The notes under the pieces were generated by a model. It was given only the letters and a program-made list of their open reading frames with translations. It was not told the DNA's origin and ran no database searches. This document shows positions 1 to 64,000 of a stretch of DNA of 64,000 nucleotides, piece after piece. How positions within the stretch are numbered: the stretch's first letter is position 1; each line of letters opens with the position of its first letter. Both the position numbers and the translations under genes were made by a program. The stretch is taken from NCBI RefSeq assembly GCF_988242995.1, contig NZ_OZ547043.1, one strand, 5' to 3'.

Positions 1-3000
1 TCCTGCCTGCGCCAGCTCGCCATATTGCGTACATAACGCCTGCAATTCTGGACGGTTTGCCGCCCATTCCCGCAGTGCATTTAGCGGCTGAGTCAATGCG
101 GCTTTCAACTGCGCATCGACCGGATACTCTGCATCCTGACGCGCGAGCGTCACTGCCAGTGCACTTTCCGGGCGATTCGCCAGCAGACGGTAGAGATAGA
201 GCGGACCGCCTGCTTTCGGCCCGGTGCCGGACAACCCTTCGCCGCCGAATGGCTGCACCCCGACCACTGCGCCCACCATATTACGGTTAACGTACAGGTT
301 ACCGACATGGGCCGAGCCAGTGACCTGGGCGATGGTTTCATCAATGCGCGTATGGACGCCAAGCGTCAGACCATAACCGGAAGCGTTAATTTGCTCGATC
401 AGCTCCGGCAGCTGGTTACGGTTATAACGCACCACATGCAGCACCGGACCAAAGACCTCTTTTTGCAATTCGGCAAAGTCATCCAGTTCAATCAGCGTCG
501 GGGCGACAAAGGTGCCGCTTTGCCATTCACGGGCATCTTCACTGTTTTCCCGCACTGCCTGGAACACCGGACGGCCTTTACTACGCATAGTCTGAATATG
601 ACGCTCAATATTGGCTTTCGCTTCGCTATCAATCACCGGACCGATATCGGTGGTCAGGCGACCAGGATTACCCATCCGGCATTCGGCCATTGCGCCGCGC
701 AGCATTTTCAACGTGTGGTCGGCAATCTCATCTTGCAGGCACAGCACGCGCAGTGCCGAACAACGCTGGCCCGCACTGTCGAACGCCGAGGCCAGCACAT
801 CTATTACTACTTGTTCGGTCAGGGCGGAGGAGTCGACAATCATCGCGTTCATACCGCCGGTTTCCGCGATGAGCGGAATAGGGCGACCCTGAGCGTCGAG
901 GCGGCTGGCGATATTGCGTTGCAGTAACGTAGCGACTTCGGTTGAACCGGTAAACATCACCCCGCGCACGCGATCATCACCCGTCAGTTGCGCGCCCACG
1001 GTTTCCCCCCGACCTGGCAGCAATTGCACCACGCCTGGCGGTACACCCGCCTCCACCAAAATGGCAATCCCTTGCGCGGCAATCAGCGGCGTTTGTTCTG
1101 CCGGTTTTGCCAGTACGCTGTTACCTGCCGCCAGTGCGGCAGCGATCTGCCCGGTGAAAATCGCCAGCGGGAAGTTCCACGGACTGATACATACCACAGG
1201 CCCTAATGGACGGTGGGTTTCGTTAGCGAAATCATCCCGCACCTGTCCGGCGTAGTAGTGGAGAAAATCGACCGCTTCGCGCACTTCGGCAATGGCGTTA
1301 CTGAAGGTTTTTCCGGCCTCACGCACCAGAATACCAATCAGTTGCTGCATCTGGCTTTCCATCAGCACGGCAGCGCGATGCAAAATTGCCGCGCGTTCAG
1401 CCGGAGGCGTGGCAAACCAGATTGGTGCGTTATTAACCGCACTTTCCAGCGCCTGTTCTACTTCACTCGGCGTGGCTTCGCGCACATAGCCCACAATATC
1501 TTTCGGCTCTGCCGGGTTAATAACGGGCGACATCTCACCAGCCGCGACCGATTGTTCCAGCATTGGCAAGGCCTGCCATTTTTGCAGTGCACTATTGAGC
1601 AGGGCAGAAGAGAGCGATGCCAGACGGTGTTCGTTAGCGAGATCCAGCCCTGCCGAGTTGTCGCGCCCGTGACCGTAAAGATCGCGCGGCAGGGGAATTT
1701 TCGGATGCGGTAATCCAGTTTGCCCTTCCTGTTGCGCCAGTTTTTCTACAGCAGTGACCGGATCGGCGACCAGTTCATCCAGGGGCAAAGAGGTGTCAGC
1801 AATACGGTTAACAAACGAGGTGTTAGCACCGTTTTCCAGCAGGCGACGCACCAGATACGCCAGCAGCGTTTCATGGGTACCGACAGGAGCATAAATACGA
1901 CACGGACGGTTAAGTTTGCCGTCGGCAACTTTCCCGGTGACCTGCTCATACAGTGGCTCGCCCATACCGTGCAGGCACTGGAACTCGTACTGACCCGGGT
2001 AGTAGTTCTGACCCGCCAGTTGATAAATTGCCGCCAGCGTATGGGCGTTATGCGTTGCGAACTGCGGGTAGATTAGATTCGGCACCGCCAGCAGCTTTTT
2101 CGCACAGGCGAGATATGAAACGTCGGTATACACCTTGCGGGTATAAACCGGATAACCTTCAAGGCCGTCCATCTGCGCGCGCTTGATTTCACTATCCCAG
2201 TACGCGCCTTTCACCAGGCGAATCATCAGACGGCGACGGCTGCGGGTGGCGAGATCAATCAGGTAATCAATCACCAGTGGGCAGCGTTTTTGATAAGCCT
2301 GAATAACAAAACCGATGCCGTTCCAGCCTGCCAGTTCCGGCTCGAAACAGAGTTTTTCCAGCAGATCGAGGGAGATCTCCAGACGATCGGCCTCTTCGGC
2401 ATCGATGTTAATACCAATATCGTACTGACGCGCCAGCAGGGTGAGTGATTTCAGACGTGGGTAAAGCTCTTCCATTACCCGGTCATACTGGGCGCGGCTG
2501 TAACGCGGATGCAGCGCCGACAGCTTGATTGAAATGCCCGGACCTTCATAGATGCCACGACCATTGGACGCTTTACCAATGGCGTGAATCGCCTGCTGAT
2601 AGGAAACCATATACGCCTGTGCATCTGCGGCGGTCAGCGCGGCTTCGCCCAGCATATCGTAGGAGTAACGGAAACCTTTCTCTTCCAGCTTGCGGGCATT
2701 GGCTAACGCTTCCGCGATGGTTTCGCCAGTGACGAACTGCTCGCCCATCAGGCGCATCGCCATATCCACACCTTTGCGGATCAGCGGTTCACCGCTCTTA
2801 CCGATAATGCGGTTCAGCGAGCGGGAGAGGCTGGCTTCGTTATGGGTGGAAACCAGTTTGCCGGTAAACAGCAGCCCCCAGGTGGCGGCATTAACAAACA
2901 GGGACGGGCTACGACCAATGTGTGACTGCCAGTTACCGTTGCTGATTTTGTCGCGAATTAACGCATCACGGGTGGCTTTGTCGGGAATACGCAACAACGC

Positions 3001-3510
3001 TTCTGCCAGACACATCAGCGCCACGCCTTCCTGCGATGACAGCGAAAACTCCTGCAATAACCCCTGGACCATACCTGCGCGACCACTGGCATTTTTTTGA
3101 TTACGCAGTTTATCGGCCAGTTGATATGCCAGTTTATGCGCCTGTTCAGCAACTGGCTGCGGCAGGCGGGCTTGTTCCAGCAGCATAGAAACCGCTTCGG
3201 TTTCCGGGCGGCGATAGGCAGCGGTGATAGCTGCGCGGGAAACCGACTGGGGCAAAATTTGCTCGGCAAAGTCGAGGAATGGCTGGTGTGGTTCCTCTGC
3301 CGGAGTGGGTGCTTCATCGCTCTCATTGGCAGCGCCAGAAAGCAGCGCAGGTAGCTCCGGAAGAGTATCGCTGTTTTCCAGTTGTTCAAGATAAGAAAAA
3401 ATCGCCTGCTTAATTAACCAGTGTGGCGTGCGATCGATACGTGTCGCGGCAGACTTAATACGCTCACGCGTCGCGTCGTCCAGCTTAACCCCCATGGTGG
3501 TGGTTCCCAT
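1..3510 (-). CDS. putA: PutA, bifunctional proline dehydrogenase / P5C dehydrogenase and put repressor; 3' end truncated by window edge
   Basis: Minus-strand frame runs from window edge to ATG at 3508-3510; N-terminus MGTTTMGVKLDD and window-edge residues match recalled PutA; not in ORF track because no stop inside window. Confidence 0.93.
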   Translation of the reverse strand, partial: MGTTTMGVKLDDATRERIKSAATRIDRTPHWLIKQAIFSYLEQLENSDTLPELPALLSGAANESDEAPTPAEEPHQPFLDFAEQILPQSVSRAAITAAYRRPETEAVSMLLEQARLPQPVAEQAHKLAYQLADKLRNQKNASGRAGMVQGLLQEFSLSSQEGVALMCLAEALLRIPDKATRDALIRDKISNGNWQSHIGRSPSLFVNAATWGLLFTGKLVSTHNEASLSRSLNRIIGKSGEPLIRKGVDMAMRLMGEQFVTGETIAEALANARKLEEKGFRYSYDMLGEAALTAADAQAYMVSYQQAIHAIGKASNGRGIYEGPGISIKLSALHPRYSRAQYDRVMEELYPRLKSLTLLARQYDIGINIDAEEADRLEISLDLLEKLCFEPELAGWNGIGFVIQAYQKRCPLVIDYLIDLATRSRRRLMIRLVKGAYWDSEIKRAQMDGLEGYPVYTRKVYTDVSYLACAKKLLAVPNLIYPQFATHNAHTLAAIYQLAGQNYYPGQYEFQCLHGMGEPLYEQVTGKVADGKLNRPCRIYAPVGTHETLLAYLVRRLLENGANTSFVNRIADTSLPLDELVADPVTAVEKLAQQEGQTGLPHPKIPLPRDLYGHGRDNSAGLDLANEHRLASLSSALLNSALQKWQALPMLEQSVAAGEMSPVINPAEPKDIVGYVREATPSEVEQALESAVNNAPIWFATPPAERAAILHRAAVLMESQMQQLIGILVREAGKTFSNAIAEVREAVDFLHYYAGQVRDDFANETHRPLGPVVCISPWNFPLAIFTGQIAAALAAGNSVLAKPAEQTPLIAAQGIAILVEAGVPPGVVQLLPGRGETVGAQLTGDDRVRGVMFTGSTEVATLLQRNIASRLDAQGRPIPLIAETGGMNAMIVDSSALTEQVVIDVLASAFDSAGQRCSALRVLCLQDEIADHTLKMLRGAMAECRMGNPGRLTTDIGPVIDSEAKANIERHIQTMRSKGRPVFQAVRENSEDAREWQSGTFVAPTLIELDDFAELQKEVFGPVLHVVRYNRNQLPELIEQINASGYGLTLGVHTRIDETIAQVTGSAHVGNLYVNRNMVGAVVGVQPFGGEGLSGTGPKAGGPLYLYRLLANRPESALAVTLARQDAEYPVDAQLKAALTQPLNALREWAANRPELQALCTQYGELAQAG

Positions 3511-3932
3511 GCCATTACTCCTGTTGTTCTGAAAGGTGCAACTTAACGTTATCGTGAAATATCCATGATGTTGCAACTTTGTGCAACCATGTTAAATGTG
3601 ACCTGCGTAGCAAGCTTAAAAATGAATGAAATGTTAATAAAAGAAATCGATATGACAGGGATTAAAAAAATAACTCAGACTTTTTCTCTGCGGCAGTTAA
3701 CATTTTTGAAAGGTGCAACCGCAAAAAATGTGAGAGAGTGCAACCTGATGAAAAATAGTGTCGCTGAGCACTAAAATTTAATGTAAATGGTGTGTTAAAT
3801 CGATTGTGAATAACCAGCGCTTCCGGCAGGATACGGTCGCCCTGGTAAAACATAAACTCTGCTACCCCGTTCCGGTGGCAGATATAACGGCAAGTTTCGA
3901 CATTGCCGATAATAATTTTTTGGAGACTTTAG
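3511..3932. promoter_or_regulatory. putA-putP divergent control region with five GTTGCA / TGCAAC PutA operator motifs
   Basis: Motifs at 3537-3542, 3570-3575, 3582-3587, 3714-3719, 3739-3744; AT-rich; lies between divergent putA and putP starts. Confidence 0.8.
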
Positions 3933-5441
<1,509 letters not shown>

Positions 5442-5485
5442 GGGAAGGCGTTTTACCGAAAATCCCACGTCATAATCAGAAGCAG

Positions 5486-5521
5486 GCAGAGGGCAATCAG
5501 TGATTGCCCTCTGCGTTTTTT
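5486..5521 (+). terminator. Rho-independent terminator after putP
   Basis: Inverted repeat GCAGAGGGCAATC..GATTGCCCTCTGC followed by T run. Confidence 0.7.
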
Positions 5522-5543
5522 CTCAAAATATTTTTACATTTTC

Positions 5544-5603
5544 TCATCATTATCACTACATTCCGCTTGTATTTTTCTTTGCCGTAATGATAATCGCTAT
5601 CAC
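5544..5603 (+). promoter_or_regulatory. Fur-box-like sites upstream of efeU
   Basis: TCATCATTATCAC (5544-5556) and GTAATGATAATCGCTATCAC (5584-5603) resemble the Fur consensus GATAATGATAATCATTATC; efeUOB is iron-regulated. Confidence 0.6.
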
Positions 5604-5660
5604 TGCGATTTACTTTTCTTTGCATAGATTGACTCAGAAAAACGTTTAAGGGTGGGTGGC

Positions 5661-6491
5661 ATGTTTGTTCCATTTCTCATTATGTTGCGCGAAGGACTTG
5701 AAGCCGCGCTGATTGTCAGTTTGATTGCCAGCTATCTTAAGCGTACCCAGCGAGGCCGATGGATTGGTGTGATGTGGATTGGCGTGTTGCTTGCCGCTGC
5801 GTTGTGCCTGGGCTTGGGTATCTTCATTAACGAAACCACCGGCGAATTTCCGCAAAAAGAACAGGAACTGTTTGAAGGTATCGTGGCGGTGATCGCCGTG
5901 GTGATCCTTACCTGGATGGTTTTCTGGATGCGCAAAGTGTCGCGCAACGTCAAAGTACAACTGGAGCAGGCAGTCGATAGCGCATTGCAGCGTGGAAATC
6001 ATCATGGCTGGGCGCTGGTGATGATGGTCTTTTTTGCCGTTGCAAGGGAGGGGCTGGAGTCGGTCTTTTTCCTGCTGGCGGCGTTTCAACAAGATGTCGG
6101 GATTTGGCCGCCGCTGGGTGCAATGCTCGGTCTTGCTACAGCCGTGGTGCTTGGCTTCCTGCTCTACTGGGGCGGTATTCGCCTCAATCTTGGTGCATTT
6201 TTTAAATGGACCAGTCTGTTTATTCTCTTCGTCGCCGCTGGGCTGGCAGCTGGTGCCATTCGCGCATTTCATGAAGCCGGATTGTGGAACCACTTTCAGG
6301 AAATCGCCTTCGATATGAGCGCGGTGCTCTCAACTCACTCGCTGTTTGGCACGCTGATGGAAGGGATTTTTGGCTATCAGGAAGCGCCAAGTGTCAGCGA
6401 AGTCGCCGTCTGGTTTATTTATCTCATCCCAGCGCTGGTGGCATTTGCGCTGCCGCCACGTGCAGGGGCGACAGCGTCTCGCTCCGCGTAA
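5661..6491 (+). CDS. efeU: EfeU ferrous iron permease (FTR1 family), intact reading frame
   Basis: Single uninterrupted frame; ATG at 5661 (ORF track begins at in-frame GTG 5652); multi-TM protein with REGLE-type motifs. Confidence 0.9.
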   Translation: MFVPFLIMLREGLEAALIVSLIASYLKRTQRGRWIGVMWIGVLLAAALCLGLGIFINETTGEFPQKEQELFEGIVAVIAVVILTWMVFWMRKVSRNVKVQLEQAVDSALQRGNHHGWALVMMVFFAVAREGLESVFFLLAAFQQDVGIWPPLGAMLGLATAVVLGFLLYWGGIRLNLGAFFKWTSLFILFVAAGLAAGAIRAFHEAGLWNHFQEIAFDMSAVLSTHSLFGTLMEGIFGYQEAPSVSEVAVWFIYLIPALVAFALPPRAGATASRSA

Positions 6492-6548
6492 CAAATACGA
6501 CGCAAACTCTTGCTTAGTTACAACATACTTTAAAGGGATAGTCTCGTC

Positions 6549-7676
6549 ATGACCATTAACTTCCGCCGTAACGCATTGCAGTTGAGCGTGGCTGCGCTGT
6601 TCTCTTCTGCTTTTATGGCTAACGCCGCCGATATTCCGCAAGTCAAAGTCACCGTGACGGATAAGCAGTGCGAACCGATGACCATTACGGTTAACGCCGG
6701 GAAAACACAGTTCATTATTCAGAACCACAGCCAGAAGGCGCTGGAGTGGGAGATCCTCAAAGGCGTGATGGTGGTGGAAGAGCGAGAAAATATCGCCCCT
6801 GGCTTTAGCCAGAAAATGACGGCGAATTTACAGCCTGGCGAATACGATATGACCTGCGGTCTGCTGACTAACCCGAAAGGGAAGTTGATCGTTAAAGGTG
6901 AAGCAACGGCGGATGCGGCGCAAAGCGATGCGCTGTTAAGTCTTGGTGGTGCAATTACTGCATATAAAGCGTATGTCATGGCGGAAACCACGCAGCTGGT
7001 GACCGACACCAAAGCCTTTACCGACGCTATTAAAGCAGGCGATATCGAAAAAGCAAAAGCACTGTATGCGCCGACGCGCCAGCACTATGAGCGCATTGAA
7101 CCGATTGCTGAACTGTTCTCCGATCTGGATGGTAGCATTGACGCCCGTGAAGATGATTACGAGCAAAAAGCCGCCGATCCAAAATTCACCGGTTTCCACC
7201 GTCTGGAAAAAGCATTGTTTGGCGATAACACCACCAAAGGGATGGATAAGTATGCCGACCAGCTTTATACCGATGTGGTCGATTTGCAAAAACGCATCAG
7301 TGAACTGGCTTTCCCTCCGTCAAAAGTGGTCGGCGGTGCAGCCGGACTGATTGAGGAAGTGGCAGCCAGCAAAATCAGCGGTGAAGAAGATCGCTACAGC
7401 CACACCGATCTGTGGGATTTCCAGGCTAACGTTGAAGGCTCGCAGAAAATTGTCGATCTGCTGCGTCCACAACTGCAAAAGGCCAACCCGGAACTGCTGG
7501 CAAAAGTCGATGCCAATTTCAAAAAGGTCGATACCATTCTGGCGAAATACCGTACTAAAGACGGTTTTGAAACCTACGACAAATTGACCGATGCTGACCG
7601 TAATGCGCTGAAAGGGCCGATTACTGCGCTGGCGGAAGATCTGGCGCAACTTCGCGGTGTGCTGGGGCTGGATTAA
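6549..7676 (+). CDS. efeO: EfeO periplasmic iron-binding component
   Basis: 375 aa with N-terminal signal peptide; matches recalled EfeO. Confidence 0.94.
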
Positions 7677-7681
7677 GCGTT

Positions 7682-8953
7682 ATGCAGTATGAAGATGAAA
7701 ACGGCGTGAATGAACCGTCACGCCGACGTTTACTGAAAGGGATTGGTGCGCTGGCGCTGGCGGGAAGTTGTCCGGTCGCTCATGCACAAAAAACGCAAAG
7801 TGCACCGGGTACGCTTTCACCGGATGCACGCAATGAGAAACAGCTGTTTTATGGTGAGCATCAGGCAGGGATCCTGACGCCACAACAGGCCGCAATGATG
7901 CTGGTGGCGTTTGATGTGCTTGCCAGCGATAAAGCCGATCTTGAGCGGTTGTTTCGCTTGTTGACTCAGCGTTTTGCTTTTCTGACTCAGGGCGGAGCAG
8001 CACCAGAAACGCCAAATCCGCGCCTGCCACCACTCGATTCCGGCATTCTTGGCGGCTACATTGCGCCCGATAATCTCACCATCACATTATCGGTGGGCCA
8101 CTCATTGTTTGATGAGCGCTTTGGCCTTGCGTCGCAGATGCCGAAAAAGTTGCAGAAGATGACGCGTTTCCCCAACGACTCGCTTGATGCAGCATTATGT
8201 CATGGTGATGTGTTGCTACAAATTTGCGCCAACACCCAGGATACGGTGATCCATGCGCTGCGCGATATCATCAAACACACGCCGGATTTGCTCAGTGTGC
8301 GCTGGAAGCGGGAAGGGTTTATTTCCGATCACGCGGCGCGTAGTAAAGGCAAAGAGACGCCGATTAATTTGCTGGGTTTCAAAGACGGCACTGCCAATCC
8401 CGATAGCCAGAATGATAAGTTGATGCAAAAAGTGGTGTGGGTGACGGCAGATCAGCAGGAGCCTGCGTGGACAATCGGCGGCAGCTACCAGGCGGTGCGG
8501 TTGATTCAGTTTCGGGTGGAATTTTGGGACAGAACGCCGCTGAAAGAACAGCAGACGATATTTGGGCGTGATAAGCAAACCGGCGCGCCGCTGGGAATGC
8601 AGCATGAGCATGATGTTCCCGATTACGCCAGCGATCCGGAAGGGAAGGTGATTGCGCTGGACAGCCATATCCGGCTGGCGAATCCCCGCACGCCAGAGAG
8701 TGAGTCAAGTCTGATGCTGCGTCGTGGCTACAGTTATTCGTTGGGCGTCACCAACTCCGGACAACTGGATATGGGGCTACTGTTTGTCTGCTATCAACAC
8801 GATCTGGAAAAAGGCTTCCTGACAGTACAAAAAAGGCTCAATGGCGAAGCGCTGGAGGAATACGTTAAACCTATCGGCGGCGGTTATTTTTTTTCGCTGC
8901 CGGGAGTGAAGGACGCGAACGATTATCTCGGAAGCGCGTTATTACAGGTTTGA
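7682..8953 (+). CDS. efeB: EfeB Tat-exported dye-decolorising (DyP-type) haem peroxidase
   Basis: 423 aa; twin-arginine motif SRRRLLKG near N-terminus. Confidence 0.94.
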
Positions 8954-8964
8954 ACGACGCAAAT

Positions 8965-9058
8965 ATGCCCGATGCGCAGGTTTATCGGGCATGAGTTTTG
9001 TGCACAAATTATTAATCACTTGTAGGTCGGGTAAGGCGTTCACGCCGCATCCGGCAAG
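8965..9058. repeat. Palindromic unit plus REP element in efeB-phoH spacer
   Basis: ATGCCCGAT..ATCGGGCAT palindrome and GTAGGTCGGGTAAGGCGTTCACGCCGCATCCGGCA typical REP sequence. Confidence 0.6.
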
Positions 9059-9108
9059 TTTTTACCAGTACTGCGAATCCTGCTGAAAGCACACAGCTTT
9101 TTTCATCA

Positions 9109-9126
9109 CTGTCATCACTCTGTCAT
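9109..9126 (+). promoter_or_regulatory. Pho box (PhoB binding site) of phoH promoter
   Basis: CTGTCAT CACT CTGTCAT: two perfect 7-bp direct repeats with 4-bp spacer, about 150 bp upstream of phoH ATG. Confidence 0.8.
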
Positions 9127-9275
9127 CTTTCCAGCAGAAACTAATGTCACTGAAATGGGTGTTTATCGTTAAACACAAGTAAATATAATGTTGCAATGAA
9201 TGCGAGTTCTGTTGTAATTATTAAGTAGCAGCGGAAGTTCCCGGCAGTGATAGTCAGTCACTATGGAGATCGCGG

Positions 9276-10340
9276 ATGGTAACGTCCTGTACTGGACATG
9301 TTTTAGATAATCAGCGCGCCACCACTCGCGGAGATTTCTCCTCCGGTAGCAACTTCGTCACTTTGTATTTTCAACCTCATCCTTTCTTTTCATGTGTTAC
9401 CGACGCCGTAAACGGTGCGCGTAGCCGTTTTTCGGCATTTTATCCAAAAGCAAACTATGGCTTACAAGGAAGCCAACCCTCTGATGTTCGTGCGCATAAT
9501 CGCGCTGCCAACGGCGCGTGTGATGAATACAAACAACTCAAGGTGCTCTCCATGGGAAGACAAAAAGCAGTGATCAAAGCTCGTCGCGAGGCAAAACGTG
9601 TGCTGAGACGGGATTCGCGCAGCCATAAGCAGCGTGAAGAAGAATCGGTCACCTCGCTTGTGCAGATGAGCGGCGTAGAAGCCATTGGTATGGCCCGCGA
9701 CAGTCGCGATACCTCGCCCATCCTCGCGCGAAATGAAGCGCAATTGCACTATCTGAAGGCTATTGAGAGTAAGCAGCTGATATTCGCCACGGGCGAAGCC
9801 GGGTGCGGAAAAACCTGGATCAGCGCAGCAAAAGCGGCAGAGGCCCTGATACATAAGGATGTCGACAGGATTATCGTCACCCGTCCAGTTCTGCAAGCCG
9901 ATGAAGATCTTGGCTTCTTACCTGGAGATATCGCAGAAAAGTTTGCTCCCTATTTTCGTCCGGTCTACGACGTGCTGGTCCGGCGCTTAGGGGCTTCCTT
10001 TATGCAGTACTGCCTGCGACCGGAAATAGGGAAGGTGGAAATTGCGCCGTTCGCCTATATGCGTGGACGTACCTTTGAAAATGCAGTCGTCATTCTTGAC
10101 GAGGCGCAGAATGTGACTGCCGCGCAAATGAAAATGTTTTTAACCCGCCTCGGGGAGAACGTGACGGTTATCGTCAACGGTGATATCACGCAATGCGATT
10201 TGCCTCGCGGCGTGCGCTCCGGATTAAGTGACGCGCTGGAACGTTTCGAAGAAGATGAAATGGTCGGGATCGTCCGATTCGGTAAAGAGGATTGCGTACG
10301 TTCGGCACTTTGCCAACGTACGCTACATGCATACAGTTAA
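9276..10340 (+). CDS. phoH: PhoH, phosphate-starvation-inducible ATP-binding protein
   Basis: 354 aa, Walker A GEAGCGKT; matches recalled PhoH. Confidence 0.95.
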   Translation: MVTSCTGHVLDNQRATTRGDFSSGSNFVTLYFQPHPFFSCVTDAVNGARSRFSAFYPKANYGLQGSQPSDVRAHNRAANGACDEYKQLKVLSMGRQKAVIKARREAKRVLRRDSRSHKQREEESVTSLVQMSGVEAIGMARDSRDTSPILARNEAQLHYLKAIESKQLIFATGEAGCGKTWISAAKAAEALIHKDVDRIIVTRPVLQADEDLGFLPGDIAEKFAPYFRPVYDVLVRRLGASFMQYCLRPEIGKVEIAPFAYMRGRTFENAVVILDEAQNVTAAQMKMFLTRLGENVTVIVNGDITQCDLPRGVRSGLSDALERFEEDEMVGIVRFGKEDCVRSALCQRTLHAYS

Positions 10341-10358
10341 GTGTATTATCGGTACAGA

Positions 10359-10388
10359 GCCCGGGCGAACCGGGCTTTGTTTTATTTC
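10359..10388 (+). terminator. Rho-independent terminator after phoH
   Basis: GCCCGG GCGAA CCGGGC hairpin followed by TTTGTTTTATTT. Confidence 0.7.
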
Positions 10389-10902
10389 ATTAACAGCAAA
10401 GACTTTCACTTCAGGTTAACGTTCAGGGGGGCGACTTTGAGCGTGTTGATAAGCTGAAATGAATTCTGGTTTAGATACTCTTACCAGGCATTTTTCGTCA
10501 TAGCACCCGACCAGTGTAATGCCGCCAGCGCGGAGAGTTTTTTGCCTATCTTTTTCCAGCCATTCAACCTGTACAGGAGGTCTGGTGCCAATTTTGCGTA
10601 TGAGGTTTAATCAGCAATGGGCCATAATTTGACTGACTGATTAACACCGAATATATTCTCCTGATTTTATTTTTTAGGGATAATATTAAAAATATAAGGT
10701 TAATCTTAATTAATTCTTCAGCTAATATTGTGTGTTGTTATTTTTTGTGGACGGCAAGCCGCAATGGCAAAATAGGTATGGTTGTAATAATCAAAACATG
10801 ATACTAACTATATATAGATCGTTGAATTGTTGGCATGTAACTCGCTACAGCGAGTAGCGTTAGTAATGAAATATAATCAACATGGATAGGTGAAGATTAA
10901 TT

Positions 10903-11589
10903 ATGAGCTTTATGGTTTTTGTAACTTGTTTGACAATTGCATTTGTCGCCGGTTTTGCTGTTGCCAGAAAATTGACACTCCGAAAAGTTGCCTCATCGGT
11001 AATCATCACTAGATCGCAACCAGTCCCTTCCTCTGCAACTTCCCCTGCGGCTAAGGCGTCGACAAGGAGCTATACACCGCAGAAAACCTATCGTGACTCT
11101 CGTTGGCAAGAACGAGATGAGTTGTTCCAGGGAATGGTTGCCGAAGGTATTTTATTGGAAGGAAAAGAGTGGTTAATTACGCGTTGTGAAAAAATTTATT
11201 TTGATAATCTGGAGAAATGGTTTGGACATTATTGTCATATCCATTGCCAGGTCTCTCTGGGGCGCTTGATCAACTTTCCAGAACAACCCGAGTTTAGCGA
11301 AGAAGAAAGAAAGCGTTTCTTTGCAATTTATAATGGAATGGCAATGGATTATGTTCTGGTTTCAAAGAAGAACAATAAAATAGTCTGTGTTATTGAGCTG
11401 GATGATCCGAGTCATGAAAGGGCAGATCGCATTATTCGTGACCGTTGGTTGAATACGATTATGACTATTGCACGGGTGCCTTTTGTACGAGCTTCTGTCA
11501 CTAAATTGGATGAAATCCCTCCGGTCTGGGATACCCGTGACAAAATTCGCCCATTAGCCGCGGCGACAAAGGGTGAACCGTTGCATTAA
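10903..11589 (+). CDS. Hypothetical membrane-anchored protein with C-terminal PD-(D/E)xK-like nuclease-type domain (resembles DUF2726 / NERD-like fold); orphan accessory gene
   Basis: 228 aa ORF; AGGTGA RBS about 10 nt before ATG; N-terminal hydrophobic helix (aa 4-24), S/T/P-rich linker, C-terminal block MDYVLV..VIELDDPSHERADRIIRDRWL..VPFVR; visibly AT-rich; not recognised as a K-12 gene. Confidence 0.65.
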   Translation: MSFMVFVTCLTIAFVAGFAVARKLTLRKVASSVIITRSQPVPSSATSPAAKASTRSYTPQKTYRDSRWQERDELFQGMVAEGILLEGKEWLITRCEKIYFDNLEKWFGHYCHIHCQVSLGRLINFPEQPEFSEEERKRFFAIYNGMAMDYVLVSKKNNKIVCVIELDDPSHERADRIIRDRWLNTIMTIARVPFVRASVTKLDEIPPVWDTRDKIRPLAAATKGEPLH

Positions 11590-11596
11590 CTAAGTA

Positions 11597-11674
11597 CCCC
11601 GGTCGGGGCTCCTCATCCCCCCGGTGTGTGCAATATACGAAAAAAAAGCCCGTACTTTCGTACGAGCTCTTCTT
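11597..11674. repeat. Copy 1 of a 78-bp module that equals the serX downstream terminator region
   Basis: Near-identical (3 differences) to 12489-12565, which sits directly 3' of intact serX; contains CCCCGGTCGGGG and CGTAC..GTACG hairpins and an A8/T8 run. Confidence 0.7.
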
Positions 11675-12385
11675 GTGCACAGAAAACCCCCAGCTAGGCT
11701 GGGGGTTCCGGAAAGCTTTCAGCTTTGAGCCAGTTATTAAAACCCCTTTTGATTTGTTAAAACACCTTGCGGTCTGGCAACTGCAAGTGTCAAACAAGAA
11801 ATCAAAAGGGGGTCCCAATGGGGGACGAAAAGAGCTTAGCGCACACCCGCTGGAACTGTAAATATCACATAGTTTTTGCGCCGAAATACCGAAGACTGGC
11901 GTTTTACGGAGAGAAGCGTAGGGCGATAGGCAGTATTTTGAGAAAGCTGTGTGAGTGGAAAAGCGTACGGATTCTGGAAGCAGAGTGCTGCGCAGATCAT
12001 ATCCATATGCTTGTGGAAATCCCACCCAAAATGAGCGTATCCGGCTTTATGGGATATCTGAAAGGGAAAAGCAGTCTGATGCTTTACGAGCAGTTTGGGG
12101 ATTTGAAATTCAAATACAGAAACAGGGAGTTCTGGTGCCGAGGGTACTATGTCGATACGGTGGGTAAGAACACGGCGAAGATACAGGACTACATAAAGCA
12201 CCAGCTTGAAGAGGATAAAATGGGAGAGCAGTTATCGATTCCCTATCCGGGCAGCCCGTTTACGGGCCGTAAGTAACGAAGTTGGATGCAAATGTCAGAT
12301 CGTGTGCGCCTGTTAGGGCGCGGCTGGTAACAGAGCCTTACAGGCGCATTTGAAAAACCTCCGGCTATGCCGGAGGATATTTATT
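11675..12385 (+). mobile_element. IS200-like insertion sequence (IS200/IS605 family), about 0.71 kb
   Basis: Single 152-aa HuH transposase; subterminal hairpins CCCCCAGC-TAG-GCTGGGGG (11687-11705) and CCTCCGGC-TAT-GCCGGAGG (12358-12376); no terminal inverted repeats; size as expected for IS200; exact ends approximate. Confidence 0.8.
11818..12276 (+). CDS. tnpA: IS200 transposase TnpA (Y1 HuH)
   Basis: 152 aa MGDEKSLAHTRWNCKYHIVFAPKYRR..HIHML..RGYYVDTVG; HuH motif and catalytic Tyr region; ORF track extends upstream to an in-frame start at 11767. Confidence 0.9.
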   Translation: MGDEKSLAHTRWNCKYHIVFAPKYRRLAFYGEKRRAIGSILRKLCEWKSVRILEAECCADHIHMLVEIPPKMSVSGFMGYLKGKSSLMLYEQFGDLKFKYRNREFWCRGYYVDTVGKNTAKIQDYIKHQLEEDKMGEQLSIPYPGSPFTGRK

Positions 12386-12391
12386 TAAATA

Positions 12392-12488
12392 TGGCGGTGA
12401 GGGGGGGATTGACTCGCTTCGCTCGCCCTGCGGGCAGCCCGCTCACTGCGTTCACGGTCTGTCCAACTGGCTGTCGCCAGTTGTCGAA
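12392..12488 (-). repeat. Degenerate copy of serX 3' end (19-bp exact direct repeat 12392-12410) plus 78 bp of unrelated sequence; att-like scar
   Basis: TGGCGGTGAGGGGGGGATT is identical to the 3' end of intact serX at 12572-12590; upstream part does not fold into a tRNA. Confidence 0.6.
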
Positions 12489-12565
12489 CCCCGGTCGGGG
12501 CTTCTCATCCCCCGGTGTGTGCAATATACGAAAAAAAAGCCCGTACCTTCGTACGAGCTCTTCTT
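12489..12565 (-). terminator. serX downstream hairpin/terminator region (copy 2 of the 78-bp module)
   Basis: On the serX sense strand the tRNA is followed by GCTCGTACGAAGGTACGGGC hairpin and T8. Confidence 0.65.
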
Positions 12566-12571
12566 TAAAGA

Positions 12572-12659
12572 TGGCGGTGAGGGGGGGATTCGAACCCCCG
12601 ATACGTTGCCGTATACACACTTTCCAGGCGTGCTCCTTCAGCCACTCGGACACCTCACC
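12572..12659 (-). tRNA. serX: tRNA-Ser (serX type)
   Basis: 88 nt, sense strand GGTGAGGTGTCCGAGTGGCTGAAGGAGCACGCCTGGAAAGTGTGTATACGGCAACGTATCGGGGGTTCGAATCCCCCCCTCACCGCCA; long variable arm typical of tRNA-Ser, encoded CCA. Confidence 0.9.
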
Positions 12660-12693
12660 AAATTGTTGTTCCTGTCTTGCTGGAACGGGCGCT

Positions 12694-12722
12694 AATTTAG
12701 GGAAATCATGACCTGAGGTCAA
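12694..12722 (-). promoter_or_regulatory. Putative sigma70 promoter of serX
   Basis: On minus strand TTGACC (12717-12722), 17-bp spacer, TAAATT (12694-12699), GC-rich discriminator, about 30 nt before the tRNA 5' end. Confidence 0.5.
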
Positions 12723-12853
12723 CAAACTTTTTTAAAAAATCGCGTGTTTATTCAAACTTCAATCAATATGCAGTTTTAATAAGCGAAATCTGCTTTTTTT
12801 GCCACCGACCACGGATTTGTTATGCTGGTGGCTTTTGTAGATCATAACGATAA

Positions 12854-13831
<978 letters not shown>

Positions 13832-13885
13832 TAAAGCATCTGGTTTCCTGCTATCCTTGGCGGGAATTGAATACAGGAGAGAGTT

Positions 13886-14623
13886 ATGTATCCCGTCGAC
13901 CTTCATATGCATACCGTTGCCAGCACGCATGCATATAGCACATTGAGTGATTACATTGCCCAGGCCAAACAAAAGGGCATTAAACTTTTTGCTATCACCG
14001 ATCATGGCCCGGATATGGAAGATGCGCCTCATCACTGGCACTTCATTAACATGCGTATCTGGCCGCGAGTGGTTGATGGGGTAGGGATCCTGCGCGGCAT
14101 CGAAGCTAACATTAAAAATGTTGATGGTGAAATTGATTGCAGCGGCAAAATGTTTGATTCGCTGGATCTGATTATTGCCGGTTTTCATGAGCCGGTTTTT
14201 GCGCCACATGACAAAGCGACCAATACGCAAGCGATGATCGCCACTATCGCCAGCGGCAATGTGCATATAATAAGCCATCCCGGAAATCCGAAATATGAAA
14301 TAGATGTTAAAGCCGTTGCTGAAGCAGCCGCGAAACATCAGGTGGCGCTGGAAATCAATAATTCCTCTTTTTTACACTCACGTAAGGGAAGTGAAGACAA
14401 TTGTCGTGCGGTAGCCGCAGCGGTACGTGACGCTGGAGGTTGGGTGGCATTAGGCTCGGATTCTCACACCGCGTTTACCATGGGTGAATTTGAAGAGTGT
14501 CTTAAAATCCTCGACGCGGTAGATTTTCCGCCAGAACGCATTTTGAATGTTTCTCCGCGCCGCTTACTGAACTTCCTTGAATCTCGCGGTATGGCACCGA
14601 TTGCGGAATTTGCAGACCTTTAA
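13886..14623 (+). CDS. ycdX: YcdX PHP-family zinc phosphatase
   Basis: 245 aa; HMHT motif at N-terminus. Confidence 0.94.
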
Positions 14624-14646
14624 TTACTAGTAATGGAAATATATTA

Positions 14647-15201
14647 ATGAACGAGTTTTCTATCCTCTGTCGTGTGCTGGGTTCGCTCTATTACCGCCAA
14701 CCACAAGATCCTTTACTGGTGCCGCTGTTTACCCTGATTCGTGAGGGGAAACTGGCTGCGAACTGGCCACTGGAGCAGGATGAGTTGCTGACACGTTTGC
14801 AGAAAAGCTGTGATATGACGCAAGTCTCTGCCGATTACAATGCGTTGTTTATCGGCGATGAATGTGCTGTGCCGCCATATCGTAGCGCATGGGTTGAGGG
14901 CGCGACGGAAGCGGAAGTGCGCGCTTTTCTTTCCGAACGGGGGATGCCATTAGCGGATACGCCAGCCGATCACATCGGCACATTGCTGCTCGCGGCTTCC
15001 TGGCTGGAAGATCAGTCAACGGAAGATGAGAGCGAAGCACTGGAAACACTGTTCAGTGAGTATCTGTTACCCTGGTGTGGTGCGTTCCTCGGCAAAGTGG
15101 AGGCTCATGCAACCACGCCTTTCTGGCGCACCATGGCACCGCTAACCCGCGATGCCATTAGTGCAATGTGGGACGAGCTGGAAGAAGATTCTGAAGAGTA
15201 A
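14647..15201 (+). CDS. ycdY: YcdY redox-enzyme-maturation-type chaperone
   Basis: 184 aa matches recalled YcdY. Confidence 0.93.
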   Translation: MNEFSILCRVLGSLYYRQPQDPLLVPLFTLIREGKLAANWPLEQDELLTRLQKSCDMTQVSADYNALFIGDECAVPPYRSAWVEGATEAEVRAFLSERGMPLADTPADHIGTLLLAASWLEDQSTEDESEALETLFSEYLLPWCGAFLGKVEAHATTPFWRTMAPLTRDAISAMWDELEEDSEE

Positions 15202-15302
15202 ATGTGATCTGCATCACTCATAACTGCAACAGATAATTTGCCGTTGCATAAAATGTGTGCTCGATCTCATTCATGGCCGCGTTTTCTGCTATCATGCGCG
15301 GC

Positions 15303-15794
15303 ATGAACATACTTCTCTCTATTGCAATCACAACAGGCATTCTCTCCGGTATCTGGGGATGGGTGGCTGTTTCCCTGGGCTTACTAAGCTGGGCGGGCTT
15401 CCTGGGCTGTACGGCCTACTTTGCCTGCCCGCAAGGTGGGCTGAAAGGGCTGGCGATCTCCGCTGCAACCCTGCTTAGTGGCGTGGTGTGGGCGATGGTC
15501 ATTATTTACGGTAGTGCATTGGCACCACATCTGGAAATTCTCGGTTATGTCATAACCGGTATTGTCGCGTTTCTGATGTGTATTCAGGCCAAACAGCTGC
15601 TGCTTTCATTTGTTCCGGGAACGTTTATAGGCGCATGCGCGACGTTTGCCGGGCAGGGTGACTGGAAACTGGTGTTACCTTCGCTGGCGCTCGGGTTGAT
15701 ATTTGGTTACGCAATGAAAAACAGCGGCCTGTGGCTGGCGGCGCGTAGTACGAAGATCGCTCACCGTGAGCAGCAAATCAAAAATAAAGCGTGA
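15303..15794 (+). CDS. ycdZ: YcdZ inner membrane protein (DUF1097)
   Basis: 163 aa from ATG 15303 (MNILLSIAITTG); ORF track begins upstream at 15255. Confidence 0.88.
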   Translation: MNILLSIAITTGILSGIWGWVAVSLGLLSWAGFLGCTAYFACPQGGLKGLAISAATLLSGVVWAMVIIYGSALAPHLEILGYVITGIVAFLMCIQAKQLLLSFVPGTFIGACATFAGQGDWKLVLPSLALGLIFGYAMKNSGLWLAARSTKIAHREQQIKNKA

Positions 15795-15858
15795 GGGGCA
15801 CTCACGCTTTCGCTTAAACAGTAAAATGCCGGATTATTAATTCCGGCATTTTTATCTA

Positions 15859-16692
15859 TCAGGATTCCGGTGGAACCGACATATGGCGGTATTTCACTAG
15901 AATGTCATTCTGCCGTTCTGCTTTATTTTGCAAATCCCAAAGACCGCGGTCGATACCATCATTAATCAGGAAAATGACGCCTGTTTCGATAGCCGACATT
16001 AGGCACAGCATAACGGGTTCGTTCGAGGTGTAACCTACTTCCCCTTCCAGCAAGCGCTGGTAGTCAATAAAGCGGAAAACCCCGGCCTGAACTTCATAGG
16101 AAAGTATCGTCTTACTAGTGTTCACCGAGGAGAGGATCTCGCCGGTACTCACATTGACGACGCGCAGGTTCACGGCAATCTGATCAAGCTGGTATTGCGT
16201 GTCGGCACCGATCCCAAAATATCTTGCCCCAACCCCGCCCGATTTGACGTTGCTTTCATAACCGATAATTGAACCTTCAACCATGATATTTGCCGCCGTT
16301 AAAGACTGCAGCGGGATTCGGTTATTAATGGCAACCGTACCGTTTTCTTGTGCCGCACGAATAATCTTGCGCTCGTTAAGCAGGTTTTGTAAGCCCTGGC
16401 GCTCCAGCGGTATAAACCAGCGAGAATCTTTCAATGCCGTGACCAGCATTGCCGTGGCGCTTTGCGGAACAGCAGTGGAGAAGTTACTTGCCGGGTAAGG
16501 TTTAAATTGCCCGGTTTCGTCCTGAATGTTGTATACCGAAACAAAGATCTTACCCGTCGGCGCTGGCAGATGGGTCAAATCTTTGTAGCTCTGAGCACGA
16601 GGCATTAATGTCGGTCTGGCGGCTTCTTTAGGCGGGGCGGTTAAGCATCCGCTCAGTAACATGACGGCAACCAAAAGAAATAAGCGCTGCAT
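15859..16692 (-). CDS. csgG: CsgG curli secretion channel lipoprotein
   Basis: 277 aa, lipobox LSGC. Confidence 0.96.
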   Translation of the reverse strand: MQRLFLLVAVMLLSGCLTAPPKEAARPTLMPRAQSYKDLTHLPAPTGKIFVSVYNIQDETGQFKPYPASNFSTAVPQSATAMLVTALKDSRWFIPLERQGLQNLLNERKIIRAAQENGTVAINNRIPLQSLTAANIMVEGSIIGYESNVKSGGVGARYFGIGADTQYQLDQIAVNLRVVNVSTGEILSSVNTSKTILSYEVQAGVFRFIDYQRLLEGEVGYTSNEPVMLCLMSAIETGVIFLINDGIDRGLWDLQNKAERQNDILVKYRHMSVPPES

Positions 16693-16718
16693 GATTATTT
16701 TCCTTATGAAGCTGGGGC

Positions 16719-17135
16719 TTAAAAATCGGTTGAGTTATTTTGTAAACCCGAAACCTGGATGGTCGAGGTTTGTCCGGTTTTACGATCTGTCACGTTCAAC
16801 TGCAATTGACCATCGCGGTTAGCAATATCAACAATATAATCGTTGGTCACCATGCGGCCCGGTTTACCGGTATTAATATTCGACAGTAGCCCACCTAAAA
16901 TTTGTGACTGGATGGCCTGAGTAAAGTTATCTAACGCTGAGGGTGTTTCAATACCATAGTCATCGTTATAGCTCGGATCTTTATACGAGTTTTGGGCCTG
17001 GGCGCTATTTAATAAAAAAGCGCCATTATTGGGGTTACCACCAAAGTTTGGATTACGGAACTGAAAAGTCATTGTTCCAGCCCAACTTAATGGCGAAATA
17101 AGCATGAGTAGAACTACTGCATGTTTGACACGCAT
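16719..17135 (-). CDS. csgF: CsgF curli assembly component
   Basis: 138 aa. Confidence 0.95.
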
Positions 17136-17159
17136 TGCAGCCTCCGAACAATTTTTTAT

Positions 17160-17549
17160 TTAGAATTCATCATGCGCCAAATCGCCCGTACTTAATAACG
17201 CCTGATTTATCTGGCGACGATTTAGTGCTTCTTCAGTTTGAATCAGTGCAAAGACGACAGTTTTTTCGAAGTCTCTTTTCAACGGGAATAAAAAAGTCTG
17301 GAAAATAACGTCCTGATTGACCGTTATAGTGATCCAGCTTCCCCATCGTGCACTGGGCCTTTCATTAATCGTTAAGTTACCCGTATAGTCACTTTCCCAT
17401 TTATCACTAAAGGCTCGGTAAAAATCATGGCCAATAGATGAAACAGTATGGTCAGTTAACAATCCCGGGACTTCTACCTCAACGGCGTGAAGATTCCCTG
17501 CGGCGAACAGAAATTCTGCCGCCACAATCCAGCGTAAATAACGTTTCAT
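17160..17549 (-). CDS. csgE: CsgE curli secretion specificity factor
   Basis: 129 aa. Confidence 0.95.
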
Positions 17550-17553
17550 GGCT

Positions 17554-18204
<651 letters not shown>

Positions 18205-18958
18205 GATGAAACCCCGCTTTTTTTATTGATCGCACACCTGACAGCTGCCTCTAAAATAGAAGCACCAGAAGTACTGACAGATGTTGCACTGCTGTGTGTA
18301 GTAATAAATCAGCCCTAAATGGGTAAAATATAAAACTAATGGATTACATCTGATTTCAATCTAGCCATTACAAATCTTAAATCAAGTGTTAAACATGTAA
18401 CTAAATGTAACTCGTTATATTAAAATGTTAATCTTAAGGTTTTGTTAAGTTTAGAAATGATAGAAAAGTTGTACATTTGGTTTTTATTGCACAATTTTAA
18501 AAAATCATACAAATGGTGCTAACTTACTAATAATGCATATAAAAAATATTTCGGTGTAGTCCTTTCGTCATGTAAAACGTTGTTGTTTTTTCTTCACACC
18601 TCCGTGGACAATTTTTTACTGCAAAAAGACGAGGTTTGTCACGGCTTGTGCGCAAGACATATCGCAGCAATCAGCGACGGGCAAGAAGAATGGCTGTCTG
18701 GTGATTTTTGATTGCGGAAAACGGAGATTTAAAAGAAAACAAAATATTTTTTTGCGTAGATAACAGCGTATTTACGTGGGTTTTAATACTTTGGTATGAA
18801 CAAAAAAAGAAAAATACAACGCGCGGGTGAGTTATTAAAAATATTTCCGCAGACATACTTTCCATCGTAACGCAGCGTTAACAAAATACAGGTTGCGTTA
18901 ACAACCAAGTTGAAATGATTTAATTTCTTAAATGTACGACCAGGTCCAGGGTGACAAC
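18205..18958. promoter_or_regulatory. csgD-csgB divergent intergenic control region
   Basis: 754 bp, strongly AT-rich; contains GTTACATTTAGTTACATGTTTAACAC on the csgD strand (about 18386-18414), consistent with the OmpR/CpxR region of the csgD promoter. Confidence 0.8.
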
Positions 18959-19414
18959 ATGAAAAACAAATTGTTATTTATGATGTTAACAATACTGGGT
19001 GCGCCTGGGATTGCAGCCGCAGCAGGTTATGATTTAGCTAATTCAGAATATAACTTCGCGGTAAATGAATTGAGTAAGTCTTCATTTAATCAGGCAGCCA
19101 TAATTGGTCAAGCTGGGACTAATAATAGTGCTCAGGTACGGCAGGGAGGCTCAAAACTTTTGGCGGTTGTTGCGCAAGAAGGTAGTAGCAATCGGGCAAA
19201 GATTGACCAGACAGGAGATTATAACCTTGCATATATTGATCAGGCGGGCAGTTCCAACGATGCCAGTATTTCGCAAGGTGCTTATGGTAATACTGCGATG
19301 ATTATCCAGAAAGGTTCTGGTAATAAAGCAAATATTACACAGTATGGTACTCAAAAAACGGCAATTGTAGTGCAGAGACAGTCGCAAATGGCAATTCGCG
19401 TGACACAACGTTAA
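18959..19414 (+). CDS. csgB: CsgB minor curlin nucleator
   Basis: 151 aa from ATG 18959 (MKNKLLFMMLTILG); ORF track begins upstream at 18932. Confidence 0.93.
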   Translation: MKNKLLFMMLTILGAPGIAAAAGYDLANSEYNFAVNELSKSSFNQAAIIGQAGTNNSAQVRQGGSKLLAVVAQEGSSNRAKIDQTGDYNLAYIDQAGSSNDASISQGAYGNTAMIIQKGSGNKANITQYGTQKTAIVVQRQSQMAIRVTQR

Positions 19415-19454
19415 TTACTATTCGACTTTTAAATCAATCCGATGGGGGTTTTAC

Positions 19455-19910
19455 ATGAAACTTTTAAAAGTAGCAGCAATTGCAGCAATCGTATTCTCCG
19501 GTAGCGCTCTGGCAGGTGTTGTTCCTCAGTACGGCGGCGGCGGTAACCACGGTGGTGGCGGTAATAATAGCGGCCCAAATTCAGAGCTGAACATTTACCA
19601 GTACGGTGGCGGTAACTCTGCACTTGCTCTGCAAGCTGACGCCCGTAACTCTGATCTGACCATTACCCAGCACGGCGGCGGTAACGGCGCAGATGTTGGC
19701 CAAGGTTCTGATGACAGCTCAATCGATCTGACTCAGCGTGGTTTCGGCAACAGCGCTACTCTTGATCAGTGGAATGGTAAAGATTCTACTATGACTGTTA
19801 AACAGTTCGGTGGCGGTAACGGTGCTGCTGTTGACCAGACTGCATCTAACTCCAGCGTTAACGTCACTCAGGTTGGCTTTGGTAACAACGCGACCGCTCA
19901 TCAGTACTAA
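19455..19910 (+). CDS. csgA: CsgA major curlin subunit
   Basis: 151 aa with five imperfect S-x5-Q-x-G-x-G-N-x-A repeats. Confidence 0.97.
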   Translation: MKLLKVAAIAAIVFSGSALAGVVPQYGGGGNHGGGGNNSGPNSELNIYQYGGGNSALALQADARNSDLTITQHGGGNGADVGQGSDDSSIDLTQRGFGNSATLDQWNGKDSTMTVKQFGGGNGAAVDQTASNSSVNVTQVGFGNNATAHQY

Positions 19911-19967
19911 TACACATCTGTATTAAAGAAACAGGGCGCAAGCCCTGTTTTTTTTCGGGAGAAGAAT

Positions 19968-20351
<384 letters not shown>

Positions 20352-20352
20352 G

Positions 20353-20732
<380 letters not shown>

Positions 20733-20826
20733 GTTTCTGAACAACTCACCTTGCTGAGCAGAAAAATGCGATTTAACCAAAAAGCCTGCTGTACACTTAA
20801 GAAACAAGAAGGTGTAAGGAGGCGTT

Positions 20827-21360
20827 ATGAAAACGCGTATTCATGTTGTGCAGGGTGATATTACCAAACTGGCCGTTGATGTGATTGTGAATGCGGCTAA
20901 TCCGTCATTAATGGGAGGCGGCGGCGTCGATGGGGCCATTCATCGCGCAGCGGGTCCGGCTCTGCTGGATGCCTGTTTAAAAGTCAGGCAACAGCAGGGC
21001 GATTGCCCTACGGGGCATGCCGTTATTACGCTTGCAGGCGATCTTCCCGCTAAAGCCGTAGTGCACACCGTCGGGCCAGTCTGGCGTGGTGGTGAACAAA
21101 ACGAAGACCAGCTTTTGCAGGATGCCTATCTCAATAGTCTGCGACTGGTGGCGGCAAACAGCTATACGTCAGTGGCATTTCCTGCAATCAGTACTGGGGT
21201 TTATGGTTACCCTCGTGCGGCAGCGGCTGAAATCGCAGTAAAAACCGTTTCAGAATTTATTACCCGTCACGCTTTACCCGAACAGGTATACTTTGTCTGT
21301 TATGATGAAGAAAACACCCACCTCTACGAAAGACTCCTTACCCAACAAGGAGATGAATGA
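20827..21360 (+). CDS. ymdB: YmdB macrodomain O-acetyl-ADP-ribose deacetylase
   Basis: 177 aa. Confidence 0.93.
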
Positions 21361-21361
21361 T

Positions 21362-22783
21362 TTGCCCCGGCTGGCGAGCGCGGTGCTGCCACTGTGTTCG
21401 CAACATCCCGGTCAGTGTGGCCTTTTCCCTCTGGAGAAAAGTCTGGATGCGTTTGCCGCCCGGTATCGTCTGGCCGAAATGGCAGAGCATACGCTGGATG
21501 TTCAGTATTACATCTGGCAGGACGATATGTCGGGTCGGTTACTGTTTTCCGCCCTGTTAGCCGCAGCAAAGCGTGGCGTTCGCGTCCGTTTGTTGCTGGA
21601 CGACAACAATACACCCGGACTTGACGACATTTTACGCTTGCTTGACAGTCATCCCCGCATTGAAGTCCGGCTTTTTAATCCTTTCTCGTTTCGCTTGCTA
21701 CGTCCGCTTGGTTATATCACCGACTTTTCCCGTCTCAATCGCCGTATGCACAATAAAAGTTTCACTGTTGATGGCGTGGTGACGCTGGTAGGGGGGCGAA
21801 ATATTGGTGATGCCTATTTTGGGGCAGGGGAAGAGCCACTTTTTTCGGATTTAGATGTCATGGCAATAGGACCAGTTGTAGAGGACGTTGCCGATGATTT
21901 CGCCCGCTACTGGTATTGCAAATCGGTTTCACCCTTACAGCAGGTGCTGGATGTCCCGGAAGGTGAAATGGCGGATCGCATCGAGTTACCAGCATCCTGG
22001 CACAACGATGCCATGACGCATCGTTATTTACGCAAAATGGAATCCAGCCCGTTTATAAATCATCTGGTTGATGGAACGTTGCCGCTTATCTGGGCGAAAA
22101 CACGTTTATTAAGTGATGATCCGGCGAAAGGGGAAGGCAAGGCAAAACGGCATTCACTGTTACCGCAGCGCCTGTTCGATATCATGGGCTCACCCAGTGA
22201 ACGCATCGATATTATCTCTTCCTATTTTGTACCGACACGCGCAGGTGTGGCGCAACTCTTACGGATGGTGAGAAAAGGGGTAAAGATTGCGATCCTAACC
22301 AATTCTCTTGCCGCTAACGATGTTGCTGTCGTCCATGCCGGATACGCACGCTGGCGCAAAAAATTGCTCCGCTACGGCGTGGAATTATATGAACTCAAGC
22401 CGACGCGTGAACAAAGTAGTACGTTACACGATCGCGGCATAACCGGTAATTCCGGTGCCAGCCTGCATGCTAAAACCTTTAGCATCGATGGTAAAACGGT
22501 GTTTATCGGCTCTTTCAATTTCGATCCGCGTTCAACATTGCTCAATACTGAAATGGGCTTCGTGATAGAGAGCGAAACGCTGGCACAGTTAATTGATAAA
22601 CGCTTTATTCAGAGCCAGTATGATGCGGCCTGGCAGCTCCGTCTGGACAGGTGGGGACGGATCAACTGGGTTGATCGTCATGCAAAGAAAGAGATTGTTC
22701 TCAAAAAAGAACCCGCCACCAGTTTCTGGAAGCGGGTTATGGTCAGACTGGCGTCGATATTGCCTGTGGAATGGTTATTGTAA
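21362..22783 (+). CDS. clsC: ClsC cardiolipin synthase C (phospholipase D family)
   Basis: Two HxK-x4-D motifs (HNKSFTVDG, HAKTFSIDG); start ambiguous: ATG at 21353 overlaps ymdB stop, TTG at 21362 gives the 473-aa form I recall. Confidence 0.88.
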   Translation: MPRLASAVLPLCSQHPGQCGLFPLEKSLDAFAARYRLAEMAEHTLDVQYYIWQDDMSGRLLFSALLAAAKRGVRVRLLLDDNNTPGLDDILRLLDSHPRIEVRLFNPFSFRLLRPLGYITDFSRLNRRMHNKSFTVDGVVTLVGGRNIGDAYFGAGEEPLFSDLDVMAIGPVVEDVADDFARYWYCKSVSPLQQVLDVPEGEMADRIELPASWHNDAMTHRYLRKMESSPFINHLVDGTLPLIWAKTRLLSDDPAKGEGKAKRHSLLPQRLFDIMGSPSERIDIISSYFVPTRAGVAQLLRMVRKGVKIAILTNSLAANDVAVVHAGYARWRKKLLRYGVELYELKPTREQSSTLHDRGITGNSGASLHAKTFSIDGKTVFIGSFNFDPRSTLLNTEMGFVIESETLAQLIDKRFIQSQYDAAWQLRLDRWGRINWVDRHAKKEIVLKKEPATSFWKRVMVRLASILPVEWLL

Positions 22784-22790
22784 ACGCGGC

Positions 22791-23948
22791 TTAACGGGCT
22801 GGTGCTTTATCGTTCTCACGCTTAACAACCGGTTTACCAGAGAACAAAAACTTCAGTAACGGGATGCGTAAATGAATTTCATACAGAATTATCGCAATCC
22901 CTACTACGAATATCAGGCCACAGAGAAAACCAAGCCAGTTGGAGGTGATGTGCGGTGTAATGTATGCGCCGAAAAACAGCGTTAACGGGTGGTGAACCAG
23001 ATAGATAAACAGCGATGCGTTAACAAAATAAGTCACCCGCGCTGACTGGAAGTTAAGCAAACGGTGGCCAAAGGAGAAGACCACATTTACCATCCACAGA
23101 CCGAGGACCATGGTGATCACCGACTCGGTTTCGTACATCCAGGCATCGCCACTGCCATAGCGCTGGTTGAGTAAATAAGCGACAAACGCCAATGCTGCTG
23201 CAAGGGTACAGCCACGAGACGGCGTGGTAAACAAGGCTTTAAGGTGAGGGAAAATGAAAGCCAGTGCGCCGAGGATAAAGAACGGCAAATAAAATAGCGT
23301 TTGCATGACAATAAAATTGAACATGCCGTTACTCAGAATGGGCGGATACACAATAAAAATCGTTCTTCTTATTACCGCATAGCCGATGCCGAGGCACAAA
23401 AAAATCACCGATAGTTTTACCATCGAGAATTTTTTATTCGTTTTATCAGAATTTTCTAAATTATTTCTGATGCGTTTAAATATCCATACGCACAGCGTCG
23501 TCATGACTACTAACACCAGTAAAAACCACAGGTGTGATATTAATTCCCAGGCCAACGTATTATATTTGTCATACAATGACAGGCCAGGCCAACTTTCCGC
23601 TTTCCCTTTGACGTATTGCAGCATAATAAATTGCGGTAATGTCAGTAGGGGGATGGCTGTTAACATCGGGATACCTACACGTTCGACACGTACTTTCCAC
23701 CATTTTTTCAAGGGATAGCGTAAAAAAAGCATGTAGGAAAAGTACCCGGATATAACGAAAAATACCTGCATGCGGAACGAGTGGATGAAGTCATTAAAAA
23801 GGGTCAGCCACAATGACGGTTCGGCGCTATTCACATGCCATGTATGGCTCGAATAGATTAAAGAAATATGAAAAGGGATCCCTAACAACATCAGCCAGGC
23901 GCGGATGGAGTCGAGGAAATATTCACGTTGCGCGGGTACTGGATTCAT
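22791..23948 (-). CDS. opgC: OpgC, OPG succinylation membrane protein
   Basis: 385 aa polytopic acyltransferase-3 family. Confidence 0.93.
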
Positions 23949-24230
23949 ATATGGTTAACTAATCTCGGATTTTTCGTCTTATCCCTGTCGGGTTATGCCT
24001 TTAGGCTTGTTGCCATAGCGACACCGACCTGACCGCGCCAGGCGCAGGCTTCAAGGTTTTAATGCATAGCATCATCGCTACCACTAACCAGAATGGAAGC
24101 GTCTGTAAGACGGTTGATAAATAAATTTGCTGGCAAACCCTACACGAAGTCGATGCTTCTGTCTTTAGGAGAAGCACGGAAAGTGAAAACGGTTGCAATC
24201 AGGTGCTTAATCCATGAGCCAGCGTGCTGA

Positions 24231-28413
<4,183 letters not shown>

Positions 28414-28423
28414 AAACGTAGTT

Positions 28424-28521
28424 GCCTGATGCGCTACGCTTATCAGGCCTACATCGCTCCTGCAACGTGTTGATTTTGCAAGATTTTGTAGGTCGGATAA
28501 GGCGTTCACGCCACATCTGGC
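28424..28521. repeat. Two REP elements (BIME-like) after opgH
   Basis: GCCTGATGCGCTACGCTTATCAGGC and GTAGGTCGGATAAGGCGTTCACGCCACATCTGGC. Confidence 0.6.
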
Positions 28522-28543
28522 AAAAACAACGAGCCAATAAAAA

Positions 28544-28569
28544 TACCGGCGTTATGCCGGTATTTTTTT
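28544..28569 (+). terminator. Rho-independent terminator upstream of yceK
   Basis: ACCGGC GTTA TGCCGGT hairpin followed by T7. Confidence 0.6.
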
Positions 28570-28585
28570 ACGGAAGAGGTATCAA

Positions 28586-28813
28586 ATGCGTTTAATTGTG
28601 GTGAGCATCATGGTGACCTTGCTGAGTGGCTGTGGCAGCATTATTAGTCGCACTATACCGGGGCAGGGGCATGGCAACCAATATTATCCCGGTGTGCAAT
28701 GGGATGTGCGTGACTCCGCCTGGCGTTATGTCACAATCCTTGATCTGCCATTCTCCCTGGTTTTTGATACTTTACTGCTGCCGATCGACATTCATCATGG
28801 CCCGTATGAGTAA
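28586..28813 (+). CDS. yceK: YceK lipoprotein
   Basis: 75 aa, lipobox LSGC. Confidence 0.9.
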   Translation: MRLIVVSIMVTLLSGCGSIISRTIPGQGHGNQYYPGVQWDVRDSAWRYVTILDLPFSLVFDTLLLPIDIHHGPYE

Positions 28814-29188
28814 TTAACGTTCATCCCACTCATCAGCTGCTGCGCGTCCTTCCTCGGTATCCAGCGGTGGCTCAAGCTGAAATTCCCCCTCGTCCCATTC
28901 ATGTAATGTATTCTCTTCCTGCCACTCCTGGCGGATCTCTATCTCATCATAGTCGCCATCAAAGACACTTTGCGCGGCTTCACCGCTAAGCATAGGTAAA
29001 CATTCACCTTCTTCCCCTTCGTCGGCAAAAAACTCAACTTGCCACATGATGTCGCCGTCCTGCAAAACGTATTTTTGGGCATTGAACTGTTGCACATTCG
29101 CATCTTCGGCGTCGATGCCGGGGTTGTCTGCAAGAAATTCTTCGCGTGCAGCGTCAATGGCTTCTTCAAGCGTTGCGTACATGGTCAT
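28814..29188 (-). CDS. msyB: MsyB acidic protein
   Basis: 124 aa, extremely D/E-rich. Confidence 0.92.
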   Translation of the reverse strand: MTMYATLEEAIDAAREEFLADNPGIDAEDANVQQFNAQKYVLQDGDIMWQVEFFADEGEEGECLPMLSGEAAQSVFDGDYDEIEIRQEWQEENTLHEWDEGEFQLEPPLDTEEGRAAADEWDER

Positions 29189-29270
29189 CACGATTCTCCC
29201 TTTGAGTTGATGAGGTTTCAGGGAAAAGGATAGCTGATTCTCCGCTTTTGCAAGTATGAAAGGCGAAAAA

Positions 29271-30497
29271 TCAGTTCGATACCTGGGGTATTCGACGACG
29301 ACGTAGACTGTTCCATGAATAGGCTGCGTTGAATAACACTACGCCAGCGGTGACGAGAAATACCGCTCTGAAACCGTAGTTCGCTGAAATCGCGGCTCCC
29401 ATCAATGGTCCGGTAACGTTTCCAATATCACGAAACGACTGGTTATAGCTGAAGATACGCCCGGCTATTTGGTTGCTCGAGTTGTAAACCAACAGTGTCT
29501 GTACGGCGGGGAGTAGTGCACCATCGGCGGCACCGAGCAAAAAACGTAAAATCCCAAGTTGTAATGGCGTCTGAACGTATGACATTGGGATCAACAGCAG
29601 TACAGAAAAGATCAGCGCCGTAATCAGGATCTTTTCGGGGCCGATTCGATCGCCAAGTTTGCCGAGTCGTGGTGCACTCAGCAGAGCCGCCACGCCTGGC
29701 ACCGAGGCGATCATGCCACTGATAAAGGCGACGTTACTGACGTTACCCGCCAGTTCGCGGACATACAGCGTCAGAATGGGGGCAATTGAGCCCGTCGCCA
29801 CCTGGATGATTAACGTAGTGACAAACAGGCTGAGTACCAGTTTCGGGTTTTTAAGTGATGTCACCACTTCCCGCATGTGCAGCATCTCTTTTTTGCTGAC
29901 CGGCTGGAATTTTTCTCTGATGCAAAACAGGGTGACGAAAAAGCAGAGTATGAGCACACTGGCGGTAATAAAGAATACCGGACGTAAGCCGTAGCTATCG
30001 GCGAGCAGGCCGCCAGCCATTGGGCCGAGCAACGCACCACTAACGCCGCCTGTGGAGAGCGTACCCAGCGCCCAGCCGCTTTTATTACGCGGTACTTGTG
30101 TGGCGATAAGAGCATTAGCGTTGGGGACAAATCCGCCAAGTAACCCAAGAAGCGCCCGTAGGATCAAAAACTGCCAGATATTTTGTGCCAGCCCCATCAA
30201 CACCATCACGATGCCCATGCCGAGGGCAGAGCGTAATAGCATGAGTTTGCGGCCTTTACGGTCGGCGAGTCCACCCCAAAACGGTGAGGCGATGGCCGAA
30301 AATAAAAATGTAATGCTGAAGACAATACCGGACCACATATTCAAGGCGGAGTGGCCCGTAACGCCAAGCTGCTCAACGTAGAGGGGTAAGAAGGGCATTA
30401 CCAGGCTGAAGGCGGCACCCGTAAGAAAACAGCCTAGCCAGGCGACGATCAGGTTTCGTTTCCAGTTTATAGGGGTGTCATTTTCACAGGGTGACAT
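29271..30497 (-). CDS. mdtG: MdtG MFS multidrug efflux transporter
   Basis: 408 aa, 12-TM MFS. Confidence 0.95.
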
Positions 30498-30630
30498 AGC
30501 AATCCGCTGTTGGTGCGCCAGGCGCGGTGAACATAAGAAGAAAAGATAAGCACACTAATTATGCGCCCGACTTCCAGGGGGCGCAATCCAGAGAGCTTTT
30601 ATCGCTAAATCAGGGGGATTTGCTGTGGTA

Positions 30631-30661
30631 ATGCCGGATACCCTTCTGAAGCATCCGGCAT
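30631..30661. terminator. Palindromic hairpin between mdtG start and lpxL stop (likely lpxL terminator)
   Basis: ATGCCGGAT..ATCCGGCAT inverted repeat. Confidence 0.5.
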
Positions 30662-30668
30662 GGGAGAT

Positions 30669-31589
30669 TTAATAGCGTGAAGGAACGCCTTCCGGGCGTG
30701 TTTTAAAGCGACGGTGTAACCACATATACTGCTCTGGTGCCATCATGATGCATTTTTCGACCACTTTGTTCATCCACGCGGCGGTGGTTTCGGCATCATC
30801 CAGCGGCGGAGAACACTCTGGCGGCAGCATAATCAACTGATACCCTTTGCCATCTGGCTTACGGCGTGGAACGAAGGGCACCAGACATGCGCCGGACATC
30901 CGTGCCAGCATCCAGGTTCCGGTCGTGGTCGCAGCCTGCTCAACGGCAAACAACGGGACGAAAACGCTTGAGCGCGGGCCGTAATCATGATCCGGTGCGT
31001 ACCAGACCACTTCGCCTTTTTTCAGGGCTTTAATCATGCCTTTTAAATCTTTGCGGTCGAGCATCGATTTATTTGAGCGCAAACGGCCCCAGGTTTGTAG
31101 CCAGTCAATCAGTGGATTATCGTTCGGGCGGTAAACGCCAATCCCCGGTTCCTGCATACCAAACTGCCGCGCACCCAGCTCCAGTGTCAGAAAATGGATG
31201 CCAACTAACAGGATGCCGCGTTTTTGCGCCTGCACGTCACGAATGTGTTCCATGCCGATCACTTCCGTCCAGCGGGCGATTCTGCGGTCCGGCCAGAACC
31301 ACGCCATGCCAGTTTCCATCAGTCCCATGCCAACGGATTCGAAATTCTTCACCACCATTTTACGGCGTTCTTGTTCGCTCATTTCCGGGAAGCACAGTTC
31401 CAGGTTGCGATGCACAATTTTTGCGCGTCGTTTCATAAAACGTAACGCAAGTTTTCCTAATCCACAACCGAGGCGGTAGATAACCGGGTAGGGCAATTGC
31501 ACGACTAACCAAAGTACGCCAATACCCAACCAGGTTAACCAATAACGCGGATGAAGTAGTGCGGTGGAGAACTTGGGTAGATTCGTCAT
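30669..31589 (-). CDS. lpxL: LpxL lipid A lauroyl acyltransferase
   Basis: 306 aa from ATG at 31587-31589 ([17 protein letters not shown]); ORF track begins upstream. Confidence 0.95.
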
Positions 31590-31813
31590 ATCAATCCTGT
31601 TTTTCAACCTATACGGGCAATTGTATGTATTGTCGCATTTTTTCGCCCGCAACCAAAATTTGTGGCTGAAGACTGGGCGAAATTGCCGCGCTTGTAAATA
31701 ACAAATAATTTTTAATGCGCAAATGTAGCGTAAAATGTGTGGATGTTAATTATCGATAATTGCTATATCATGCCGCGGATTTTTACTTTCCCATCTCGCA
31801 GGAACCGTACACC

Positions 31814-32866
31814 ATGCCAGTGTTACACAACCGCATTTCCAACGACGCGTTAAAAGCCAAAATGTTGGCTGAGAGCGAACCGCGAACCACCATTTCGTTT
31901 TATAAGTATTTCCACATCGCCGATCCTAAGGCGACCCGTGACGCTTTATATCAGCTGTTTACCGCGCTGAATGTTTTTGGGCGAGTGTATCTGGCGCATG
32001 AGGGTGTTAACGCGCAAATCAGCGTACCTGCGAGCAATGTTGAAACATTTCGCGCACAGCTCTATGCCTTCGACCCGGCTTTAGAGGGCTTACGCCTGAA
32101 TATCGCGTTGGATGATGACGGGAAATCCTTCTGGGTTCTGCGCATGAAGGTACGCGATCGCATTGTTGCCGACGGTATTGACGATCCTCACTTTGATGCC
32201 AGCAATGTGGGTGAGTATCTGCAAGCGGCGGAAGTGAACGCCATGCTTGACGATCCCGATGCATTGTTTATCGACATGCGTAACCACTATGAGTATGAAG
32301 TGGGGCACTTTGAAAACGCGCTGGAAATTCCGGCAGATACCTTCCGTGAGCAGCTGCCAAAAGCAGTCGAGATGATGCAGGCACATAAAGATAAAAAAAT
32401 CGTTATGTACTGCACCGGTGGCATTCGTTGTGAAAAGGCCAGTGCCTGGATGAAACATAACGGATTCAATAAAGTCTGGCATATCGAGGGCGGAATTATT
32501 GAATACGCCCGCAAGGCGCGCGAGCAGGGTTTACCGGTACGTTTTATTGGCAAAAATTTTGTTTTTGACGAGCGGATGGGCGAACGTATATCTGATGAGA
32601 TTATCGCGCATTGCCACCAGTGCGGTGCGCCGTGCGACAGCCATACCAACTGTAAAAATGATGGCTGCCACCTGCTGTTTATTCAGTGTCCAGTATGTGC
32701 GGAAAAATACAAAGGTTGTTGTAGTGAGATTTGCTGCGAAGAAAGCGCGTTACCGCCTGAAGAACAGCGACGCCGTCGGGCAGGACGTGAAAATGGCAAT
32801 AAGATCTTTAATAAGTCTCGTGGACGTCTGAATACAACACTGGGCATTCCTGATCCAACAGAATAA
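31814..32866 (+). CDS. trhO: TrhO (YceA) rhodanese-domain tRNA uridine hydroxylase
   Basis: 350 aa from ATG 31814 ([16 protein letters not shown]); C-terminal Cys-rich tail. Confidence 0.93.
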
Positions 32867-32872
32867 ATATCA

Positions 32873-32897
32873 TTGCCGGATGCGTGTCATCCGGCAA
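32873..32897. terminator. Bidirectional hairpin between convergent trhO and yceI
   Basis: TTGCCGGATG CGTGT CATCCGGCAA. Confidence 0.55.
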
Positions 32898-32907
32898 CAT
32901 TTCACTC

Positions 32908-33483
32908 TTACTTCTGCTGTACGCCTTCCACTGAAATAATCAGATCCACTTCCTGAGAAGCTGGACCTAAATCTGTTTTGATATTGAAGTCCTTGAGCTT
33001 AATTTTGCCTTCGGCCTCGAAGCCTGCACGTTTACCACCCCACGGGTCGTCGCCTTGACCAATTAATTTCGCTTCCAGCGTGACGGGTTTGGTTACGCCA
33101 TTCAGCGTCAGATCGCCGGTAATATCCAGTTCGTCACCGTCTTTCTTCACGCTGGTGGAGGTGAATGTTGCCTGTGGATATTTTGCGGTATTGAGGAAAT
33201 CTGCACTGCGAAGATGTTTATCGCGTTCGGCGTGATTAGTATCGACGCTGGTGGTGTTAATTGTCACATTCACTTTATCGGCAGCTGGATTTTTTTCATC
33301 AAAGGTAAAAGTACCGTCGAAATCTTTAAAGGTGCCATATAACCAGCTATAGCCAAGATGCTGGATGCGGAAGTTAACAAAGGCGTGCTGACCTTCTTTG
33401 TCAATTTTGTAATCGGCGGCAACCGCTGAACCGGCAGAGAACATCAGGGAAGCGAAGGTTAAACCAAGCAGGCTTTTTTTCAT
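32908..33483 (-). CDS. yceI: YceI periplasmic polyisoprenoid-binding protein
   Basis: 191 aa with signal peptide. Confidence 0.95.
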
Positions 33484-33486
33484 TTT

Positions 33487-34053
33487 TTATACTCCATAGT
33501 CAGATGACGACTTTCCCAGCATGCGCTTCAGAGTGTCGTCTTTATCGATGAAATGATGCTTCAGGGCCATAAATCCATGCATAACGGACAGTACTACGAC
33601 GCTCCACGCGAGCCAAAAATGCAGGGCACCGGCAAAGTCAGCCTGTGCGCCAGCGTCGGCGAGGGTCGCGGGGACGTCAAACCAGCCAAAAACGCTGATC
33701 GGTTTACCATCGGCAGTTGAGATCAGATAGCCGCTGATGCCGATGGCGAACAGCAATAAGTACAATGCGAGATGTCCAGCCTTTGCGCCAAGACGAGTCA
33801 TGGGCGAATAACTCTGCAGCGGACCCGGCGGTGGAGATATGACGCGCCACAGAACGCGAATAACCAGCCCCATCATTAACAAAATGCCGATGCTTTTATG
33901 CACTTCGGGTGCTTTGTGATACCAGCCATCGTAATAACTGAGCGTGACCATCCACAGACCTAAAGCAAACATGCCGTAGACAATAATTGCGCTTAGCCAA
34001 TGGAAGGCCGCAGATATAACACCATAGCGTTCAGGGGTATTTGTGAATGACAT
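33487..34053 (-). CDS. yceJ: YceJ cytochrome b561 family protein
   Basis: 188 aa from ATG at 34051-34053 (MSFTNTPERYGVISAAFHW). Confidence 0.9.
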   Translation of the reverse strand: MSFTNTPERYGVISAAFHWLSAIIVYGMFALGLWMVTLSYYDGWYHKAPEVHKSIGILLMMGLVIRVLWRVISPPPGPLQSYSPMTRLGAKAGHLALYLLLFAIGISGYLISTADGKPISVFGWFDVPATLADAGAQADFAGALHFWLAWSVVVLSVMHGFMALKHHFIDKDDTLKRMLGKSSSDYGV

Positions 34054-34313
34054 AAGTGCATCCAAAACGAATTTGCGAGAGAAAGAAAATGGCGTGTCGG
34101 AGAATGAAATGCAACACAAAAATAACAAATTGAATGATATTTATTTTTATTTCAATAATTTTGAATTAATAATGAAAGAATCTTCATAAGTTTAGTGGAT
34201 TCAGCATTTGGAAGGTCTGGTGAGTGCTGTAGAGGCAGGAAGAATCTCATTCAATTTTTCACGCTAAATGAAAGGGAGATTAAATATTTGTCAGTTTATG
34301 TCAGTACGGAAAA

Positions 34314-34427
34314 CTAAAAATAAAACACATAGATCAGATCCATAATTGCCAACAATCCCCAGAGAAAAAGATAAAGCATCAGATGCTCGCGAATATTATT
34401 GATGAGATAGTGCAACAGCCGACGCAT
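34314..34427 (-). CDS. yceO: YceO small membrane protein
   Basis: 37-aa frame [37 protein letters not shown], below ORF-track cutoff, found by reading; recalled K-12 length is longer, so the 3' end may differ. Confidence 0.5.
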
Positions 34428-34474
34428 TAAATACTCCTGTAAAAACGGCCTCATTCTGGAGGCCGTAATGATGA

Positions 34475-35593
34475 TTATTGGAAGCGGGAAAGCCTGAATG
34501 GCGTCAAATCAAAATCGCTTTTTTTGTCTTGCGCAAAATCGGCAGCTATTTCCCCTAAAACTGACGCAAATTTAAAACCGTGCCCACTCAGGCCGGTAAT
34601 GAGCAGTGTATTATCGTGGCCGGGTAGGGTATCGATAATAAAATCTTCGTCAGGCGAATTATCATAGGTGCAGGCAGCGCCGTACAGGCAGCAACCGATA
34701 CCCGGCAATACATTGCGCAAGAACGGGAAGGCTTCCGAACCATCGCTGACCACTTCCGCAAACGGAACACGTTCATCCGCTGAATGGATAACCTGGCCTC
34801 CGTTATGTTTGCCAATCTTCAACGCGTCGTTTTCTGCCGGAAAACCATAATATTGATCGCCATTGGGCAGTTCACCGGTAAACGCCGGGAATTTATTCTT
34901 CACGCTATAGCGACCATCGGCCTGATACCAGGCAAATACTTTGCGTATGGGCTGGACAGGCAGCTCCGGGAGCAGGTCTTTTACCCATGTTCCCGCGCAG
35001 ACAATCGCTTTTTTCGCCTGATAATAACCGTCAGCCGTTTCAATAGTTACGCCATCATCGTCATGACGAATTGCGGTGACCGGGCAGTTGAACAGCTGCG
35101 CACAGCCCGCTTCCTTCGCCAGTTGGATCCAGGTTTTAATCGCCAGTTCGCTGCGCAAAAAACCGGAATCAGTCTCAAATAAGCCGATGTAGTTGTCCGG
35201 GACGCGTATTTCTGGCCAGCGGGCCATAATCCCTTGCGCATCGAGCTTTTCAACGTTGAGTTGCCATTGTTTGGCGCTGTGGGCGACGTTGGCGAGAAAT
35301 GTGGAATCAGCCGGGCCAAGGTTAATGACGCCAGAGCGTACAAAAATGGGATCTTCTTCGTTGTGGCGGGAGAGTTCATCCCACAGCGTTTGCGCGCGGA
35401 GAACCAGTGGGACATACTTTTCGCCTTCACCATAAGCATGGCGAATTAATCGCGTATCGCCGTGGTGGCTGCCGTGTTGATGCGGTGGCATATGGGCGTC
35501 GGTCATAAGCACGTTTAAACCGGCGCGGGTTGCATAATACCCGGCGGCAGCGCCTACGGAACCGCTGCCAATAATGATGAGATCGTATTTCAT
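34475..35593 (-). CDS. solA: SolA N-methyl-L-tryptophan oxidase
   Basis: 372 aa, N-terminal GSGSVG FAD-binding motif. Confidence 0.95.
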
Positions 35594-35707
35594 TTTTTTC
35601 TCTCTGCTCTCATGGTTTAAGCAGAGTAATTAACTGAATGCAGATATACAACCCAGAAATGGTAAAGGCACCGGTGAGGTGCCTTTTGGGTGGATGGTCA
35701 TGTCATG

Positions 35708-35962
35708 TTAATGACGCCGATACTCGTTTACCGGGAAATCACCGGATTCAATTTTGGCGATTCCTGCTTCTAATATCGAAATAAATTGTCTGGCAACATC
35801 AGTGGTTAACCAGAGCGTCTGACCAACTTCAGTCCCTTCCTGCTCGGACTTATTTGGGGTCTGGTAGTGCAAACGCAACATCAGCGCATCATAGCTATCA
35901 ACGGTGCTGATGTCCCACCCTACGAGCGGATGAGTCTGAATGACTTCATTATTTTTTTCCAT
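35708..35962 (-). CDS. bssS: BssS biofilm regulator
   Basis: 84 aa MEKNNEVIQTHPLVGWD. Confidence 0.92.
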   Translation of the reverse strand: MEKNNEVIQTHPLVGWDISTVDSYDALMLRLHYQTPNKSEQEGTEVGQTLWLTTDVARQFISILEAGIAKIESGDFPVNEYRRH

Positions 35963-36214
35963 CATGGCCCCCTAATTCGTGTTACTAGACAACGTTATTC
36001 GAGGTTCAATGCGTTTTTATCTGAAGCAACTTCAGTATACCAATAAGTAAGGGTATTCACCGAATTTTTAAAGGGGGGAACAGATAAATTTTTGCTTTTA
36101 AGATTTATATGAACAATAAAACAGCATGTCATTCATATTTTTTTAGCATATTGTGCAATTATTTTGAGGAAGTGTAGAAATTTTGTACTCGAAATTTGTA
36201 AGTAAAATAAAAAA

Positions 36215-36230
36215 GCCGGGGCGACCCGGC
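36215..36230 (-). terminator. dinI terminator hairpin
   Basis: GCCGGGGCGACCCGGC flanked by A/T runs immediately after dinI stop. Confidence 0.55.
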
Positions 36231-36251
36231 AAAAACAAAAATCACTGCATA

Positions 36252-36497
36252 TTATTCGCTGACAAACCAGTCATCGGCGCTTTCCCACGTTTCCTGGAGA
36301 ATTTCGCTAATGCGCTGTTTATCTTCTTTTGTCGCGCCAATAACCGATAAATTATTCGCTGCGGCATAACGTACCGATACGTGGCCTTCATTATCAGGAA
36401 ACGCATACTGAATACGGCGGGAAAGTTCGCCAGCCAGGGCGTCAATAGCCCCAGCTGGCAATGGAGAAGTTTTCGCTATGGTGACTTCAATTCGCAT
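36252..36497 (-). CDS. dinI: DinI DNA-damage-inducible protein
   Basis: 81 aa MRIEVTIAKTSPLPAG; ORF track gives a longer frame starting upstream. Confidence 0.93.
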   Translation of the reverse strand: MRIEVTIAKTSPLPAGAIDALAGELSRRIQYAFPDNEGHVSVRYAAANNLSVIGATKEDKQRISEILQETWESADDWFVSE

Positions 36498-36518
36498 AAT
36501 AGCCCCCTGTTGAATATA

Positions 36519-36534
36519 CTGGTTATTTATACAG
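36519..36534 (-). promoter_or_regulatory. LexA (SOS) box of dinI
   Basis: Minus-strand CTGTATAAATAACCAG fits CTGT-N8-ACAG consensus, about 20 nt upstream of dinI ATG. Confidence 0.8.
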
Positions 36535-36570
36535 GTAAAATAACCTAATGACAACAGGAAGCTACGATTT

Positions 36571-37617
36571 TTATTGTTTAACGGACCAGCGTACCGTTTC
36601 CCCAGCGAGGAATGGCACCAGGGTGTCATCAGTCAGTGCGATGCTTTCAGCAACCTGTTGCTCTTCACGTACCAGTTCGATGAATGTGTCGTTGACCGGC
36701 AACCCGTAGAACTGCGGGCCGTTTACAGAACAGAATGCTTCAAAGTGCGGCAGAGCATTCATCTCTTCAAAGACGGTAGCGTAACTGCCCAGCGCGGTTG
36801 GGGCGTTGAAGCAGCCCGCGCAGCCGCAGCTGCTCTCTTTGCGATGACGTGCATGCGGCGCAGAATCCGTACCGAGGAATACGCGATTAAAACCGCTGGC
36901 GACCAGTTCACGCAATGCCTGTTGGTGAATATTGCGTTTGAGGATGGGTAGACAATACAGATGTGGACGCACGCCACCAACCAGCATATGGTTGCGGTTA
37001 AACATCAGATGCTGCGGAGTGATGGTGGCAGCCAGCCGTTCATTTCCGTTACGGACATAGTCGGCAGCATCTTTGGTGGTGATGTGCTCAAAAACGACTT
37101 TCAGCGCAGTCAGGCGCTGGCGCAGCGGTTCCATCACGCTTTCAATAAAGCGCGCTTCACGATCAAAAATGTCGATATCTGCATGTGTCACTTCACCATG
37201 CACCAGTAACGGCATACCGATTTTTTCCATGCGCTCAAGTACCGGCATGATTGCGTCAACTGACGTCACGCCGTGACTGGAGTTAGTAGTTGCGTTTGCC
37301 GGGTAAAGTTTTGCAGCGGTGAACACGCCTTCGTTAAATCCACGCTCAAGCTCATTAGGGTCTAGTGAATCTGTCAAATAACAGGTCATCAGCGGGGTGA
37401 AATCGTGCCCGGCAGGTACGGCGTCAAGAATACGCTGGCGATACGCCACGGCAGCCTCAACGGTGGTCACGGGCGGAGCCAGATTGGGCATTACGATAGC
37501 CCGTCCATAAATTTCGCTGGTATACGGCACGACAGTTTTTAACATGTCGCCATCGCGGAGGTGAAGGTGCCAGTCGTCTGGGCGGCGGATCTTTAATACC
37601 TGGGATGGTGCAGTCAT
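36571..37617 (-). CDS. pyrC: PyrC dihydroorotase
   Basis: 348 aa, HxH zinc motif near N-terminus. Confidence 0.97.
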
Positions 37618-37668
37618 TAATCTCTATGCTCCGGCTGAAGGGATGTTTTTGCCGGACACAAAGGATAA

Positions 37669-37684
37669 GCGGAAACGTTTTCCT
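37669..37684 (-). promoter_or_regulatory. PurR-box-like operator in pyrC promoter
   Basis: GCGGAAACGTTTTCCT resembles PurR consensus ACGCAAACGTTTTCNT. Confidence 0.6.
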
Positions 37685-37700
37685 TTGCACGAAAAATAAA

Positions 37701-37716
37701 GGGCGCGAATGCGCCC
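37701..37716 (-). terminator. yceB terminator hairpin
   Basis: GGGCGC GAAT GCGCCC followed by T-rich run on minus strand. Confidence 0.6.
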
Positions 37717-37722
37717 TCGTGA

Positions 37723-38283
37723 TTAATCAGTAAACGGAATGACAATTTCGCCTGGCTTCACTTCAATGCCTTTCGCCAGTTTCTTCGCCATTGCTTCGCC
37801 CTGGCTGCCATCTTCGCGCAGGACGTAAGCAGGTTGCTGGTTAAAGTAATTGCGTAATGCCTGGTTCAGATAGGGAAGCAACGTTTGCATCACCGTTTGC
37901 ATTTTTTCCGGTTGTACCGTCGCATCGACCACTTCCATCTCTTTCAGGAAGATCGCGCCTTTTTCTTTATCAAACACGGGCAGCGCTTTCAGCTTCAGTT
38001 TCATGGTCGCTTTCTGGCTACCGAACAGGGAGTTCATGTCCAGATTGGCGTCTCCGGTTAGGGTAACCTTATTCGGCTCTTCGCGACCAATTTGGCTGGT
38101 CAGGTTTGTCAGAACAATATGGGCATCAGCCACGCCGGGTAAACCGATATCTTTTGAGAAATTATTATGTTTCGCAAGCGACTGGTTAATTTCTTGTTCG
38201 GTGATGGTGTATTGGGTGAGTTGATTACAGCCAACGAGCAGGCCACTGACGATCAATGCAGCGGCAAATAAAAACTTGTTCAT
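37723..38283 (-). CDS. yceB: YceB lipoprotein (DUF1439)
   Basis: 186 aa from ATG at 38281-38283 (MNKFLFAAALIVSGLLVGC). Confidence 0.9.
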   Translation of the reverse strand: MNKFLFAAALIVSGLLVGCNQLTQYTITEQEINQSLAKHNNFSKDIGLPGVADAHIVLTNLTSQIGREEPNKVTLTGDANLDMNSLFGSQKATMKLKLKALPVFDKEKGAIFLKEMEVVDATVQPEKMQTVMQTLLPYLNQALRNYFNQQPAYVLREDGSQGEAMAKKLAKGIEVKPGEIVIPFTD

Positions 38284-38416
38284 GGTAGTCCTCGACATGA
38301 AATCTGCGTCAATATCCTGACACAACGCAGCATGTGTCACCAGCGATAAACGCGCCAGCAGAAAAAACTGAAAACGGCGGCAACCCGCGAATACAGGCTG
38401 CCGCGGCGGGTCAGGA

Positions 38417-39064
38417 TTAAATCGCCATTGATGATAACAAATTGATTTGTGTCTGTTTCGCCATATTATCGCGGTAATCAGCAACGCGGCTTGGCCAGTT
38501 GATTCCGGCTACCAGCGTCAGATTACGCAGTAGCGGAAATAGCTGAATATCATCTTCCGAAAGTTCGCCATTCACGGCGTTCGGTTTGACGATCAGTTTG
38601 TCCAGCGCACGTAAATCATCGCTGATATTCTTAATCAGACCGTCAGAGTGGGCCAGCAGGTCGGCAAAATTACCCGCGCTGGCCTCTTTCTTGTCGACGA
38701 AATATTTGCGCGCGGCAGGAGTAGAAAACTCATCAAATGCCGATTTGGCAAAACGCGGCAACAGCAGTTTGTTGGCGTAGCCATTGACCTTGCGCAGCCA
38801 CTCTTCAATGGCAGGGGAACGTTTGCCGGTCAGTAACGGTTTGCCGTCGAGTTTATCGACATAGTGAACGATGTCCATGCTTTCTGGCATATAGCGGCTG
38901 TCATCTTTTTGCAGAATGGGAACCTGTTTTTGACCGACCATCCGGGTGGGTGTTTCTGCGTCGTCGTTGAGCAGAACATGTAATTCGACGGGGATATTTT
39001 TCAGGCCGAAAATCATGCGGGCTTTGAGGCAGTAAGGGCAGTGATCGTAAATGTATAGCTTCAC
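38417..39064 (-). CDS. grxB: GrxB glutaredoxin 2
   Basis: 215 aa, CPYC active site. Confidence 0.95.
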   Translation of the reverse strand: MKLYIYDHCPYCLKARMIFGLKNIPVELHVLLNDDAETPTRMVGQKQVPILQKDDSRYMPESMDIVHYVDKLDGKPLLTGKRSPAIEEWLRKVNGYANKLLLPRFAKSAFDEFSTPAARKYFVDKKEASAGNFADLLAHSDGLIKNISDDLRALDKLIVKPNAVNGELSEDDIQLFPLLRNLTLVAGINWPSRVADYRDNMAKQTQINLLSSMAI

Positions 39065-39127
39065 GTGACTCCTCCATTTGGCTGTCAGTTCACTTTCAGT
39101 ATGGAGGAGTCAGGGGGGAGTATCAAA

Positions 39128-40336
39128 TCAGGCGTCGCGTTCCAGCAAACGACGCGCGGCGCGTTTCTGGCTAAACTGCCAACCCAGCGCAAGGAAAGTG
39201 AAGATGCCAACAATACCCAGCATCATCCACGGAAGCTCTGGCTGGTGCGCCGATTTGCCCAGGTCAAACAGCCAGCCGCCACCGATATAACCAATAGCGC
39301 CGCCAATCGCCAGACCCAGACGGCTAAACCCCATATAGCTGCCGCGAGCTCTTGCGTCTGCCAGCGAAGCACTTAAGGTTTCACGCGCAGGCTCGGCAAT
39401 GATCGACCCGATATAAAACAGACAAATCAGGGTGAAAAGTTGTTGCAGACCGCTGACCATGCCCACCGGCATCATGCTTAATGACATTATCAACAGCCCA
39501 GCCATCAACCGGTGTTCCAGACGAAAATGCTTTTCACTCCAGCGGGCGATAGGATAGAGCAACGTTAACGACAGACACGCTTCAATGGCATACATCCATT
39601 TAACGGCAGAGGGCGCGCCAGCCACGTCGTTGACCATAATTGGCAGCATCAGCATCACTTGTACAGCCAGCATGTAGTAACCCGCCAGCGTCAGGACATA
39701 GGTGACAAAACGCTTGTCGCGCATCACGCGGGTCATGCCTTCGCGAACGGGCGTGCGTACAGTGGAGAGCTTCCATGCCGGTAACAACCACGCATTGAAC
39801 GCTGCACACAGCACAAACAAAACTGCCCCTGTGGCGCAGACCAGGCGAAAGTCGTATTGCAACAGCCAGCTCCCCAACAATGCGCCAATGACCGCACCGG
39901 CACTGTCCTGCATCATCAACAGCGAGAAAAAACGACCACGCTGCTGTGGACGGATTAATTTCACCACCAGCGCCGAACGCGGCGGATCAAACAACGTGCC
40001 GCCGAGTCCCGAAAGCAGGCATGAAAACCACAGTAGCCACGGTTCGTGGGCGATACCCATTGTGGCGAATCCGGCGGCACGCATCAGCATACCGGTAACA
40101 ATCATCGGTTTGGCACCAAAGCGGTCGGCAATTGCTCCGCCGAAAATACCCAGACCTTGCTGAATAAACTGGCGTAGGCCGAGGGCAATACCGACCATGA
40201 CGGCGGCCCAGCCCATTTGATCAACGAAGCGGATAGAGATCAGCGGGAAGACAACAAAGAACCCCAGCACGACCAGCATATTATCGATGAGCAGGAAATA
40301 TTTACCCAGGTTCCTGGCCTGCGACACGCGGGACAT
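39128..40336 (-). CDS. mdtH: MdtH MFS transporter
   Basis: 402 aa from ATG at 40334-40336 ([14 protein letters not shown]). Confidence 0.93.
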
Positions 40337-40571
40337 TTCCCCTCCCGGGAAATAAAAGATGAGCACTTTCTATTCTGCATTGCCGCTAAGACTTTTCCCA
40401 TCACTTCGGGGACAATATTTTTTTATCAAAACGTCGCTTTGATAGAGAGTTTTTATCAAATATGTGAATAATGCAGAAAATGGCATTCTGGACTTTTCAC
40501 AGGGTCTGGTTGCGCAGGTATAGTAATACTTACAGCGTATTAAAGACGTTACGGGAAGGAGTAGGTATAGA

Positions 40572-41814
<1,243 letters not shown>

Positions 41815-41815
41815 A

Positions 41816-42739
41816 GTGAAAAAATTACGTATCGGCGTAGTGGGATTAGGCGGCATTGCGCAAAAAGCGTGGTTACCGGTGCTGGCGGCAGCGTCTGACT
41901 GGATGTTACAAGGAGCCTGGTCGCCTACGCGCGCGAAAGCCCTGCCAATTTGTGAAAGCTGGCGCATTCCTTATGCCGATTCGTTATCCAGCCTTGCCGC
42001 CAGTTGCGATGCGGTTTTTGTGCATTCCAGCACCGCCAGCCACTTTGACGTGGTCAGTACGTTACTCAATGCGGGGGTACATGTCTGTGTCGATAAACCG
42101 CTGGCAGAAAATCTGCGCGATGCTGAACGGCTGGTGGAACTTGCGGCGCGGAAAAAACTGACGTTGATGGTCGGTTTTAACCGTCGTTTCGCACCACTCT
42201 ACGGTGAGTTAAAAACGCAACTCGCCACCGCAGCCTCGCTAAGAATGGATAAACATCGTAGCAATAGCGTCGGGCCACACGATCTTTATTTCACGTTGCT
42301 GGATGATTATCTGCATGTGGTGGATACCGCGCTGTGGTTGTCGGGCGGCAAAGCCTCTCTGGATGGCGGTACGCTACTGACTAACGACGCTGGCGAAATG
42401 CTGTTTGCCGAGCACCATTTTTCGGCCGGTCCTTTGCAGATCACCACCTGTATGCATCGCCGTGCCGGAAGCCAGCGTGAAACCGTGCAGGCCGTGACTG
42501 ACGGTGCGCTCATCGACATTACGGATATGCGCGAATGGCGTGAGGAGCGCGGGCAGGGCGTAGTGCATAAACCGATTCCTGGTTGGCAGAGTACGCTTGA
42601 GCAACGTGGATTTGTCGGCTGTGCGCGGCACTTCATTGAATGTGTGCAAAATCAGACAGTTCCGCAAACCGCCGGCGAACAGGCAGTGCTGGCGCAACGT
42701 ATCGTTGACAAGATCTGGCGCGATGCGATGAGTGAATAA
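41816..42739 (+). CDS. yceM: YceM (MviM) Gfo/Idh/MocA-family oxidoreductase
   Basis: 307 aa from GTG 41816 right after yceH stop; Rossmann GVVGLGGIAQKA. Confidence 0.9.
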   Translation: MKKLRIGVVGLGGIAQKAWLPVLAAASDWMLQGAWSPTRAKALPICESWRIPYADSLSSLAASCDAVFVHSSTASHFDVVSTLLNAGVHVCVDKPLAENLRDAERLVELAARKKLTLMVGFNRRFAPLYGELKTQLATAASLRMDKHRSNSVGPHDLYFTLLDDYLHVVDTALWLSGGKASLDGGTLLTNDAGEMLFAEHHFSAGPLQITTCMHRRAGSQRETVQAVTDGALIDITDMREWREERGQGVVHKPIPGWQSTLEQRGFVGCARHFIECVQNQTVPQTAGEQAVLAQRIVDKIWRDAMSE

Positions 42740-42761
42740 ACCCTGTAACATCTGGCGGTAG

Positions 42762-44384
<1,623 letters not shown>

Positions 44385-44423
44385 CAATGCATTCCGGCCT
44401 GCAGTGCAGGCCGGAGATAATCT

Positions 44424-44840
44424 TCAGATCGAAATCTTTTTACTGCCGCGATGGGTTGTTGAGGTCTGACCGTTTGCCCCATATAGCGTCGGTTCCTGAT
44501 GCGGTTTCAACATTTCCAGTGCTTGTTGGTTGCGCTCAATCTGTCCTTCCAGTAACCAGCCGTTATGTTGATTCATTTGGCGTAGTTGCTGCGTTTTCAC
44601 AGTAATTTCCTGCCAGCGTTGACTAATATCAACGCTATTTGCTGCATTGGGTTCTTTCCTGCGTAACTGTTCGAGGTAATCCAGCGTCGCCAGCAGAGAG
44701 CTTTTTTGTTCTGTAATCCATTGCAACTGGCTGCCGTTGATCTGCCCCATAGAGAGATGTTGCTGCTCTTGATCCATTACCGTTTTGAGATCGTTAAGCA
44801 CAGCGGACATCTGGTCGAGGATCTCTGCAAGACGCGTCAT
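44424..44840 (-). CDS. flgN: FlgN flagellar export chaperone
   Basis: 138 aa. Confidence 0.95.
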   Translation of the reverse strand: MTRLAEILDQMSAVLNDLKTVMDQEQQHLSMGQINGSQLQWITEQKSSLLATLDYLEQLRRKEPNAANSVDISQRWQEITVKTQQLRQMNQHNGWLLEGQIERNQQALEMLKPHQEPTLYGANGQTSTTHRGSKKISI

Positions 44841-44844
44841 ACGA

Positions 44845-45138
44845 TCAGTTACTCTGCAAGTCTTGCTGCGCTTCGTTGATCAGCGCATCGGCAATTTTGC
44901 CGGTGTCCATTTTTAGTTCACCGTTACGAATCGCCAGTTTTAACGCTTCGACACGTTCAAGATTGATATCACTGCTGCCGGGTTGCATCAGTTTTGCTTG
45001 CGCGTCGCTTAACGTCACACTGGTGCTGGTGGAGGCGGTTGTTTTTGCCGCCCGGGTGTTCGTTACGGGCGCGTCAATGGTTTCGCGCGGTTGAACGGTG
45101 CTTACGGGCTTCAGAGGCGAAGTGCGATCAATACTCAT
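44845..45138 (-). CDS. flgM: FlgM anti-sigma-28 factor
   Basis: 97 aa. Confidence 0.95.
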
Positions 45139-45181
45139 GGTTTATTCCTCATTGAGGGCGCTTTTATCATGTGTTGCTTAT

Positions 45182-45208
45182 TTATCGGCAAGGGACGGGT
45201 AATCTTTA
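45182..45208 (-). promoter_or_regulatory. Sigma-28 (FliA) class 3 promoter for flgMN
   Basis: On minus strand TAAAGATT - 11 nt - GCCGATAA (consensus TAAAGTTT-N11-GCCGATAA) between flgA stop and flgM start. Confidence 0.6.
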
Positions 45209-45213
45209 ACAGC

Positions 45214-45873
45214 TTACAGGTTTATAAGAATATTCCCATCTGCATCAACAACGCCGCTGACCACCTGTCCCGATACCATGCGCACCCGCGCATTCTGTGC
45301 GACGGCTGCATTGTTCAGCGCCTGACCTTCTGCGTTGGCGCTAAACCCATCACCACTGGCGATCACGTTGACGCGTTGTCCCGCTTTTACCCGCCATGCC
45401 TGGCGAAACTGGGTTAACTGGATAGGTTGATCGGGTGATAGATCGCGCAGGCTAACGGCATCAACAAGTTGATTGATATCCAGCACCGTACGCGGTGGCA
45501 AGGTGTCCAGCCGTCCGCGTTTCAGTTTGACATTGCCAGCTTCCAGCTTTCCTCCCCGCACAATGGGCATTGCGGCAACCACATAATTTCCTGTGGCCTG
45601 CACATAAACCTGTAAATATCGTTTGTCGTTACCGCAGCGTGCCAACACATTCACATTGCCCCACAGGCGGGAATTATTGCTCATCGAAAGCAATGGCTGC
45701 TCGCACGGCGGTAGTAGATTGGGCGCTGTACGAATAGAAACACGAACCTCATCACTTACCCCCGCGAGCTGGGCGCTAAAAAAGGTGTGCAATTGCGATG
45801 TGAGATTGCTCGCCGCACTTAACGGACTGAACAGTATCGCGATGATCGCCACGCTACGTTTTATTGCCAGCAT
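45214..45873 (-). CDS. flgA: FlgA P-ring assembly chaperone
   Basis: 219 aa. Confidence 0.95.
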   Translation of the reverse strand: MLAIKRSVAIIAILFSPLSAASNLTSQLHTFFSAQLAGVSDEVRVSIRTAPNLLPPCEQPLLSMSNNSRLWGNVNVLARCGNDKRYLQVYVQATGNYVVAAMPIVRGGKLEAGNVKLKRGRLDTLPPRTVLDINQLVDAVSLRDLSPDQPIQLTQFRQAWRVKAGQRVNVIASGDGFSANAEGQALNNAAVAQNARVRMVSGQVVSGVVDADGNILINL

Positions 45874-46027
45874 TTTCGCCCCCTGCCATTTCTACAACGT
45901 GAATTGTACCTGTCCGCAATGACCATCAACGGCATAAATAGCGACCCATTTTGCGTTTATTCCGCCGATAACGCGCGCGTAAAGGCATTTAAGCTGATGG
46001 CAGAATTTTGATACCTGCGGAGGAGAT
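45874..46027. promoter_or_regulatory. Divergent flgA / flgB class 2 (FlhDC-dependent) promoter region
   Basis: Position between divergent flagellar operons; motifs not resolved by eye. Confidence 0.55.
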
Positions 46028-46444
46028 ATGCTCGATAAGCTCGACGCCGCCTTACGTTTTCAACAAGAGGCGCTCAATCTGCGCGCCCAGCGTCAGGAAG
46101 TGCTGGCAGCAAACATCGCCAATGCCGATACCCCTGGTTATCAGGCGCGCGATATCGATTTTGCCAGTGAACTTAAAAAAGTCATGCAACGTGGACGGGA
46201 TGCAACCAGTGTGGTTGCACTGACGATGACCTCAACGCAACACATTCCGGCGCAGGCGCTGACGCCTCCTACCGCAGAACTGCAATACCGTATTCCGGAC
46301 CAGCCTTCGCTTGACGGTAATACCGTCGATATGGATCGCGAACGCACCCAGTTTGCCGATAACAGCCTGCAATACCAGATGAGCCTTAGCGCGTTGAGCG
46401 GGCAAATCAAAGGCATGATGAACGTTTTACAGAGCGGAAATTAA
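46028..46444 (+). CDS. flgB: FlgB proximal rod protein
   Basis: 138 aa. Confidence 0.95.
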
Positions 46445-46447
46445 CGG

Positions 46448-46852
46448 ATGGCACTGCTGAATATTTTTGATATCGCCGGGTCGGCGTTAACTGCCCAGTC
46501 CCAGCGCCTGAACGTGGCGGCCAGTAATCTGGCGAATGCTGATAGCGTGACCGGTCCCGATGGACAGCCATATCGGGCAAAACAGGTGGTATTCCAGGTT
46601 AACGCTGCACCAGGTGCTGCGACAGGCGGCGTAAAGGTTGCCGATGTTATAGAAAGTCAGGCCCCGGACAAACTGGTTTATGAACCGGGTAATCCGCTGG
46701 CGGATGCAAAGGGCTACGTGAAAATGCCAAACGTTGATGTCGTCGGAGAGATGGTTAACACCATGTCGGCGTCACGCAGCTATCAGGCCAATGTTGAAGT
46801 GCTCAACACGGTGAAAAGCATGATGCTGAAAACCCTTACGCTCGGTCAATAA
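46448..46852 (+). CDS. flgC: FlgC proximal rod protein
   Basis: 134 aa. Confidence 0.95.
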
Positions 46853-46863
46853 AGGAGAAAGCT

Positions 46864-47559
46864 ATGTCCATTGCGGTAACCACCACCGATCCGACAAATA
46901 CCGGCGTCAGCACCACCAGTAGTAGTTCGCTCACGGGCAGCAACGCCGCAGATTTACAAAGCAGTTTTCTGACTTTGTTGGTGGCGCAGCTGAAAAACCA
47001 GGACCCGACCAATCCAATGGAAAATAACGAGCTGACGTCGCAACTGGCACAAATCAGCACGGTCAGCGGGATTGAAAAACTCAATACCACGCTCGGATCT
47101 ATTTCCGGACAGATTGATAACAGCCAGTCGTTACAGGCCAGTAACCTGATCGGTCACGGCGTGATGATCCCCGGCACCACTGTTCTTGCGGGAACCGGCA
47201 GTGAAGAAGGGGCTGTAACCACGACCACGCCGTTTGGTGTTGAGCTGCAACAGGCGGCAGACAAAGTTACGGCCACCATCACCGATAAAAACGGTGCGGT
47301 TGTCCGTACCATTGATATCGGTGAACTGACTGCCGGAGTCCACAGTTTCACCTGGGACGGTACGTTGACTGACGGCAGCACTGCGCCGAACGGTTCTTAC
47401 AATGTAGCGATTAGCGCCAGTAACGGTGGTACACAACTGGTTGCCCAGCCGCTGCAGTTTGCTCTGGTGCAGGGTGTGATCCGCGGCAACAACGGTAATA
47501 CGCTGGATCTCGGCACTTACGGCACCACCACCCTCGACGAAGTACGGCAGATAATTTAA
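46864..47559 (+). CDS. flgD: FlgD hook capping protein
   Basis: 231 aa. Confidence 0.95.
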   Translation: MSIAVTTTDPTNTGVSTTSSSSLTGSNAADLQSSFLTLLVAQLKNQDPTNPMENNELTSQLAQISTVSGIEKLNTTLGSISGQIDNSQSLQASNLIGHGVMIPGTTVLAGTGSEEGAVTTTTPFGVELQQAADKVTATITDKNGAVVRTIDIGELTAGVHSFTWDGTLTDGSTAPNGSYNVAISASNGGTQLVAQPLQFALVQGVIRGNNGNTLDLGTYGTTTLDEVRQII

Positions 47560-47583
47560 GCCTTCACATTTCAGGAGTCAGTC

Positions 47584-48789
47584 ATGGCCTTTTCTCAAGC
47601 GGTTAGCGGATTAAACGCTGCCGCCACCAACCTCGATGTTATTGGCAACAATATCGCCAACTCCGCCACCTACGGCTTTAAATCAGGCACGGCCTCTTTT
47701 GCCGATATGTTTGCCGGTTCGAAAGTGGGACTGGGGGTAAAAGTTGCCGGTATCACTCAGGACTTTACCGATGGCACGACCACCAACACCGGGCGAGGTC
47801 TGGACGTTGCTATCAGCCAGAACGGTTTTTTCCGTCTGGTAGACAGCAACGGTTCGGTGTTCTACAGCCGTAACGGACAATTTAAGCTGGATGAAAACCG
47901 TAACCTGGTGAATATGCAAGGTTTACAGCTGACGGGTTACCCGGCAACCGGTACGCCGCCGACTATTCAGCAAGGGGCGAATCCGACCAATATTTCGATC
48001 CCGAATACCCTGATGGCAGCGAAAACTACCACCACGGCATCGATGCAGATCAACCTGAATTCCAGTGATCCGCTTCCCTCTGTTAACGCATTTGATGCCA
48101 GCAATGCGGATAGCTATAACAAAAAAGGTTCGGTGACTGTTTTCGATAGTCAGGGTAATGCTCATGACATGAGCGTCTACTTTGTGAAGACCGGGGATAA
48201 TAACTGGCAGGTCTACACCCAGGATAGTAGTGATCCAAACAGCATTGCGAAGACAGCGACAACACTGGTGTTTAATGCCAATGGCGTTCTGACCTCAGAG
48301 CCAACAGCGAATATTTCCACCGGCGCAATTAACGGCGCAGATCCCGCCACGTTTAGCCTGAGTTTCCTCAACTCCATGCAGCAAAATACCGGTGCTAACA
48401 ACATTGTGGCAACCACCCAGAACGGCTACAAACCGGGCGATCTGGTGAGTTATCAAATCAATGATGACGGTACGGTTGTCGGCAACTATTCCAACGAACA
48501 AACCCAACTGCTGGGGCAGATTGTACTGGCGAACTTTGCCAACAACGAAGGTCTGGCATCCGAAGGCGACAACGTCTGGTCTGCGACGCAATCTTCTGGC
48601 GTGGCGCTGTTGGGGACAGCCGGGACGGGCAACTTTGGCACCCTGACCAACGGTGCGCTGGAAGCGTCCAACGTCGATCTCAGTAAAGAACTGGTCAATA
48701 TGATCGTTGCCCAGCGTAACTATCAGTCTAACGCCCAGACCATCAAAACCCAGGACCAGATCCTCAACACGCTGGTTAACTTACGCTAA
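47584..48789 (+). CDS. flgE: FlgE hook protein
   Basis: 401 aa; one residue shorter than the 402 aa I recall for K-12. Confidence 0.95.
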   Translation: MAFSQAVSGLNAAATNLDVIGNNIANSATYGFKSGTASFADMFAGSKVGLGVKVAGITQDFTDGTTTNTGRGLDVAISQNGFFRLVDSNGSVFYSRNGQFKLDENRNLVNMQGLQLTGYPATGTPPTIQQGANPTNISIPNTLMAAKTTTTASMQINLNSSDPLPSVNAFDASNADSYNKKGSVTVFDSQGNAHDMSVYFVKTGDNNWQVYTQDSSDPNSIAKTATTLVFNANGVLTSEPTANISTGAINGADPATFSLSFLNSMQQNTGANNIVATTQNGYKPGDLVSYQINDDGTVVGNYSNEQTQLLGQIVLANFANNEGLASEGDNVWSATQSSGVALLGTAGTGNFGTLTNGALEASNVDLSKELVNMIVAQRNYQSNAQTIKTQDQILNTLVNLR

Positions 48790-48808
48790 TCGCTGACGGG
48801 ATAGCTCA

Positions 48809-49564
48809 ATGGATCACGCAATTTATACCGCGATGGGAGCAGCCAGCCAGACGCTGAATCAACAGGCGGTAACTGCCAGTAATCTGGCCAATGCCTCAAC
48901 GCCCGGTTTTCGCGCGCAGTTAAATGCCTTGCGCGCAGTGCCGGTGGAAGGGCTTTCACTGCCTACGCGCACGCTGGTAACGGCGTCAACGCCGGGTGCA
49001 GACATGACGCCCGGCAAGATGGATTACACCTCGCGCCCGCTGGACGTTGCGTTGCAGCAGGATGGCTGGCTGGCCGTGCAGACCGCTGACGGTAGCGAAG
49101 GGTATACGCGTAATGGCAGCATTCAGGTTGATCCCACCGGGCAACTGACAATTCAGGGACATCCGGTGATAGGCGAGGCTGGGCCAATTGCTGTGCCGGA
49201 AGGGGCGGAAATCACTATTGCTGCCGATGGCACAATCTCGGCGCTGAATCCGGGCGATCCGGCAAATACGGTTGCGCCAGTGGGGCGTCTGAAACTGGTG
49301 AAAGCCACGGGCAGCGAAGTGCAGCGCGGTGACGACGGCATTTTTCGTTTAAGCGCAGAAAGCCAGGCCACGCGTGGGCCTGTACTGCAGGCAGAGCCAA
49401 CCTTGCGTGTGATGTCGGGTGTTCTGGAAGGCAGTAACGTCAATGCCGTTGCGGCAATGAGCGACATGATTGCCAGCGCGCGGCGTTTTGAAATGCAGAT
49501 GAAGGTGATCAGCAGCGTCGATGATAACGCAGGCCGTGCCAACCAACTGCTGTCGATGAGTTAA
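48809..49564 (+). CDS. flgF: FlgF proximal rod protein
   Basis: 251 aa. Confidence 0.95.
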   Translation: MDHAIYTAMGAASQTLNQQAVTASNLANASTPGFRAQLNALRAVPVEGLSLPTRTLVTASTPGADMTPGKMDYTSRPLDVALQQDGWLAVQTADGSEGYTRNGSIQVDPTGQLTIQGHPVIGEAGPIAVPEGAEITIAADGTISALNPGDPANTVAPVGRLKLVKATGSEVQRGDDGIFRLSAESQATRGPVLQAEPTLRVMSGVLEGSNVNAVAAMSDMIASARRFEMQMKVISSVDDNAGRANQLLSMS

Positions 49565-49607
49565 TTAATCGATTGATGACATTGCAATAAAAGCGCGCGG
49601 ACTGTTC

Positions 49608-49642
49608 CCTCGCCCCTTTGGGGAGAGGTTAGGGTGAGGGGA
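49608..49642. repeat. GC-rich palindromic intergenic repeat in flgF-flgG spacer
   Basis: CCCTCGCCCCTTTGGGGAGAGGTTAGGGTGAGGGG; resembles a recurrent E. coli intergenic repeat class (family name not verified). Confidence 0.4.
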
Positions 49643-49682
49643 AATGCGCACCGCCGCGTGCTTCTGCTCTGCTTGTCACTAA

Positions 49683-50483
<801 letters not shown>

Positions 50484-50535
50484 GGCATAACCGGTGGCAG
50501 ATTCACCGGTTTACTGATTTTTGAAGATGATAGCC

Positions 50536-51234
50536 ATGCAAAAAAACGCTGCGCATACTTATGCCATTTCCAGCTTGTTGGTGCTTTCACTAACCGGCTG
50601 CGCCTGGATACCCTCCACGCCGCTGGTACAGGGGGCGACCAGTGCACAACCGGTTCCCGGTCCGACGCCCGTCGCCAACGGTTCTATTTTCCAGTCTGCT
50701 CAGCCGATTAACTATGGCTATCAACCGTTGTTTGAAGATCGTCGACCACGCAATATTGGCGATACGCTGACCATCGTGTTGCAGGAGAACGTCAGCGCCA
50801 GCAAAAGCTCCTCTGCGAATGCCAGCCGTGACGGTAAAACTAATTTTGGCTTTGATACTGTGCCGCGCTATTTGCAGGGGCTGTTTGGTAACGCTCGTGC
50901 CGATGTCGAAGCCTCCGGTGGTAACACGTTCAACGGAAAGGGCGGGGCCAATGCCAGCAATACCTTTAGCGGCACGTTGACGGTGACGGTTGACCAGGTA
51001 CTGGTCAACGGCAACCTGCATGTGGTGGGTGAAAAACAGATCGCCATTAATCAGGGTACCGAATTTATTCGCTTCTCTGGTGTAGTTAATCCACGCACTA
51101 TCAGCGGCAGCAATACCGTACCGTCTACTCAGGTGGCGGATGCGCGCATTGAATACGTAGGCAATGGCTACATTAACGAAGCGCAAAATATGGGCTGGTT
51201 GCAGCGTTTCTTCCTCAACCTGTCACCAATGTAA
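50536..51234 (+). CDS. flgH: FlgH L-ring lipoprotein
   Basis: 232 aa from ATG 50536 ([22 protein letters not shown]). Confidence 0.93.
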
Positions 51235-51245
51235 GTGAGGCTGTG

Positions 51246-52343
51246 GTGATTAAATTTCTCTCTGCATTAATTCTTTTACTGGTTACCACGGCGGCTCAGG
51301 CTGAGCGTATTCGCGATCTCACCAGTGTTCAGGGGGTAAGGCAAAACTCACTGATTGGCTATGGCCTGGTGGTGGGGCTGGATGGAACTGGTGACCAGAC
51401 AACCCAGACGCCGTTTACCACACAAACGCTTAATAACATGCTCTCACAGCTGGGAATTACCGTTCCGACGGGCACCAATATGCAGCTAAAAAACGTCGCT
51501 GCGGTAATGGTGACGGCGTCACTTCCGCCGTTTGGACGCCAGGGGCAAACCATCGATGTGGTGGTATCTTCCATGGGTAATGCCAAAAGCTTGCGTGGCG
51601 GTACGTTGTTGATGACACCGCTTAAGGGCGTTGACAGTCAGGTGTATGCGCTGGCGCAGGGCAATATTCTGGTTGGCGGCGCAGGAGCCTCCGCTGGCGG
51701 TAGCAGTGTTCAGGTGAACCAACTGAACGGTGGACGGATCACCAATGGTGCGGTTATTGAACGTGAATTGCCCAGCCAGTTTGGCGTCGGGAATACCCTT
51801 AATTTGCAACTTAACGACGAAGATTTCAGCATGGCGCAGCAAATCGCTGACACCATCAACCGCGTGCGTGGATATGGCAGCGCCACCGCGTTAGATGCGC
51901 GGACTATTCAGGTGCGCGTACCAAGTGGCAACAGTTCCCAGGTCCGTTTCCTTGCCGATATCCAGAATATGCAGGTTAATGTTACCCCGCAGGACGCTAA
52001 AGTAGTGATTAACTCGCGCACCGGTTCGGTGGTGATGAATCGCGAAGTGACCCTCGACAGCTGCGCGGTAGCGCAGGGAAATCTTTCAGTAACAGTTAAT
52101 CGCCAGGCCAATGTCAGCCAGCCAGATACACCGTTTGGTGGTGGGCAGACTGTGGTTACTCCACAAACGCAGATCGATTTACGCCAGAGCGGCGGTTCGC
52201 TGCAAAGCGTACGTTCCAGCGCCAGCCTCAATAACGTGGTGCGTGCGCTCAATGCGCTGGGCGCTACGCCGATGGATCTGATGTCCATACTGCAATCAAT
52301 GCAAAGTGCGGGATGTCTGCGGGCAAAACTGGAAATCATCTGA
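51246..52343 (+). CDS. flgI: FlgI P-ring protein
   Basis: 365 aa from GTG 51246 ([12 protein letters not shown]); ORF track starts one codon earlier. Confidence 0.93.
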
Positions 52344-53284
52344 TGATCAGCGACAGCAAACTACTGGCAAGTGCGGCCTGGGATGCACAATCGCTCAACG
52401 AACTTAAGGCGAAAGCGGGCGAAGATCCGGCGGCAAATATCCGTCCGGTGGCCCGCCAGGTGGAAGGGATGTTCGTGCAGATGATGTTGAAAAGCATGCG
52501 CGACGCTTTACCAAAAGATGGCCTGTTCAGCAGCGAGCACACTCGCCTGTATACCAGTATGTATGACCAGCAGATTGCCCAACAGATGACGGCGGGCAAA
52601 GGTCTGGGGCTGGCAGAGATGATGGTTAAACAGATGACGCCAGAACAACCATTGCCAGAGGAGTCCACGCCAGCAGCACCGATGAAATTCCCGCTCGAAA
52701 CCGTGGTGCGTTATCAAAATCAGACGCTTTCGCAGCTGGTGCAAAAGGCCGTACCACGTAACTACGATGATTCGCTGCCGGGTGACAGTAAAGCATTCCT
52801 CGCGCAACTCTCGTTGCCCGCCCAACTGGCAAGCCAGCAAAGCGGTGTGCCACATCATTTGATCCTCGCTCAGGCGGCGCTGGAATCTGGCTGGGGACAA
52901 CGGCAAATCCGCCGTGAAAACGGCGAGCCGAGCTATAACCTGTTTGGCGTCAAAGCCTCTGGCAACTGGAAAGGGCCAGTCACTGAAATCACCACGACTG
53001 AATATGAAAATGGCGAAGCGAAGAAAGTAAAAGCGAAGTTTCGGGTCTACAGCTCGTATCTGGAAGCATTGTCGGATTACGTTGGGCTGTTAACGCGTAA
53101 CCCGCGCTACGCCGCCGTGACGACCGCCGCGAGTGCGGAGCAGGGGGCGCAGGCCCTACAGGACGCGGGCTATGCCACCGATCCTCACTATGCCCGCAAA
53201 CTCACCAACATGATTCAGCAGATGAAATCGATAAGCGACAAGGTGAGCAAAACCTACAGCATGAACATTGATAATCTGTTCTGA
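52343..53284 (+). CDS. flgJ: FlgJ rod-cap protein / peptidoglycan hydrolase
   Basis: 313 aa from ATG 52343, overlapping flgI stop by 1 nt. Confidence 0.93.
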   Translation: MISDSKLLASAAWDAQSLNELKAKAGEDPAANIRPVARQVEGMFVQMMLKSMRDALPKDGLFSSEHTRLYTSMYDQQIAQQMTAGKGLGLAEMMVKQMTPEQPLPEESTPAAPMKFPLETVVRYQNQTLSQLVQKAVPRNYDDSLPGDSKAFLAQLSLPAQLASQQSGVPHHLILAQAALESGWGQRQIRRENGEPSYNLFGVKASGNWKGPVTEITTTEYENGEAKKVKAKFRVYSSYLEALSDYVGLLTRNPRYAAVTTAASAEQGAQALQDAGYATDPHYARKLTNMIQQMKSISDKVSKTYSMNIDNLF

Positions 53285-53289
53285 ATAAC

Positions 53290-53316
53290 TCAAGTCCGGC
53301 GGGTCGCTGCCGATAA
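53290..53316 (+). promoter_or_regulatory. Sigma-28 class 3 promoter for flgKL
   Basis: GCCGATAA -10 element at 53309-53316; -35 is a weaker match (5 of 8 to TAAAGTTT). Confidence 0.5.
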
Positions 53317-53349
53317 TACTCTGTAATTGAAGGCTTATAAGGAACCTCC

Positions 53350-54993
53350 ATGTCCAGCTTGATCAATAACGCTATGAGCGGACTGAACGCGGCCCAGGCG
53401 GCGTTAAATACGGCAAGTAATAATATTTCCAGCTATAACGTTGCCGGATATACCCGCCAAACCACTATTATGGCGCAGGCCAATAGCACGTTGGGCGCTG
53501 GCGGCTGGGTTGGCAATGGCGTCTACGTTTCTGGTGTGCAGCGTGAGTATGATGCGTTTATTACCAACCAGTTACGTGCTGCGCAGACGCAAAGTAGCGG
53601 CCTGACTGCCCGCTATGAGCAGATGTCGAAAATCGACAATATGCTCTCCACCAGTACCTCTTCGCTGGCAACACAGATGCAGGATTTCTTCACCAGCCTG
53701 CAAACGCTGGTGAGTAACGCGGAAGATCCGGCAGCGCGCCAGGCGATGATTGGGAAATCAGAAGGGTTGGTGAATCAGTTTAAAACCACCGATCAATATC
53801 TGCGCGACCAGGACAAACAGGTCAATATCGCGATAGGTGCCAGCGTTGATCAGATCAACAATTACGCTAAACAAATCGCCAGCCTGAACGATCAGATCTC
53901 TCGCCTGACAGGCGTGGGGGCAGGGGCGTCACCTAACAATCTGCTGGATCAACGCGATCAACTGGTGAGCGAATTAAACCAGATTGTTGGCGTAGAAGTC
54001 AGCGTTCAGGATGGTGGCACTTATAACATCACGATGGCCAATGGCTACTCACTGGTTCAGGGAAGTACGGTGCGGCAACTTGCGGCAGTTCCTTCCAGCG
54101 CCGACCCTTCTCGTACGACTGTCGCTTATGTTGATGGGACGGCAGGCAATATTGAGATCCCGGAGAAATTACTGAATTCCGGGTCACTGGGCGGCATTCT
54201 GACATTCCGTTCTCAGGATCTTGACCAGACGCGTAATAAGCTTGGACAACTGGCGCTGGCATTTGCCGAGGCTTTCAACACCCAACACAAAGCCGGATTT
54301 GATGCTAACCGCGATGCTGGTGAAGATTTCTTTGCTATCGGTAAGCCCGCGGTTCTGCAAAACACGAAAAACAAAGGTGACGTTGCGATCGGTGCAACGG
54401 TAACTGATGCCTCCGCGGTACTGGCGACAGATTACAAAATCTCGTTCGATAATAATCAGTGGCAGGTCACCCGCCTTGCCAGTAATACCACTTTTACGGT
54501 GACGCCGGATGCCAACGGTAAAGTGGCATTTGATGGTCTGGAGTTGACGTTTACAGGAACGCCTGCCGTTAACGACAGCTTCACACTGAAACCGGTAAGT
54601 GACGCCATCGTCAACATGGATGTATTAATCACCGACGAAGCGAAAATCGCCATGGCGAGCGCAGAAGATGCGGGTGATAGCGACAACCGCAACGGTCAGG
54701 CCCTGCTCGATCTGCAAAGCAACAGTAAAACGGTGGGCGGTGCGAAATCCTTTAACGACGCTTATGCCTCGTTAGTGAGTGATATCGGTAATAAAACCGC
54801 GACGTTGAAAACCAGTAGCACCACGCAAGGTAATGTGGTGACGCAGCTTTCCAATCAGCAGCAGTCGATTTCCGGTGTCAATCTCGATGAGGAGTACGGA
54901 AATCTGCAACGTTTTCAGCAGTATTACCTCGCGAATGCGCAGGTTCTGCAGACGGCAAACGCGATTTTTGATGCGCTGATTAACATTCGCTAA
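53350..54993 (+). CDS. flgK: FlgK hook-associated protein 1
   Basis: 547 aa. Confidence 0.95.
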   Translation: MSSLINNAMSGLNAAQAALNTASNNISSYNVAGYTRQTTIMAQANSTLGAGGWVGNGVYVSGVQREYDAFITNQLRAAQTQSSGLTARYEQMSKIDNMLSTSTSSLATQMQDFFTSLQTLVSNAEDPAARQAMIGKSEGLVNQFKTTDQYLRDQDKQVNIAIGASVDQINNYAKQIASLNDQISRLTGVGAGASPNNLLDQRDQLVSELNQIVGVEVSVQDGGTYNITMANGYSLVQGSTVRQLAAVPSSADPSRTTVAYVDGTAGNIEIPEKLLNSGSLGGILTFRSQDLDQTRNKLGQLALAFAEAFNTQHKAGFDANRDAGEDFFAIGKPAVLQNTKNKGDVAIGATVTDASAVLATDYKISFDNNQWQVTRLASNTTFTVTPDANGKVAFDGLELTFTGTPAVNDSFTLKPVSDAIVNMDVLITDEAKIAMASAEDAGDSDNRNGQALLDLQSNSKTVGGAKSFNDAYASLVSDIGNKTATLKTSSTTQGNVVTQLSNQQQSISGVNLDEEYGNLQRFQQYYLANAQVLQTANAIFDALINIR

Positions 54994-55004
54994 GGGGAGA
55001 TAAA

Positions 55005-55958
55005 ATGCGTTTCAGTACCCAGATGATGTACCAGCAAAACATGCGCGGCATCACCAACTCTCAGGCAGAATGGATGAAGTACGGCGAACAGATGTCGACG
55101 GGTAAGCGAGTCGTTAACCCTTCAGATGATCCCATTGCTGCATCACAAGCTGTTGTTCTCTCCCAGGCACAGGCGCAAAACAGCCAGTACACGCTGGCGC
55201 GTACTTTCGCCACTCAAAAAGTGTCACTGGAAGAGAGTGTACTTAGCCAGGTCACCACTGCTATCCAGAATGCTCAGGAAAAAATTGTCTACGCCAGCAA
55301 TGGCACCTTGAGTGACGATGACCGGGCCTCGCTGGCTACGGATATTCAGGGGCTTCGTGACCAGTTGCTGAATCTGGCGAACACCACTGACGGTAACGGG
55401 CGCTACATTTTTGCCGGTTATAAAACAGAGACTGCGCCGTTTAGCGAAGAGAAAGGGAAATACGTCGGTGGAGCAGAAAGTATTAAACAACAGGTCGATG
55501 CTTCGCGTTCGATGGTGATAGGGCACACGGGTGACAAAATTTTCGACAGTATTACCAGCAACGCGGTAGCGGAACCAGACGGTAGCGCTTCTGAAACAAA
55601 TCTTTTTGCCATGCTGGATAGCGCCATCGCAGCCCTGAAAACGCCGGTCGCGGATAGCGAAGCGGATAAAGAAACCGCCGCTGCGGCACTGGATAAAACC
55701 AACCGCGGACTGAAAAACTCGCTGAACAATGTGCTGACTGTTCGCGCGGAATTAGGCACGCAGCTGAACGAACTGGAGTCGCTGGATTCATTAGGTAGCG
55801 ATCGCGCTTTAGGGCAAACGCAGCAGATGAGCGATCTGGTTGATGTGGACTGGAATGCAACTATTTCATCTTACATCATGCAGCAAACGGCATTGCAGGC
55901 ATCGTATAAAGCATTTACCGATATGCAGGGATTGTCGCTCTTCCAGCTCAACAAATAA
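55005..55958 (+). CDS. flgL: FlgL hook-associated protein 3
   Basis: 317 aa. Confidence 0.95.
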   Translation: MRFSTQMMYQQNMRGITNSQAEWMKYGEQMSTGKRVVNPSDDPIAASQAVVLSQAQAQNSQYTLARTFATQKVSLEESVLSQVTTAIQNAQEKIVYASNGTLSDDDRASLATDIQGLRDQLLNLANTTDGNGRYIFAGYKTETAPFSEEKGKYVGGAESIKQQVDASRSMVIGHTGDKIFDSITSNAVAEPDGSASETNLFAMLDSAIAALKTPVADSEADKETAAAALDKTNRGLKNSLNNVLTVRAELGTQLNELESLDSLGSDRALGQTQQMSDLVDVDWNATISSYIMQQTALQASYKAFTDMQGLSLFQLNK

Positions 55959-55999
55959 TTTCGCTTTAAAACATATCATGAAACTGGGTATGTTTTGTC

Positions 56000-56035
56000 T
56001 GCCCGCTCTGGGATCGCCGGGGCGGGCATTTTTTT
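56000..56035 (+). terminator. Rho-independent terminator after flgL
   Basis: TGCCCGC ... GCGGGCA stem followed by T7. Confidence 0.6.
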
Positions 56036-56103
56036 GCCTATTTTGTATTGTTGGTTAGCAAGGATGCCATTCGATGAATTTTAATATGTTGATTCAAAGA
56101 TGA

Positions 56104-56133
56104 AATAAAAAAGCCCTGGCAGTTACCAGGGCT
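56104..56133 (-). terminator. Rho-independent terminator after rne
   Basis: AGCCCTGG CAGTTA CCAGGGCT hairpin with T-run on minus strand. Confidence 0.6.
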
Positions 56134-56152
56134 TGATTGCTTGAGCTAATTA

Positions 56153-59100
56153 TTACTCAACAGGTTGCGGACGCGCAGGAGCGGCAGAGGCATGATGCGT
56201 TGCCGTATGACCACCTGCGGCACCTTTGCCTTCGAAAGCAAAAGTAGGGCGCTGCCAGTCACTGTGACGCGGTGCCTCCGGAACATATTCCGGTGCCGGA
56301 GCGCGTGTCATTGGCGCGGTAGCGTGGTTATGCTCAACGGTGACCTCAGGTTTAACCGCGGCTACCGTTTCAACTTCTGCTGCGACTTCAGCGACGACTG
56401 GCGCGGCAGGTTGAGCAACAACTTCAGGTTCAGCAACCACAACCTCAGCAGTTTCGGCAACTTCTTCAATATCAGCCGTCTCTTCCTGCGGTTCAACCAC
56501 CGGTTCTGCGTGTTCTGCAACTTCCTGGGCTACGGCAACATCAGACTCGGTAATCACCTGCGGCTGTTCAGTTACCGCGGCGGCAATCACTTCAGGATGC
56601 GTAGTTTCAACCACTTCAGGTTGCGGTTCGGCAACCTGAACGGGGGCTTCTACAACTTCAGCCACTTCTTCAACAACCGGTGCGCTAACAACAGGTTCGA
56701 CAGCGGCGGCGACAGGGACCTCAGTCACCATCGGCTGCACTTGTACTTCTTCCTGTTCGCGCTGCTCTTCGACCTGTACATCTTGCGGACGTACAATTGG
56801 ATAGCGGATCCATACTTTGCCAGAGGCCAGTTCCGGAGATGCGCACGCTACGGTCAACGGCATTGGCGATTGGGTTGGATAACGCTCGTCACGATAGCGA
56901 CGACGACGCTGACCACTCACGCGCAGGTGACGAGGCGAGCGGCGAGAACGACGCGGCATGCCACCGTTGTCACGGTTATCGGCATTGTTCTCTTCTTGCT
57001 GTTCTGGTGCAGCTTGCGCTACGACTGGCAGCGGGACTTTCACCAGTTCTGTGCGTGGAGCTGGCGCTTCCTGAACAATTGGTTCGGCAGCGACAGTTTC
57101 TTCAACCACCGGTGCGACTACCGCCTCTTCGGCTACGCTTTGCTCGTAACGCACTTTCTGATTGAGCTGACGCTGTTTACGACGCGGCTGAACCGGACGT
57201 ACACGTTCTTCCTGTTCGGTTTCCTGAACAGATTGCTCTTCAACATTCAGCGCCTTCGCTTCTTGTTGCGCCTGACGTTTATCATCGTTACGGCGGCGGC
57301 TACGTTCACGACGCGGCGCTTGCTGCTCGTCGGTGGTACGTGCTTTTTCCGTTACCTCAGCCTGCTGACGGCTCTCACGCGTCTCGGCAGTCTGCTGCTG
57401 TGCCTGGCGACGATTACGACGGTTTTCTTCGCGATTATCGCTGCCTTCAGTACGTTCACTACGGGTGTCGCGGCGCTCATTACGGTCACGGCGGTTGTTC
57501 TGACGAGGCTTGCGACGATCCTGTTGACGTTCCGGTTTCGCTTCTGCTTTCGGTGCTGGTTGCTCGGTCGGTTTGGTTTCTTCACCACCGCTGAACAGCG
57601 CTTTCAGTGCGCCGAAGAAACGGCTTAACAGCCCAGGTTGTGCAGGAGCTGCTGGTGTTGCCGGTGCAGCTTTAGGTGCTGGGGCTACGACAGGCGCGGC
57701 AGGTTCAGCTGGGGTTGGTGCTGGCGGCACATCCGGCATGGCAAAGGTAGCCAGCGCAGGTTGTTCCGGACGCTTACGTTCAGCGAACTCTTCTTCAGAC
57801 GGCAGCGCCATCGCTTCTTCATGCAGCTTCGGCAGCATGTAGCTTAAGGTTGGGGTTTCTTCCCCTTTGCGAACGCGCAGCACATGGTAGTGCGGGGTTT
57901 CCATCTGATCGTTTGGCACAATCACACAGCGCACGCCGTCCTGACGAGTTTCAATCGCATTCACTGCAGAACGTTTTTCATTCAGCAGATAAGAAGCGAT
58001 TGGCACAGGAACAATGGCGTGAACTTCCTGGGTGTTCTCTTTCAGCGCTTCTTCTTCGATCAGACGCAGAATAGAGAGCGACAGCGATTCGTTGTCACGC
58101 ACGGTACCGGTACCGGAGCAGCGCGGGCAGACGTGATGGCTGGATTCACCCAGTGATGGGCTCAGGCGCTGACGGGACATTTCCAGCAGGCCAAAGCGAG
58201 AAATATGGCTGATTTGAATACGCGCACGGTCCTGACGCACCGCTTCACGCAGACGGTTTTCTACCGCACGCTGGTGGCGTACTGGCGTCATGTCGATGAA
58301 GTCGATAACAATCAGGCCGCCGAGGTCACGCAGGCGCAGCTGACGAGCAATCTCATCGGCAGCTTCGAGGTTGGTGTTAAACGCGGTTTCTTCAATATCG
58401 CCGCCGCGGGTCGCGCGTGCGGAGTTGATGTCGATGGCGGTTAACGCTTCGGTGCTGTCGATAACAATGGAACCACCGGATGGCAGACGAACTTCACGCT
58501 GGAAGGCGGACTCAATCTGTGACTCGATCTGGTAGTGGCTGAACAGCGGGATCTCGCCGGTGTACAGTTTGATTTTGCTGCTGAAATCCGGGCGACCTAA
58601 TGCAGCGATATGCTGACGTGCCAGTTCGAGCACTTTCGGGTTATCGATAAGGATTTCGCCGATATCCTGACGTAAGTAATCGCGGAATGCGCGAACGATG
58701 ACGTTGCTCTCCTGATGAATCAGGAATGGAGCAGGGCGGCTTTCAGCGGCTTTTTTGATGGCTTCCCAGTGTTTCAGACGGAAGCTTAAATCCCATTGCA
58801 GCGCCTCAGCAGATTTGCCGACGCCAGCGGTGCGCACGATAAGCCCCATGCCTTCCGGCAGTTCAAGGCTCGCCAGTGCTTCTTTTAATTCGGTACGGTC
58901 GTCGCCTTCGATACGGCGAGAAATGCCACCCGCGCGCGGGTTGTTCGGCATCAGAACCAGATAGCTACCCGCCAGACTGATAAAGGTGGTTAATGCCGCG
59001 CCTTTGTTGCCGCGCTCTTCTTTATCGATCTGAACAATGACTTCCTGACCTTCACGCAACACATCTTTAATGTTGGGACGACCATGAGCACTGTAGTTAG

Positions 59101-59338
59101 CAGGGAAATATTCGCGGGCAATTTCTTTTAGTGGGAGGAAACCGTGACGTTCAGCGCCGTAATCAACAAAAGCAGCTTCCAGACTCGGTTCAATGCGGGT
59201 GATTTTACCTTTGTAGATGTTTGCCTTTTTCTGCTCGTGCCCTGGACTTTCAATATCCAGGTCATACAGACGCTGCCCATCTACAAGGGCAACGCGCAAC
59301 TCTTCCTGCTGAGTTGCGTTGATTAACATTCTTTTCAT
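56153..59338 (-). CDS. rne: RNase E
   Basis: 1061 aa; N-terminal S1/catalytic domain; Arg-rich and acidic/Pro-rich low-complexity C-terminal scaffold. Confidence 0.97.
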
Positions 59339-59699
59339 CGTAACTTACTCATTATTCTTACATTGACGACTAAGCTGCGGGCAAAGTAACGCCTTTCCGG
59401 GTGTGAACCGATGGCCTCGTGTCTAGTCGCGTCGCCAACCTCACGGTTATCGTCAGCTCAAAGAGGCGCAGAGTGTCGGTTGCCCGTTTTTCATGCGGAA
59501 AAACAGCGCAATTATCAAAGAAACAGACTGGGTATTACTCTCCAGAAATATTTCCATCTACCGGTAAGGACTGCAACCCGCAGCCCGCTAACTGCCTGAA
59601 AGATCAATACGTCTTACGCCATTGCTGCGTGGATGATCGGTCGGGCAAAATGGGTTATTCCGTAAAATTTCTTGTTTTAACAAGGATGGACACGGAAAC
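59339..59699 (-). promoter_or_regulatory. rne 5' leader (autoregulatory UTR) and promoter region
   Basis: Long untranslated region upstream of rne ATG; known to mediate RNase E autoregulation; exact transcription start not determined here. Confidence 0.55.
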
Positions 59700-59793
59700 G
59701 GCCTCATTATTCCACTGCAAGCCTTGTTATAGCAAGATGACTTTTACCATTTATCACCCGCTTACTCACAGTTTTTTCACTTCTTGCTGGTGA
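59473..59793 (+). CDS. yceQ: YceQ-like ORF antisense to the rne leader (doubtful gene)
   Basis: Open frame only; overlaps rne 5' UTR on opposite strand; likely non-coding. Confidence 0.25.
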
Positions 59794-59910
59794 TTGGTTT
59801 AATAACCATCAATAAAGTGATCACGTAGTGAAGTAATAAGGTGCAAAACTAAATATAAGCATAGAAAAATGAGTGGCGCGAATCCTGTTGGCTAATTAGA
59901 ATCGCCCACC

Positions 59911-60870
59911 ATGAAAACAGAGACTCCATCCGTAAAAATTGTTGCTATCACCGCTGACGAAGCGGGGCAACGTATCGATAACTTTTTGCGTACCCAATTG
60001 AAAGGCGTACCAAAAAGTATGATTTACCGTATTTTGCGTAAAGGCGAAGTGCGGGTGAACAAAAAACGTATTAAGCCTGAATATAAACTCGAAGCGGGTG
60101 ATGAGGTGCGTATCCCACCGGTTCGCGTTGCTGAACGGGAAGAAGAGGCGGTTTCGCCACATCTGCAAAAGGTGGCGGCGCTGGCGGACGTCATCTTATA
60201 TGAAGATGACCATATCCTGGTGCTGAATAAACCTTCCGGTACGGCGGTACATGGCGGTAGTGGTTTAAGCTTCGGCGTTATCGAAGGTTTGCGGGCGTTG
60301 CGCCCGGAAGCGCGGTTCCTTGAACTGGTTCATCGTCTCGACCGGGACACTTCAGGTGTGTTGCTGGTAGCGAAAAAACGCTCGGCGTTGCGTTCTCTGC
60401 ATGAGCAATTACGTGAAAAAGGGATGCAAAAAGATTACCTGGCGCTGGTGCGCGGTCAGTGGCAGTCGCATGTGAAGAGCGTTCAAGCGCCGTTATTGAA
60501 AAATATTCTGCAAAGCGGCGAACGTATCGTGCGTGTCAGTCAGGAAGGCAAACCGTCGGAAACACGCTTTAAAGTGGAAGAACGCTATGCTTTTGCCACC
60601 CTGGTGCGTTGTAGCCCGGTAACAGGGCGTACTCATCAGATCCGTGTGCATACACAGTATGCGGGTCATCCGATTGCCTTTGACGATCGCTACGGTGACC
60701 GTGAATTTGACAGACAGCTCACTGAAGCCGGCACGGGATTAAATCGTCTGTTCCTGCACGCCGCAGCGTTGAAGTTTACCCATCCGGGGACCGGAGAGGT
60801 GATGCGTATCGAAGCGCCGATGGATGATGGTTTGAAGCGTTGTTTGCAAAAACTGCGTAACGCGCGCTAA
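59911..60870 (+). CDS. rluC: RluC 23S rRNA pseudouridine synthase
   Basis: 319 aa, S4 domain plus RluA-family catalytic motif HRLDRDTSG. Confidence 0.95.
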   Translation: MKTETPSVKIVAITADEAGQRIDNFLRTQLKGVPKSMIYRILRKGEVRVNKKRIKPEYKLEAGDEVRIPPVRVAEREEEAVSPHLQKVAALADVILYEDDHILVLNKPSGTAVHGGSGLSFGVIEGLRALRPEARFLELVHRLDRDTSGVLLVAKKRSALRSLHEQLREKGMQKDYLALVRGQWQSHVKSVQAPLLKNILQSGERIVRVSQEGKPSETRFKVEERYAFATLVRCSPVTGRTHQIRVHTQYAGHPIAFDDRYGDREFDRQLTEAGTGLNRLFLHAAALKFTHPGTGEVMRIEAPMDDGLKRCLQKLRNAR

Positions 60871-60902
60871 TACGAGCATATAAGCATGATAATGGGCGGT
60901 TG

Positions 60903-60975
60903 GCCTGATAAGGCGTTTACGCCGCATCAGGCTGCCAGCACCGATTGCCGGATGCGACGTAAACGCATCCGGCGC
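60903..60975. repeat. Two REP elements between rluC and yceF
   Basis: GCCTGATAAGGCGTTTACGCCGCATCAGGC and TGCCGGATGCGACGTAAACGCATCCGGCGC. Confidence 0.6.
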
Positions 60976-60981
60976 AAACAA

Positions 60982-61566
60982 CTATCCCATCAGCGGGTTT
61001 TTCCCTTCACGACGTAACATCTGACACAGCGCGATTAGCGGTAAACCAACCAGCGTGTTAGGATCACGCCCCTCTAAACGCTCAAACAGCGTAATGCCAA
61101 ATCCTTCACTCTTAAAGCTACCCGCGCAGTGCAGGGGATGCTCCTTACGCACGTAATTATCAATCTCCGCCTCGCTCAGGTGACGGAAATGGACGTCAAA
61201 AGGCTCCACTTCTGTTTGCAGATGCCCATTCGCCGAATTAAACAACGCCAGTCCAGTATAGAAGGTGACGATATTGCCGCTGGCTTTACGTAATTGCAGA
61301 CGGGCATTTTCTTCCGTTAACGGTTTACCGGTGATTTCGCCATCAAGAACACATACCTGGTCTGAACCAATAATTAAATGATCCGGATAACGTGACGCCA
61401 GAGATTGCGCTTTTTCTTGTGCCAGTCGAAGCACCAACTGTCGCGGTGATTCGTCGCTGCGTGGGGTTTCGTCGACCTCGGGTGCTGCACATTCAAAAGA
61501 GATTTGCAGTTTTTCCAGAAGAGCGCGACGCCAGGGCGAGGTGGAGGCTAAAATAAGTTTAGGCAT
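60982..61566 (-). CDS. yceF: YceF Maf-like nucleotide pyrophosphatase
   Basis: 194 aa from ATG at 61564-61566 ([14 protein letters not shown]). Confidence 0.9.
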
Positions 61567-61569
61567 ATT

Positions 61570-61724
61570 TTTTTCCATCAGATATAGCGTATTGATGATA
61601 GCCATTTTAAACTATGCGCTTCGTTTTGCAGGTTGATGTTCGTTATCAGCACTGAACGAAAATAAAGCAGTAACCCGCAATGTGTGCGAATTATTGGCAA
61701 AAGGCAACCACAGGCTGCCTTTTT
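61570..61724 (+). ncRNA. sraB: Probable SraB small RNA locus upstream of yceD
   Basis: Recalled to lie in the yceF-yceD spacer; plus-strand hairpin GGCAACC..GGCTGCC followed by T5 at about 61703-61724 would be its terminator; 5' end not determined. Confidence 0.3.
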
Positions 61725-61752
61725 CTTTGACTCTATGACGTTACAAAGTTAA

Positions 61753-62286
<534 letters not shown>

Positions 62287-62325
62287 TTGGTGCTCCCCGT
62301 TGGATCGGGGATAAACCGTAATTGA

Positions 62326-62511
<186 letters not shown>

Positions 62512-62591
62512 TCACGCGTCTGCGTGATGAAGCTTAGTGAGGATTTTCCCCAGGCAACTGGGGAAAGACCAAACCGGGCGGCGACGATACC

Positions 62592-63662
62592 TTGACACGT
62601 CTAACCCTGGCGTTAGATGTCATGGGAGGGGATTTTGGCCCTTCCGTGACAGTGCCTGCAGCATTGCAGGCACTGAATTCTAATTCGCAACTCACTCTTC
62701 TTTTAGTCGGCAATCCCGACGCCATCACGCCATTACTTGCTAAAGCTGACTTTGAACAACGTTCGCGTCTGCAGATTATTCCTGCGCAGTCAGTTATCGC
62801 CAGTGATGCCCGGCCTTCGCAAGCTATCCGCGCCAGTCGTGGGAGTTCAATGCGCGTGGCCCTGGAGCTGGTGAAAGAAGGTCGAGCGCAAGCCTGTGTC
62901 AGTGCCGGTAATACCGGGGCGCTGATGGGGCTGGCAAAATTATTACTCAAGCCCCTGGAGGGGATTGAGCGTCCGGCGCTGGTGACGGTATTACCGCATC
63001 AGCAAAAGGGCAAAACGGTGGTCCTCGATTTAGGGGCCAACGTCGATTGTGACAGCACAATGTTGGTGCAATTTGCCATTATGGGCTCAGTCCTGGCTGA
63101 AGAGGTGGTGGAAATTCCCAATCCTCGCGTGGCGTTGCTCAATATTGGTGAAGAAGAAGTAAAGGGTCTCGACAGTATTCGGGATGCCTCAGCGGTGCTT
63201 AAAACAATCCCTTCTATCAATTATATCGGCTATCTTGAAGCCAATGAGTTGTTAACTGGCAAGACAGATGTGCTGGTTTGTGACGGCTTTACAGGAAATG
63301 TCACATTAAAGACGATGGAAGGTGTTGTCAGGATGTTCCTTTCTCTGCTGAAATCTCAGGGTGAAGGGAAAAAACGGTCGTGGTGGCTACTGTTATTAAA
63401 GCGTTGGCTACAAAAGAGCCTGACGAGGCGATTCAGTCACCTCAACCCCGACCAGTATAACGGCGCCTGTCTGTTAGGATTGCGCGGCACGGTGATAAAA
63501 AGTCATGGTGCAGCCAATCAGCGAGCTTTTGCGGTCGCGATTGAACAGGCAGTGCAGGCGGTGCAGCGACAAGTTCCTCAGCGAATTGCCGCTCGCCTGG
63601 AATCTGTATACCCAGCTGGTTTTGAGCTGCTGGACGGTGGCAAAAGCGGAACTCTGCGGTAG
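62592..63662 (+). CDS. plsX: PlsX phosphate acyltransferase
   Basis: 356 aa. Confidence 0.95.
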
Positions 63663-63729
63663 CAGGACGCTGCCAGCGAACTCGCAGTTTGCAAGTGACG
63701 GTATATAACCGAAAAGTGACTGAGCGTAC

Positions 63730-64000
63730 ATGTATACGAAGATTATTGGTACTGGCAGCTATCTGCCCGAACAAGTGCGGACAAACGCCGATTTGGAAAA
63801 AATGGTGGACACCTCTGACGAGTGGATTGTCACTCGTACCGGTATCCGCGAACGCCACATTGCCGCGCCAAACGAAACCGTTTCAACCATGGGCTTTGAA
63901 GCGGCGACACGCGCAATTGAGATGGCGGGCATTGAGAAAGACCAGATTGGCCTGATCGTTGTGGCAACGACTTCTGCTACGCACGCTTTCCCGAGCGCAG
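63730..64000 (+). CDS. fabH: FabH beta-ketoacyl-ACP synthase III, 5' part only (window edge)
   Basis: [43 protein letters not shown] from ATG 63730. Confidence 0.95.

What the first reader, a model, noticed from the sequence alone, without database searches (positions are those of the whole stretch)
3511..3932. Array of five PutA operator motifs in the put control region
GTTGCA (or its complement) occurs five times within 210 bp between the divergent putA and putP starts, two of them as a tight pair (3570-3587). This matches the known mode of PutA autorepression and is a clear, checkable regulatory architecture.
Basis: partly seen in the sequence, partly recalled or inferred. Interest (0 to 1): 0.2.

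Follow-up and report, generated by a model that had tools for sequence, protein, structure and literature searches.

The report
Known PutA operator array, E. coli
The five GTTGCA repeats between the divergent putA and putP genes are the well-known binding sites through which the E. coli PutA enzyme-repressor shuts off its own proline-utilization genes, so the finding is correct but ordinary.

Summary
It is textbook E. coli biology, not a discovery.

- **Location.** The window is E. coli chromosome. 3511-3932 is the 422-bp putA-putP intergenic region.
- **Sites.** GTTGCA occurs at five places within 208 bp: 3537-3542, 3570-3577 (palindrome GTTGCAAC), 3582-3587, 3714-3719 and 3739-3744. All can be read on the putA strand.
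- **Chance.** About 0.16 hits are expected per 210 bp. None of 100,000 shuffles reached five.
- **Match to known operators.** The site at 3712-3721 equals the PutA/2RBF consensus cGGTTGCACc. The window's PutA residues 1-52 are identical to the crystallised domain. A RegulonDB-derived PutA motif rests on five sites.
- **Conservation.** In 80 Enterobacterales loci, four sites are the most conserved 8-mers of the spacer. Their internal spacings are fixed at 10 bp and about 25 bp.
- **New details.** The putA-proximal site (3537-3542) was found only in the two E. coli-labelled loci. The tight pair coincides with a published ArcA-P site and with the putA -35/spacer region. A RefSeq "hypothetical protein" ORF lying over the array is probably spurious.
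- **Limit.** The primary operator-mapping paper could not be read, so the site-by-site comparison is indirect.

The parts
1..3510 (-). putA, encoding the trifunctional repressor / proline dehydrogenase / P5C dehydrogenase. The first 1170 codons are present; the gene runs off the window start.
   Evidence: Translation. RefSeq annotation. Pfam domains PutA_1st (RHH), PRODH, Pro_dh-DNA_bdg, Pro_dh and Aldedh. Residues 1-52 are identical to the PDB 2RBF and 2GPE chains.
3536..3543 (-). Operator nearest putA (O5 in my recollection of the published numbering). Sequence AGTTGCAC, core 3537-3542. It lies about +12 to +17 from the inferred putA transcription start.
   Evidence: It is intact in K-12 and in the E. 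coli genomes sampled. It is absent from E. albertii, Salmonella, Citrobacter and all the other genera. Column identity to the E. coli base is 0.39, against 0.61 for the rest of the spacer.
3570..3577 (-). Operator O4. It is the palindrome GTTGCAAC (AGTTGCAA on the putA strand) and lies in the spacer of the putA promoter.
   Evidence: It is invariant in 80 of 80 loci and always 10 bp from O3.
3581..3588 (-). Operator O3, GGTTGCAC. It overlaps the -35-like hexamer TTGCAC (3581-3586) of the putA promoter.
   Evidence: It is invariant in 80 of 80 loci. The promoter geometry is inferred.
3712..3721 (-). Operator O2, CGGTTGCACC. This is the sequence of the crystallised PutA52-DNA complex.
   Evidence: Exact match to the PutA/2RBF consensus cGGTTGCACc in PMC4655474. 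Conserved at 0.98.
3738..3745 (-). Operator O1, GGTTGCAC. It lies 25 bp from O2 and abuts the -35-like hexamer of a predicted putP promoter.
   Evidence: Conserved at 0.99. The 25 +/- 1 bp spacing to O2 is seen in nearly all of the 64 loci that keep both hexamers.
3553..3563 (-). Inferred putA core promoter end: the -10-like hexamer GATATT (3558-3563) and a transcription start near 3553.
   Evidence: The start is computed from Park et al. 2013, Tables S4 and S6. Their ArcA site at 1078163-1078193 corresponds to window 3568-3598 and is given as -45 to -15 from the mapped start. GATATT is conserved in the 63-sequence alignment. The accuracy is a few bp.
3568..3598 (+). Published ArcA-P three-direct-repeat site, ATGTTGCAACTTTGTGCAACCATGTTAAATG. 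It covers operators O4 and O3.
   Evidence: PMC3798270, supplementary Tables S1-S4 and S6: ChIP peaks, a predicted site, and putA raised 30.8-fold in an arcA mutant. The sequence identity was read.
3781..3813 (+). Published ArcA-P site at putP promoter P1. The footprint spans -15 to +9, which puts the P1 start near 3796.
   Evidence: PMC3798270 main text and Tables S4 and S6.
3933..5441 (+). putP, the sodium/proline symporter.
   Evidence: ORF. RefSeq annotation. Pfam SSF family, E = 1.5e-149.

Best explanation
This is the put control region of E. coli. It carries the five operators of the PutA autorepressor.

Established knowledge, not tested here. PutA is a dimer whose two N-termini form one ribbon-helix-helix (RHH) unit. 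That unit inserts its beta-sheet into the major groove at GTTGCA plus flanking bases; the best version is GGTTGCAC. When proline is scarce, oxidised PutA is cytoplasmic and occupies these sites. When proline reduces its FAD, PutA moves to the membrane, the operators empty, and both genes are expressed.

Inferred here from a literature-derived transcription start.
- O3 (3581-3588) covers the putA -35 hexamer.
- O4 (3570-3577) fills the promoter spacer.
- O5 (3536-3543) sits at about +12 to +17.
- Together these three would block RNA polymerase at the putA promoter.
- O1 and O2 (3738-3745 and 3712-3721) lie about 50-85 bp upstream of putP P1 and next to a predicted upstream -35 hexamer. They would repress putP.

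Shown here.
- The motif array and its statistical excess.
- Identity with the crystallised operator and with the crystallised protein domain.
- Very strong conservation of four sites and of their 10-bp and 25-bp spacings across Enterobacterales.
- Restriction of the fifth site to E. coli.
For: Motif positions and excess over chance. Gene identities and the RHH domain. 100% identity of PutA residues 1-52 to the 2RBF and 2GPE chains. The PutA/2RBF consensus cGGTTGCACc equals window 3712-3721. The RegulonDB-derived motif is built on 5 sites. Genomic SELEX gives a single PutA peak at the putA/putP spacer. The repression model is restated in PMC5879082.

In K-12 the five sites are identical, and its three SNPs in the spacer all lie outside the hexamers.

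Across 80 orthologous loci, O1-O4 are the most conserved 8-mers (0.98-1.00 against 0.61 for the rest). The O3-O4 spacing is 10 bp in 80 of 80, and the O1-O2 spacing is about 25 bp. The DNA-reading strand MGVKL, including Lys9, is invariant in the same loci. The putA transcription start was derived from Park et al. 2013.
Against: No direct binding data could be read for each individual site, because Zhou et al. 2008 is not held. The operator numbering and the 3+2 functional split come from my memory of its abstract.

The fifth site is not conserved outside E. coli, so conservation gives it no support.

The tight pair also lies inside a published ArcA-P site and over the -35 hexamer. Its perfect conservation therefore cannot be credited to PutA alone.

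The promoter positions are inferred to within a few bp. How O1 and O2 repress putP is not established here.
Confidence: 0.95

Rival explanations
1. The tight pair (3570-3587) is primarily an ArcA-P direct-repeat site, which represses putA anaerobically, rather than a pair of PutA operators.
For: Park et al. 2013 list ATGTTGCAACTTTGTGCAACCATGTTAAATG (window 3568-3598) as a three-repeat ArcA site under a ChIP peak, at -45 to -15 of putA. putA rises 30.8-fold in an arcA mutant. TGTTAA/TTAACA half-site-like hexamers recur 3 or more times in 57 of 80 spacers.
Against: The two repeats that cover the GTTGCA cores score only 7 and -0.1 bits; the strong repeat (10.3 bits) is the adjacent ATGTTAAATG. 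The putA site was predicted, not footprinted. The same GGTTGCAC 8-mer recurs at O1 and O2, outside any ArcA site, and equals the sequence co-crystallised with PutA. Dual use of this DNA by both proteins is likely. Use by ArcA alone is not.
Confidence: 0.03
2. The repeats are conserved because they are promoter elements, that is -35-like TTGCAC/TTGCAA hexamers, and not because a repressor binds them.
For: TTGCAC at 3581-3586 lies 17 bp upstream of the conserved GATATT and fits the inferred putA start.
Against: This can apply to at most one or two sites. O1, O2 and O5 are not placed as -35 elements of the inferred putA promoter, and on the putP strand they read GTGCAACC, which is not -35-like. 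The conserved unit is GGTTGCAC, wider than and offset from a -35 hexamer. The simple promoter scan did not score these as promoters.
Confidence: 0.02
3. The conservation reflects the protein-coding ORF annotated across the array (3565-3774, RefSeq 'hypothetical protein' WP_000979516.1).
For: The ORF is annotated in most E. coli RefSeq genomes.
Against: The reading frame is cut by stops after 11-43 codons in most of the 80 species. It is even cut in E. coli E69 (19 codons) and E. albertii (33 codons). Conservation is confined to the operator blocks. There is no Pfam match.
Confidence: 0.01

Closest known systems
E. coli K-12 put control region, PutA operators 1-5 (Zhou et al. 2008, J Mol Biol 381:174; PDB 2RBF, PutA52 bound to operator 2)
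   Same: It is the same locus. All five GTTGCA sites sit at identical positions. The operator-2 decamer is identical. The PutA DNA-binding domain is identical.
   Different: Only three SNPs separate the window from K-12 in the 422-bp spacer (3530, 3603 and 3862), and none is in a hexamer. The window is therefore a non-K-12 E. coli strain.
put control regions of Salmonella, Citrobacter, Enterobacter, Kosakonia, Yersinia, Pantoea and others (orthologous loci L004-L081)
   Same: All have divergent putA-putP genes. All share the invariant GGTTGCACAAAGTTGCAAC pair and, in most, the distal pair spaced 25 bp apart. All sites are on the putA strand.
   Different: They lack the putA-proximal fifth site. 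A few lineages have their own extra site elsewhere: TGCAAC 24 bp after O4 in L009, L019 and L040, and GTTGCA 55 bp after O4 in two Yersinia.
Pseudomonas putida PutA45 RHH domain and its DNA complex (PDB 2JXG/2JXH/2JXI)
   Same: It is a homologous RHH domain (E = 2e-20). From memory, it also recognises a GTTGCA-containing operator.
   Different: It comes from a different genus. Its control region was not examined here.
Tandem-operator RHH repressors (Arc, Mnt, MetJ, CopG)
   Same: They read the major groove with a beta-sheet. Their sites are closely spaced, about one helical turn apart, like O3-O4 at 10 bp.
   Different: Those proteins bind as cooperative dimers of dimers. PutA is described as acting as a single dimer per site (PMC2777438), and it is fused to a 1320-residue enzyme.
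ArcA-P direct-repeat sites (Park et al. 2013)
   Same: Window 3568-3598 and 3781-3813 are listed ArcA sites of the putA and putP promoters.
   Different: The ArcA consensus is TGTTA-like. The GTTGCA cores are poor ArcA repeats, scoring 7 and -0.1 bits.

Membership tests
PutA (RHH) operator array of the enterobacterial put regulon | Lies in the spacer between divergently transcribed putA and putP | tested here: met
   putA is on the - strand and ends at 3510. putP is on the + strand and starts at 3933. The same arrangement is found in 80 of 80 related loci.
PutA (RHH) operator array of the enterobacterial put regulon | [quoted passage not shown] | tested here: met
   Pfam PF21775 (PutA RHH domain), E = 1.1e-21. 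Residues 1-52 are 100% identical to the 2RBF and 2GPE chains.
PutA (RHH) operator array of the enterobacterial put regulon | Multiple copies of the core hexamer GTTGCA (five in E. coli) | tested here: met
   Five sites within 208 bp, far above chance. The RegulonDB-derived motif is built on 5 sites.
PutA (RHH) operator array of the enterobacterial put regulon | Flanking bases match the contacted sequence of the crystallised operator (cGGTTGCACc) | tested here: met
   Window 3712-3721 matches exactly. GGTTGCAC is exact at three sites, one site has 1 mismatch, and the palindromic site has 2 mismatches.
PutA (RHH) operator array of the enterobacterial put regulon | Sites overlap or adjoin the putA and putP promoters | tested here: inconclusive
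   The putA start inferred from Park et al. 2013 places O3 on the -35 hexamer, O4 in the spacer and O5 at about +12 to +17. O1 and O2 lie 50-85 bp upstream of putP P1. No transcription-start data were generated here.
PutA (RHH) operator array of the enterobacterial put regulon | Each site is bound by PutA in vitro or in vivo | not testable with these tools
   Literature only: a single genomic-SELEX peak on this spacer and the crystal complex for one site. The gel-shift mapping paper is not held.
PutA (RHH) operator array of the enterobacterial put regulon | Sites conserved in orthologous control regions | tested here: met
   Met for four sites (identity 0.98-1.00 against 0.61 background). Not met for the putA-proximal site at 3537-3542 (0.39; present only in the two E. 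coli-labelled loci).
ArcA-P direct-repeat binding site | Two or more TGTTA-like 10-bp repeats at about 11-bp spacing under an ArcA ChIP peak | tested here: inconclusive
   Park et al. 2013 list this for window 3568-3598, but the repeats over the GTTGCA cores score 7 and -0.1 bits, and the putA site was not footprinted. I ran no independent scoring.

The most novel reading that the evidence does not exclude
The putA-proximal fifth operator (3537-3542) is a recent addition specific to E. coli, layered on an ancient four-operator design.

It carries the same 13-nt sequence as operator 2 and its flank (GTTGCACCTTTCA on the putA strand; TGAAAGGTGCAAC on the + strand, within the 16-nt repeats 3527-3542 and 3704-3719). 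It sits in the transcribed leader. It would therefore give E. coli tighter putA autorepression than Salmonella or E. albertii.

The same repeat makes the control region prone to deletion, as seen in strain 2013C-3492, which has lost 177 bp that include the putA promoter.

Separately, the invariant 19-mer GGTTGCACAAAGTTGCAAC would be a three-way shared element, used by PutA, by ArcA-P and as the -35 hexamer.
Probability: 0.4. Interest if true: 0.3.

Novelty: already known. Interest (0 to 1): 0.1.

Why it matters
It matters little as a discovery. The put control region is a classic example of a "trigger enzyme" that represses its own operon, and the five GTTGCA operators were mapped and one was crystallised in 2008.

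The check does show that a sequence-only reader can recover a real regulatory architecture. It also adds three modest comparative points:
- Four operators and their spacings are nearly invariant from Escherichia to Yersinia and Pantoea.
- The fifth operator is lineage-specific.
- The tight pair is shared with an ArcA site and the putA -35 hexamer.

These points could guide studies of operator turnover and of how proline and oxygen signals are combined at one promoter.

Tried and rejected
Papers not held. I tried to open the primary papers and reviews: Zhou 2008 (PMID 18586269 / PMC2665032), PMC2664619, PMC3715380, PMC5650515, PMC1390768 and PMC3234803. None is held.

Full-text searches.
- Searches for PutA with GTTGCA returned mostly false hits, because "putative" matches "puta" and the sequence matches primer strings.
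- Only PMC4655474 was useful.

Rfam. A scan of 3400-4050 found nothing.

A sixth operator 25 bp upstream of O3 (window 3607-3612, TGCTAC on the putA strand in this window).
- It is an exact TGCAAC or GTTGCA in only 10 of 80 loci, with mixed orientation.
- It is one mismatch off in E. coli.
- It may belong to a different conserved element next to TCACATTTAACA.
- I did not count it as an operator.

Phase-locked DNA looping between the two operator pairs.
- The distance between the pairs drifts over 130-136 bp, and over 107-171 bp in outlying taxa.
- The spacings within each pair are fixed.
- I therefore found no support for strict helical phasing.

The three GTTGCA hits at 46185-46219 lie inside the flgB coding sequence and are treated as chance.

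The simple sigma-70 scan did not find the putA promoter. It gave one putP-side hit, which is no more than the shuffles give.

Full report
**What is there**

The window is E. coli chromosome. A 601-bp query around the finding matches 5,420 of 5,426 complete E. coli genomes, almost all at 99% identity or more. The annotated features under the match are putA, a "hypothetical protein" and putP.

- putA lies on the minus strand. Its start codon is the reverse complement of 3508-3510, and the gene runs off the window start.
- putP is 3933-5441 on the plus strand.
- The finding's coordinates, 3511-3932, are exactly the 422-bp spacer, which is 39% G+C.
- Pfam confirms the PutA RHH domain, the PRODH, Pro_dh and Aldedh domains in putA, and the SSF symporter family in putP.

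**The observation**

GTTGCA or its complement occurs at these places:
- 3537-3542 (-)
- 3570-3575 (+), overlapping 3572-3577 (-); together these are one palindrome, GTTGCAAC
- 3582-3587 (-)
- 3714-3719 (-)
- 3739-3744 (-)

All five can be read as GTTGCA on the putA-coding strand.

The hexamer is not common in the window. There are 49 matches against a shuffle mean of 58. The expectation is therefore 0.16 per 210 bp, and Poisson P(>=5) is 8e-7. No other 210-bp stretch has more than three matches. None of 100,000 shuffles of the spacer reached five.

The sites share more than the hexamer. GGTTGCAC is exact at 3581-3588, 3713-3720 and 3738-3745, which is three of the five exact copies in the whole window. 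The site at 3536-3543 has one mismatch (AGTTGCAC). The palindromic site reads AGTTGCAA.

**Identity with the known operators**

- PutA residues 1-52 encoded in the window are 100% identical to the chains of PDB 2GPE and 2RBF.
- PMC4655474 tabulates the PutA/2RBF consensus as cGGTTGCACc. This is exactly the reverse complement of window 3712-3721.
- The supplement of the same paper lists the RegulonDB-derived PutA motif as 10 bp long, built from five known sites. Every model feature lies within G3-T4-T5-G6-C7-A8, that is GTTGCA.
- Genomic SELEX with purified PutA gave a single peak, on the putA/putP spacer (PMC8249747).
- E. coli K-12 (DH1) has the same five sites. Its only differences from the window are three SNPs, at 3530, 3603 and 3862, all outside the hexamers.
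- From memory, the abstract of Zhou et al. 2008 reports five GTTGCA operators. Three are critical for putA repression and two for putP repression. The crystal structure is of operator 2. Substituting operator 4's flanks into operator 2 lowers affinity about 15-fold. This agrees with the 3+2 layout here and with the palindromic site having the poorest flanks.
- I could not open that paper or its companions. The site-by-site comparison is therefore direct for one operator and indirect for the other four.

**Comparative evidence**

A scan of one genome per species returned 80 loci from Escherichia, Salmonella, Citrobacter, Enterobacter, Klebsiella/Raoultella, Kosakonia, Buttiauxella, Cedecea, Serratia, Hafnia, Rahnella, Yersinia, Pantoea and others. 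All have divergent putA-putP genes with spacers of 375-700 bp.

- Motif density is 11.5 per kb in the spacers against 0.51 per kb in the flanking coding DNA. GTTGCA is the hexamer most often present in three or more copies, in 79 of 80 spacers.
- The block GGTTGCACAAAGTTGCAAC is essentially invariant. Seventy-eight of 80 loci have it exactly, and the 10-bp spacing holds in 80 of 80.
- The distal pair is exact in 64 loci with 25 +/- 1 bp spacing. In most of the remaining loci it is replaced, at the same positions, by variants differing at one or two bases (GTTGTA, GTTACA, GTAACA).
- In a 63-sequence alignment these four 8-mers are the most conserved in the spacer. Identity to the E. coli base is 0.98-1.00, against 0.61 for the rest.
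- The DNA-reading beta-strand of PutA (MGVKL, including Lys9) is invariant in the same loci.
- The distance between the two pairs drifts over 130-136 bp, and more in outlying taxa, so strict helical phasing between the pairs is not supported.

**The fifth site is different**

- The putA-proximal site at 3537-3542 is present only in the two loci labelled E. coli.
- At the same position E. albertii has GCTATA, and Salmonella, Citrobacter and the other genera have unrelated sequence. Column identity is 0.39.
- Within E. coli the site is stable. The surrounding 64 bp are 100% identical in 4,011 genomes and 95-99% identical in 1,403 more. All full-length hits listed in that band had one mismatch, and in the three sampled it lay outside the hexamer.
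- The site and its flank share 13 identical bases with operator 2 (TGAAAGGTGCAAC on the + strand). These lie within 16-nt direct repeats at 3527-3542 and 3704-3719 that are 94% identical.
- One E. coli genome (2013C-3492) has a 177-bp deletion exactly between these repeats. It removes the tight pair and the putA promoter.
- A few other lineages carry their own extra site downstream of the tight pair.

**How it works**

The established model is restated in held papers. Without proline, cytoplasmic PutA binds the operators and represses putA and putP. With proline, PutA moves to the membrane and the genes are expressed.

The promoter geometry here is inferred. Park et al. 2013 list an ArcA-P site at MG1655 1078163-1078193. 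Its 31-nt sequence is window 3568-3598, and it is given as -45 to -15 from the mapped putA start. That places the start near window 3553.

- The conserved GATATT (3558-3563) then serves as the -10 hexamer.
- TTGCAC (3581-3586), which lies inside O3, sits 17 bp upstream as the -35 hexamer.
- O4 fills the spacer between them.
- O5 lies at about +12 to +17.

Occupancy of O3, O4 and O5 would therefore exclude or block RNA polymerase.

The ArcA footprint at putP P1 spans -15 to +9, within window 3781-3813. This puts the P1 start near 3796. O1 and O2 are then about 50-85 bp upstream of it. O1 abuts the -35-like hexamer of the only promoter-like hit on that side. I could not settle how O1 and O2 repress putP.

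**A shared element**

The tight pair is also the published ArcA-P site, and putA rises 30.8-fold in an arcA mutant. The two ArcA repeats that lie over the GTTGCA cores are weak, at 7 and -0.1 bits, while the adjacent repeat ATGTTAAATG scores 10.3 bits. The perfect conservation of the 19-mer probably reflects combined constraints from PutA, the -35 hexamer and perhaps ArcA.

**Rivals rejected**

- ArcA alone does not explain the array.
- Promoter hexamers alone do not explain it.
- The ORF at 3565-3774, annotated in RefSeq as a hypothetical protein, does not explain it. Its frame is broken by stops in most species, and even in E. coli E69 and E. albertii, and it has no Pfam match.

**Verdict**

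The feature is already known, so interest is low.

Noticed in passing
window 3565-3774 (+): RefSeq annotates a 69-aa 'hypothetical protein' (WP_000979516.1) lying across four of the five operators. The frame is interrupted by stops after 11-43 codons in most of the 80 related species, and after 19 and 33 codons in E. coli E69 and E. albertii. It has no Pfam match. It is probably a spurious gene call.
   Followed up: yes
window 3537-3542; loci L002-L081: The putA-proximal operator is found only in the two E. coli-labelled loci. E. albertii, Salmonella, Citrobacter and every other genus lack it, while the other four operators are nearly invariant. E. fergusonii and the other Escherichia species were not sampled.
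   Followed up: partly
window 3568-3598: The tight PutA operator pair lies inside the ArcA-P three-repeat site published by Park et al. 2013 (ChIP peak; putA up 30.8-fold in an arcA mutant). The same DNA probably serves PutA, ArcA and the putA -35 hexamer.
   Followed up: partly
window 3527-3542 and 3704-3719; locus L086 (E. coli 2013C-3492, NZ_CP027445.1): A 16-nt direct repeat (15 of 16 identical) carries two of the operators. One natural isolate has a 177-bp deletion exactly between the two copies. It removes the tight pair and the putA promoter and leaves only two GTTGCA sites.
   Followed up: partly
locus L087 (E. coli EC22, NZ_CM169479.1), corresponding to about window 3662: An IS1 element interrupts the put spacer after about 152 bp. 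The DNA from there through putP to part of pgaB is missing.
   Followed up: no
window 3591-3596, 3631-3636, 3698-3703, 3793-3798 and the related loci: TGTTAA/TTAACA recurs three or more times in 57 of 80 put spacers. It is the second family of recurrent hexamers after GTTGCA. It resembles ArcA half-sites but was not tested.
   Followed up: no
window 3607-3612: A semi-conserved CTTGCAA-like element lies 25 bp upstream of O3. This is the same spacing as O1-O2. It is an exact TGCAAC or GTTGCA in 10 of 80 loci, including E. albertii and Salmonella, but reads TGCTAC on the putA strand in this window. It may be a degenerate extra operator or part of another site next to the conserved TCACATTTAACA.
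   Followed up: partly
window 3815-3911: The putP leader contains strongly conserved blocks (for example GCTTCCGGCAGGATACGGTCGCC at about 3819-3841, and CGGTTCCGG-like sequence at about 3866-3876). It also has a short hairpin-forming inverted repeat just upstream of the ribosome-binding site (TAACGGCAA at 3885-3893 and TTGCCGATA at 3903-3911). There is no Rfam match.
   Followed up: partly
window 46185-46219: Three GTTGCA hits fall within 35 bp, the only other local cluster in the window. They lie inside the flgB coding sequence (ORF 46028-46444) and are most likely chance.
   Followed up: yes
window 3518-3529 (-): The C/A-rich sequence GAACAACAGGAG, which includes the putA Shine-Dalgarno sequence, is conserved across most genera although the rest of the short putA leader is not.
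   Followed up: no

Follow-up and report, generated by a model that had tools for sequence, protein, structure and literature searches.

An intact efeU gene heads a most likely functional efeUOB operon in an Escherichia coli lineage distinct from K-12

The iron permease EfeU belongs to the Ftr1/OFeT family, together with the permeases of the yeast Ftr1p/Fet3p system and of other OFeT systems (FtrABCD, P19-cFtr1, FetMP and EfeUOB of B. subtilis). These permeases carry two REXXE motifs, which are essential in yeast Ftr1p. Like the other OFeT permeases, EfeU has a redox partner in the periplasm or outside the cell; in place of a multicopper oxidase, EfeU is paired with a cupredoxin-M75 protein and a DyP peroxidase. 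The efeUOB operon is repressed by Fe2+-Fur.

EfeU is described as an inner-membrane iron permease with seven transmembrane helices, EfeO as a Sec-exported cupredoxin/M75 protein required for Efe-mediated uptake, and EfeB as a Tat-exported haem peroxidase of the DyP type (PMC9174327). Uptake of Fe2+ by EfeU or EfeUOB, stimulated by low pH, goes back to Grosse et al. 2006 (Mol Microbiol 62:120) and Cao 2007 as these are summarised in PMC9174327. In E. coli O157:H7 the system is functional and regulated by CpxAR, according to the title of Cao et al. 2007 (Mol Microbiol 65:857). The frameshift in efeU of strain K-12 and the function of EfeU(OB) are both covered in the literature (PMC2808357, PMC7549933, PMC9174327, PMC9600279); this frameshift and the intact wild-type state have been documented since 2006-2007 (Grosse 2006; Cao 2007).

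We analyzed a stretch of E. coli DNA of 64,000 nucleotides, hereafter called the window, which contains an efeUOB locus with the following features.

3933..5441: putP, upstream of efeU.
5661..6491, plus strand: efeU, an Ftr1/OFeT-family inner-membrane iron permease (ATG start, 276 codons and a stop, 831 nt).
6549..7676, plus strand: efeO, a periplasmic cupredoxin and peptidase-M75 protein of 375 aa, which has an HxxE motif (FHRLE) and an N-terminus resembling a signal peptide.
7682..8953, plus strand: efeB, a Tat-exported DyP-type haem peroxidase / deferrochelatase of 423 aa.
8964..8993, plus strand: a terminator-like hairpin directly 3' of efeB (11-pair stem, weak T tail), a consensus match only.
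9276..10340: phoH, downstream of efeB.

We conclude, with a probability of about 0.93, that 5661..6491 is a wild-type intact efeU, the first gene of an efeUOB operon between putP and phoH, that the lesion known from K-12 was never present in it, and that the system is most likely functional. The gene order putP-efeU-efeO-efeB-phoH is standard for the E. coli locus, as in the annotation of MG1655. The three efe genes lie on the same strand, separated by 57 nt (efeU-efeO) and 5 nt (efeO-efeB), and the hairpin at 8964..8993 is a probable end of the efeUOB transcript.

A sequence-only reading of the window had described efeU as a single frame of 276 aa at 5661-6491, and the list of open reading frames reproduces both the position and the length. 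The open frame spans 5652..6491 on the plus strand and would encode 279 aa if read from its GTG start. An antisense frame of 215 aa (5646..6293, minus strand) overlaps efeU and was judged most likely to be a shadow frame of the real gene.

The protein belongs to the EfeU/Ftr1 (OFeT) family, with profile matches running nearly end to end and above the curated cutoffs. It scores 331.2 bits against the NCBIfam EfeU equivalog NF041756 (cutoff 255), 351.7 bits against the EfeU/Ftr1 family model TIGR00145 (cutoff 303.8), and 300.3 bits against Pfam FTR1 PF03239, which covers residues 1-275 of 276. Both REXXE motifs read REGLE and occupy residues 10-14 and 129-133. In a simple Kyte-Doolittle scan, with windows of 19 residues and a threshold of 1.6, six clear hydrophobic segments were detected, at about residues 1-24, 32-60, 68-94, 146-173, 177-204 and 242-266; the REGLE-bearing segment at about 116-140 falls below the threshold. 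Such a profile would be compatible with the seven helices given in PMC9174327. No relative of EfeU with a solved structure was detectable in the PDB by sequence search.

The partner genes are also complete. EfeO matches NF007697 with 774 bits over residues 1-375 of 375, and the Pfam domains Cupredoxin_1 and Peptidase_M75 were found on a gene identical to the efeO of the window. EfeB matches TIGR01412 over its full length (616 bits, cutoff 428) and retains the twin-arginine motif SRRRLLKG together with Asp235, His329 and Arg347. The locus therefore has the tripartite content of EfeUOB, namely efeU followed by efeO (cupredoxin and M75) and efeB (Tat-exported DyP peroxidase).

The efeU gene of K-12 MG1655 (ycdN, b4490; NC_000913.3) is annotated as a pseudogene and has 830 nt, compared with 831 nt in the window. 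In a pairwise alignment of the two genes there is a single indel, located at the following site.

5766..5767, plus strand: the K-12 frameshift site, a GG dinucleotide in codon 36 (GGT, Gly), of which one G is lost in K-12.

The loss of this G from codon 36 shifts the K-12 frame, and translation from the ATG yields MFVPF...RGRWIV before a stop at codon 37, that is, a stub of 36 residues. The earlier statement that K-12 efeU is made cryptic by a frameshift is thus correct, and the comparison with K-12 that had been proposed as its check places the indel at 5766/5767, so the K-12 allele is not identical in frame. Since the window keeps GG where K-12 has a single G, its efeU is not the K-12 allele. 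The two genes differ at 17 other sites, all of them third codon positions and all synonymous, and after restoration of the G the K-12 protein is identical to that of the window at 276 of 276 residues. Seventeen silent and no replacement changes show strong purifying selection on efeU until the very recent lesion in K-12. Overall, the efeU region of the window is diverged from K-12 by about 2%.

The comparison with two other strains gives a similar picture of the operon. In O157:H7 the efeUOB operon occupies the same position, after putP and before phoH, and EfeU is identical to that of the window over all 276 residues. EfeO of O157:H7 differs at 2 of 375 residues and EfeB at 7 of 423, and the nucleotide identity of efeUOB is 97.05% (~3% divergence). 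Nissle 1917 also has an intact EfeU of 276 aa, which differs from the window protein by three substitutions (M8I, A263V, A276M), and its efeUOB genes are 96.6% identical to those of the window at the nucleotide level. Five residues of the window EfeB (L55, S151, P338, S405 and Q422) are found in none of K-12, O157:H7 and Nissle, which share the same residue at each of these positions. Public assemblies contain the exact EfeB protein of the window in 146 blocks, which points to a common circulating natural allele and not to a private lesion.

The putP-efeU spacer differs in length between strains. It has 219 nt in the window and 542 nt in K-12, where 337 extra bases are present; it is equally compact in Nissle 1917 (219 nt, 95.4% identical), while in O157:H7 it reaches ~2.7 kb and contains a hypothetical gene of 1344 nt on the opposite strand. 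The comparison covered positions 5441-5660 of the window and positions 2814-3356, 1767-4439 and 4220-4439 of the extracted loci L001, L002 and L003, respectively. Among the window, Nissle, K-12 and O157:H7, the spacer is structurally polymorphic. The extra bases of K-12 include GC-rich palindromes resembling REP elements. In a sample of 40 evenly spaced matches, the whole compact spacer was covered in 9.

Scans of the spacer in the window against consensus sequences yielded four elements. The Fur, CpxR and promoter coordinates come from these scans and not from published mapping.

5486..5514, plus strand: a terminator-like hairpin located 3' of putP (stop at 5441), with a 13-pair stem containing 8 G-C pairs and followed by a T-run, GTTTTTTCTC.
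5533..5562, plus strand: a sigma-70 promoter-like site, TTTACA-18-TACATT, with 9 of 12 matches.
5583..5601, plus strand: a candidate Fur box, CGTAATGATAATCGCTATC, 60-78 nt upstream of the efeU ATG.
5609..5623, minus strand: a CpxR-box-like direct repeat, GCAAA-N5-GTAAA, with 9 of 10 matches to GTAAA-N5-GTAAA.

The hairpin looks like a putP terminator that would separate this gene from the control region of efeU; the K-12 sequence differs at this position. The sigma-70-like site is the only one found in the control region, and 0.6 such sites are expected in shuffled sequences. Because this match is no better than the shuffled expectation, we do not claim an efeU promoter. The candidate Fur box agrees with the 19-bp Fur consensus GATAATGATAATCATTATC at 15 of 19 positions and ranks first among the ~128,000 positions on both strands of the window; the next-best matches (14/19) are found at two places, both inside putP. 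The Fur-box-like sequence predicted upstream of efeU was therefore recovered, as the best candidate operator in 64 kb, and it is identical in K-12. The efeU gene is listed among those negatively regulated by CpxR (PMC9600279), and such repression may act through the direct repeat at 5609..5623. From position 5558 to the efeU ATG the window differs from K-12 by one substitution, and positions 5441-5557 are unrelated to K-12 or poorly aligned with it. No RNA elements were found in the efeU region by an Rfam scan of the whole window at gathering thresholds.

Taken with the systems described in O157:H7 and Nissle 1917, these features suggest how the operon may work in this strain. EfeUOB would serve as a ferrous-iron uptake system whose expression is under Fe2+-Fur and CpxAR repression and rises at low pH. 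By analogy with Ftr1p-Fet3p, we speculate that EfeO and EfeB oxidise or otherwise handle Fe2+ in the periplasm and hand the iron to EfeU, where the two REXXE motifs could line the translocation path. The expression, regulation and transport activity of EfeUOB in this strain are what we infer from its sequence. The proposal that the strain has a working EfeUOB system appears plausible on the grounds that EfeU is identical to that of O157:H7, that efeO and efeB are full-length with their key motifs, and that the candidate Fur box is conserved. As the K-12 lesion was probably never present in this strain, the system is most likely functional.

We also determined how the two states of codon 36 are distributed in E. 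coli. The 89-mer with the K-12 deletion occurs exactly in 368 of the 5417 complete E. coli records, and the intact 90-mer occurs exactly in 3343. Among the remaining records, every sampled match covers 90 bases and differs by substitutions only, so the extra G is kept in those genomes. The first 60 deletion carriers listed are K-12 laboratory strains (MG1655, DH5alpha, C600, J53, DH1, NCM3722 and others) or have genomes of K-12 size (4.46-4.79 Mb). The intact gene is the rule, being found in ~93% of complete E. coli genomes and nearly all non-K-12 ones. The sequence-only reading had presented the intact frame as worthy of note; the frame is indeed intact, and at ~93% of complete genomes its presence is not notable. 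The efeU of the window represents the textbook wild-type condition of an operon that is well described, and the result is correct yet ordinary and already known.

It is K-12 that forms the exception at efeU, with the deletion in 368 of 5417 complete records and almost exclusively laboratory strains among the carriers listed. A model or phenotype prediction carried over from K-12 would consequently be wrong in omitting the EfeUOB transporter. A low-pH route for ferrous iron, probably in working order, should be attributed to the strain studied here; otherwise the result has mainly annotation value. The deletion of a G in codon 36 also provides a clean one-base marker that separates K-12 derivatives from other E. 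coli.

Some individual genomes stand out. The food isolate TUM12357 (NZ_CP134370.1, chicken meat), whose genome of 5.03 Mb is much larger than that of K-12, is a deletion carrier that does not look like a laboratory strain; its efeU, annotated as frameshifted, agrees with the K-12 gene at every base and has the 1-nt deletion (compared at 4440-5269 of the extracted locus L004). Either the lesion is present in natural relatives of K-12, or TUM12357 contains K-12-derived DNA. In strain F2_81 (NZ_CP043542.1, pig) the match to the codon-36 90-mer ends after its first 45-53 bases, which suggests an independent internal disruption of efeU by an insertion or a deletion. Matches to the efeU region on plasmid-class records account for 7 of 5419 matching places, and 9 of 5426 E. 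coli genomes have no match to this region at all.

The window as a whole does not come from a K-12 derivative, in agreement with the earlier reading. Besides the indel, the 17 synonymous sites of efeU and the spacer length (219 vs 542 nt), this is evident from the identity of the efeU region to complete E. coli genomes, which does not exceed ~98.7%. For positions 3000-12000 the best complete genome, strain ST2747, is 98.7% identical, and the best identity with full coverage is 96.5%; we take the ST2747 genomes to represent cryptic clade I. Positions 24000-34000, on the other hand, are 99.7% identical to many ordinary E. coli genomes. Sliding identity to Ecol_316, one of these genomes, lies between 94.5% and 100% per kb and is 99.7-100% per kb over 27000-39000, a profile consistent with the usual recombinational mosaic; relatedness across 3000-54000 is mosaic. 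Three NCBI drafts match positions 1682-11749 at 99.99-100% (GCA_022849085.1, at 100%, GCA_002464975.1 and GCA_017769725.1). A 50-mer taken from efeB had no exact counterpart among the species-representative genomes. With at most 98.7% identity to complete genomes and 99.99-100% to drafts, the lineage appears to be a type of E. coli that has no close complete genome in the searched collection.

Downstream of phoH the window has the order phoH - DUF2726 gene - IS200-like element - tRNA-Ser - ghrA (examined over 10340-12854), with the following features.

10903-11589: the DUF2726 gene, between phoH and ghrA.
11767-12276: a Y1 transposase ORF of the IS200-like element, with a match to Rfam STnc490 at 11685-11808.
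12572-12659, minus strand: tRNA-Ser(GGA).

The pgaABCD and ycdT genes, which follow phoH on the K-12 map, are absent beside phoH in the window.

An intact frame might also be expected in a K-12 derivative whose frameshift has reverted, or after a sequencing or assembly error that restored the G. A single-base lesion makes this formally possible, but reversion or error would leave the 17 further synonymous differences within efeU alone, the 337 extra bases of the K-12 spacer and the absence of pgaABCD/ycdT beside phoH to be accounted for, and three independent NCBI drafts agree with the window at 99.99-100% over 1682-11749. The alignment to K-12 and the agreement of the drafts have already refuted this explanation, and we give it practically no weight. 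The frame could instead be intact while EfeUOB is inactive or altered in this lineage, through substitutions in EfeB and EfeO or through the different upstream region. The five EfeB residues unlike all three reference strains, the two EfeO residues unlike O157:H7 and the divergence of the distal control region (5441-5557) from K-12 fit such a loss or change. However, EfeB keeps its catalytic and haem residues along with its Tat motif, the EfeO and EfeB models are matched over their full length far above the cutoffs, and the exact EfeB is common in circulation (146 blocks). The proximal ~100 nt of the control region, including the Fur box, are as in K-12, and Nissle 1917, with an efeU reported to be functional (Grosse 2006), has a spacer of the same compact length, 219 nt. 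Inactivity or alteration of the operon is accordingly very unlikely.

A further departure from the wild-type reading would be that putP-efeUOB-phoH is a divergent allele block, imported by recombination and associated with altered EfeB activity or operon regulation. It would draw on the identity of at most ~98.7% here against 99.7% at a distance of 20 kb, on the five EfeB residues and on the compact control region; we regard it as improbable. Finally, the main role of the operon could be, instead of Fe2+ import, the extraction of haem iron by EfeB as a deferrochelatase, with EfeU only importing the released iron. EfeB is reported to take the iron out of haem without breaking the tetrapyrrole (Letoffe 2009, as summarised in PMC9174327), and the NCBIfam name of the protein is 'deferrochelatase/peroxidase'. 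Grosse 2006 and Cao 2007, as cited elsewhere, describe Fe2+ uptake, but both roles may coexist, and each needs an intact EfeU. We consider a primarily haem-directed operon unlikely, though somewhat less so than the imported block, and retain the reading of 5661..6491 as a wild-type efeU at the head of a most likely functional ferrous-iron uptake operon.

The DNA downstream of the operon shows several further peculiarities. The IS200-like element is the single IS element noticed among the ORFs of the window, in which the flg, csgD and csgG frames are intact. On these grounds Shigella, considered as a source for want of a close match among complete E. coli genomes, was judged unlikely. Draft assemblies of the lineage break exactly at IS200, and Ecol_316 has the same phoH-ghrA arrangement as the window minus this element. 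A full-length Rfam match (193 bits) to Ysr251, a family of Yersinia antisense sRNAs, was found at 10142-10335 on the minus strand, antisense to the 3' end of phoH.

Follow-up and report, generated by a model that had tools for sequence, protein, structure and literature searches.

What does an exactly repeated heptamer lying between efeB and phoH do for the expression of phoH? In the 64,000-nucleotide stretch of DNA analysed here (the window, to which all positions refer), the sequence CTGTCATCACTCTGTCAT, which reads as CTGTCAT CACT CTGTCAT, occupies 9109–9126 on the plus strand, the same strand as phoH, with half-sites at 9109–9115 and 9120–9126 joined by a CACT linker. The two 7-bp copies are exact, with 14 of 14 repeat bases matching and an 11-bp period, and when both strands of the 64 kb are scanned for the pattern CTGTCATNNNNCTGTCAT there is one exact match, no other site at two or fewer mismatches, and a next best site with three; 100 dinucleotide-preserving shuffles of the window contain no exact match at all. 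Lone CTGTCAT heptamers are not enriched in the window (seven seen against 7.0 expected) and, as they occur at chance frequency, the exceptional part is their tandem, 11-bp-phased arrangement. The motif, its uniqueness within the window, its geometry and its conservation can all be read off the DNA directly. We regard it as almost certain that 9109–9126 is the known PhoB box of P1, the upstream promoter of phoH on the E. coli chromosome, where it would serve as the binding site for a PhoB dimer.

The surroundings are those of the efeB-phoH locus, as annotated for K-12 and for an O169:H41 strain. Upstream of the box lies efeUOB, with ORFs for EfeO at 6549–7676 and for EfeB, with its Dyp-peroxidase domains, at 7682–8953, and downstream of it is the ORF of a PhoH-family ATPase, matched by Pfam PF02562 over residues 149–353 (E = 1e-76). 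The distance from the box is 150 bp to the ATG of the long phoH ORF at 9276 and 426 bp to the ATG of the short ORF at 9552, and phoBR is absent from the 64-kb window. Directly after the efeB stop (8953), a terminator-like hairpin on the plus strand at 8964–8993, consisting of an 11-pair stem and then a T-rich tail, likely insulates phoH from efeUOB read-through. The efeB-phoH spacer also holds a REP-type palindromic element (9025–9065, plus strand), seen as a partial match to naRNA4 (REP) below the gathering score; this part of the spacer is strain-variable in E. coli, and K-12 differs from the window there.

Of 5426 complete E. coli genomes, 5417 match the 607 bp that run from the efeB stop into phoH, with 90–98% identity and always at phoH, and 5381 hold the region. 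The 39-mer around the box is identical in 3043 of the 5426, and in the variants that were sampled the changes are confined to the two bases immediately upstream of the box. The 18-mer itself is the same in K-12 (NC_000913.3, 1084825–1084842), in O169:H41, in O157:H7 and in three other E. coli, the five non-K-12 strains having been sampled across the identity range. When P1 of K-12 is set beside that of the window, the 18-bp box and the efeB and phoH flanks are the same, P2 and the two start codons lie equally far from the box, and the interval from the box to the phoH ORF is free of indels; the differences downstream of the box include CAGCAG here for CAGTAG, several substitutions in the ArcA operator, and a P2 -10 element of TAATTA here versus TACTTA in K-12. 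On the other side of phoH, pgaABCD, which lies 3' of the gene in K-12, is missing, and 10341–13500 holds in order a DUF2726 protein (10903–11589), an IS200C-type transposase (11767–12276), a tRNA-Ser(GGA) on the minus strand (12572–12659) and ghrA, an arrangement that as a whole, including the IS200 copy, is common to just two of the 5426 complete E. coli genomes.

The action of PhoB on this box has been described in K-12. Upstream of phoH, ChIP-seq places a PhoB peak at 1084845, for which the motif is TGTCATCACTCTGTCATC, and under low phosphate phoH RNA is 2.8-fold lower in a phoB deletion than in the wild type (13,375 versus 37,076), with sigma-70 occupancy at phoH more than 2-fold lower in the same mutant (Fitzgerald et al., 2023; PMC10294691). 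In that study phoH is one of seven classical Pho-regulon operons that combine upstream PhoB binding with significant positive regulation (PMC10294691). A first, sequence-only reading of this DNA had proposed a PhoB site upstream of phoH, and the proposal is borne out, as the site is identical to the K-12 ChIP-seq target with its phoB-dependent phoH RNA (PMC10294691). The phoH Pho box is thus already known, as that of a classical member of the Pho regulon, its first description dating from 1993 and its renewed confirmation by ChIP-seq from 2023. That first description, by Kim et al. in J Bacteriol, reportedly contained both a footprint of PhoB and a pair of start sites, P1 and P2. PhoB occupancy and phoB dependence were shown in K-12, where the box has the identical sequence. 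K-12 is also the source of three results taken up below, on the ArcA footprint, on where P2 starts and on internal initiation of translation, and by analogy the present strain would be expected to behave as K-12 does.

The box had been called perfect, and this holds for its two heptamers only; it does not hold for the linker. The classical Pho box linker consensus of Makino and Wanner is A(A/T)A(T/A), an A/T-rich linker being typical and not obligatory. The CACT of phoH is unlike this classical linker, and the K-12 site with the identical CACT is bound in vivo (PMC10294691).

Is the box a property of E. coli or of the family? We compared 80 phoH loci, one per Enterobacteriaceae species, with column counts taken over 78 sequences. 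For most genera, the position of the best Pho-box-like match is near-constant, at -427 to -448 relative to the conserved ATG. The cores of both half-sites are kept, the first at T9110 (99%), G9111 (96%), A9114 (97%) and T9115 (95%), and the second (9120–9126) at T, G, T, A and T (96–100%; n = 78 for both), and the linker in the other Enterobacteriaceae reads A-(A/T)-T-T (n = 78). Two perfect CTGTCAT repeats are confined to Escherichia; other genera carry pairs such as CTGTTAT/CTGTAAT or CTGAAAT/CTGTCAT, within degenerate repeats exemplified by CTGTTATATTTCTGTAAT and CTGAAATAATTCTGTCAT and, in Salmonella, by GTGTAATCTTTCTGTAAG, at the same distance from the conserved ATG. This degeneracy outside Escherichia agrees with the statement of Fitzgerald et al. 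that the phoH Pho site is conserved 'to a lesser degree' (PMC10294691). The representatives of Salmonella arizonae and diarizonae have boxes with four mismatches, and a passage in a review citing Valdespino-Diaz (2022) describes Salmonella phoH as HilD-regulated and PhoBR-independent.

Two Escherichia loci depart from the pair. In E. albertii NBRC 107761 (locus L008) and in Escherichia sp. MOD1-EC7003 (L004) the promoter-proximal CTGTCAT alone is kept, about 440 bp before the ATG of the short ORF; in the E. albertii strain this looks like an 11-bp deletion of one repeat relative to the variant of E. coli SCPM-O-B-8794, and in MOD1-EC7003 unrelated sequence stands in place of the distal half-site. 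In both, phoH is predicted to be under weaker PhoB control. One further locus (L012; CACSKA010000011.1) bears the title 'Chryseobacterium sp. 18061' and has an enterobacterial efeB-phoH locus with a PhoH that is 95% identical to the query; the assembly is probably mislabelled or contaminated.

If PhoB binds at 9109–9126, where would polymerase make its own contacts? Ten bp after the end of the box at 9126 there is a hexamer, GAAACT (9137–9142, plus strand), that is conserved as GAnACT (A9138 99%, A9140 86%, C9141 86%, T9142 87%; n = 78), and the same 10-bp gap is found in K-12 phoA (TTGTCAC-GGCCGAGACT-TATAGT) and in K-12 pstS (CTGTCAC-CTGTTTGTCC-TATTTT). On the strength of this shared gap and of the conservation of the hexamer we assign GAAACT as the -10 element of P1, which would put the start near 9149. 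GAAACT matches TATAAT at just three of six positions, and the -35 position of P1 is taken up by ATCACT (9114–9119), which matches TTGACA at three of six, as expected of an activator-dependent promoter. The earlier suggestion that the box replaces a -35 element stands up well against this geometry, in which there is no good TTGACA, and the box would then stand in for the -35 element of a P1 whose -10 hexamer and start site are predicted. A scan of 8900–9620 found no consensus sigma-70 promoter; this is the expected outcome where P1 depends on an activator and P2 is non-canonical, and we have not counted it against either.

There is a second candidate for the P1 -10 element. TAATGT, at 9142–9147, has the T-A...T expected of a -10 hexamer, and GAAACT resembles TATAAT poorly; if TAATGT were used, the PhoB site would still be real, with the start shifted to near 9154. 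It would, however, lie 15 bp after the box, a departure from the 10-bp gap of phoA and pstS that places PhoB further upstream than in those two promoters, and positions 9143–9147 are poorly conserved across genera (36–62% majority) against 86–99% at 9138 and 9140–9142. We consider TAATGT an unlikely choice and retain GAAACT. In the 11-bp phase of the box, a third repeat position falls at 9131–9137 (plus strand); it is degenerate here (CCAGCAG), it reads CTGTAAG, ATGTCAG or CTGTATG in other genera, and its conservation is weaker than that of the two half-sites (n = 78).

In its basic plan the phoH box is built like those of pstS and phoA, with two 7-bp repeats, an 11-bp period and 10 bp to the -10 element. 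The latter promoters, however, have A/T-rich linkers (AAAA, ATAA, AAAG) and better -10 elements (TATTTT, TATAGT), and pstS has two tandem boxes, whereas phoH combines perfect heptamers with a CACT linker, a weak -10 element and a second, constitutive promoter. For phoA, the reads are 310,112 with phoB and 1,548 without it, as compared with the 2.8-fold effect at phoH (PMC10294691), and the smaller published effect of PhoB on phoH fits the weak -10 element, the CACT linker and the constitutive second promoter. The effect on K-12 phoH is modest because P2 contributes basal expression.

Could the repeat instead be an inert, conserved PhoB site, one that is bound and has no regulatory effect in the present strain? 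Such sites exist in number, as Fitzgerald et al. found many ChIP-seq PhoB sites without an effect on transcription (PMC10294691), and the fold change due to PhoB at phoH is small. But the inert sites are mostly intragenic and phoH belongs to the group of seven classical regulated operons (PMC10294691); its box is intergenic, it is correctly spaced from a conserved -10 element, and its position is kept across the family. We therefore find it very improbable that the repeat is inert, and continue to read it as the PhoB site of a regulated P1.

The second promoter of phoH, which the sequence-only reading had also mentioned, is supported as well. P2 is described by Park et al. (2013; PMC3798270), citing Kim et al. 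(1993), and the sole phoH start in a genome-wide K-12 map, at 1084166 in older coordinates (221 reads, 49-nt 5' UTR; Kim D. et al., 2012, supplement), has flanks that match the window, so that its equivalent is the A at 9227 (plus strand), with ATG 9276 following 49 nt and ATG 9552 325 nt downstream of it. By working back from this mapped start site, we placed the hexamers of the P2 core promoter (9191–9220, plus strand), which comprises a -35 element TTGCAA at 9191–9196, an 18-bp spacer and a -10 element TAATTA at 9215–9220; the TAnTTA positions are 96–100% conserved and TTGC 99–100% (n = 78).

What the earlier reading omitted is the ArcA operator that adjoins the Pho box. At 9144–9197 on the plus strand, 11-bp-phased direct repeats (ATGTCA, GTTAA at 9168, GTAAA at 9179 and TGTTGCA at 9189), the cores of which are 87–100% conserved (n = 78), form a putative ArcA-P operator that extends over the P2 -35 element and over the start predicted for P1. 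In K-12 the predicted ArcA-P site is ATGTCACTG...TTGTTGCAAT, equivalent to window 9144–9197, and a 60-bp DNase I footprint spans -80 to -21, numbered from the P2 start of Kim et al. in 1993 (PMC3798270). The operator here is homologous to this footprinted site, with substitutions in DR1 (TCGTTAAACAC here versus TAGTTAAATAT), and is of the multi-repeat kind reported for phoH, paaA and trxC, with three consecutive repeats and one 22 bp away, overlapping P2 (Park et al., 2013). Expression of phoH rises 25.3-fold in an arcA deletion, and the ArcA repeats are stated to 'overlap a second promoter (P2)' (PMC3798270); the published effect of ArcA on phoH (25-fold) is much larger than that of PhoB (2.8-fold). 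It is through homology to the K-12 start and to the footprinted site that tandem P1 and P2 promoters with an ArcA operator are recognised in the window, and their function here is to be taken as a candidate one.

The proximity of this operator raises the question of whether the direct repeat is mainly read by another regulator of the OmpR/PhoB family, for instance as an extension of the ArcA operator, with PhoB in a secondary role. ArcA likewise reads 11-bp direct repeats (TGTTA) and binds directly beside the box, and the half-sites CTGTTAT and CTGTAAT of other genera are closer to an ArcA-like TGTTA. In Escherichia, however, the repeats have the PhoB core, TGTCA; ATGTCAC (9144), at which both the ArcA-P footprint and the predicted ArcA-P site begin in the published data, lies downstream of the box; and both PhoB ChIP-seq and phoB-dependent RNA are documented for the exact box sequence (PMC10294691). 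It is hardly credible that PhoB is a secondary reader here, and we keep to PhoB as the regulator for which the box is made.

Another promoter-like sequence lies inside the ArcA operator, at 9162–9189, where TTTATC-16-TATAAT has a perfect -10 hexamer. Shimada (2014) lists TTTATA-16-TATATT as a constitutive sigma-70 promoter of the K-12 efeB-phoH spacer, from a SELEX peak. TTTATC-16-TATAAT was considered as P2 and rejected, as the start maps to 9227 and an ArcA footprint of -80 to -21 fits a start at about 9221–9227. A minor third phoH start may lie near 9196.

The way in which these elements might act together can be set out as follows. Under low phosphate, a dimer of phosphorylated PhoB would bind head to tail on the two CTGTCAT repeats and, from the -35 position at 9109–9126, would recruit sigma-70 RNA polymerase to the weak P1, with GAAACT at 9137–9142 as the -10 element and transcription beginning near 9149. 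P2, about 78 bp downstream of the P1 start, would give PhoB-independent basal expression of phoH, and under anaerobic conditions phosphorylated ArcA on 9144–9197 would shut both promoters. The P1 and P2 mRNAs would each carry both in-frame starts, at 9276 for a protein of 354 aa and at 9552 for one of 262 aa.

This last point bears on the source of the shorter product that had been attributed to the second promoter. The attribution is correct for the mRNA, the P2 transcript being about 78 nt shorter than the predicted P1 transcript, and incorrect for the protein: the P2 start at 9227 is upstream of both ATG 9276 and ATG 9552, and P2 therefore cannot by itself give a shorter PhoH. The long ORF (9276–10340, plus strand, 354 aa) is the form annotated in K-12 (b1020), and the short ORF (9552–10340, plus strand, 262 aa), with a good Shine-Dalgarno sequence, AAGGTG at 9540–9545, is the RefSeq/PGAP form in other E. 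coli. What accounts for the 262-aa PhoH is a conserved in-frame translation start inside the long ORF, at 9552. Ribo-RET has identified a conserved internal translation start in phoH, with enhanced conservation at synonymous sites (bioRxiv 10.1101/520783), and the short PhoH is 93–100% identical across Enterobacteriaceae.

From 9552 on, variation among species is biased toward the third codon position (0.003, 0.003, 0.081), and over 9276–9551 it is equal at the three positions (0.244, 0.233, 0.241). Equal variation of this kind would be consistent with an N-terminal extension (codons 1–92) that is purely non-coding, a reading we have not adopted: the extension is open, at 91–94 codons, in 52 of the 78 sequences, and its indels mostly come in multiples of three. 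Closed extensions occur in Citrobacter, Salmonella, E. albertii, E. whittamii and E. coli E69, and in most of these sequences the closure appears to come from a 1-nt gap aligned at or next to the T-run at 9428–9432, as with the T5-to-T4 frameshift of E. coli E69. The 354-aa form of PhoH looks dispensable.

The region between the P2 start and the internal translation start, 9227–9551 on the plus strand (about 325 nt), is both the phoH leader and an optional N-terminal extension, and there are helices at about 9326–9347, 9402–9439, 9459–9474 and 9495–9525. With 25 as well as with 80 sequences, RNAalifold finds compensatory changes in the first, second and last of these, and the hairpin at 9459–9474 is invariant. 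Among the 80 sequences 97.4% of cells are paired, a percentage that is inflated by the derivation of the structure from the alignment on which it is scored. Less affected are the counts of changes on both sides, which are found in 15 of 38 pairs and amount to 160 cells, as against at most 57 when the 3' partners are slid by 1–3 columns; the covariation score is 0.206, as against at most 0.081 in the slid controls. The minimum free energy of the whole leader is not unusual (z = -0.77), so the case for structure rests on covariation and not on stability. An Rfam scan of 9000–9700 returned no family match, just sub-threshold REP/naRNA4 and chance matches.

Also within the leader are two invariant segments, UGGAGAUCGC (9264–9273) and CCCG (9240–9243), whose complement is found at 9543–9556, across the Shine-Dalgarno sequence and AUG that serve the internal start; as both sides of this pairing are invariant, it falls outside the reach of covariation. 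It is tempting to speculate that the leader might act in cis as a regulatory RNA, either to set how much 354-aa PhoH is made relative to the 262-aa form or to gate synthesis of the core protein, and that its structure might be opened by translation from 9276; we put this idea forward tentatively and think it somewhat doubtful.

For the biology of phoH, the box itself matters little beyond its correct annotation, and it is an ordinary site. Around it, the anatomy of the locus is now fixed in the window, from the box, the P1 -10 element and the ArcA operator to the P2 start and the two start codons, and the idea that P2 makes a shorter PhoH protein has been corrected. Across the family, the perfect CTGTCAT pair proves to be specific to Escherichia, with other genera keeping degenerate repeats at the equivalent position. 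The leader that is fed by both P1 and P2, possibly not fully described so far, may deserve a look.

Follow-up and report, generated by a model that had tools for sequence, protein, structure and literature searches.

Gene order and haplotypes between phoH and ghrA

The window analyzed here, a 64,000-nucleotide stretch of contig NZ_OZ547043.1 (assembly GCF_988242995.1), is Escherichia chromosome and carries efeB, phoH, an AT-rich leader, a DUF2726 gene, IS200, serX, and ghrA, in this order. The leader (10389–10902) had been noted from its letters alone as a non-coding region upstream of an orphan ORF. The locus comprises the following features:

7682–8953: efeB
ending at 10340: phoH
10354–10380, plus strand: intrinsic terminator of phoH, an 11-bp stem followed by a T-run; the last sequence common to all E. 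coli
10384–10628, no strand: Escherichia-specific proximal half of the intergenic region, an indel-prone spacer of ~45% GC
10469–10505, plus strand: best-conserved proximal block (37 nt), overlapping a weak hairpin with a U5 run (~10474–10510)
10481–10591, minus strand: ORF of 36 aa beginning with TTG, lengthened to 45 aa where alleles have a further 27 nt at 10543/10544
10575–10632, plus strand: mini-ORF with AGGAGG (10575–10580), a 4-nt spacer, GTG (10585–10587), 15 codons, and TGA (10630–10632)
10629–10657, plus strand: candidate distal promoter TTGACT-17-TATATT, matching 10 of 12 consensus positions
10641–10902, no strand: AT-rich distal half, likely the promoter/silencing region of the DUF2726 gene, judging by its composition and by derepression of the downstream gene
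10840–10855 and 10843–10859, plus strand: hairpin in two overlapping registers, from fold prediction
10867–10877, plus strand: candidate proximal promoter TGAAATATAAT, with a perfect -10 TATAAT (10872–10877) and a predicted start at ~10884
10888–10905, plus strand: Shine-Dalgarno AGGTGA (10888–10893), a 9-nt spacer, and ATG at 10903
10903–11589, plus strand: DUF2726 gene served by the leader, encoding 228 aa with a hydrophobic N-terminus (Pfam PF10881, E = 1.8e-18)
12575–12659, minus strand: tRNA-Ser gene serX

The leader is carried by ~1051 of 5426 complete E. coli genomes (19%), the nearest of which is E. coli VCSW7 (99.1% identity). The segment 10384–11595, comprising the leader and the DUF2726 gene, is likewise found in ~19% of these genomes; in all E. 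coli genomes that have it, it is single-copy and located at this locus, which argues against a repeat or mobile element. The other matching genomes (~80% of E. coli) share only positions 10341–10383, i.e., the first 43 nt past phoH with the terminator, and the haplotype breakpoint lies at 10383/10384. In the alignment with K-12, identity ends at 10383 and returns at 11596 in the repeats trailing serX; therefore, the 1212 bp of leader and gene replace ~10.9 kb, which in K-12 hold pgaDCBA, dgcT, IS3, ymdE, and ycdU. Besides K-12, other well-mapped strains that were checked have the pga haplotype: ETEC H10407 (for which H-NS ChIP-seq has reportedly been published), O104:H4, 55989, and EDL933. The 10.9-kb block between phoH and ghrA has already been published as a region of heterogeneity, and the accounts of the block do not mention the 1.2-kb replacement haplotype with the leader and the DUF2726 gene (PMC4951805, PMC5635171). 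A 13-nt inverted match between 10380–10392 and 10864–10876 is estimated to be at chance level for AT-rich DNA. Given the phoH neighbor, Pho regulation of the leader was considered and dismissed, as the only Pho box found by scanning the window (9109–9126) belongs to phoH itself.

The match of the downstream ORF to PF10881, a property that it shares with other DUF2726 proteins, spans residues 90–205; the family has been placed within the PD-(D/E)XK phosphodiesterase superfamily (PMC3424549). Orthologs of the gene occur in E. coli, E. albertii, and Salmonella. Relatives at 37–54% identity, whose leaders are short or missing, are located in T6SS clusters, beside vgrG, or in ICE-like elements, and the distant relatives are always AT-richer than the DNA of their hosts. 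In contrast, the copy studied here is solitary after phoH and has a long AT-rich upstream region of its own. None of the relatives below ~60% identity adjoins phoH, as they are found in T6SS clusters, in ICE-like regions, or after a different gene, and the distant orthologs were thus rejected as a source of alignable upstream regions. S. Typhimurium SL1344 is without the DUF2726 gene after phoH; STM1127 is a different gene that encodes a MurR-type regulator. The comparisons below are based on an alignment of eight Escherichia alleles, to which three Salmonella sequences were later added.

The Escherichia-specific spacer downstream of phoH

The stretch from phoH to the DUF2726 gene is best seen as a composite of different parts rather than as a single structured leader. 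As originally predicted, there is no ORF of at least 60 aa inside 10389–10902, the longest internal one having 41 aa; a 63-aa out-of-frame ORF begins inside phoH and ends at 10419. The absence of ORFs from 0.5 kb at 37% GC is not remarkable in itself. The proximal half is absent from Salmonella, where AT-rich DNA directly follows the phoH terminator, and its Escherichia alleles differ by indels of 8, 12, 23, 27, and 36 nt. The allele of the window is without the 27 nt at 10543/10544 that most alleles carry. Substitutions in the proximal half fall evenly into the three codon phases (20/21/18), with no coding periodicity, and no paralogs of this DNA were found in E. coli genomes.

Near this GC-normal part, the original prediction had noted a tiny frame preceded by a ribosome-binding site. 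Such a frame does exist, with 15 codons, a stop, and a 4-nt spacer; by our estimate, 64 kb should contain several chance occurrences of AGGAGG closely followed by a start codon. In the mini-ORF of E. albertii, TGGAAG stands in place of the Shine-Dalgarno sequence and GTA in place of the GTG start; the most frequent allele has AGGAGA as its Shine-Dalgarno sequence, and the residue at position 5 can be R, L, or P. With its Shine-Dalgarno sequence weakened in most alleles, its start lost in E. albertii, and the proximal half absent from Salmonella, the mini-ORF looks incidental rather than functional, as judged from the aligned alleles. In the cryptic-clade allele, an in-frame stop codon interrupts the minus-strand ORF, and E. 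albertii has both a stop and a frameshift in it; no Shine-Dalgarno sequence is visible upstream of this ORF. Neither ORF shows the combination of conserved start, Shine-Dalgarno sequence, frame, and codon-phased substitutions that characterizes small proteins and leader peptides.

Evidence for a structured RNA in the proximal half is mixed. In 90-nt windows, the plus strand of 10356–10505 folds better than its shuffles, and the block 10469–10505 is nearly invariant in the eight Escherichia alleles, E. albertii included. The z-score of a 129-nt unit of the folding region is only -1.6, and the stem-loop at ~10410–10470 that is behind the good folding is deleted in the cryptic clade. The weak hairpin at ~10474–10510 has one compensatory pair and several broken pairs, with an unfavorable covariation term (+2.73). 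Conceivably, the conserved block, with its hairpin and U5 run, belongs to a short transcript that is not annotated or is a site bound by a protein.

We thus weighed two readings in which the proximal half is, or once was, a gene. That it hides a functional one, be it the 15-codon ORF, the minus-strand ORF of 36/45 aa, or a small RNA with its end at ~10474–10510, is very improbable. Its attractions are the AGGAGG that precedes the GTG, a 27-nt indel that is in frame and leaves both long frames open, the annotation of the 45-aa ORF in a few E. coli records, the 37-nt block kept as far as E. albertii, and the favorable folding of the plus strand; these are set against the loss or weakening of translation signals in both ORFs, the interrupted minus frame in two Escherichia lineages, the substitutions without 3-nt periodicity, the deleted stem-loop with its unfavorable covariation, and the absence of the whole segment from Salmonella. 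Moreover, a full HMMER search of 1.84 billion representatives retrieved two Escherichia ORFs only and nothing outside Escherichia. In a word-indexed search of 5.8 billion proteins, the minus-frame peptide matched only the same E. coli ORF, and the plus-frame peptide had no match.

The same searches bear on the second reading, according to which 10384–10628 is a decayed ancestral gene. This history is doubtful, though it would be compatible with the explanation favored below as a sub-claim on the origin of the spacer. A pseudogene would be in line with the near-genome GC of the segment, in which it is unlike the rest of the intergenic region, with the two frames that stay open for 45–60 codons in several alleles, and with the confinement of the segment to Escherichia, as if it had been inserted or lost there. 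However, neither protein collection contains anything similar besides the same E. coli ORF, the substitutions show no codon-phase bias, and the segment is unlike any gene of the alternative pga-ycdU haplotype: tblastx and blastn comparisons with the K-12 haplotype and with the rest of the window revealed no similarity to it. After the peptide, HMMER, tblastx, and blastn searches, the proposal that the proximal half is a remnant of a known gene was rejected for lack of evidence. On present alignments, the proximal half appears to be a freely drifting spacer without detectable coding or RNA function.

Promoter candidates and the hairpin of the AT-rich half

The distal half is of a very different composition. 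Positions 10641–10902 have 29.8% GC (70% AT) compared with 50.8% for the window, which is within the lowest 0.3% of its 262-nt windows, and the lowest 100-nt value is 20% GC. Of the ten A or T tracts of at least 4 nt that the leader contains, six fall within the distal half. The extreme distal AT-richness with A/T tracts that had been noted from the letters is therefore real, and it equals that of the csgD-csgB intergenic region, which lies 8 kb away in the same window. All sequence features listed in the original prediction were recovered at their coordinates; among them, AT-richness alone is clearly beyond chance. The AT-rich half, unlike the spacer, is common to Salmonella, and the DNA upstream of the orthologs is equally AT-rich (24% GC in Salmonella and 32% GC in E. 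albertii). An AT content far above average over at least 100 bp directly upstream of a regulated gene, which is typical of silenced regions, is represented here by 262 bp at 29.8% GC.

Two candidate promoters face the DUF2726 gene. The distal candidate TTGACT-17-TATATT, which has a -35 and a -10 hexamer separated by a spacer within the 16–18 nt of sigma-70 promoters, scores higher with the sigma-70 weight matrix than any other site in the 64-kb window, both strands included; as a sanity check, the second-best score is located just upstream of the serX tRNA gene. Its predicted start is at ~10664, with a 5' UTR of ~239 nt, and the terminator scan found none from 10657 to the ATG. Of the seven alleles from E. 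coli and the cryptic clade, six have both hexamers intact (one B1-type allele has a TTGCCT -35); the candidate is degraded in E. albertii (TATATG) and absent in Salmonella. The proximal candidate TGAAATATAAT is invariant in all aligned Escherichia and Salmonella sequences, and no -35 recognizable by the weight-matrix scan accompanies its TATAAT. It is located within the least variable part of the leader, the 40 nt of 10861–10900 with 7% variable columns, and is followed by the Shine-Dalgarno/start region TTAATTATG, which is invariant as far as Salmonella. AT-rich DNA is full of promoter-like sequences, and the true start site is uncertain for this reason; on sequence grounds, either candidate may be the promoter actually used. 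Inspection of the leader by eye for CRP, FNR, Fur, LexA, and IHF sites gave nothing convincing.

The hairpin CGCTAC-AGCGA-GTAGCG, proposed as a regulatory structure or the end of a small RNA, is present exactly at 10843–10859, with 43 nt separating it from the ATG at 10903. Energetically, a different register is preferred, ACUCGC-UACA-GCGAGU at 10840–10855 (-10.9 kcal/mol). The z-score of the hairpin is -3.0 as a 33-mer and only -0.9 in a 106-nt context. In the alignment of eight alleles, 12 of 48 cells are unpaired in the originally predicted register and 7 of 48 in the preferred one, whose central U-A pair is lost in five of eight alleles; compensatory changes are absent from both registers, and every substitution breaks a pair. 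The exact allele of the window for 10815–10880 is found in 272 of ~1051 carriers (~26%) and the disrupted allele in 671, and the hairpin has no counterpart in Salmonella. The original prediction had expected a regulatory hairpin to be conserved in related sequences; a stem that is intact in ~26% of carriers and absent from Salmonella contradicts it. With intrinsic terminators and the 3' ends of small RNAs, which consist of a GC-rich stem and a U-run, the hairpin shares a short GC-containing stem-loop; it differs from them in that TTAGTAATG follows the stem, in that the terminator scan did not report it, and in that it is not conserved. The hairpin is not an intrinsic terminator or small RNA end because no U-tract follows, and this half of the proposal is to be abandoned as well. 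Conserved structure with compensatory changes, the hallmark of a cis-regulatory RNA, was not found either, and an Rfam scan of 9000–13000 at E <= 1 gave no match within 10341–10902, which includes the leader.

These results leave little room for a long 5' UTR with a regulatory function, its hairpin being an RNA switch, a thermosensor, a target of a small RNA or protein, or the 3' end of a small RNA, and we regard it as highly implausible. The strong distal promoter would indeed put the hairpin within the 239-nt 5' UTR, the local fold is stable (-10.9 kcal/mol, z = -3.0), and a small CAU/GUG stem at 10881–10892 exposes GGA in its loop beside the Shine-Dalgarno sequence, which presumably resembles a CsrA site and is treated here as a candidate. 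On the other side stand the pair-breaking substitutions with zero compensation, the poor conservation among carriers and in Salmonella, the lack of a U-tract and of an Rfam match, and folding z-scores of about zero across 10600–10900. Both the hairpin and the mini-ORF look incidental, as by-products of the sequence in one allele group, as far as the alleles compared suggest. Overall, the search for the hallmarks of an intrinsic terminator, a known cis-regulatory RNA, and a small-protein gene was negative in each case, and the region is none of the three.

Another possibility, improbable in our judgment, is that the near-consensus distal promoter drives a 239-nt, AT-rich, unstructured UTR that would act as a regulatory platform for this solitary gene of a membrane protein family associated with T6SS and ICEs, through H-NS/Hha silencing and possibly also CsrA binding at the GGA loop, with the block 10469–10505 being a transcript or protein-binding site in addition. 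A parallel is the leader of pgaABCD in the alternative haplotype, which takes the same position between phoH and serX. According to Wang et al. (2005), as cited in PMC4287979, pgaABCD has a long 5' UTR under CsrA control, and the 5' UTR of the DUF2726 gene (~239 nt) would be similarly long if the distal promoter were used. However, the pgaABCD leader has no sequence similarity to the DUF2726 leader, is on the opposite strand, and belongs to a different gene. A further likeness is the small stem of the DUF2726 leader that shows GGA in its loop beside the Shine-Dalgarno sequence, where CsrA binding would be a candidate by resemblance only.

Probable silencing by H-NS-family proteins and the age of the locus

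RNA-seq in an hns mutant had been suggested as a check of the original prediction, and published data serve this purpose. E. coli 042 carries the leader, 98% identical apart from one indel, and Table S1 of Prieto et al. (2018; PMC5861252) reports RNA-seq of this strain for the wild type, hha hha2, hns, hns2, and hns hns2, with one library per strain. For EC042_RS05775, the DUF2726 gene, sense RPKM values are 34, 88, 164, 100, and 224, respectively (PMC5861252). Antisense reads are ~3.4 times more abundant in libraries 2–4 than in the other two (1 and 5), and because of this higher background only the wild type and hns hns2 can be cleanly compared. In that comparison, with one library per strain, the nearly silent gene rises from 34 to 224 RPKM, i.e., 6.6-fold (PMC5861252, Table S1), which is the derepression expected upon removal of H-NS. 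Among 92 genes sampled from this table, leuO (10.8-fold) is the only one with a larger increase; efeU, efeO, efeB, ghrA, ycdX, ycdY, and ycdZ change 0.8–1.4-fold between the same two strains. The phoH gene rises 2.7-fold in hns hns2, and therefore some contribution of read-through to the DUF2726 signal is possible.

These data support silencing by H-NS-family proteins of the gene behind the leader, to whose DNA H-NS may bind directly. One 8/10 match to the H-NS motif TCGATAAATT is located at 10819; this match is uninformative because the whole window contains 73 of them. The locus has much in common with known H-NS-silenced regions of Enterobacteriaceae such as csgD-csgB, leuO, proU, and bgl: more than 250 bp of ~70% AT that immediately precede an accessory gene, itself AT-rich, several promoter-like elements, and near-silence of the gene with several-fold higher expression without H-NS and H-NS2. 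It differs from them in that it is old and syntenic, in that H-NS binding is putative here, and in that the clean effect is that of the double mutant, the single hns comparison being confounded by library background.

The original prediction combined H-NS silencing with horizontal acquisition, taking the ORF for an orphan. The silencing part agrees with the AT-richness and with derepression in hns hns2, whereas recent acquisition does not hold. The reading of leader and ORF as a foreign cassette of recent acquisition, with AT-richness as the signature of this event, can draw on the accessory status of the DUF2726 gene in E. coli (19% of genomes), on its 43% GC, which makes it AT-richer than its surroundings, on the location of distant relatives within T6SS clusters and ICE-like elements, and on the dependence of its expression on H-NS-family proteins. 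However, the order phoH-leader-DUF2726 is found, in the same orientation, in a cryptic Escherichia clade and in E. albertii, where it runs on through serX to ghrA, and the order phoH-DUF2726-serX-ghrA is found in Salmonella enterica; therefore, the locus is old and its acquisition not recent. Identities to E. albertii follow those of the neighbors (phoH 93%, DUF2726 gene 89%, ghrA 86%, and leader 75%), a pattern that fits vertical descent. Together with this synteny, the promoter-proximal motifs common to Salmonella make the cassette older than the Escherichia-Salmonella split. In addition, the polymorphism in E. coli corresponds to the alternative 10.9-kb haplotype that is already published (PMC4951805, PMC5635171). 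A foreign origin, as known for silenced DNA, is thus not apparent from a locus that is syntenic with E. albertii and Salmonella and that diverges like its flanking genes, and we consider a recent cassette quite unlikely; an ancient acquisition of the gene, whose wider family is mobile, is possible.

We consider it rather probable (~0.65) that the leader serves an old accessory gene as a promoter region of the ordinary, AT-rich type and that H-NS-type proteins keep this gene off. This reading builds on composition, promoter-like elements, conservation, old synteny, and hns hns2 derepression, each of them observed here or in the literature. The phoH terminator would be followed by ~245 bp of Escherichia-specific spacer with ordinary GC (10384–10628), possibly the ghost of a lost gene, with the putative near-consensus sigma-70 promoter (10629–10657) at its distal edge. 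Then would come ~260 bp of 70% AT, ending in the conserved TGAAATATAAT, the Shine-Dalgarno sequence, and the ATG of a presumably membrane-anchored DUF2726 protein, and this AT-rich half would constitute the promoter/control region of the gene. H-NS-family proteins (H-NS, H-NS2, and possibly Hha) would coat the AT tract and occlude the promoter elements, leaving the gene nearly silent, and loss of both H-NS and H-NS2 would free the promoters for RNA polymerase, with expression rising several-fold.

Two tempting but unsupported annotations, the regulatory hairpin and the mini-ORF, are hereby removed from the leader. The more interesting by-products of the analysis are the swap with the pga haplotype and the T6SS/ICE affinities of the gene family: what is known in E. 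coli as a polymorphism in the presence or absence of pga-dgcT-ycdU is the exchange of one haplotype for another. The orphan-looking gene after phoH turns out to be an old, syntenic gene of Escherichia and Salmonella with its own AT-rich control region, apparently silenced by H-NS, and, if the DUF2726 protein proves to have a role, this region would be where its expression is controlled.

Two haplotypes between phoH and serX

The interval between phoH and serX is occupied by one of two mutually exclusive haplotypes, namely the 1.2-kb segment formed by the AT-rich leader and the DUF2726 gene (10384-11595) versus the 10.9-kb pgaDCBA-dgcT-IS3-ymdE-ycdU block of K-12, both of which are bounded by the phoH terminator on one side and by the serX-trailing repeats on the other. 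The short haplotype is found in ~19% of complete E. coli genomes, and comparison with the K-12 pga-ycdU block detected no sequence in common. The pga genes have been argued to be ancestral and lost in Salmonella (Echeverz et al., PMC5464674). On the serX side, an IS200 copy (about 11675-12380) sits within one RtT-like repeat trailing serX, at a point that is IS-free in other strains, and includes the following features:

11685-11808, 5' UTR of IS200, Rfam STnc490 match
11818-12276, IS200 tnpA, NCBIfam IS200 transposase match (E = 2e-42)

On the phoH side, Rfam predicts an antisense RNA:

10142-10335, minus strand, Ysr251, antisense over the phoH 3' end, full-length Rfam match (192.8 bits)

In S. 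Typhimurium SL1344, mapping places an antisense start site (LSPncRNA58) immediately inside the phoH stop codon (supplement of PMC3963941); together with the Ysr251 match, this suggests that an antisense transcript may begin at the leader's left edge. The minus strand carries a GATAAT hexamer immediately inside the phoH terminator.

Sequence variation within the leader

At 10543/10544, 27 nt (CTTCCAGAAGCC.AAAAAGCGAG.ATC) carried by most other alleles, that of E. albertii among them, are missing from the window allele, and this short form appears to be common to roughly 170 complete E. coli genomes. The 37-nt block at 10469-10505 (TTTAGATACTCTTACCAGGCATTTTTCGTCATAGCAC) is near-invariant as far as E. 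albertii within an otherwise fast-drifting segment, and its conserved letters correspond to the loop and 3' tail of a predicted hairpin, not to its stem. The separate stem-loop CGCTAC-AGCGA-GTAGCG (10843-10859), which the original prediction considered a possible regulatory structure, is broken in the commonest allele by substitutions (GTAGCG to GTAACA) that also convert TAGCGT to the better -10-like hexamer TAACAT, 19 nt downstream of TTGGCA (10831-10836). Overlapping this hairpin, TTGGCA and TAACAT make up a weaker, third arrangement resembling a promoter (10831-10861).

Extremely AT-rich DNA also occurs in two more stretches, 34038-34388 and 35939-36256, where GC falls as low as 19-22% per 100 nt; the csgD-csgB intergenic region (18216-18666) and the leader are similarly AT-rich.

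Start and relatives of the DUF2726 protein

The DUF2726 orthologue is frequently annotated with an internal ATG as its start, for instance in Salmonella (loci L013-L015; 151 aa) and in the older annotation of E. coli 042 (456 nt, for the gene at NC_017626 1186986-1187672). These short models are probably wrong, because the MSFM... start, preceded by the conserved TTAATTATG, yields a protein of 219-228 aa that includes a hydrophobic N-terminus.

The window protein (10903-11589) has no match in PADLOC or NCBIfam. Its more distant relatives (37-54% identity; loci L016-L022 and L026) are encoded in three kinds of gene neighbourhood: (i) within a T6SS core cluster, in the order tssM-tssA-DUF2726-tssF-tssG; (ii) with vgrG immediately downstream; and (iii) in ICE-like regions containing TraG_N, toxin-antitoxin modules, and integrases. 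The DUF2726 gene beside phoH may represent a solitary copy of an accessory protein belonging to a conflict system.

Follow-up and report, generated by a model that had tools for sequence, protein, structure and literature searches.

A membrane-anchored DUF2726 protein encoded beside phoH in Escherichia coli as a candidate nuclease acting on DNA at the inner membrane

In F and SXT, the exclusion genes (TraS/TraT in F and Eex in SXT) are found in the region just after TraG, and the exclusion proteins described are not known to act as nucleases. It has been reported that DUF2726 is a PD-(D/E)xK family of unknown function that has undergone multiple horizontal transfers (Steczkiewicz et al. 2012, PMC3424549), and DUF2726 REase domains have been found fused to AbiJ N-terminal domains (Anantharaman et al., PMC3710099). 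In the literature searched, no function was assigned to DUF2726 and nothing appeared under PF10881, its Pfam accession. SNIPE, a membrane-bound anti-phage nuclease, combines an N-out transmembrane (TM) segment with DUF4041 and GIY-YIG domains and cleaves lambda DNA during injection; DUF4041 is its DNA and tape-measure-binding domain, and the protein without its TM segment is toxic and cleaves host DNA (Saxton et al., bioRxiv 10.1101/2025.11.03.685801).

A DUF2726 gene was analysed here within a 64,000-nucleotide stretch of DNA (the window), which is part of an E. coli chromosome and has the order efeO-efeB-phoH, the DUF2726 ORF, IS200, serX and ghrA-ycdX-ycdY-ycdZ-csgG. The ORF (10903..11589 with the stop codon, + strand, 228 aa, ATG start) encodes a single-pass membrane anchor, a linker and a DUF2726 domain. 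An earlier note on this DNA had called the protein an orphan, but its exact sequence is already in NCBI (for example, EHM3042178.1, 'DUF2726 domain-containing protein'), where the 90%-identity cluster of the protein has 2,055 members. That the gene is annotated as DUF2726, and that this family is of the PD-(D/E)xK type, is already known.

Compared with the described systems, the window protein agrees with Pfam DUF2726 in HMM match, motif and fold, and RefSeq already uses this name; in its subfamily, the domain is preceded by an additional conserved helix, RDELFxGM. Vsr, DUF559 (NGO0050, PDB 3hrl) and the I-Bth0305I domain are near in structure without a sequence-level match. These proteins are soluble, whereas the window protein is predicted to be membrane-anchored, and it has no link to Dcm or mismatch repair. 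On the other hand, SNIPE resembles it as a single gene with a single N-terminal TM segment, an outside N-terminus and a cytoplasmic nuclease (features that are predicted for the window protein), but the latter lacks DUF4041 and GIY-YIG, is half the size and has no PADLOC match, and the two are analogous only, not homologous. IncF 'YihA' and other plasmid DUF2726 proteins have the same TM anchor followed by DUF2726 with its motif, but share no more than about 26-29% identity with the window protein and are encoded by plasmid backbone genes rather than by the chromosome. As for the exclusion genes, relatives of the window gene in MPF_G ICEs also lie just after TraG; a sequence relationship with F TraS/TraT or SXT Eex is not expected.

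The phoH locus in Escherichia and Salmonella

The ORF has the good ribosome-binding site that had been described for it, a Shine-Dalgarno-like AGGTGA (10888..10893, + strand) being read in the sequence 9 nt before the ATG. A TATAAT hexamer (10872..10877, + strand), which begins a short distance further upstream and lies 25 nt before the ATG, may represent a -10 element, and it recurs upstream of the Salmonella orthologue. It was not called in the promoter scan of the region, in which the top match upstream of the ORF was TTGACT-17-TATATT at 10629-10657. Downstream of phoH, a terminator-like hairpin (10354-10380) and then a 563-nt AT-rich gap (GC 0.383) were found; because of these, and with no same-strand partner present, the ORF is monocistronic, in agreement with the earlier view that it has no operon partners. 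It is also AT-rich relative to its neighbours, as had been noticed, with a GC content of 0.434 (GC3 0.393), which is lower than that of phoH (0.531) and of the window (0.508). A functional link to phoH was rejected on the basis of the terminator, the gap and the absence of phoH from the ICE, T6SS and plasmid contexts described below. Among the neighbours of the ORF (phoH, IS200, serX and ghrA), no cognate methyltransferase adjoins it, and without one the protein does not constitute a type II restriction-modification enzyme. In the same region, a strong Rfam match to the Yersinia antisense sRNA Ysr251 (193 bits, 10142-10335, - strand) was observed antisense to the 3' end of phoH.

The gene is located in a 1.2-kb allele-specific segment (10384..11595, no strand), which extends from the phoH terminator to tandem RtT-like repeats of about 180 bp beside serX (11596-11674 and 12381-12590). 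The repeats score 41 bits against Rfam RtT, slightly below the gathering score; in other strains they carry the RefSeq label 'RtT sRNA', and their copy number is strain-variable. Inserted in them, downstream of serX, is IS200 (706 bp, 11675-12380), which contains an Rfam STnc490 match (11685-11808) and the TnpA ORF (about 11818-12276), and the tRNA-Ser(GGA) gene serX is found at 12572-12659 on the minus strand. IS200 is a strain-specific insertion that is missing in other strains with the same DUF2726 allele.

Among complete E. coli genomes, the gene was found in 1,049 of 5,426 (about 19%), with 1,043 full-length, which is consistent with its earlier classification as accessory rather than core. 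K-12 has at the same site a 10.9-kb pgaDCBA-dgcT-IS3-ymdE-ycdU block (locus L002, 3100-13962), and pgaCD was detected in 4,402 of the 5,426 genomes (4,346 full-length). At every locus inspected, the phoH-serX interval contained either the 1.2-kb DUF2726 segment or the 10.9-kb pga block. These two segments behave as alternative alleles, their genome counts being complementary and their exclusivity being seen at the inspected loci. The window strain has no pgaABCD, dgcT or ycdU and hence lacks the PNAG biofilm polysaccharide locus.

The arrangement phoH-DUF2726-(...)-ghrA was also found in E. albertii (88% aa identity) and in the cryptic Escherichia sp. MOD1-EC7003, and the order putA-putP-phoH-DUF2726-IS-ghrA-ycdX-...-csgG is widespread in Salmonella enterica, the representative genome of which is without the DUF2726 gene. 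Between E. coli and Salmonella, the DNA identity of the DUF2726 gene (78.9%) equals that of phoH (79.0%), which, together with the conserved position, suggests that the gene is ancestral at the phoH locus; the pga block would then most simply be a later replacement in most E. coli. In the Escherichia/Salmonella lineage, this chromosomal gene is old and dispensable, and in about 80% of E. coli the pga-dgcT-ycdU block has replaced it. The earlier note had placed it beside an IS element at a tRNA hotspot; IS200 and serX are indeed located downstream, but to read the gene as an orphan or a recent island gene is wrong, as it is present at the same site downstream of phoH in E. albertii, the cryptic Escherichia and Salmonella.

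Two features of the Salmonella loci were examined separately. The orthologue is widely annotated as a protein of 151 aa that starts from an internal Met, but the complete ORF of 219 aa, anchor included, is intact (loci L086-L088, 8797-9456); such N-terminally truncated forms were dismissed as gene-call artefacts, since the upstream in-frame sequence encodes the anchor. In some Salmonella, a T6SS island (Hcp, ImpA_N/VasL, DUF1240) is present between the DUF2726 gene and ghrA (locus L003, 10246-16660). Because other Salmonella have phoH-DUF2726-IS-ghrA without a T6SS there, the island is considered to be an insertion at the serX hotspot, and its adjacency was rejected as a functional link. The literature searched contained nothing combining SPI-19, T6SS and phoH. 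A plasmid-borne orthologue was also rejected, as the three 'plasmid' records with >90% identity are chromosome-sized sequences (0.7-4.9 Mb) that had been filed as plasmids.

The ORF was intact at every locus inspected and was annotated as intact in all 39 of the full-coverage rows listed (of 1,043 genomes with full-length DNA coverage), and truncated or frameshifted copies occur elsewhere (P0013, 76-aa fragments). By the Nei-Gojobori method, divergent E. coli alleles gave dN/dS values of 0.23-0.29, and the comparison with Salmonella gave a value of about 0.04 for the domain. The DUF2726 ORF is a real gene and not a chance ORF, and it is under purifying selection where present.

Predicted fold and membrane anchor

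The sole Pfam match of the 228-aa protein was DUF2726 (PF10881; aa 90-205, E=2.8e-18, score 66.3, model 3-116/126), which places a Vsr/DUF559-like PD-(D/E)xK domain at codons 90-205 (11170..11517, + strand) based on Pfam, conserved residues and fold. Of the DUF2726/NERD likeness that had been proposed, the DUF2726 part was thus recovered, whereas the NERD Pfam HMM gave no match at E<=10. The Pfam models of Vsr (PF03852) and DUF559 (PF04480) did not match, the NCBIfam scan gave no match, and the PADLOC-DB v2 scan returned 0 families at E<=1, with no Abi model matched. The PHROGs match was one family of no known function (phrog_14167). Searching the PDB by sequence, either with the single protein or with a 97-sequence profile, yielded no meaningful match.

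An AlphaFold2 model based on a 97-sequence alignment had a mean pLDDT of 88, with values above 90 across residues 70-220. It comprises a helix (residues 3-29), a low-confidence linker (30-70), a short helix (71-80) and an alpha/beta domain that extends to residue 222 and has the restriction-endonuclease-like alpha/beta core fold of the PD-(D/E)xK superfamily. Both the HMM search and the structure prediction agree on this fold, as expected from the earlier reading of the sequence. When the model was used in Foldseek, BstEII and TnsA were matched with a probability of 0.98. Structurally nearest to the DUF2726 domain are Vsr, DUF559 and the I-Bth0305I-type catalytic domain. E96, E165, H171 and D180 do not vary among the 18 close or the 97 broader homologues compared, and D149, D167, D168, R176 and R179 are conserved in at least 90% of the 97 homologues. 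Owing to this conservation, the putative active site (D149, E165-x-D167-D168-x2-H171), which includes the previously suggested catalytic candidates D149, E165 and D167, is intact, and the protein contains the motif D...ExDD..H that characterizes the DUF2726 family.

The N-terminal hydrophobic helix recognized in the earlier note (codons 3-29, 10909..10989, + strand) was supported by both the AlphaFold2 model and the hydropathy profile, in which the best 19-aa Kyte-Doolittle window was aa 3-21 (mean 2.43). The helix starts at residue 3, with 0 K/R before it and 4 in the next 15 residues, and this pattern, by the positive-inside rule, predicts an N-out/C-in anchor with the N-terminus outside and the nuclease-fold domain in the cytoplasm. 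The same K/R pattern was observed in 16 of 17 full-length close relatives. A cleavable signal peptide (AVA-R) was considered and rejected because the N-region carries no positive charge, the K/R cluster is located after the helix and AxA is not kept in homologues.

The helix is followed by a fast-evolving tether (codons 30-70, 10990..11112, + strand), whose S/T/P-rich composition, already noticed earlier, and low pLDDT (53-65) indicate a disordered linker; in the comparison with Salmonella, dN was 0.45 in the first 55 aligned codons and 0.098 in the remainder. A conserved subfamily-specific helix with the RDELFxGM motif (codons 71-89, 11113..11169, + strand) then precedes the Pfam domain. The gene product is predicted to be a small single-pass inner-membrane protein with a 2-residue N-terminus and the remainder in the cytoplasm, in which a tether of about 40 residues and the short conserved helix lead to the DUF2726 domain. 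A similar organization is common in the family: a strongly hydrophobic segment is present in the first 60 residues of 102 of 126 full-length family representatives, and K/R residues are more numerous after than before this segment in 100 of these 102, so that the predicted cytoplasm-facing anchor is a general trait of DUF2726 proteins.

Relatives on conjugative elements, phages and T6SS clusters

Close relatives of the window protein are 37-54% identical to it and have the same anchor-linker-domain plan. In ICEs of the TIGR037xx 'integrating conjugative element' type, the gene is located a few small genes after TraG_N and before Integrase_1. The position after TraG_N was found in five ICE loci, represented by an E. 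coli paralogue (10 genomes), Dickeya, Pectobacterium and two metagenomic contigs. In an MPF_G ICE (locus L008, 4692-5974), three genes separate TraG_N from the DUF2726 gene. They encode a 2-TM protein of 137 aa, which is read from the opposite strand, a lipoprotein of 187 aa with the lipobox LTAC, and a TM peptide of 52 aa, and their layout recalls, by analogy, exclusion-gene regions.

More distant members, 26-37% identical to the window protein, are encoded by conjugative-plasmid backbone genes and by Vibrio filamentous phages. By using a plasmid copy as query, matches were found in 4,522 of 72,556 PLSDB records (about 6%), 4,012 of which were typed conjugative; this enrichment largely reflects one backbone gene of abundant IncF plasmids. 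The IncF gene order is traI-traX-finO-hyp-hyp-DUF2726-hyp-PLD nuclease-repA, at the distal end of the tra region (locus L093, gene 5806-6456), and this copy is named yihA in some annotations, with no function given. The MPF_F plasmid pLD91-1 carries TM-DUF2726 copies at 6857-7381 and 9527-10036 (locus L090); the ExD...H motif has been lost from the second copy, which is located three genes after TraG_N. In Vibrio filamentous phages, including Vaf1, a TM-DUF2726 gene with an intact motif lies directly after a pIV-like export gene; in the Vibrio phage 10N.286.55.B4_PE003 (Tubulavirales), the TM-DUF2726 gene is located at 5794-6435 (locus L091).

T6SS operons contain a further group of relatives. 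Citrobacter, Rahnella and Pantoea have the gene inserted between tssA and tssF, and in a fourth contig it adjoins tssF (L024 9821-10483; L021; L028; L083), with gaps of 18-28 nt at the insert. In the related T6SS cluster of E. coli MEW, tssA and tssF are adjacent without a DUF2726 gene (locus L080), and TssE is encoded elsewhere in the Citrobacter cluster, implying that the DUF2726 gene is an insert rather than a core T6SS part. A role as a core or conserved accessory component of the T6SS was rejected, given that the window locus has no T6SS genes and that the E. coli MEW cluster is without the gene. In Erwinia, the gene is directly upstream of a VgrG-DUF2169-PAAR toxin island. As a separate observation, VgrG in the E. 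coli MEW cluster is followed by genes for a VRR-NUC domain protein and a DUF3396 protein (L080 18832-21348), which could be a nuclease effector/immunity pair.

In a neighbour-joining tree (no support values), the phoH-linked clade was placed beside the T6SS clade, and the ICE forms were basal and paraphyletic. No shared partner gene was found, as no neighbour family was present in more than 3 of 50 distant DUF2726 loci, suggesting that the gene works alone or with non-adjacent partners; this accords with the stand-alone character ascribed to it earlier. In the literature searched, neither the near-universal N-out anchor of DUF2726 proteins nor their links to conjugative elements, T6SS and inoviruses were found described.

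Possible roles at the membrane

The favoured reading, to which we give a probability of roughly 40%, is that the protein is a nuclease which, held at the membrane by its tether, acts on DNA there and serves exclusion or defence. SNIPE, which is analogous but unrelated, is an experimental precedent for such a mechanism. The DUF2726 domain would be an active Mg-dependent DNA endonuclease, the flexible membrane tether would keep this nuclease off the nucleoid, and DNA appearing at the cytoplasmic face of the membrane would be cut. The target could be DNA entering by conjugation or phage injection, with exclusion or defence as the outcome. Self and non-self would thereby be told apart by location, as in SNIPE, with an unrelated nuclease and without DUF4041. 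A conflict over incoming DNA is plausible and is supported by the relatives on conjugative elements, filamentous phages and T6SS clusters. For the defence-type function proposed in the earlier note, no PADLOC or NCBIfam match was obtained, and the surroundings of the gene in E. coli do not form a defence island. Moreover, the T6SS brings no DNA into its producer, so that the T6SS context does not follow from the exclusion/defence reading and is the observation that this reading explains least well.

Carriage by conjugative elements could equally reflect a role in the element's own transfer. The family might assist the transfer machines that span the envelope (conjugative T4SS and T6SS) as an accessory factor, whose membrane-anchored domain processes or binds nucleic acid for the transfer, establishment or regulation of the element itself rather than attacking foreign DNA, the E. 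coli copy being domesticated or left over. Such a factor would fit the fixed place after TraG_N in the five ICE loci, the distal location in the tra region of IncF plasmids and the tight packing with tssA and tssF in Citrobacter, Rahnella and Pantoea and beside tssF in the fourth locus, where the gaps are 18-28 nt. It is nevertheless considered unlikely: no T4SS or T6SS partner accompanies the E. coli, E. albertii and Salmonella copies at their locus, and yet these are under purifying selection, the related E. coli T6SS cluster has adjacent tssA and tssF genes and lacks the DUF2726 gene, and no neighbour recurs across the 50 distant loci.

An effector of the abortive-infection or toxin type is decidedly unlikely. 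In this case, the nuclease would be inactive at the membrane and would be freed or activated on infection or envelope damage (for example, by tether cleavage), and would degrade both the cell's own DNA and that of the invader. No sensor domain is present, only about 2 residues are predicted to lie outside the membrane, no antitoxin or partner gene was found and no Abi model matched, although a long protease-accessible disordered tether, an intact catalytic motif, the toxicity of SNIPE without its TM segment through cleavage of host DNA, and the fusion of DUF2726 to AbiJ-type N-terminal domains (PMC3710099) would all be in keeping with such an effector.

The conserved residues also bear on whether the domain cleaves at all. 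That the protein is a non-catalytic membrane-tethered binder of nucleic acid (RAP-like), anchoring DNA or RNA at the membrane for instance, appears very improbable in view of E96, D149, E165, D167/D168 and H171, which are invariant or nearly so in the 97 homologues and present in this protein, and of the equally good scores of the catalytic domains of Vsr, DUF559 and homing endonucleases. Least probable of all is that the gene has no function and is the remnant of an old mobile element at the serX hotspot, in the course of slow loss: its absence from about 80% of E. coli and from the representative genome of S. enterica, its AT-richness and the occasional truncated or frameshifted copies (P0013, 76-aa fragments) are outweighed by the intact ORF in 39/39 full-coverage rows listed, the dN/dS values (0.23-0.29 within E. 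coli; for the domain, about 0.04 in the comparison with Salmonella) and its retention at the locus since the Escherichia-Salmonella split.

The reading of a tethered nuclease for exclusion or defence may be extended to the whole family, which is a possible but doubtful generalization. N-out DUF2726 proteins would then be nuclease-based factors of entry exclusion or immunity, a widespread class that has gone unrecognised, by which conjugative plasmids (IncF 'YihA'), MPF_G ICEs, filamentous phages and some T6SS clusters destroy rival DNA crossing the inner membrane. The phoH-linked gene would be a domesticated host copy, and the class would represent a second, independent invention of the SNIPE principle, directed mainly against conjugative or single-stranded DNA entry.

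If the gene were inert, it would be merely another annotated DUF. Even if the exclusion/defence reading does not hold, the locus records a clean replacement of an ancestral DUF2726 gene by the pgaABCD-dgcT-ycdU block in most E. coli. If it is true, incoming DNA would meet a nuclease barrier encoded by a very common and ignored backbone gene, whose relatives are carried by about 6% of PLSDB plasmids, of which nearly all are conjugative, by many ICEs and by a fifth of E. coli genomes. Such a barrier would bear on plasmid incompatibility and exclusion, on the spread of resistance plasmids and on the distinction between self and non-self DNA by its location in the cell.

Follow-up and report, generated by a model that had tools for sequence, protein, structure and literature searches.

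The locus downstream of the tRNA gene serX in this Escherichia coli DNA raises the question of how a transposase-encoding block came to lie precisely between a second copy of the serX terminator and what looks like the 3' remnant of a tRNA, and whether its position directly behind a terminator hairpin is a coincidence. An earlier interpretation made from the letters alone (the sequence-only reading) had proposed an IS200-like element inserted at this junction. Here, the element, its flanks and its relatives were compared with sequence, family and structure collections, and the features so located within the window, i.e. the whole 64-kb stretch of DNA that was analysed, are collected in Table 1.

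Table 1. Features of the IS200 copy and of the flanks on either side of it (positions are those of the window)
Feature	Position	Strand	Basis or remark
Distal serX/RtT terminator copy, the insertion target; A-run (A8), hairpin 11647-11668, tail CTTCTT	11640..11674	+	Terminator scan
IS200-group insertion sequence, complete	11675..12385	+	711 bp; ends from empty sites and other copies
A-rich stretch AGAAAA, candidate left guide sequence	11681..11686	+	Position 5' of the left hairpin
Left-end hairpin, perfect stem of 10 bp and loop of 3 nt	11685-11694/11698-11707	+	Inverted-repeat search, fold
art200-like antisense sRNA region, putative	11737..11826	-	Fold, published description and near-identity to Salmonella
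SD-sequestering 5' UTR stem-loop	11743..11811	+	16-nt inverted repeat, 94% complementary
tnpA, 152-aa Y1 HUH transposase	11818 (ATG)..12276 (stop)	+	Pfam, NCBIfam, structure alignment
Right-end imperfect palindrome, 13-nt arms, 92% complementary	12305..12348	+	Inverted-repeat search, fold
A-rich stretch TGAAAAA, candidate right guide sequence	12351-12357	+	Position 5' of the right hairpin
Right-end perfect hairpin, 8 bp, with 9-nt tail ATATTTATT	12358-12365/12369-12376; tail to 12385	+	Inverted-repeat search, fold
One RtT repeat unit	12386..12529	-	Rfam RtT; PGAP at homologous sites
Proximal serX terminator, hairpin 12538-12559, T8 on the minus strand	12530..12571	-	With the uninterrupted junction CTTCTT/TAAAGATGG
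serX, tRNA-Ser(GGA)	12572..12659	-	ARAGORN; Rfam tRNA 53.8 bits

Identity of the element and its relatives

The length of the element bears out the earlier estimate of about 0.71 kb, and the single HuH transposase proposed for it is likewise present, as tnpA, whose ATG is nucleotide (nt) 144 of the IS, constitutes the only substantial open reading frame of the block and the only one to match a protein family; tnpB is absent. The encoded protein matched the Pfam family Y1_Tnp (PF01797) with 126.5 bits (E = 7.9e-37) and the NCBIfam equivalog transpos_IS200 (NF033573) with 144 bits against a cut-off of 55, while the solved TnpA structures 2ec2, 2f4f, 2a6m and 2xm3 align with its core at E values of 2e-23 to 5e-16. 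Matching to these structures located the motifs DHIH, which contains the HUH motif H61-I-H63, and YIxxQ, with the catalytic Tyr125 and with Gln129. The exact TnpA sequence is on record in 996 contigs, in a count that extended to 1000. A search of the 64-kb window with the hairpins of both ends returned this one IS200 copy, with no second copy and no fragments.

The ends of the element were determined from two kinds of comparison. In the window the left flank ends in ...GAGCTCTTCTT and the right flank resumes with TAAATATGGCGGTGAGG, and two genomes that encode an identical DUF2726 protein upstream (L134 and L135) carry the uninterrupted junction GAGCTCTTCTTTAAATATGGCGG (GAGCTCTTCTT|TAAATATGGCGG) at this position. 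These empty sites therefore fix both ends of the IS and demonstrate that nothing was duplicated upon insertion, no target-site duplication being found in this comparison; they agree, in coordinates and ends, with the exact insertion point that had been proposed. Furthermore, ten other copies encoding an identical TnpA at unrelated chromosomal sites share homology from GTGCACAG to ...GGATATTTATT (the right end was also given as ...GGAGGATATTTATT) and nothing beyond. Three draft genomes (L139-L141) have the same left junction as the window and their contigs break inside the IS, and a further strain (L136) possesses two RtT units and no IS. The insertion interrupts no gene.

Perfect subterminal hairpins were indeed identified at both ends, of 10 bp on the left and 8 bp on the right. 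The former lies 10 nt from the left end (IS nt 11-33) and the latter 9 nt from the right end, where it is terminator-like on both strands, with TTTTTC following it on the minus strand. Folding z-scores of the hairpins ranged from -2.9 to -5.6, and only 0-1 of 200 shuffled sequences folded equally well. The right-end stem is preserved by a compensatory T:A to A:T change in copies from Vibrio, Sutterella and Clostridiaceae, the right-end tails of which finish in TTATT or TTTTT, and the imperfect palindrome preceding it is kept in copies from Yersinia, Edwardsiella, Vibrio and Sutterella. An inverted repeat joining the two termini was sought across the element and none was found, as the sequence-only reading had stated. 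The left hairpin of Salmonella IS200 (nts 12-34) acts as a bidirectional terminator that blocks read-in transcription (PMC4513863); the left hairpin of the present copy is probably also the one bound by TnpA at that end, while the right hairpin with its tail probably represents the TnpA-bound right hairpin and cleavage site.

The combination of a Y1 HUH tnpA gene, subterminal hairpins, and the lack of both terminal inverted repeats and a target duplication places the element in the IS200 group of the IS200/IS605 family. E. coli TUM1886 and Ch1 contain copies that are 100% identical throughout the 711 bp and that carry the annotation IS200/IS605 family tnpA, and these, together with the identity to Salmonella IS200 given below and the hallmarks already described, support the original assignment to IS200. 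We consider it very probable, judging from its sequence, that the element is an intact and probably transposition-competent IS200 copy (IS200 group, IS200/IS605 family) of an E. coli subtype. It is an already known, textbook insertion sequence that is already annotated, a routine copy that any annotation pipeline names. Experimentally, IS200 is notoriously inactive under laboratory conditions (PMC4513863, PMC12594629).

Among its relatives, the elements that PGAP names 'IS200/IS605-like element IS200C family transposase' are 96-97% identical to the window copy, with the same ends and the same length of 711 bp; the window copy differs from IS200C-named copies at 23-27 of 711 positions, and the two subtypes in general differ at 23-30, a divergence of approximately 3-4% that is spread along the element. 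The prototype, IS200 of Salmonella enterica (707-711 bp), resembles the window copy in size, in encoding one TnpA of 152 aa and in the layout of its left end, and it is 90.7% identical over nt 8-577 (L143, L144 and L146); as the Salmonella contigs break off within the IS, this comparison does not extend to the last 134 nt. Roughly 9% of positions are substituted between the two, and the first seven nucleotides are GTCTATG in Salmonella and GTGCACA in the window copy. At the protein level, TnpA is 95-96% identical to the Salmonella-labelled proteins P0023 and P0066. ISfinder regards elements as isoforms at identities of at least roughly 90% for DNA or at least 95% for protein, and by this isoform criterion, taken over the DNA of nt 8-577 and the protein, the sequence of the window element classifies it as IS200 proper. 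IS1541 of Yersinia pestis is more distant, at 86.9% identity over its full length, and shares the hairpins and the right end (CCTCCGGCTATGCCGGAGGATATTTATT) of the window copy; it differs in its left terminus (GTGCCCAG), in a much higher copy number in its host and in the occurrence of tandem dimers.

IS608 of Helicobacter pylori and ISDra2 of Deinococcus radiodurans are related to the window element through the Y1 HUH fold of TnpA (E = 3e-19 to 2a6m and 5e-16 to 2xm3). They likewise possess subterminal hairpins, lack inverted repeats and a target duplication, display a lagging-strand bias and insert 3' of a sequence of 4-5 nt. Unlike IS200, however, they carry tnpB and their palindromes are imperfect, and their targets, TTAC and TTGAT, have no reported need for an adjoining hairpin. 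For IS200, the cleavage chemistry, the guide sequences and the role of a target hairpin discussed below are putative.

Within E. coli, matches to the element were present in 3093 of 5426 complete genomes, in 2063 of which a place spans 80% or more of it, and the number of places per genome ranged from 1 to 35. To our knowledge, based on the established IS inventory of strain K-12, that strain carries no IS200.

The left-end regulatory module

The sequence-only reading had suggested that a structured 5' UTR and an antisense RNA might limit transposase expression, as in Salmonella. The Rfam family STnc490 (RF01405) matched IS nt 11-134, including the left hairpin, with 146.4 bits against a gathering score of 56. 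The matching strand is the sense strand of tnpA whereas the published STnc490/art200 RNA is antisense (PMC4513863, PMC2515195), and the match was therefore used as evidence of left-end homology and not of the strand of an RNA. The predicted 5' UTR stem-loop corresponds to IS nt 69-137 (RNA fold of 11715-11840, z = -4.5) and would sequester the Shine-Dalgarno (SD) sequence AAGGGGGT at 11806-11813; the equivalent stem-loop of Salmonella IS200 spans nts 69-138, with AAGGGGGU as the SD sequence (PMC4513863). On the minus strand, the art200-like region is predicted to form a long hairpin followed by UUUUAAUAA (z = -4.7) and is nearly identical to its Salmonella counterpart. Taking into account the STnc490 score of 146 bits, the two favourable folds and the low number of differences from Salmonella in the first 200 nt (seven, in 193 nt compared), the suggestion is supported at the sequence level: the IS200 left-end regulatory module, comprising the terminator hairpin, the SD-sequestering stem-loop and art200, is predicted to be present.

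If the module operates as it does in Salmonella, TnpA production would be throttled at several levels, as the left hairpin would block transcription reading in from outside, the stem-loop would hide the ribosome-binding site and the art200-like antisense RNA would exert further repression. The host terminator located just upstream may provide additional insulation, and both IS ends may insulate the element too.

The presence of this module invites another interpretation, namely that of a domesticated relic which no longer moves and which matters through its small RNAs, i.e. a 5' tnpA fragment and art200. Such an interpretation draws on Salmonella, where IS200 is essentially immobile and genes for invasion and flagella are under the control of its 5' tnpA RNA (PMC5435999, PMC12594629), and on the observation that the RNA-coding left end is the part of the element best conserved with respect to Salmonella. 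We nevertheless regard it as improbable, given that the insertion is polymorphic among strains with an identical neighbouring protein, that E. coli genomes contain up to 35 places matching the element, that fully identical copies occur in unrelated strains and that tnpA is intact with all catalytic residues. The two interpretations, relic with small RNAs and mobile transposon, are not mutually exclusive.

The serX flank and its RtT unit

Read along the minus strand, which is that of serX, the order of elements is serX, its terminator, an RtT-like sequence of 138 nt, six bases, the IS and the second copy of the terminator. This second, distal copy presents on the plus strand a hairpin and a T-rich tail ending in TTCTT immediately 5' of the IS, and it duplicates positions 12509-12565 with 98% identity. 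The sequence-only reading had described the flanks as a terminator copy and a tRNA 3' remnant, the junction between them being found intact next to serX. An intact copy does exist at 12553-12582, although it differs by one base (TAAAGATGG) from the junction that the IS splits, so that the statement holds except for the implied identity of the two.

As regards the supposed tRNA remnant, the Rfam family RtT (RF00391) was matched at 12392-12529 (138 nt) over the full length of the model, with an E value of 7e-06 and a score of 41.1 bits, which is below the gathering score of 45. The minus strand of this unit finishes in a pseudo tRNA 3' end, ...CCTCACCGCCA, at 12392, six nucleotides before the IS. 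In 2022H048, in GMF065 and in the K-12-like strain DSM 498, PGAP labels the corresponding position 'RtT sRNA', and the tandem unit of approximately 181 bp that follows serX is present in zero to three copies per strain (none in KE40, two in L136 and three in DSM 498). The RtT of the tyrT operon (RF00391) likewise starts after a terminator, ends in a pseudo tRNA 3' end and occurs in tandem; the unit described here differs in lying downstream of serX. The RtT match, the PGAP annotation and the variation between zero and three units indicate that the flank is an ordinary RtT repeat structure. The features recognised by the sequence-only reading are all there, yet their interpretation has to be refined: the terminator copy and the tRNA 3' remnant together very probably make up one RtT tandem-repeat unit and do not represent an integration scar. 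In practical terms, this repeat structure explains the odd 'tRNA remnant' beside serX.

A partial tRNA beside a duplicated terminator could also be taken for the att scars of an integrase-encoding island at serX, with the transposase gene as island cargo. Duplications of tRNA 3' ends are typical of island integration, and serX is used as an island site in some strains, such as CFT073 with its toxin-antitoxin island. However, the duplicated unit is the RtT repeat, matched by the Rfam model just under its gathering score and present in zero to three copies after serX in strains without any island; without the IS, the two repeat copies would be separated by merely about 180 bp, and the ends of the IS were set independently by ten unrelated insertion sites. 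Between the repeat copies neither an integrase nor island cargo was detected, just the 711-bp IS and one RtT unit. The island reading, which is ruled out by the RtT match and the empty-site comparison, retains a vanishingly small probability in our estimation.

Terminator hairpins as insertion sites

Having established that the IS entered an RtT array directly behind a terminator hairpin, it remains to be considered how other copies are placed. All ten of the other E. coli copies start directly after the GC hairpin and T-run of a co-oriented upstream gene. A collection scan with the 17-nt core of the left hairpin retrieved at least 120 stretches, against approximately 35 chance matches that we calculate would be expected for the whole collection, and removal of flanks that were duplicates or not of the IS200 type left 99 distinct left junctions among the matches listed. 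These junctions derive from E. coli, Yersinia, Brenneria, Edwardsiella, Dickeya, Budvicia and Pluralibacter, and further from Vibrio, Oxalobacter, Sutterella, Mailhella/Desulfovibrio (Desulfovibrionaceae), Bacillota and Elusimicrobia. A simple terminator-like test was passed by 89 of the 99 distinct left junctions among the matches listed, most of the ten failing ones being visibly imperfect hairpins. The last pentamer of the left flank conforms to TTNTT in 82 of 99 cases (TTTTT in 58, TTCTT in 11, TTGTT in nine and TTATT in four), and the others are close variants; the window flank, with TTCTT, passes the terminator-like test. As a background estimate, the same test was applied to the window without the IS, where 0.31% of positions passed it, as did 8.7% of TTNTT sites and, among intergenic TTNTT sites, 15%. 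The arrangement is one-sided, since a terminator pointing inwards was found in none of 33 distinct right flanks.

The same rule is followed by three Salmonella sites (hairpin plus T5-6) and by IS1541, for which all 15 distinct left junctions lie behind a hairpin with a T-rich tail. Moreover, tandem IS-IS junctions were encountered in Y. pestis (L119, L120 and L122) and Mailhella (L109) in which one copy starts directly after the hairpin and ATATTTATT of the right end of another. We conclude that insertion right after a terminator-type hairpin is the normal situation for an IS200 target and not a coincidence of this locus. A practical consequence is that IS200 junctions lend themselves to prediction as well as recognition: a terminator hairpin and its T-rich tail are followed at once by an element beginning G(T/G)N5GAAAAC.

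The literature that was searched for IS200 target choice treats terminator targeting just as a statistical enrichment, and the classical papers on IS200 and IS1541 may describe it. A preprint reports that terminator-like sequences are enriched upstream of IS200/IS605 elements and interprets this in terms of persistence (10.1101/2025.07.22.666184), while indirect hints are provided by the location of IS1541 between pheL and pheA and by the sRNAs STnc290 and STnc440, which end just upstream of IS200 copies (PMC2515195).

Two explanations for the association have to be weighed. On the one hand, the IS200 group may select not a pentanucleotide alone but a structure, on the lagging-strand template, made up of a hairpin like that of an intrinsic terminator and a T-rich tail; we put this forward tentatively, as a possibility that is on balance unlikely. 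The structure so selected may mimic the element's own right end, which is itself a hairpin with ATATTTATT, and may be read by A-rich guides. On the other hand, the hairpin in the left flank may be due to purifying selection only, insertion taking place at any T-rich pentamer and surviving behind terminators, an explanation to which we also assign a rather low probability. Insertions behind a co-oriented terminator disturb nothing, the interpretation of persistence has been adopted in the preprint mentioned above, and the distance from the hairpin foot to the insertion point, which varies from approximately 5 to 10 nt, favours selection as well. Against an effect of selection only, a hairpin accompanies just 15% of intergenic TTNTT sites in the window as opposed to 90% of the junctions, the pattern is strictly one-sided, and IS copies insert directly behind the right-end hairpin and T-rich tail of another copy. 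The pattern holds, furthermore, in Y. pestis, a species in which genes are readily disrupted by other IS families. Survival of harmless insertions may account for part of the association with terminators.

A fixed spacing of 9 nt between hairpin and cleavage site, as at the right end of the element, was considered for the targets and found no support in view of this variation, owing to which recognition of a rigid 'pseudo right end' is not established.

With regard to the strand that is used, GC skew is positive throughout the window and tnpA is on the plus strand; the IS flanks are G-rich on the IS top strand at 58 of 71 loci, including all ten E. coli loci. According to the family rule, the active strand resides on the lagging-strand template (PMC5027513). 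A position of the top strand on the lagging-strand template fits this rule, with the qualification that the IS invariably points in the same direction as the gene upstream of it, so that skew and gene orientation are confounded.

Based on the family membership of the element, a transposition pathway can be outlined in which a dimeric Y1 HUH TnpA would bind the subterminal hairpins of the top strand, and this strand would be excised as a circle and reinserted into a single-stranded target, 3' of a short T-rich motif and with no target duplication. This 'peel and paste' step is established for IS608 and ISDra2 and is extended to the present copy by family membership. In this instance, insertion would have occurred into the plus strand as the lagging-strand template, right after the hairpin and CTTCTT in the RtT array downstream of serX. 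The guide tetranucleotide GL of IS608 is located 5' of the hairpin foot (PMC5934647); almost every IS200-type left end has a conserved GAAAAC immediately 5' of its hairpin, and by analogy we infer that the A-rich stretches beside both hairpins are guides that pair with TTNTT. The target architecture of hairpin plus TTNTT tail mirrors the right end of the element itself, AGAAAA and TGAAAAA are the candidate pairing partners of TTNTT, and the target hairpin may either expose the T-tail in single-stranded DNA or be bound in the manner of the right-end hairpin.

The targeting of terminators is the sole aspect of this locus with some potential for novelty, the element itself being of low interest. 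If structure is indeed selected, every new copy would land in a ready-made, transcriptionally insulated and harmless site, and terminators such as that of serX/RtT would constitute recurrent hot spots; if this is also true mechanistically, a targeting rule combining structure and sequence would apply to the smallest autonomous transposon, and the quietness of IS200 and the ease with which it is tolerated would be accounted for.

The serX site itself was occupied repeatedly among the genomes compared. IS200 is found at the same position, CTCTTCTT|TAAA(T/G)ATGG, in four configurations that involve two IS subtypes: (i) a DUF2726 gene on the left, the RtT unit present and an IS of the window type (this window); (ii) a diverged DUF2726 allele on the left, RtT present and an IS of the IS200C type (2022H048 and 2022H047); (iii) dgcT on the left, RtT present and an IS of the window type (GMF065 and L010); and (iv) dgcT on the left, RtT absent and an IS of the IS200C type (DA33137). 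The draft genomes L139-L141 share the left junction of the first configuration, and as their contigs end in the IS, subtype and RtT unit lie beyond what they cover. Among the 5,426 complete E. coli genomes, the best full-length match to the locus is 2022H048, at 96%. The occurrence of two subtypes at one serX site implies at least two hits, or conversion of resident copies. Separately, at the fdnI-side terminator, insertions one base apart were observed in two genomes (L004 and L008).

IS200 at the serX terminator and at other terminators

The same position in the serX terminator was found to hold two IS200 subtypes, which differ at 23–30 sites per 711 nt, and we therefore conclude that it reflects either recurrent insertion into a single hot spot or gene conversion between IS copies. 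The occupied terminators (see table) occur both in genomes with a dgcT context and in those with a DUF2726 context. K-12-like strains carry pga-dgcT-IS3-ycdU where the window has the DUF2726 gene; the DUF2726 allele of strain 2022H048 is only ~95% identical in DNA, while serX there is 100% identical.

The RtT array downstream of serX comprises between zero and three units of ~181 bp each among the E. coli strains compared. These units differ by a T/G polymorphism (TAAATATGG or TAAAGATGG) that is shuffled from unit to unit, as expected from unequal recombination.

Two genomes (L004 and L008) carry IS200 in the terminator downstream of a formate-dehydrogenase cytochrome b gene, their junctions lying one T apart within the T8 run of this common terminator. 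In CFT073 (L150), an island with a toxin-antitoxin system adjoins serX and contains an IS200C copy; as this copy resides inside the island, behind a different hairpin and a TTTTCATT tail, it is not the insertion seen in the window.

Coordinates of the features compared (each locus in its own numbering)
Feature	Sequence	Position	Strand	Remark
DUF2726 protein gene	window	10903-11589	+	228 aa; between phoH and serX
RtT array	window	12386-12571
RtT array	L003	1831-2329
RtT array	L136	3770-4140
RtT array	L002	3690-3784
IS200 at serX terminator	L148 (DA33137), L149 (GMF065), L001 (2022H048), L010, window
IS200 downstream of cytochrome b gene	L004 and L008	2350-2360 in each
Island adjoining serX	L150 (CFT073)	1-3322
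Plasmid right-end fragments	matches H58, H59, H99-H105	query nt 571-711 = window 12245-12385
Tandem copies	L119 (Y. pestis)	~349
Tandem copies	L109 (Mailhella)	~144
Solo left-end hairpin	L093 (Dickeya undicola)	~2120-2175	-
RF01405 match	window	11685-11808	+	tnpA sense strand

Tandem copies, fragments and solo hairpins

Head-to-tail tandems of IS200/IS1541 were observed in Yersinia pestis NCTC5923 (L119, L120 and L122) and in a Mailhella massiliensis MAG, and in both species the right end of the first copy is directly followed by the start of the second. The Mailhella tandem has the right-end tail GGGGCCCCTTT and GAGGAA rather than GAAAAA 5' of the right hairpin, changes which may represent co-variation of guide and cleavage site.

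In many E. coli plasmids of ~92–95 kb, O157-type ones among them, IS200 is represented solely by its final ~141 nt (~91% identity), beneath which there is either no annotation or an unnamed 'transposase'; this piece is a conserved right-end fragment. Other plasmids retain only the first ~337 nt.

In Dickeya undicola, a solo left-end hairpin lies directly behind a terminator T-run. It has the 13 initial nucleotides of the IS on one side and their reverse complement on the other (GTCTATAGAAAAC-hairpin-GTTTTCTATAGAC), an arrangement that could have arisen as a miniature derivative or as the footprint of an excision. The 17-nt hairpin core was also located at the apparent right end of a different element in MAGs of Ruminococcus and other Bacillota/Elusimicrobia (L099-L107, L033, L034, L075 and L094), with a 9-nt tail behind it (ATGCTTATT or ATGTTTATT), beyond which the flanks are unrelated; the left-hairpin sequence of IS200 thus seems to be reused elsewhere as a right-end hairpin.

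Strand of the STnc490 model

The Rfam model RF01405 (STnc490), which describes two hairpins of the tnpA sense strand, matched the window on that strand. STnc490 (art200), the RNA that gave the model its name, has been described as antisense (PMC4513863, PMC2515195), and the strand of the model is therefore no guide to that of the sRNA.

Follow-up and report, generated by a model that had tools for sequence, protein, structure and literature searches.

The csgD–csgB intergenic region of a natural Escherichia coli strain is a canonical curli control region with nine differences from K-12

The 754 bp that separate csgD from csgB in the stretch of DNA analysed here (64 kb; hereafter the window) are almost certainly, with a probability of roughly 0.96, the canonical divergent curli control region of E. 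coli, in a natural strain of a phylogroup D-like lineage. All testable defining features of this family of control regions are present, and the region is therefore a member of the family and not a look-alike. No observation speaks against this identification.

Results

Location and composition of the spacer

The open reading frames (ORFs) together with K-12 and RefSeq annotation place the csgD–csgB spacer at 18205..18958. It is flanked by two divergent genes within the csgGFED / csgBAC gene order:

17554..18204, minus strand: csgD coding sequence (216 aa), an ORF heading csgDEFG
18959..19414, plus strand: csgB coding sequence (151 aa), an ORF heading csgBAC; curli minor subunit CsgB in K-12 and relatives

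In E. coli GN02461, which carries the identical spacer, and in most relatives the csgD product is annotated as 'biofilm master transcriptional regulator CsgD' (WP_000481500.1). In the annotation of K-12 and of all RefSeq relatives examined, csgB starts from the ATG at 18959; an in-frame ATG further upstream (18932) is not annotated as a start. The order ycdZ-csgGFED / csgBAC-ymdA-ymdB-clsC is that of K-12, with 97.9% identity over 6 kb. The literature likewise gives 754 bp for the csg intergenic region of E. coli (PMC12713406).

With a GC content of 34.5% as compared to 50.8% for the window, the spacer is the most AT-rich stretch of the window. The minimum for 300-bp stretches in the whole window (25.7%) is reached at 18295..18594, and the longest stretch of the window without an ORF of at least 90 aa (727 bp) lies in the spacer region. 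An earlier note, made from the sequence alone, had described a 754-bp AT-rich csgD–csgB region among the longest non-coding stretches; judged by the ORF boundaries and the GC content, this description was correct to the base.

The spacer is carried by 5,329 of 5,426 complete E. coli genomes at a coverage of at least 80%, with a median of one copy and a maximum of two. Approximately 1% of the complete genomes are without most of it; S1-CAM-01-A, for example, retains the last 61 bp. Plasmids account for six of the spacer matches, and in 17 records the identity is only 80-90%. In strain AVS0935, csgD is annotated as a truncated pseudogene.

Comparison with K-12

The corresponding region of K-12 MG1655 (NC_000913.3, 1103197..1103950) has the same length of 754 bp, the same flanking genes and the same orientation. 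The earlier note had proposed an alignment with K-12, and this alignment revealed that the two regions are not identical: 745 of 754 positions agree (98.8%), and nine single nucleotide differences, without any insertion or deletion, are distributed between -81 and -451 relative to the csgD start:

18432: T in the window, C in K-12; -81
18444: G in the window, A in K-12; -93; rare
18519: C in the window, A in K-12; -168
18582: G in the window, C in K-12; -231; rare, inside the initial RcdA range
18594: T in the window, C in K-12; -243
18693: G in the window, A in K-12; -342
18704: A in the window, C in K-12; -353
18713: T in the window, A in K-12; -362
18802: A in the window, T in K-12; -451

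No difference between the two strains falls in the leader, the -10 element, the OmpR/RstA site, the MlrA palindrome, the CsgD box or the csgB promoter block. The 227 bp at 18205..18431, which comprise the leader, the core promoter with its -10 element, the RcsB zone and the OmpR site, match K-12 to 100%, and the same holds for the DNA between 18803 and the csgB start codon, in which the CsgD box and the csgB promoter are located. The agreement at 745 positions and the presence of OmpR site, MlrA palindrome, -10 element, CsgD box and leader bear out the earlier identification of this DNA as the curli csgD–csgB control region.

At the DNA level csgD, csgE and csgB are 99.1-99.2% identical to their K-12 counterparts and csgG is 97.6% identical; the spacer is thus comparable to the former three and more similar to K-12 than csgG and csgA are. 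CsgD differs from the K-12 protein in three residues and CsgB in two. K-12 CsgD has a serine at each of the differing residues (S19/P, S46/A, S110/A). The variant WP_000481500.1 is annotated in most sampled genomes, from several lineages, and this prevalence makes the K-12 protein the less typical allele. The csgA gene (19455..19910) shows only 93.2% DNA identity to K-12, with 31 of 456 bases but only three amino acids changed, while its neighbours csgB, csgC, csgD and csgE are 98.5-99.2% identical. Judged from this pattern, the csgA divergence looks like an allelic replacement or a recombination patch.

The csgD leader and core promoter

Three elements close to csgD were located:

18205..18351, minus strand: csgD 5' untranslated leader of about 147 nt, matched by Rfam ES056; no differences from K-12
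18358..18363, minus strand: csgD -10 hexamer TAGATT, read from the sequence; transcription start about 7 nt downstream
18388..18411, minus strand: OmpR site D1 (high-affinity, activating) GTTACATTTAGTTACATGTTTAAC; approximately -37..-60, identical to K-12

The sole Rfam match in the search of the spacer was RF02752 (ES056) at 18260..18351 on the minus strand, covering model positions 1-92 of 92 with 119.7 bits (gathering score 43, E = 8.5e-23). ES056 is catalogued as an 'sRNA'; here it makes up nucleotides 1-92 of the leader of the csgD mRNA and is not a free-standing gene. Its 5' end at 18351 places the csgD transcription start at approximately this position, with an uncertainty of 1-2 nt. 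The leader folds somewhat better than shuffled sequence (z-score -2.28), and its sub-blocks +40..+90 and +122..+146 are kept in Enterobacter.

TAGATT is what we take to be the csgD -10 element, as in the K-12 promoter. A sigma-70 consensus scan of the region returned two promoter-like sites, compared with a mean of 3.9 in shuffled sequence, and neither of them is the csgD promoter. Such a miss is expected for this promoter, which is weak, depends on activators and also uses sigma-S. Since a sigma-70 consensus is unfit for such a promoter, its position was derived from the Rfam leader match and the identity to K-12. Small RNAs target the csgD leader (PMC13304067), and the leader in the window, unchanged from K-12, would be expected to hold their target sites.

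A single occurrence of GTTACATTTAGTTACA was found in the 64 kb; it lies on the minus strand at 18396..18411 and has no mismatch, the chance expectation being 0.15 when one mismatch is allowed. The OmpR site has no mismatches to GTTACANNNNGTTACA and none to the RstA consensus; it also matches the RstA box TACATTTAGTTACA. It is centred about 50 bp upstream of the csgD start, in agreement with the D1 OmpR site described at approximately -51 (PMC13304067), and is kept in the Enterobacter spacer. The earlier note had reported an OmpR/CpxR-bound sequence at about 18386-18414. The site lies within this range and the OmpR part of the claim is supported by a perfect match, whereas the CpxR part goes back to the literature, the best CpxR consensus match at this place having two mismatches.

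A 21-mer representing the core of the OmpR site was searched for in 100,044 species genomes, one per species, and occurred at a single locus, in Enterobacter. Neither the E. coli nor the Salmonella representative yielded it, although 26 of 27 aligned E. coli loci have the site unchanged; the discrepancy may reflect a variant in the representatives concerned or a limitation of the scan. A clinical isolate, E. coli WCHEC4533 (NZ_CP028589.2), has a 10-bp deletion aligned to 18395..18404, by which one repeat unit of the OmpR site is gone. This deletion, which does not occur in the window, would be expected to abolish curli activation.

Upstream elements and the central spacer

Three further segments lie upstream of the OmpR site:

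18433..18449, minus strand: BasR/PmrA-like direct repeat; -82..-98, including variant -93 (18444) and adjoining variant -81 (18432)
18465..18498, either strand: MlrA palindrome AAAGTTGTACA-N12-TGCACAATTTT; approximately -114..-147, upstream of the OmpR site
18522..18805, no strand assigned: central spacer, poorly conserved, with six of the nine K-12 differences (18582, 18594, 18693, 18704, 18713 and 18802)

Written on the csgD-sense strand, the BasR-like box of K-12 (CTTAATAAAACCTTAAG) has no mismatches to YTTAAKNNNNNYTTAAK, which we assume to be the BasR/PmrA-type consensus, and that of the window (CTTAACAAAACCTTAAG) has one. The segment is not conserved in Enterobacter. BasR is among the proteins that bind the csgD promoter (PMC12388358). 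The MlrA palindrome shows two mismatches to AAAATTGTACA(N12)TGTACAATTTT, the same as in K-12, and is part of a conserved block at 18454..18521. A 33-bp MlrA palindrome has been described between the IHF and OmpR sites (PMC3913822).

Footprints published for the region cover -192..-308 for the initial RcdA binding site (PMC3535384), and -201..+28 for H-NS and -31..+54 for RcsB (PMC12388358). The central spacer contains the initial RcdA range, and the upstream end of the H-NS range extends into it. Consensus scans of the whole spacer for IHF, CpxR, CRP, Cra, Fur, H-NS and RcdA gave weak matches or none; such matches were counted only where they coincided with a footprint range from the literature. 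A repeat search over the spacer yielded short AT-rich matches of the kind expected by chance and no remnant of a mobile element. Within the central spacer itself we found no block of at least 80% identity to Enterobacter, no Rfam match and no notable repeat. The poly-T tract at 18741..18748 is one T shorter in 13 of the 23 sampled genomes than in the window and K-12, and many lineages consequently have a spacer of 753 bp.

The centre of the spacer (approximately 18595..18720) has a GC content of about 40% as compared to 25% on the csgD side, and three mechanically called ORFs (43, 47 and 64 aa) overlap with it. These properties could point to an unannotated small gene or small RNA hidden in this segment, a reading that we consider highly improbable and have rejected. 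The centre gave no Rfam match even at E-values up to 1, is not framed by promoter-like or terminator-like sites, is the least conserved part of the Enterobacter alignment and is unannotated in K-12 and in about two dozen RefSeq records examined. Moreover, polymorphism is dense: five of the nine K-12 differences (18594, 18693, 18704, 18713 and 18802) and many population polymorphisms are found in and around it.

The csgB side

Towards csgB, two elements were identified:

18806..18902, plus strand: csgBAC promoter block and start of the csgB leader; at least 80% identity to Enterobacter, no differences from K-12
18824..18834, plus strand: CsgD-binding box CGGGTGAGTTA; -473..-483 from the csgD start, upstream of the csgB promoter

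The CsgD box is identical to that of K-12 and has no mismatches to CGGGKGAGNKA, which we take to be the CsgD-box consensus; Enterobacter has the near-match TGGGTGAGATA. From its sequence, CATACT at 18854..18859 is the probable -10 element of csgB. The csgB leader at 18875..18906 contains a direct repeat of GCGTTAACAA, whose copies at 18875 and 18895 are 20 bp apart, and the first copy (18875) is kept in Enterobacter. A terminator-like hairpin, GGTTGTTAACGCAACC with a T-run behind it, is predicted on the minus strand at 18906..18891.

Conservation in Enterobacter and likeness to Salmonella

The csgD–csgB spacer of Enterobacter is 765 bp long, has the same divergent architecture and is 58.5% identical overall in a global alignment. 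It keeps the OmpR site, the MlrA box, the core promoter, the leader blocks, the CsgD box and the csgB promoter, whereas the central part of about 285 bp cannot be aligned with the window. The conserved blocks are:

18205..18229 and 18261..18311: leader
18326..18415: core promoter and OmpR site
18454..18521: MlrA palindrome and adjacent AAAATCATACAAAT motif
18806..18902: CsgD box and csgB promoter
18935..18958: csgB ribosome-binding region

All nine differences from K-12 fall outside these blocks, which are defined by a single out-group sequence, or at their ragged edge. The corresponding Salmonella region (agfD-agfB), likened here from the literature, has the same divergent architecture, and six OmpR sites as well as IHF and H-NS have been described for it (PMC13304067). 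Reportedly, the effect of H-NS in Salmonella is the reverse of that in E. coli (PMC12713406).

Frequency of the alleles and relatives of the haplotype

Allele frequencies were determined in 23 records, chosen at regular intervals along the similarity ranking; these and four further close relatives were fetched and aligned. The alleles of the window are common or in the majority at 18432 (14/23), 18519 (11/23), 18704 (16/23) and 18802 (18/23), and at three of these positions (18432, 18704 and 18802) it is K-12 that carries the less common allele among the 23 sampled genomes. Minor alleles are those at 18594 (4/23), 18693 (5/23) and 18713 (6/23). The G residues at 18444 and 18582 were each found in one of 23 records, in both cases GN02461. 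Exact 30-mers searched in 5,426 genomes detected -93 G in at least 52 and -231 G in at least 56 of them, and the K-12 sequence at -93 in at least 4,692; these counts are lower bounds, as a genome with a second variant inside the 30-mer escapes detection.

Of 5,372 RefSeq complete-genome records, only that of E. coli GN02461 (NZ_CP095533.1) has exactly the 754-bp haplotype of the window, and ten other records are one base off. GN02461 also shares the CsgD protein WP_000481500.1 with the window. An origin of the window from GN02461 was nevertheless rejected, as its flanks are only 99.2% identical over 26 kb and it retains pgaABCD-dgcT, which is missing from the window. The spacers of TUM14771, MS 69-1, ETEC1738, PCN033 and O166:H15 strains are 99.6-99.9% identical to that of the window and are accompanied by the same CsgD (WP_000481500.1). 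As each of the close relatives has a private SNP, the window carries the core haplotype of a small clade rather than a mutation of its own. Among RefSeq complete genomes, pig isolates give the best match over 20 kb, with 99.7% identity.

The -93 G is also present in O103 and other Shiga toxin-producing (STEC) strains with 5.6-Mb genomes, whose spacers are outside the 60 closest matches of the window. Its occurrence in unrelated STEC suggests recurrent mutation or recombination at 18444.

Absence of the pga operon in the vicinity

Between phoH and the tRNA-Ser gene the window contains about 2.1 kb (10384..12470), in contrast to about 8.1 kb with pgaABCD and dgcT in GN02461. The 2.1-kb segment comprises a DUF2726 gene (10903..11589) and an IS200-family transposase gene (11767..12276). 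O166:H15 strains, among others, have the DUF2726 arrangement but no IS200, and the whole segment is covered in only two complete genomes, at 96% identity. pgaABCD is the operon for the biofilm polysaccharide PNAG. With pgaABCD missing from this segment, the strain is one without a major biofilm matrix system.

Discussion

Significance of the nine differences

In our judgement, the nine substitutions relative to K-12 most probably mark the lineage and are neutral or close to neutral. Their position outside the conserved blocks argues for this reading, with Enterobacter as the one out-group. Single-base changes in this region had large effects in Salmonella and in O157:H7 (PMC10459773; PMC13304067), which makes 'neutral' a judgement and not a demonstration. 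The statement in the earlier note that strain-specific changes here alter the biofilm phenotype holds as a general truth of the literature; in the window, the nine variants avoid every characterised core element.

A functional effect of the change at -93 is improbable. It would mean that -93 G, with or without -231 G, alters the binding of BasR, IHF, H-NS or RcdA and thereby shifts the level of curli or its dependence on temperature or osmolarity. The substitution at -93 turns the perfect BasR/PmrA-type box of K-12 into a box with one mismatch and at the same time improves an IHF consensus match on the same bases from two mismatches to one. Consensus motifs of this kind, however, readily find matches in AT-rich DNA. 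The two positions lie within published footprints, -93 in the H-NS range and -231 in the initial RcdA range (PMC12388358; PMC3535384), but a csgBA reporter was unchanged upon deletion of either basR or rcdA (PMC12713406). Each of the two alleles is found in only about 1% of genomes, and -93 G recurs in the unrelated O103 STEC; in the Enterobacter alignment, on the other hand, they are located in unconserved segments with local identities of 24% and 57%. Finally, curli expression can be altered by single-base promoter changes (PMC10459773), yet the known mutations that change the phenotype are in or beside the core promoter, which is unchanged here. Taken together, we regard an effect of this kind as very unlikely.

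A slightly less likely version of it is that the pairing of -93 G and -231 G would be an adaptive regulatory variant that retunes curli by a weaker BasR box, a stronger IHF-like site and a change in the zone of RcdA/H-NS nucleation. As this strain is also without pga, it may lean more on curli for biofilm formation. Near-neutral lineage markers remain our preferred interpretation of the nine differences. The locus and the polymorphism in its spacer are well known, and SNPs of the csgD–csgB spacer have been used to trace E. coli to its host source (PMC5007776). The nine lineage SNPs of the window, two of them rare, could serve as strain markers in a similar manner.

Regulatory scheme

From the K-12 and Salmonella literature (PMC12713406, PMC3535384, PMC13304067, PMC3913822, PMC12388358) we infer the binding of proteins and RNAs to this spacer and its regulatory outcome. 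A weak leftward promoter with a start at about 18351 and TAGATT as -10 element would direct transcription into csgDEFG. It would be activated from the OmpR site (approximately -37..-60) and the MlrA palindrome (approximately -114..-147), with the help of IHF, and silenced by H-NS, CpxR and RcsB. The leader of 147 nt is predicted to act as landing pad for the repressing Hfq-dependent small RNAs OmrA/B, McaS, RprA, GcvB and RydC. CsgD, once made, would bind to its box at 18824..18834 and thereby turn on the rightward csgBAC promoter.

The present analysis adds nothing new on the mechanism; its use lies in a precise map of element coordinates. The csgD–csgB spacer is a textbook case of signal integration at a bacterial promoter, and it controls curli-based biofilm building in E. 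coli. As all characterised core elements are as in K-12, the wiring of the cis-elements in this strain is predicted to be K-12-like.
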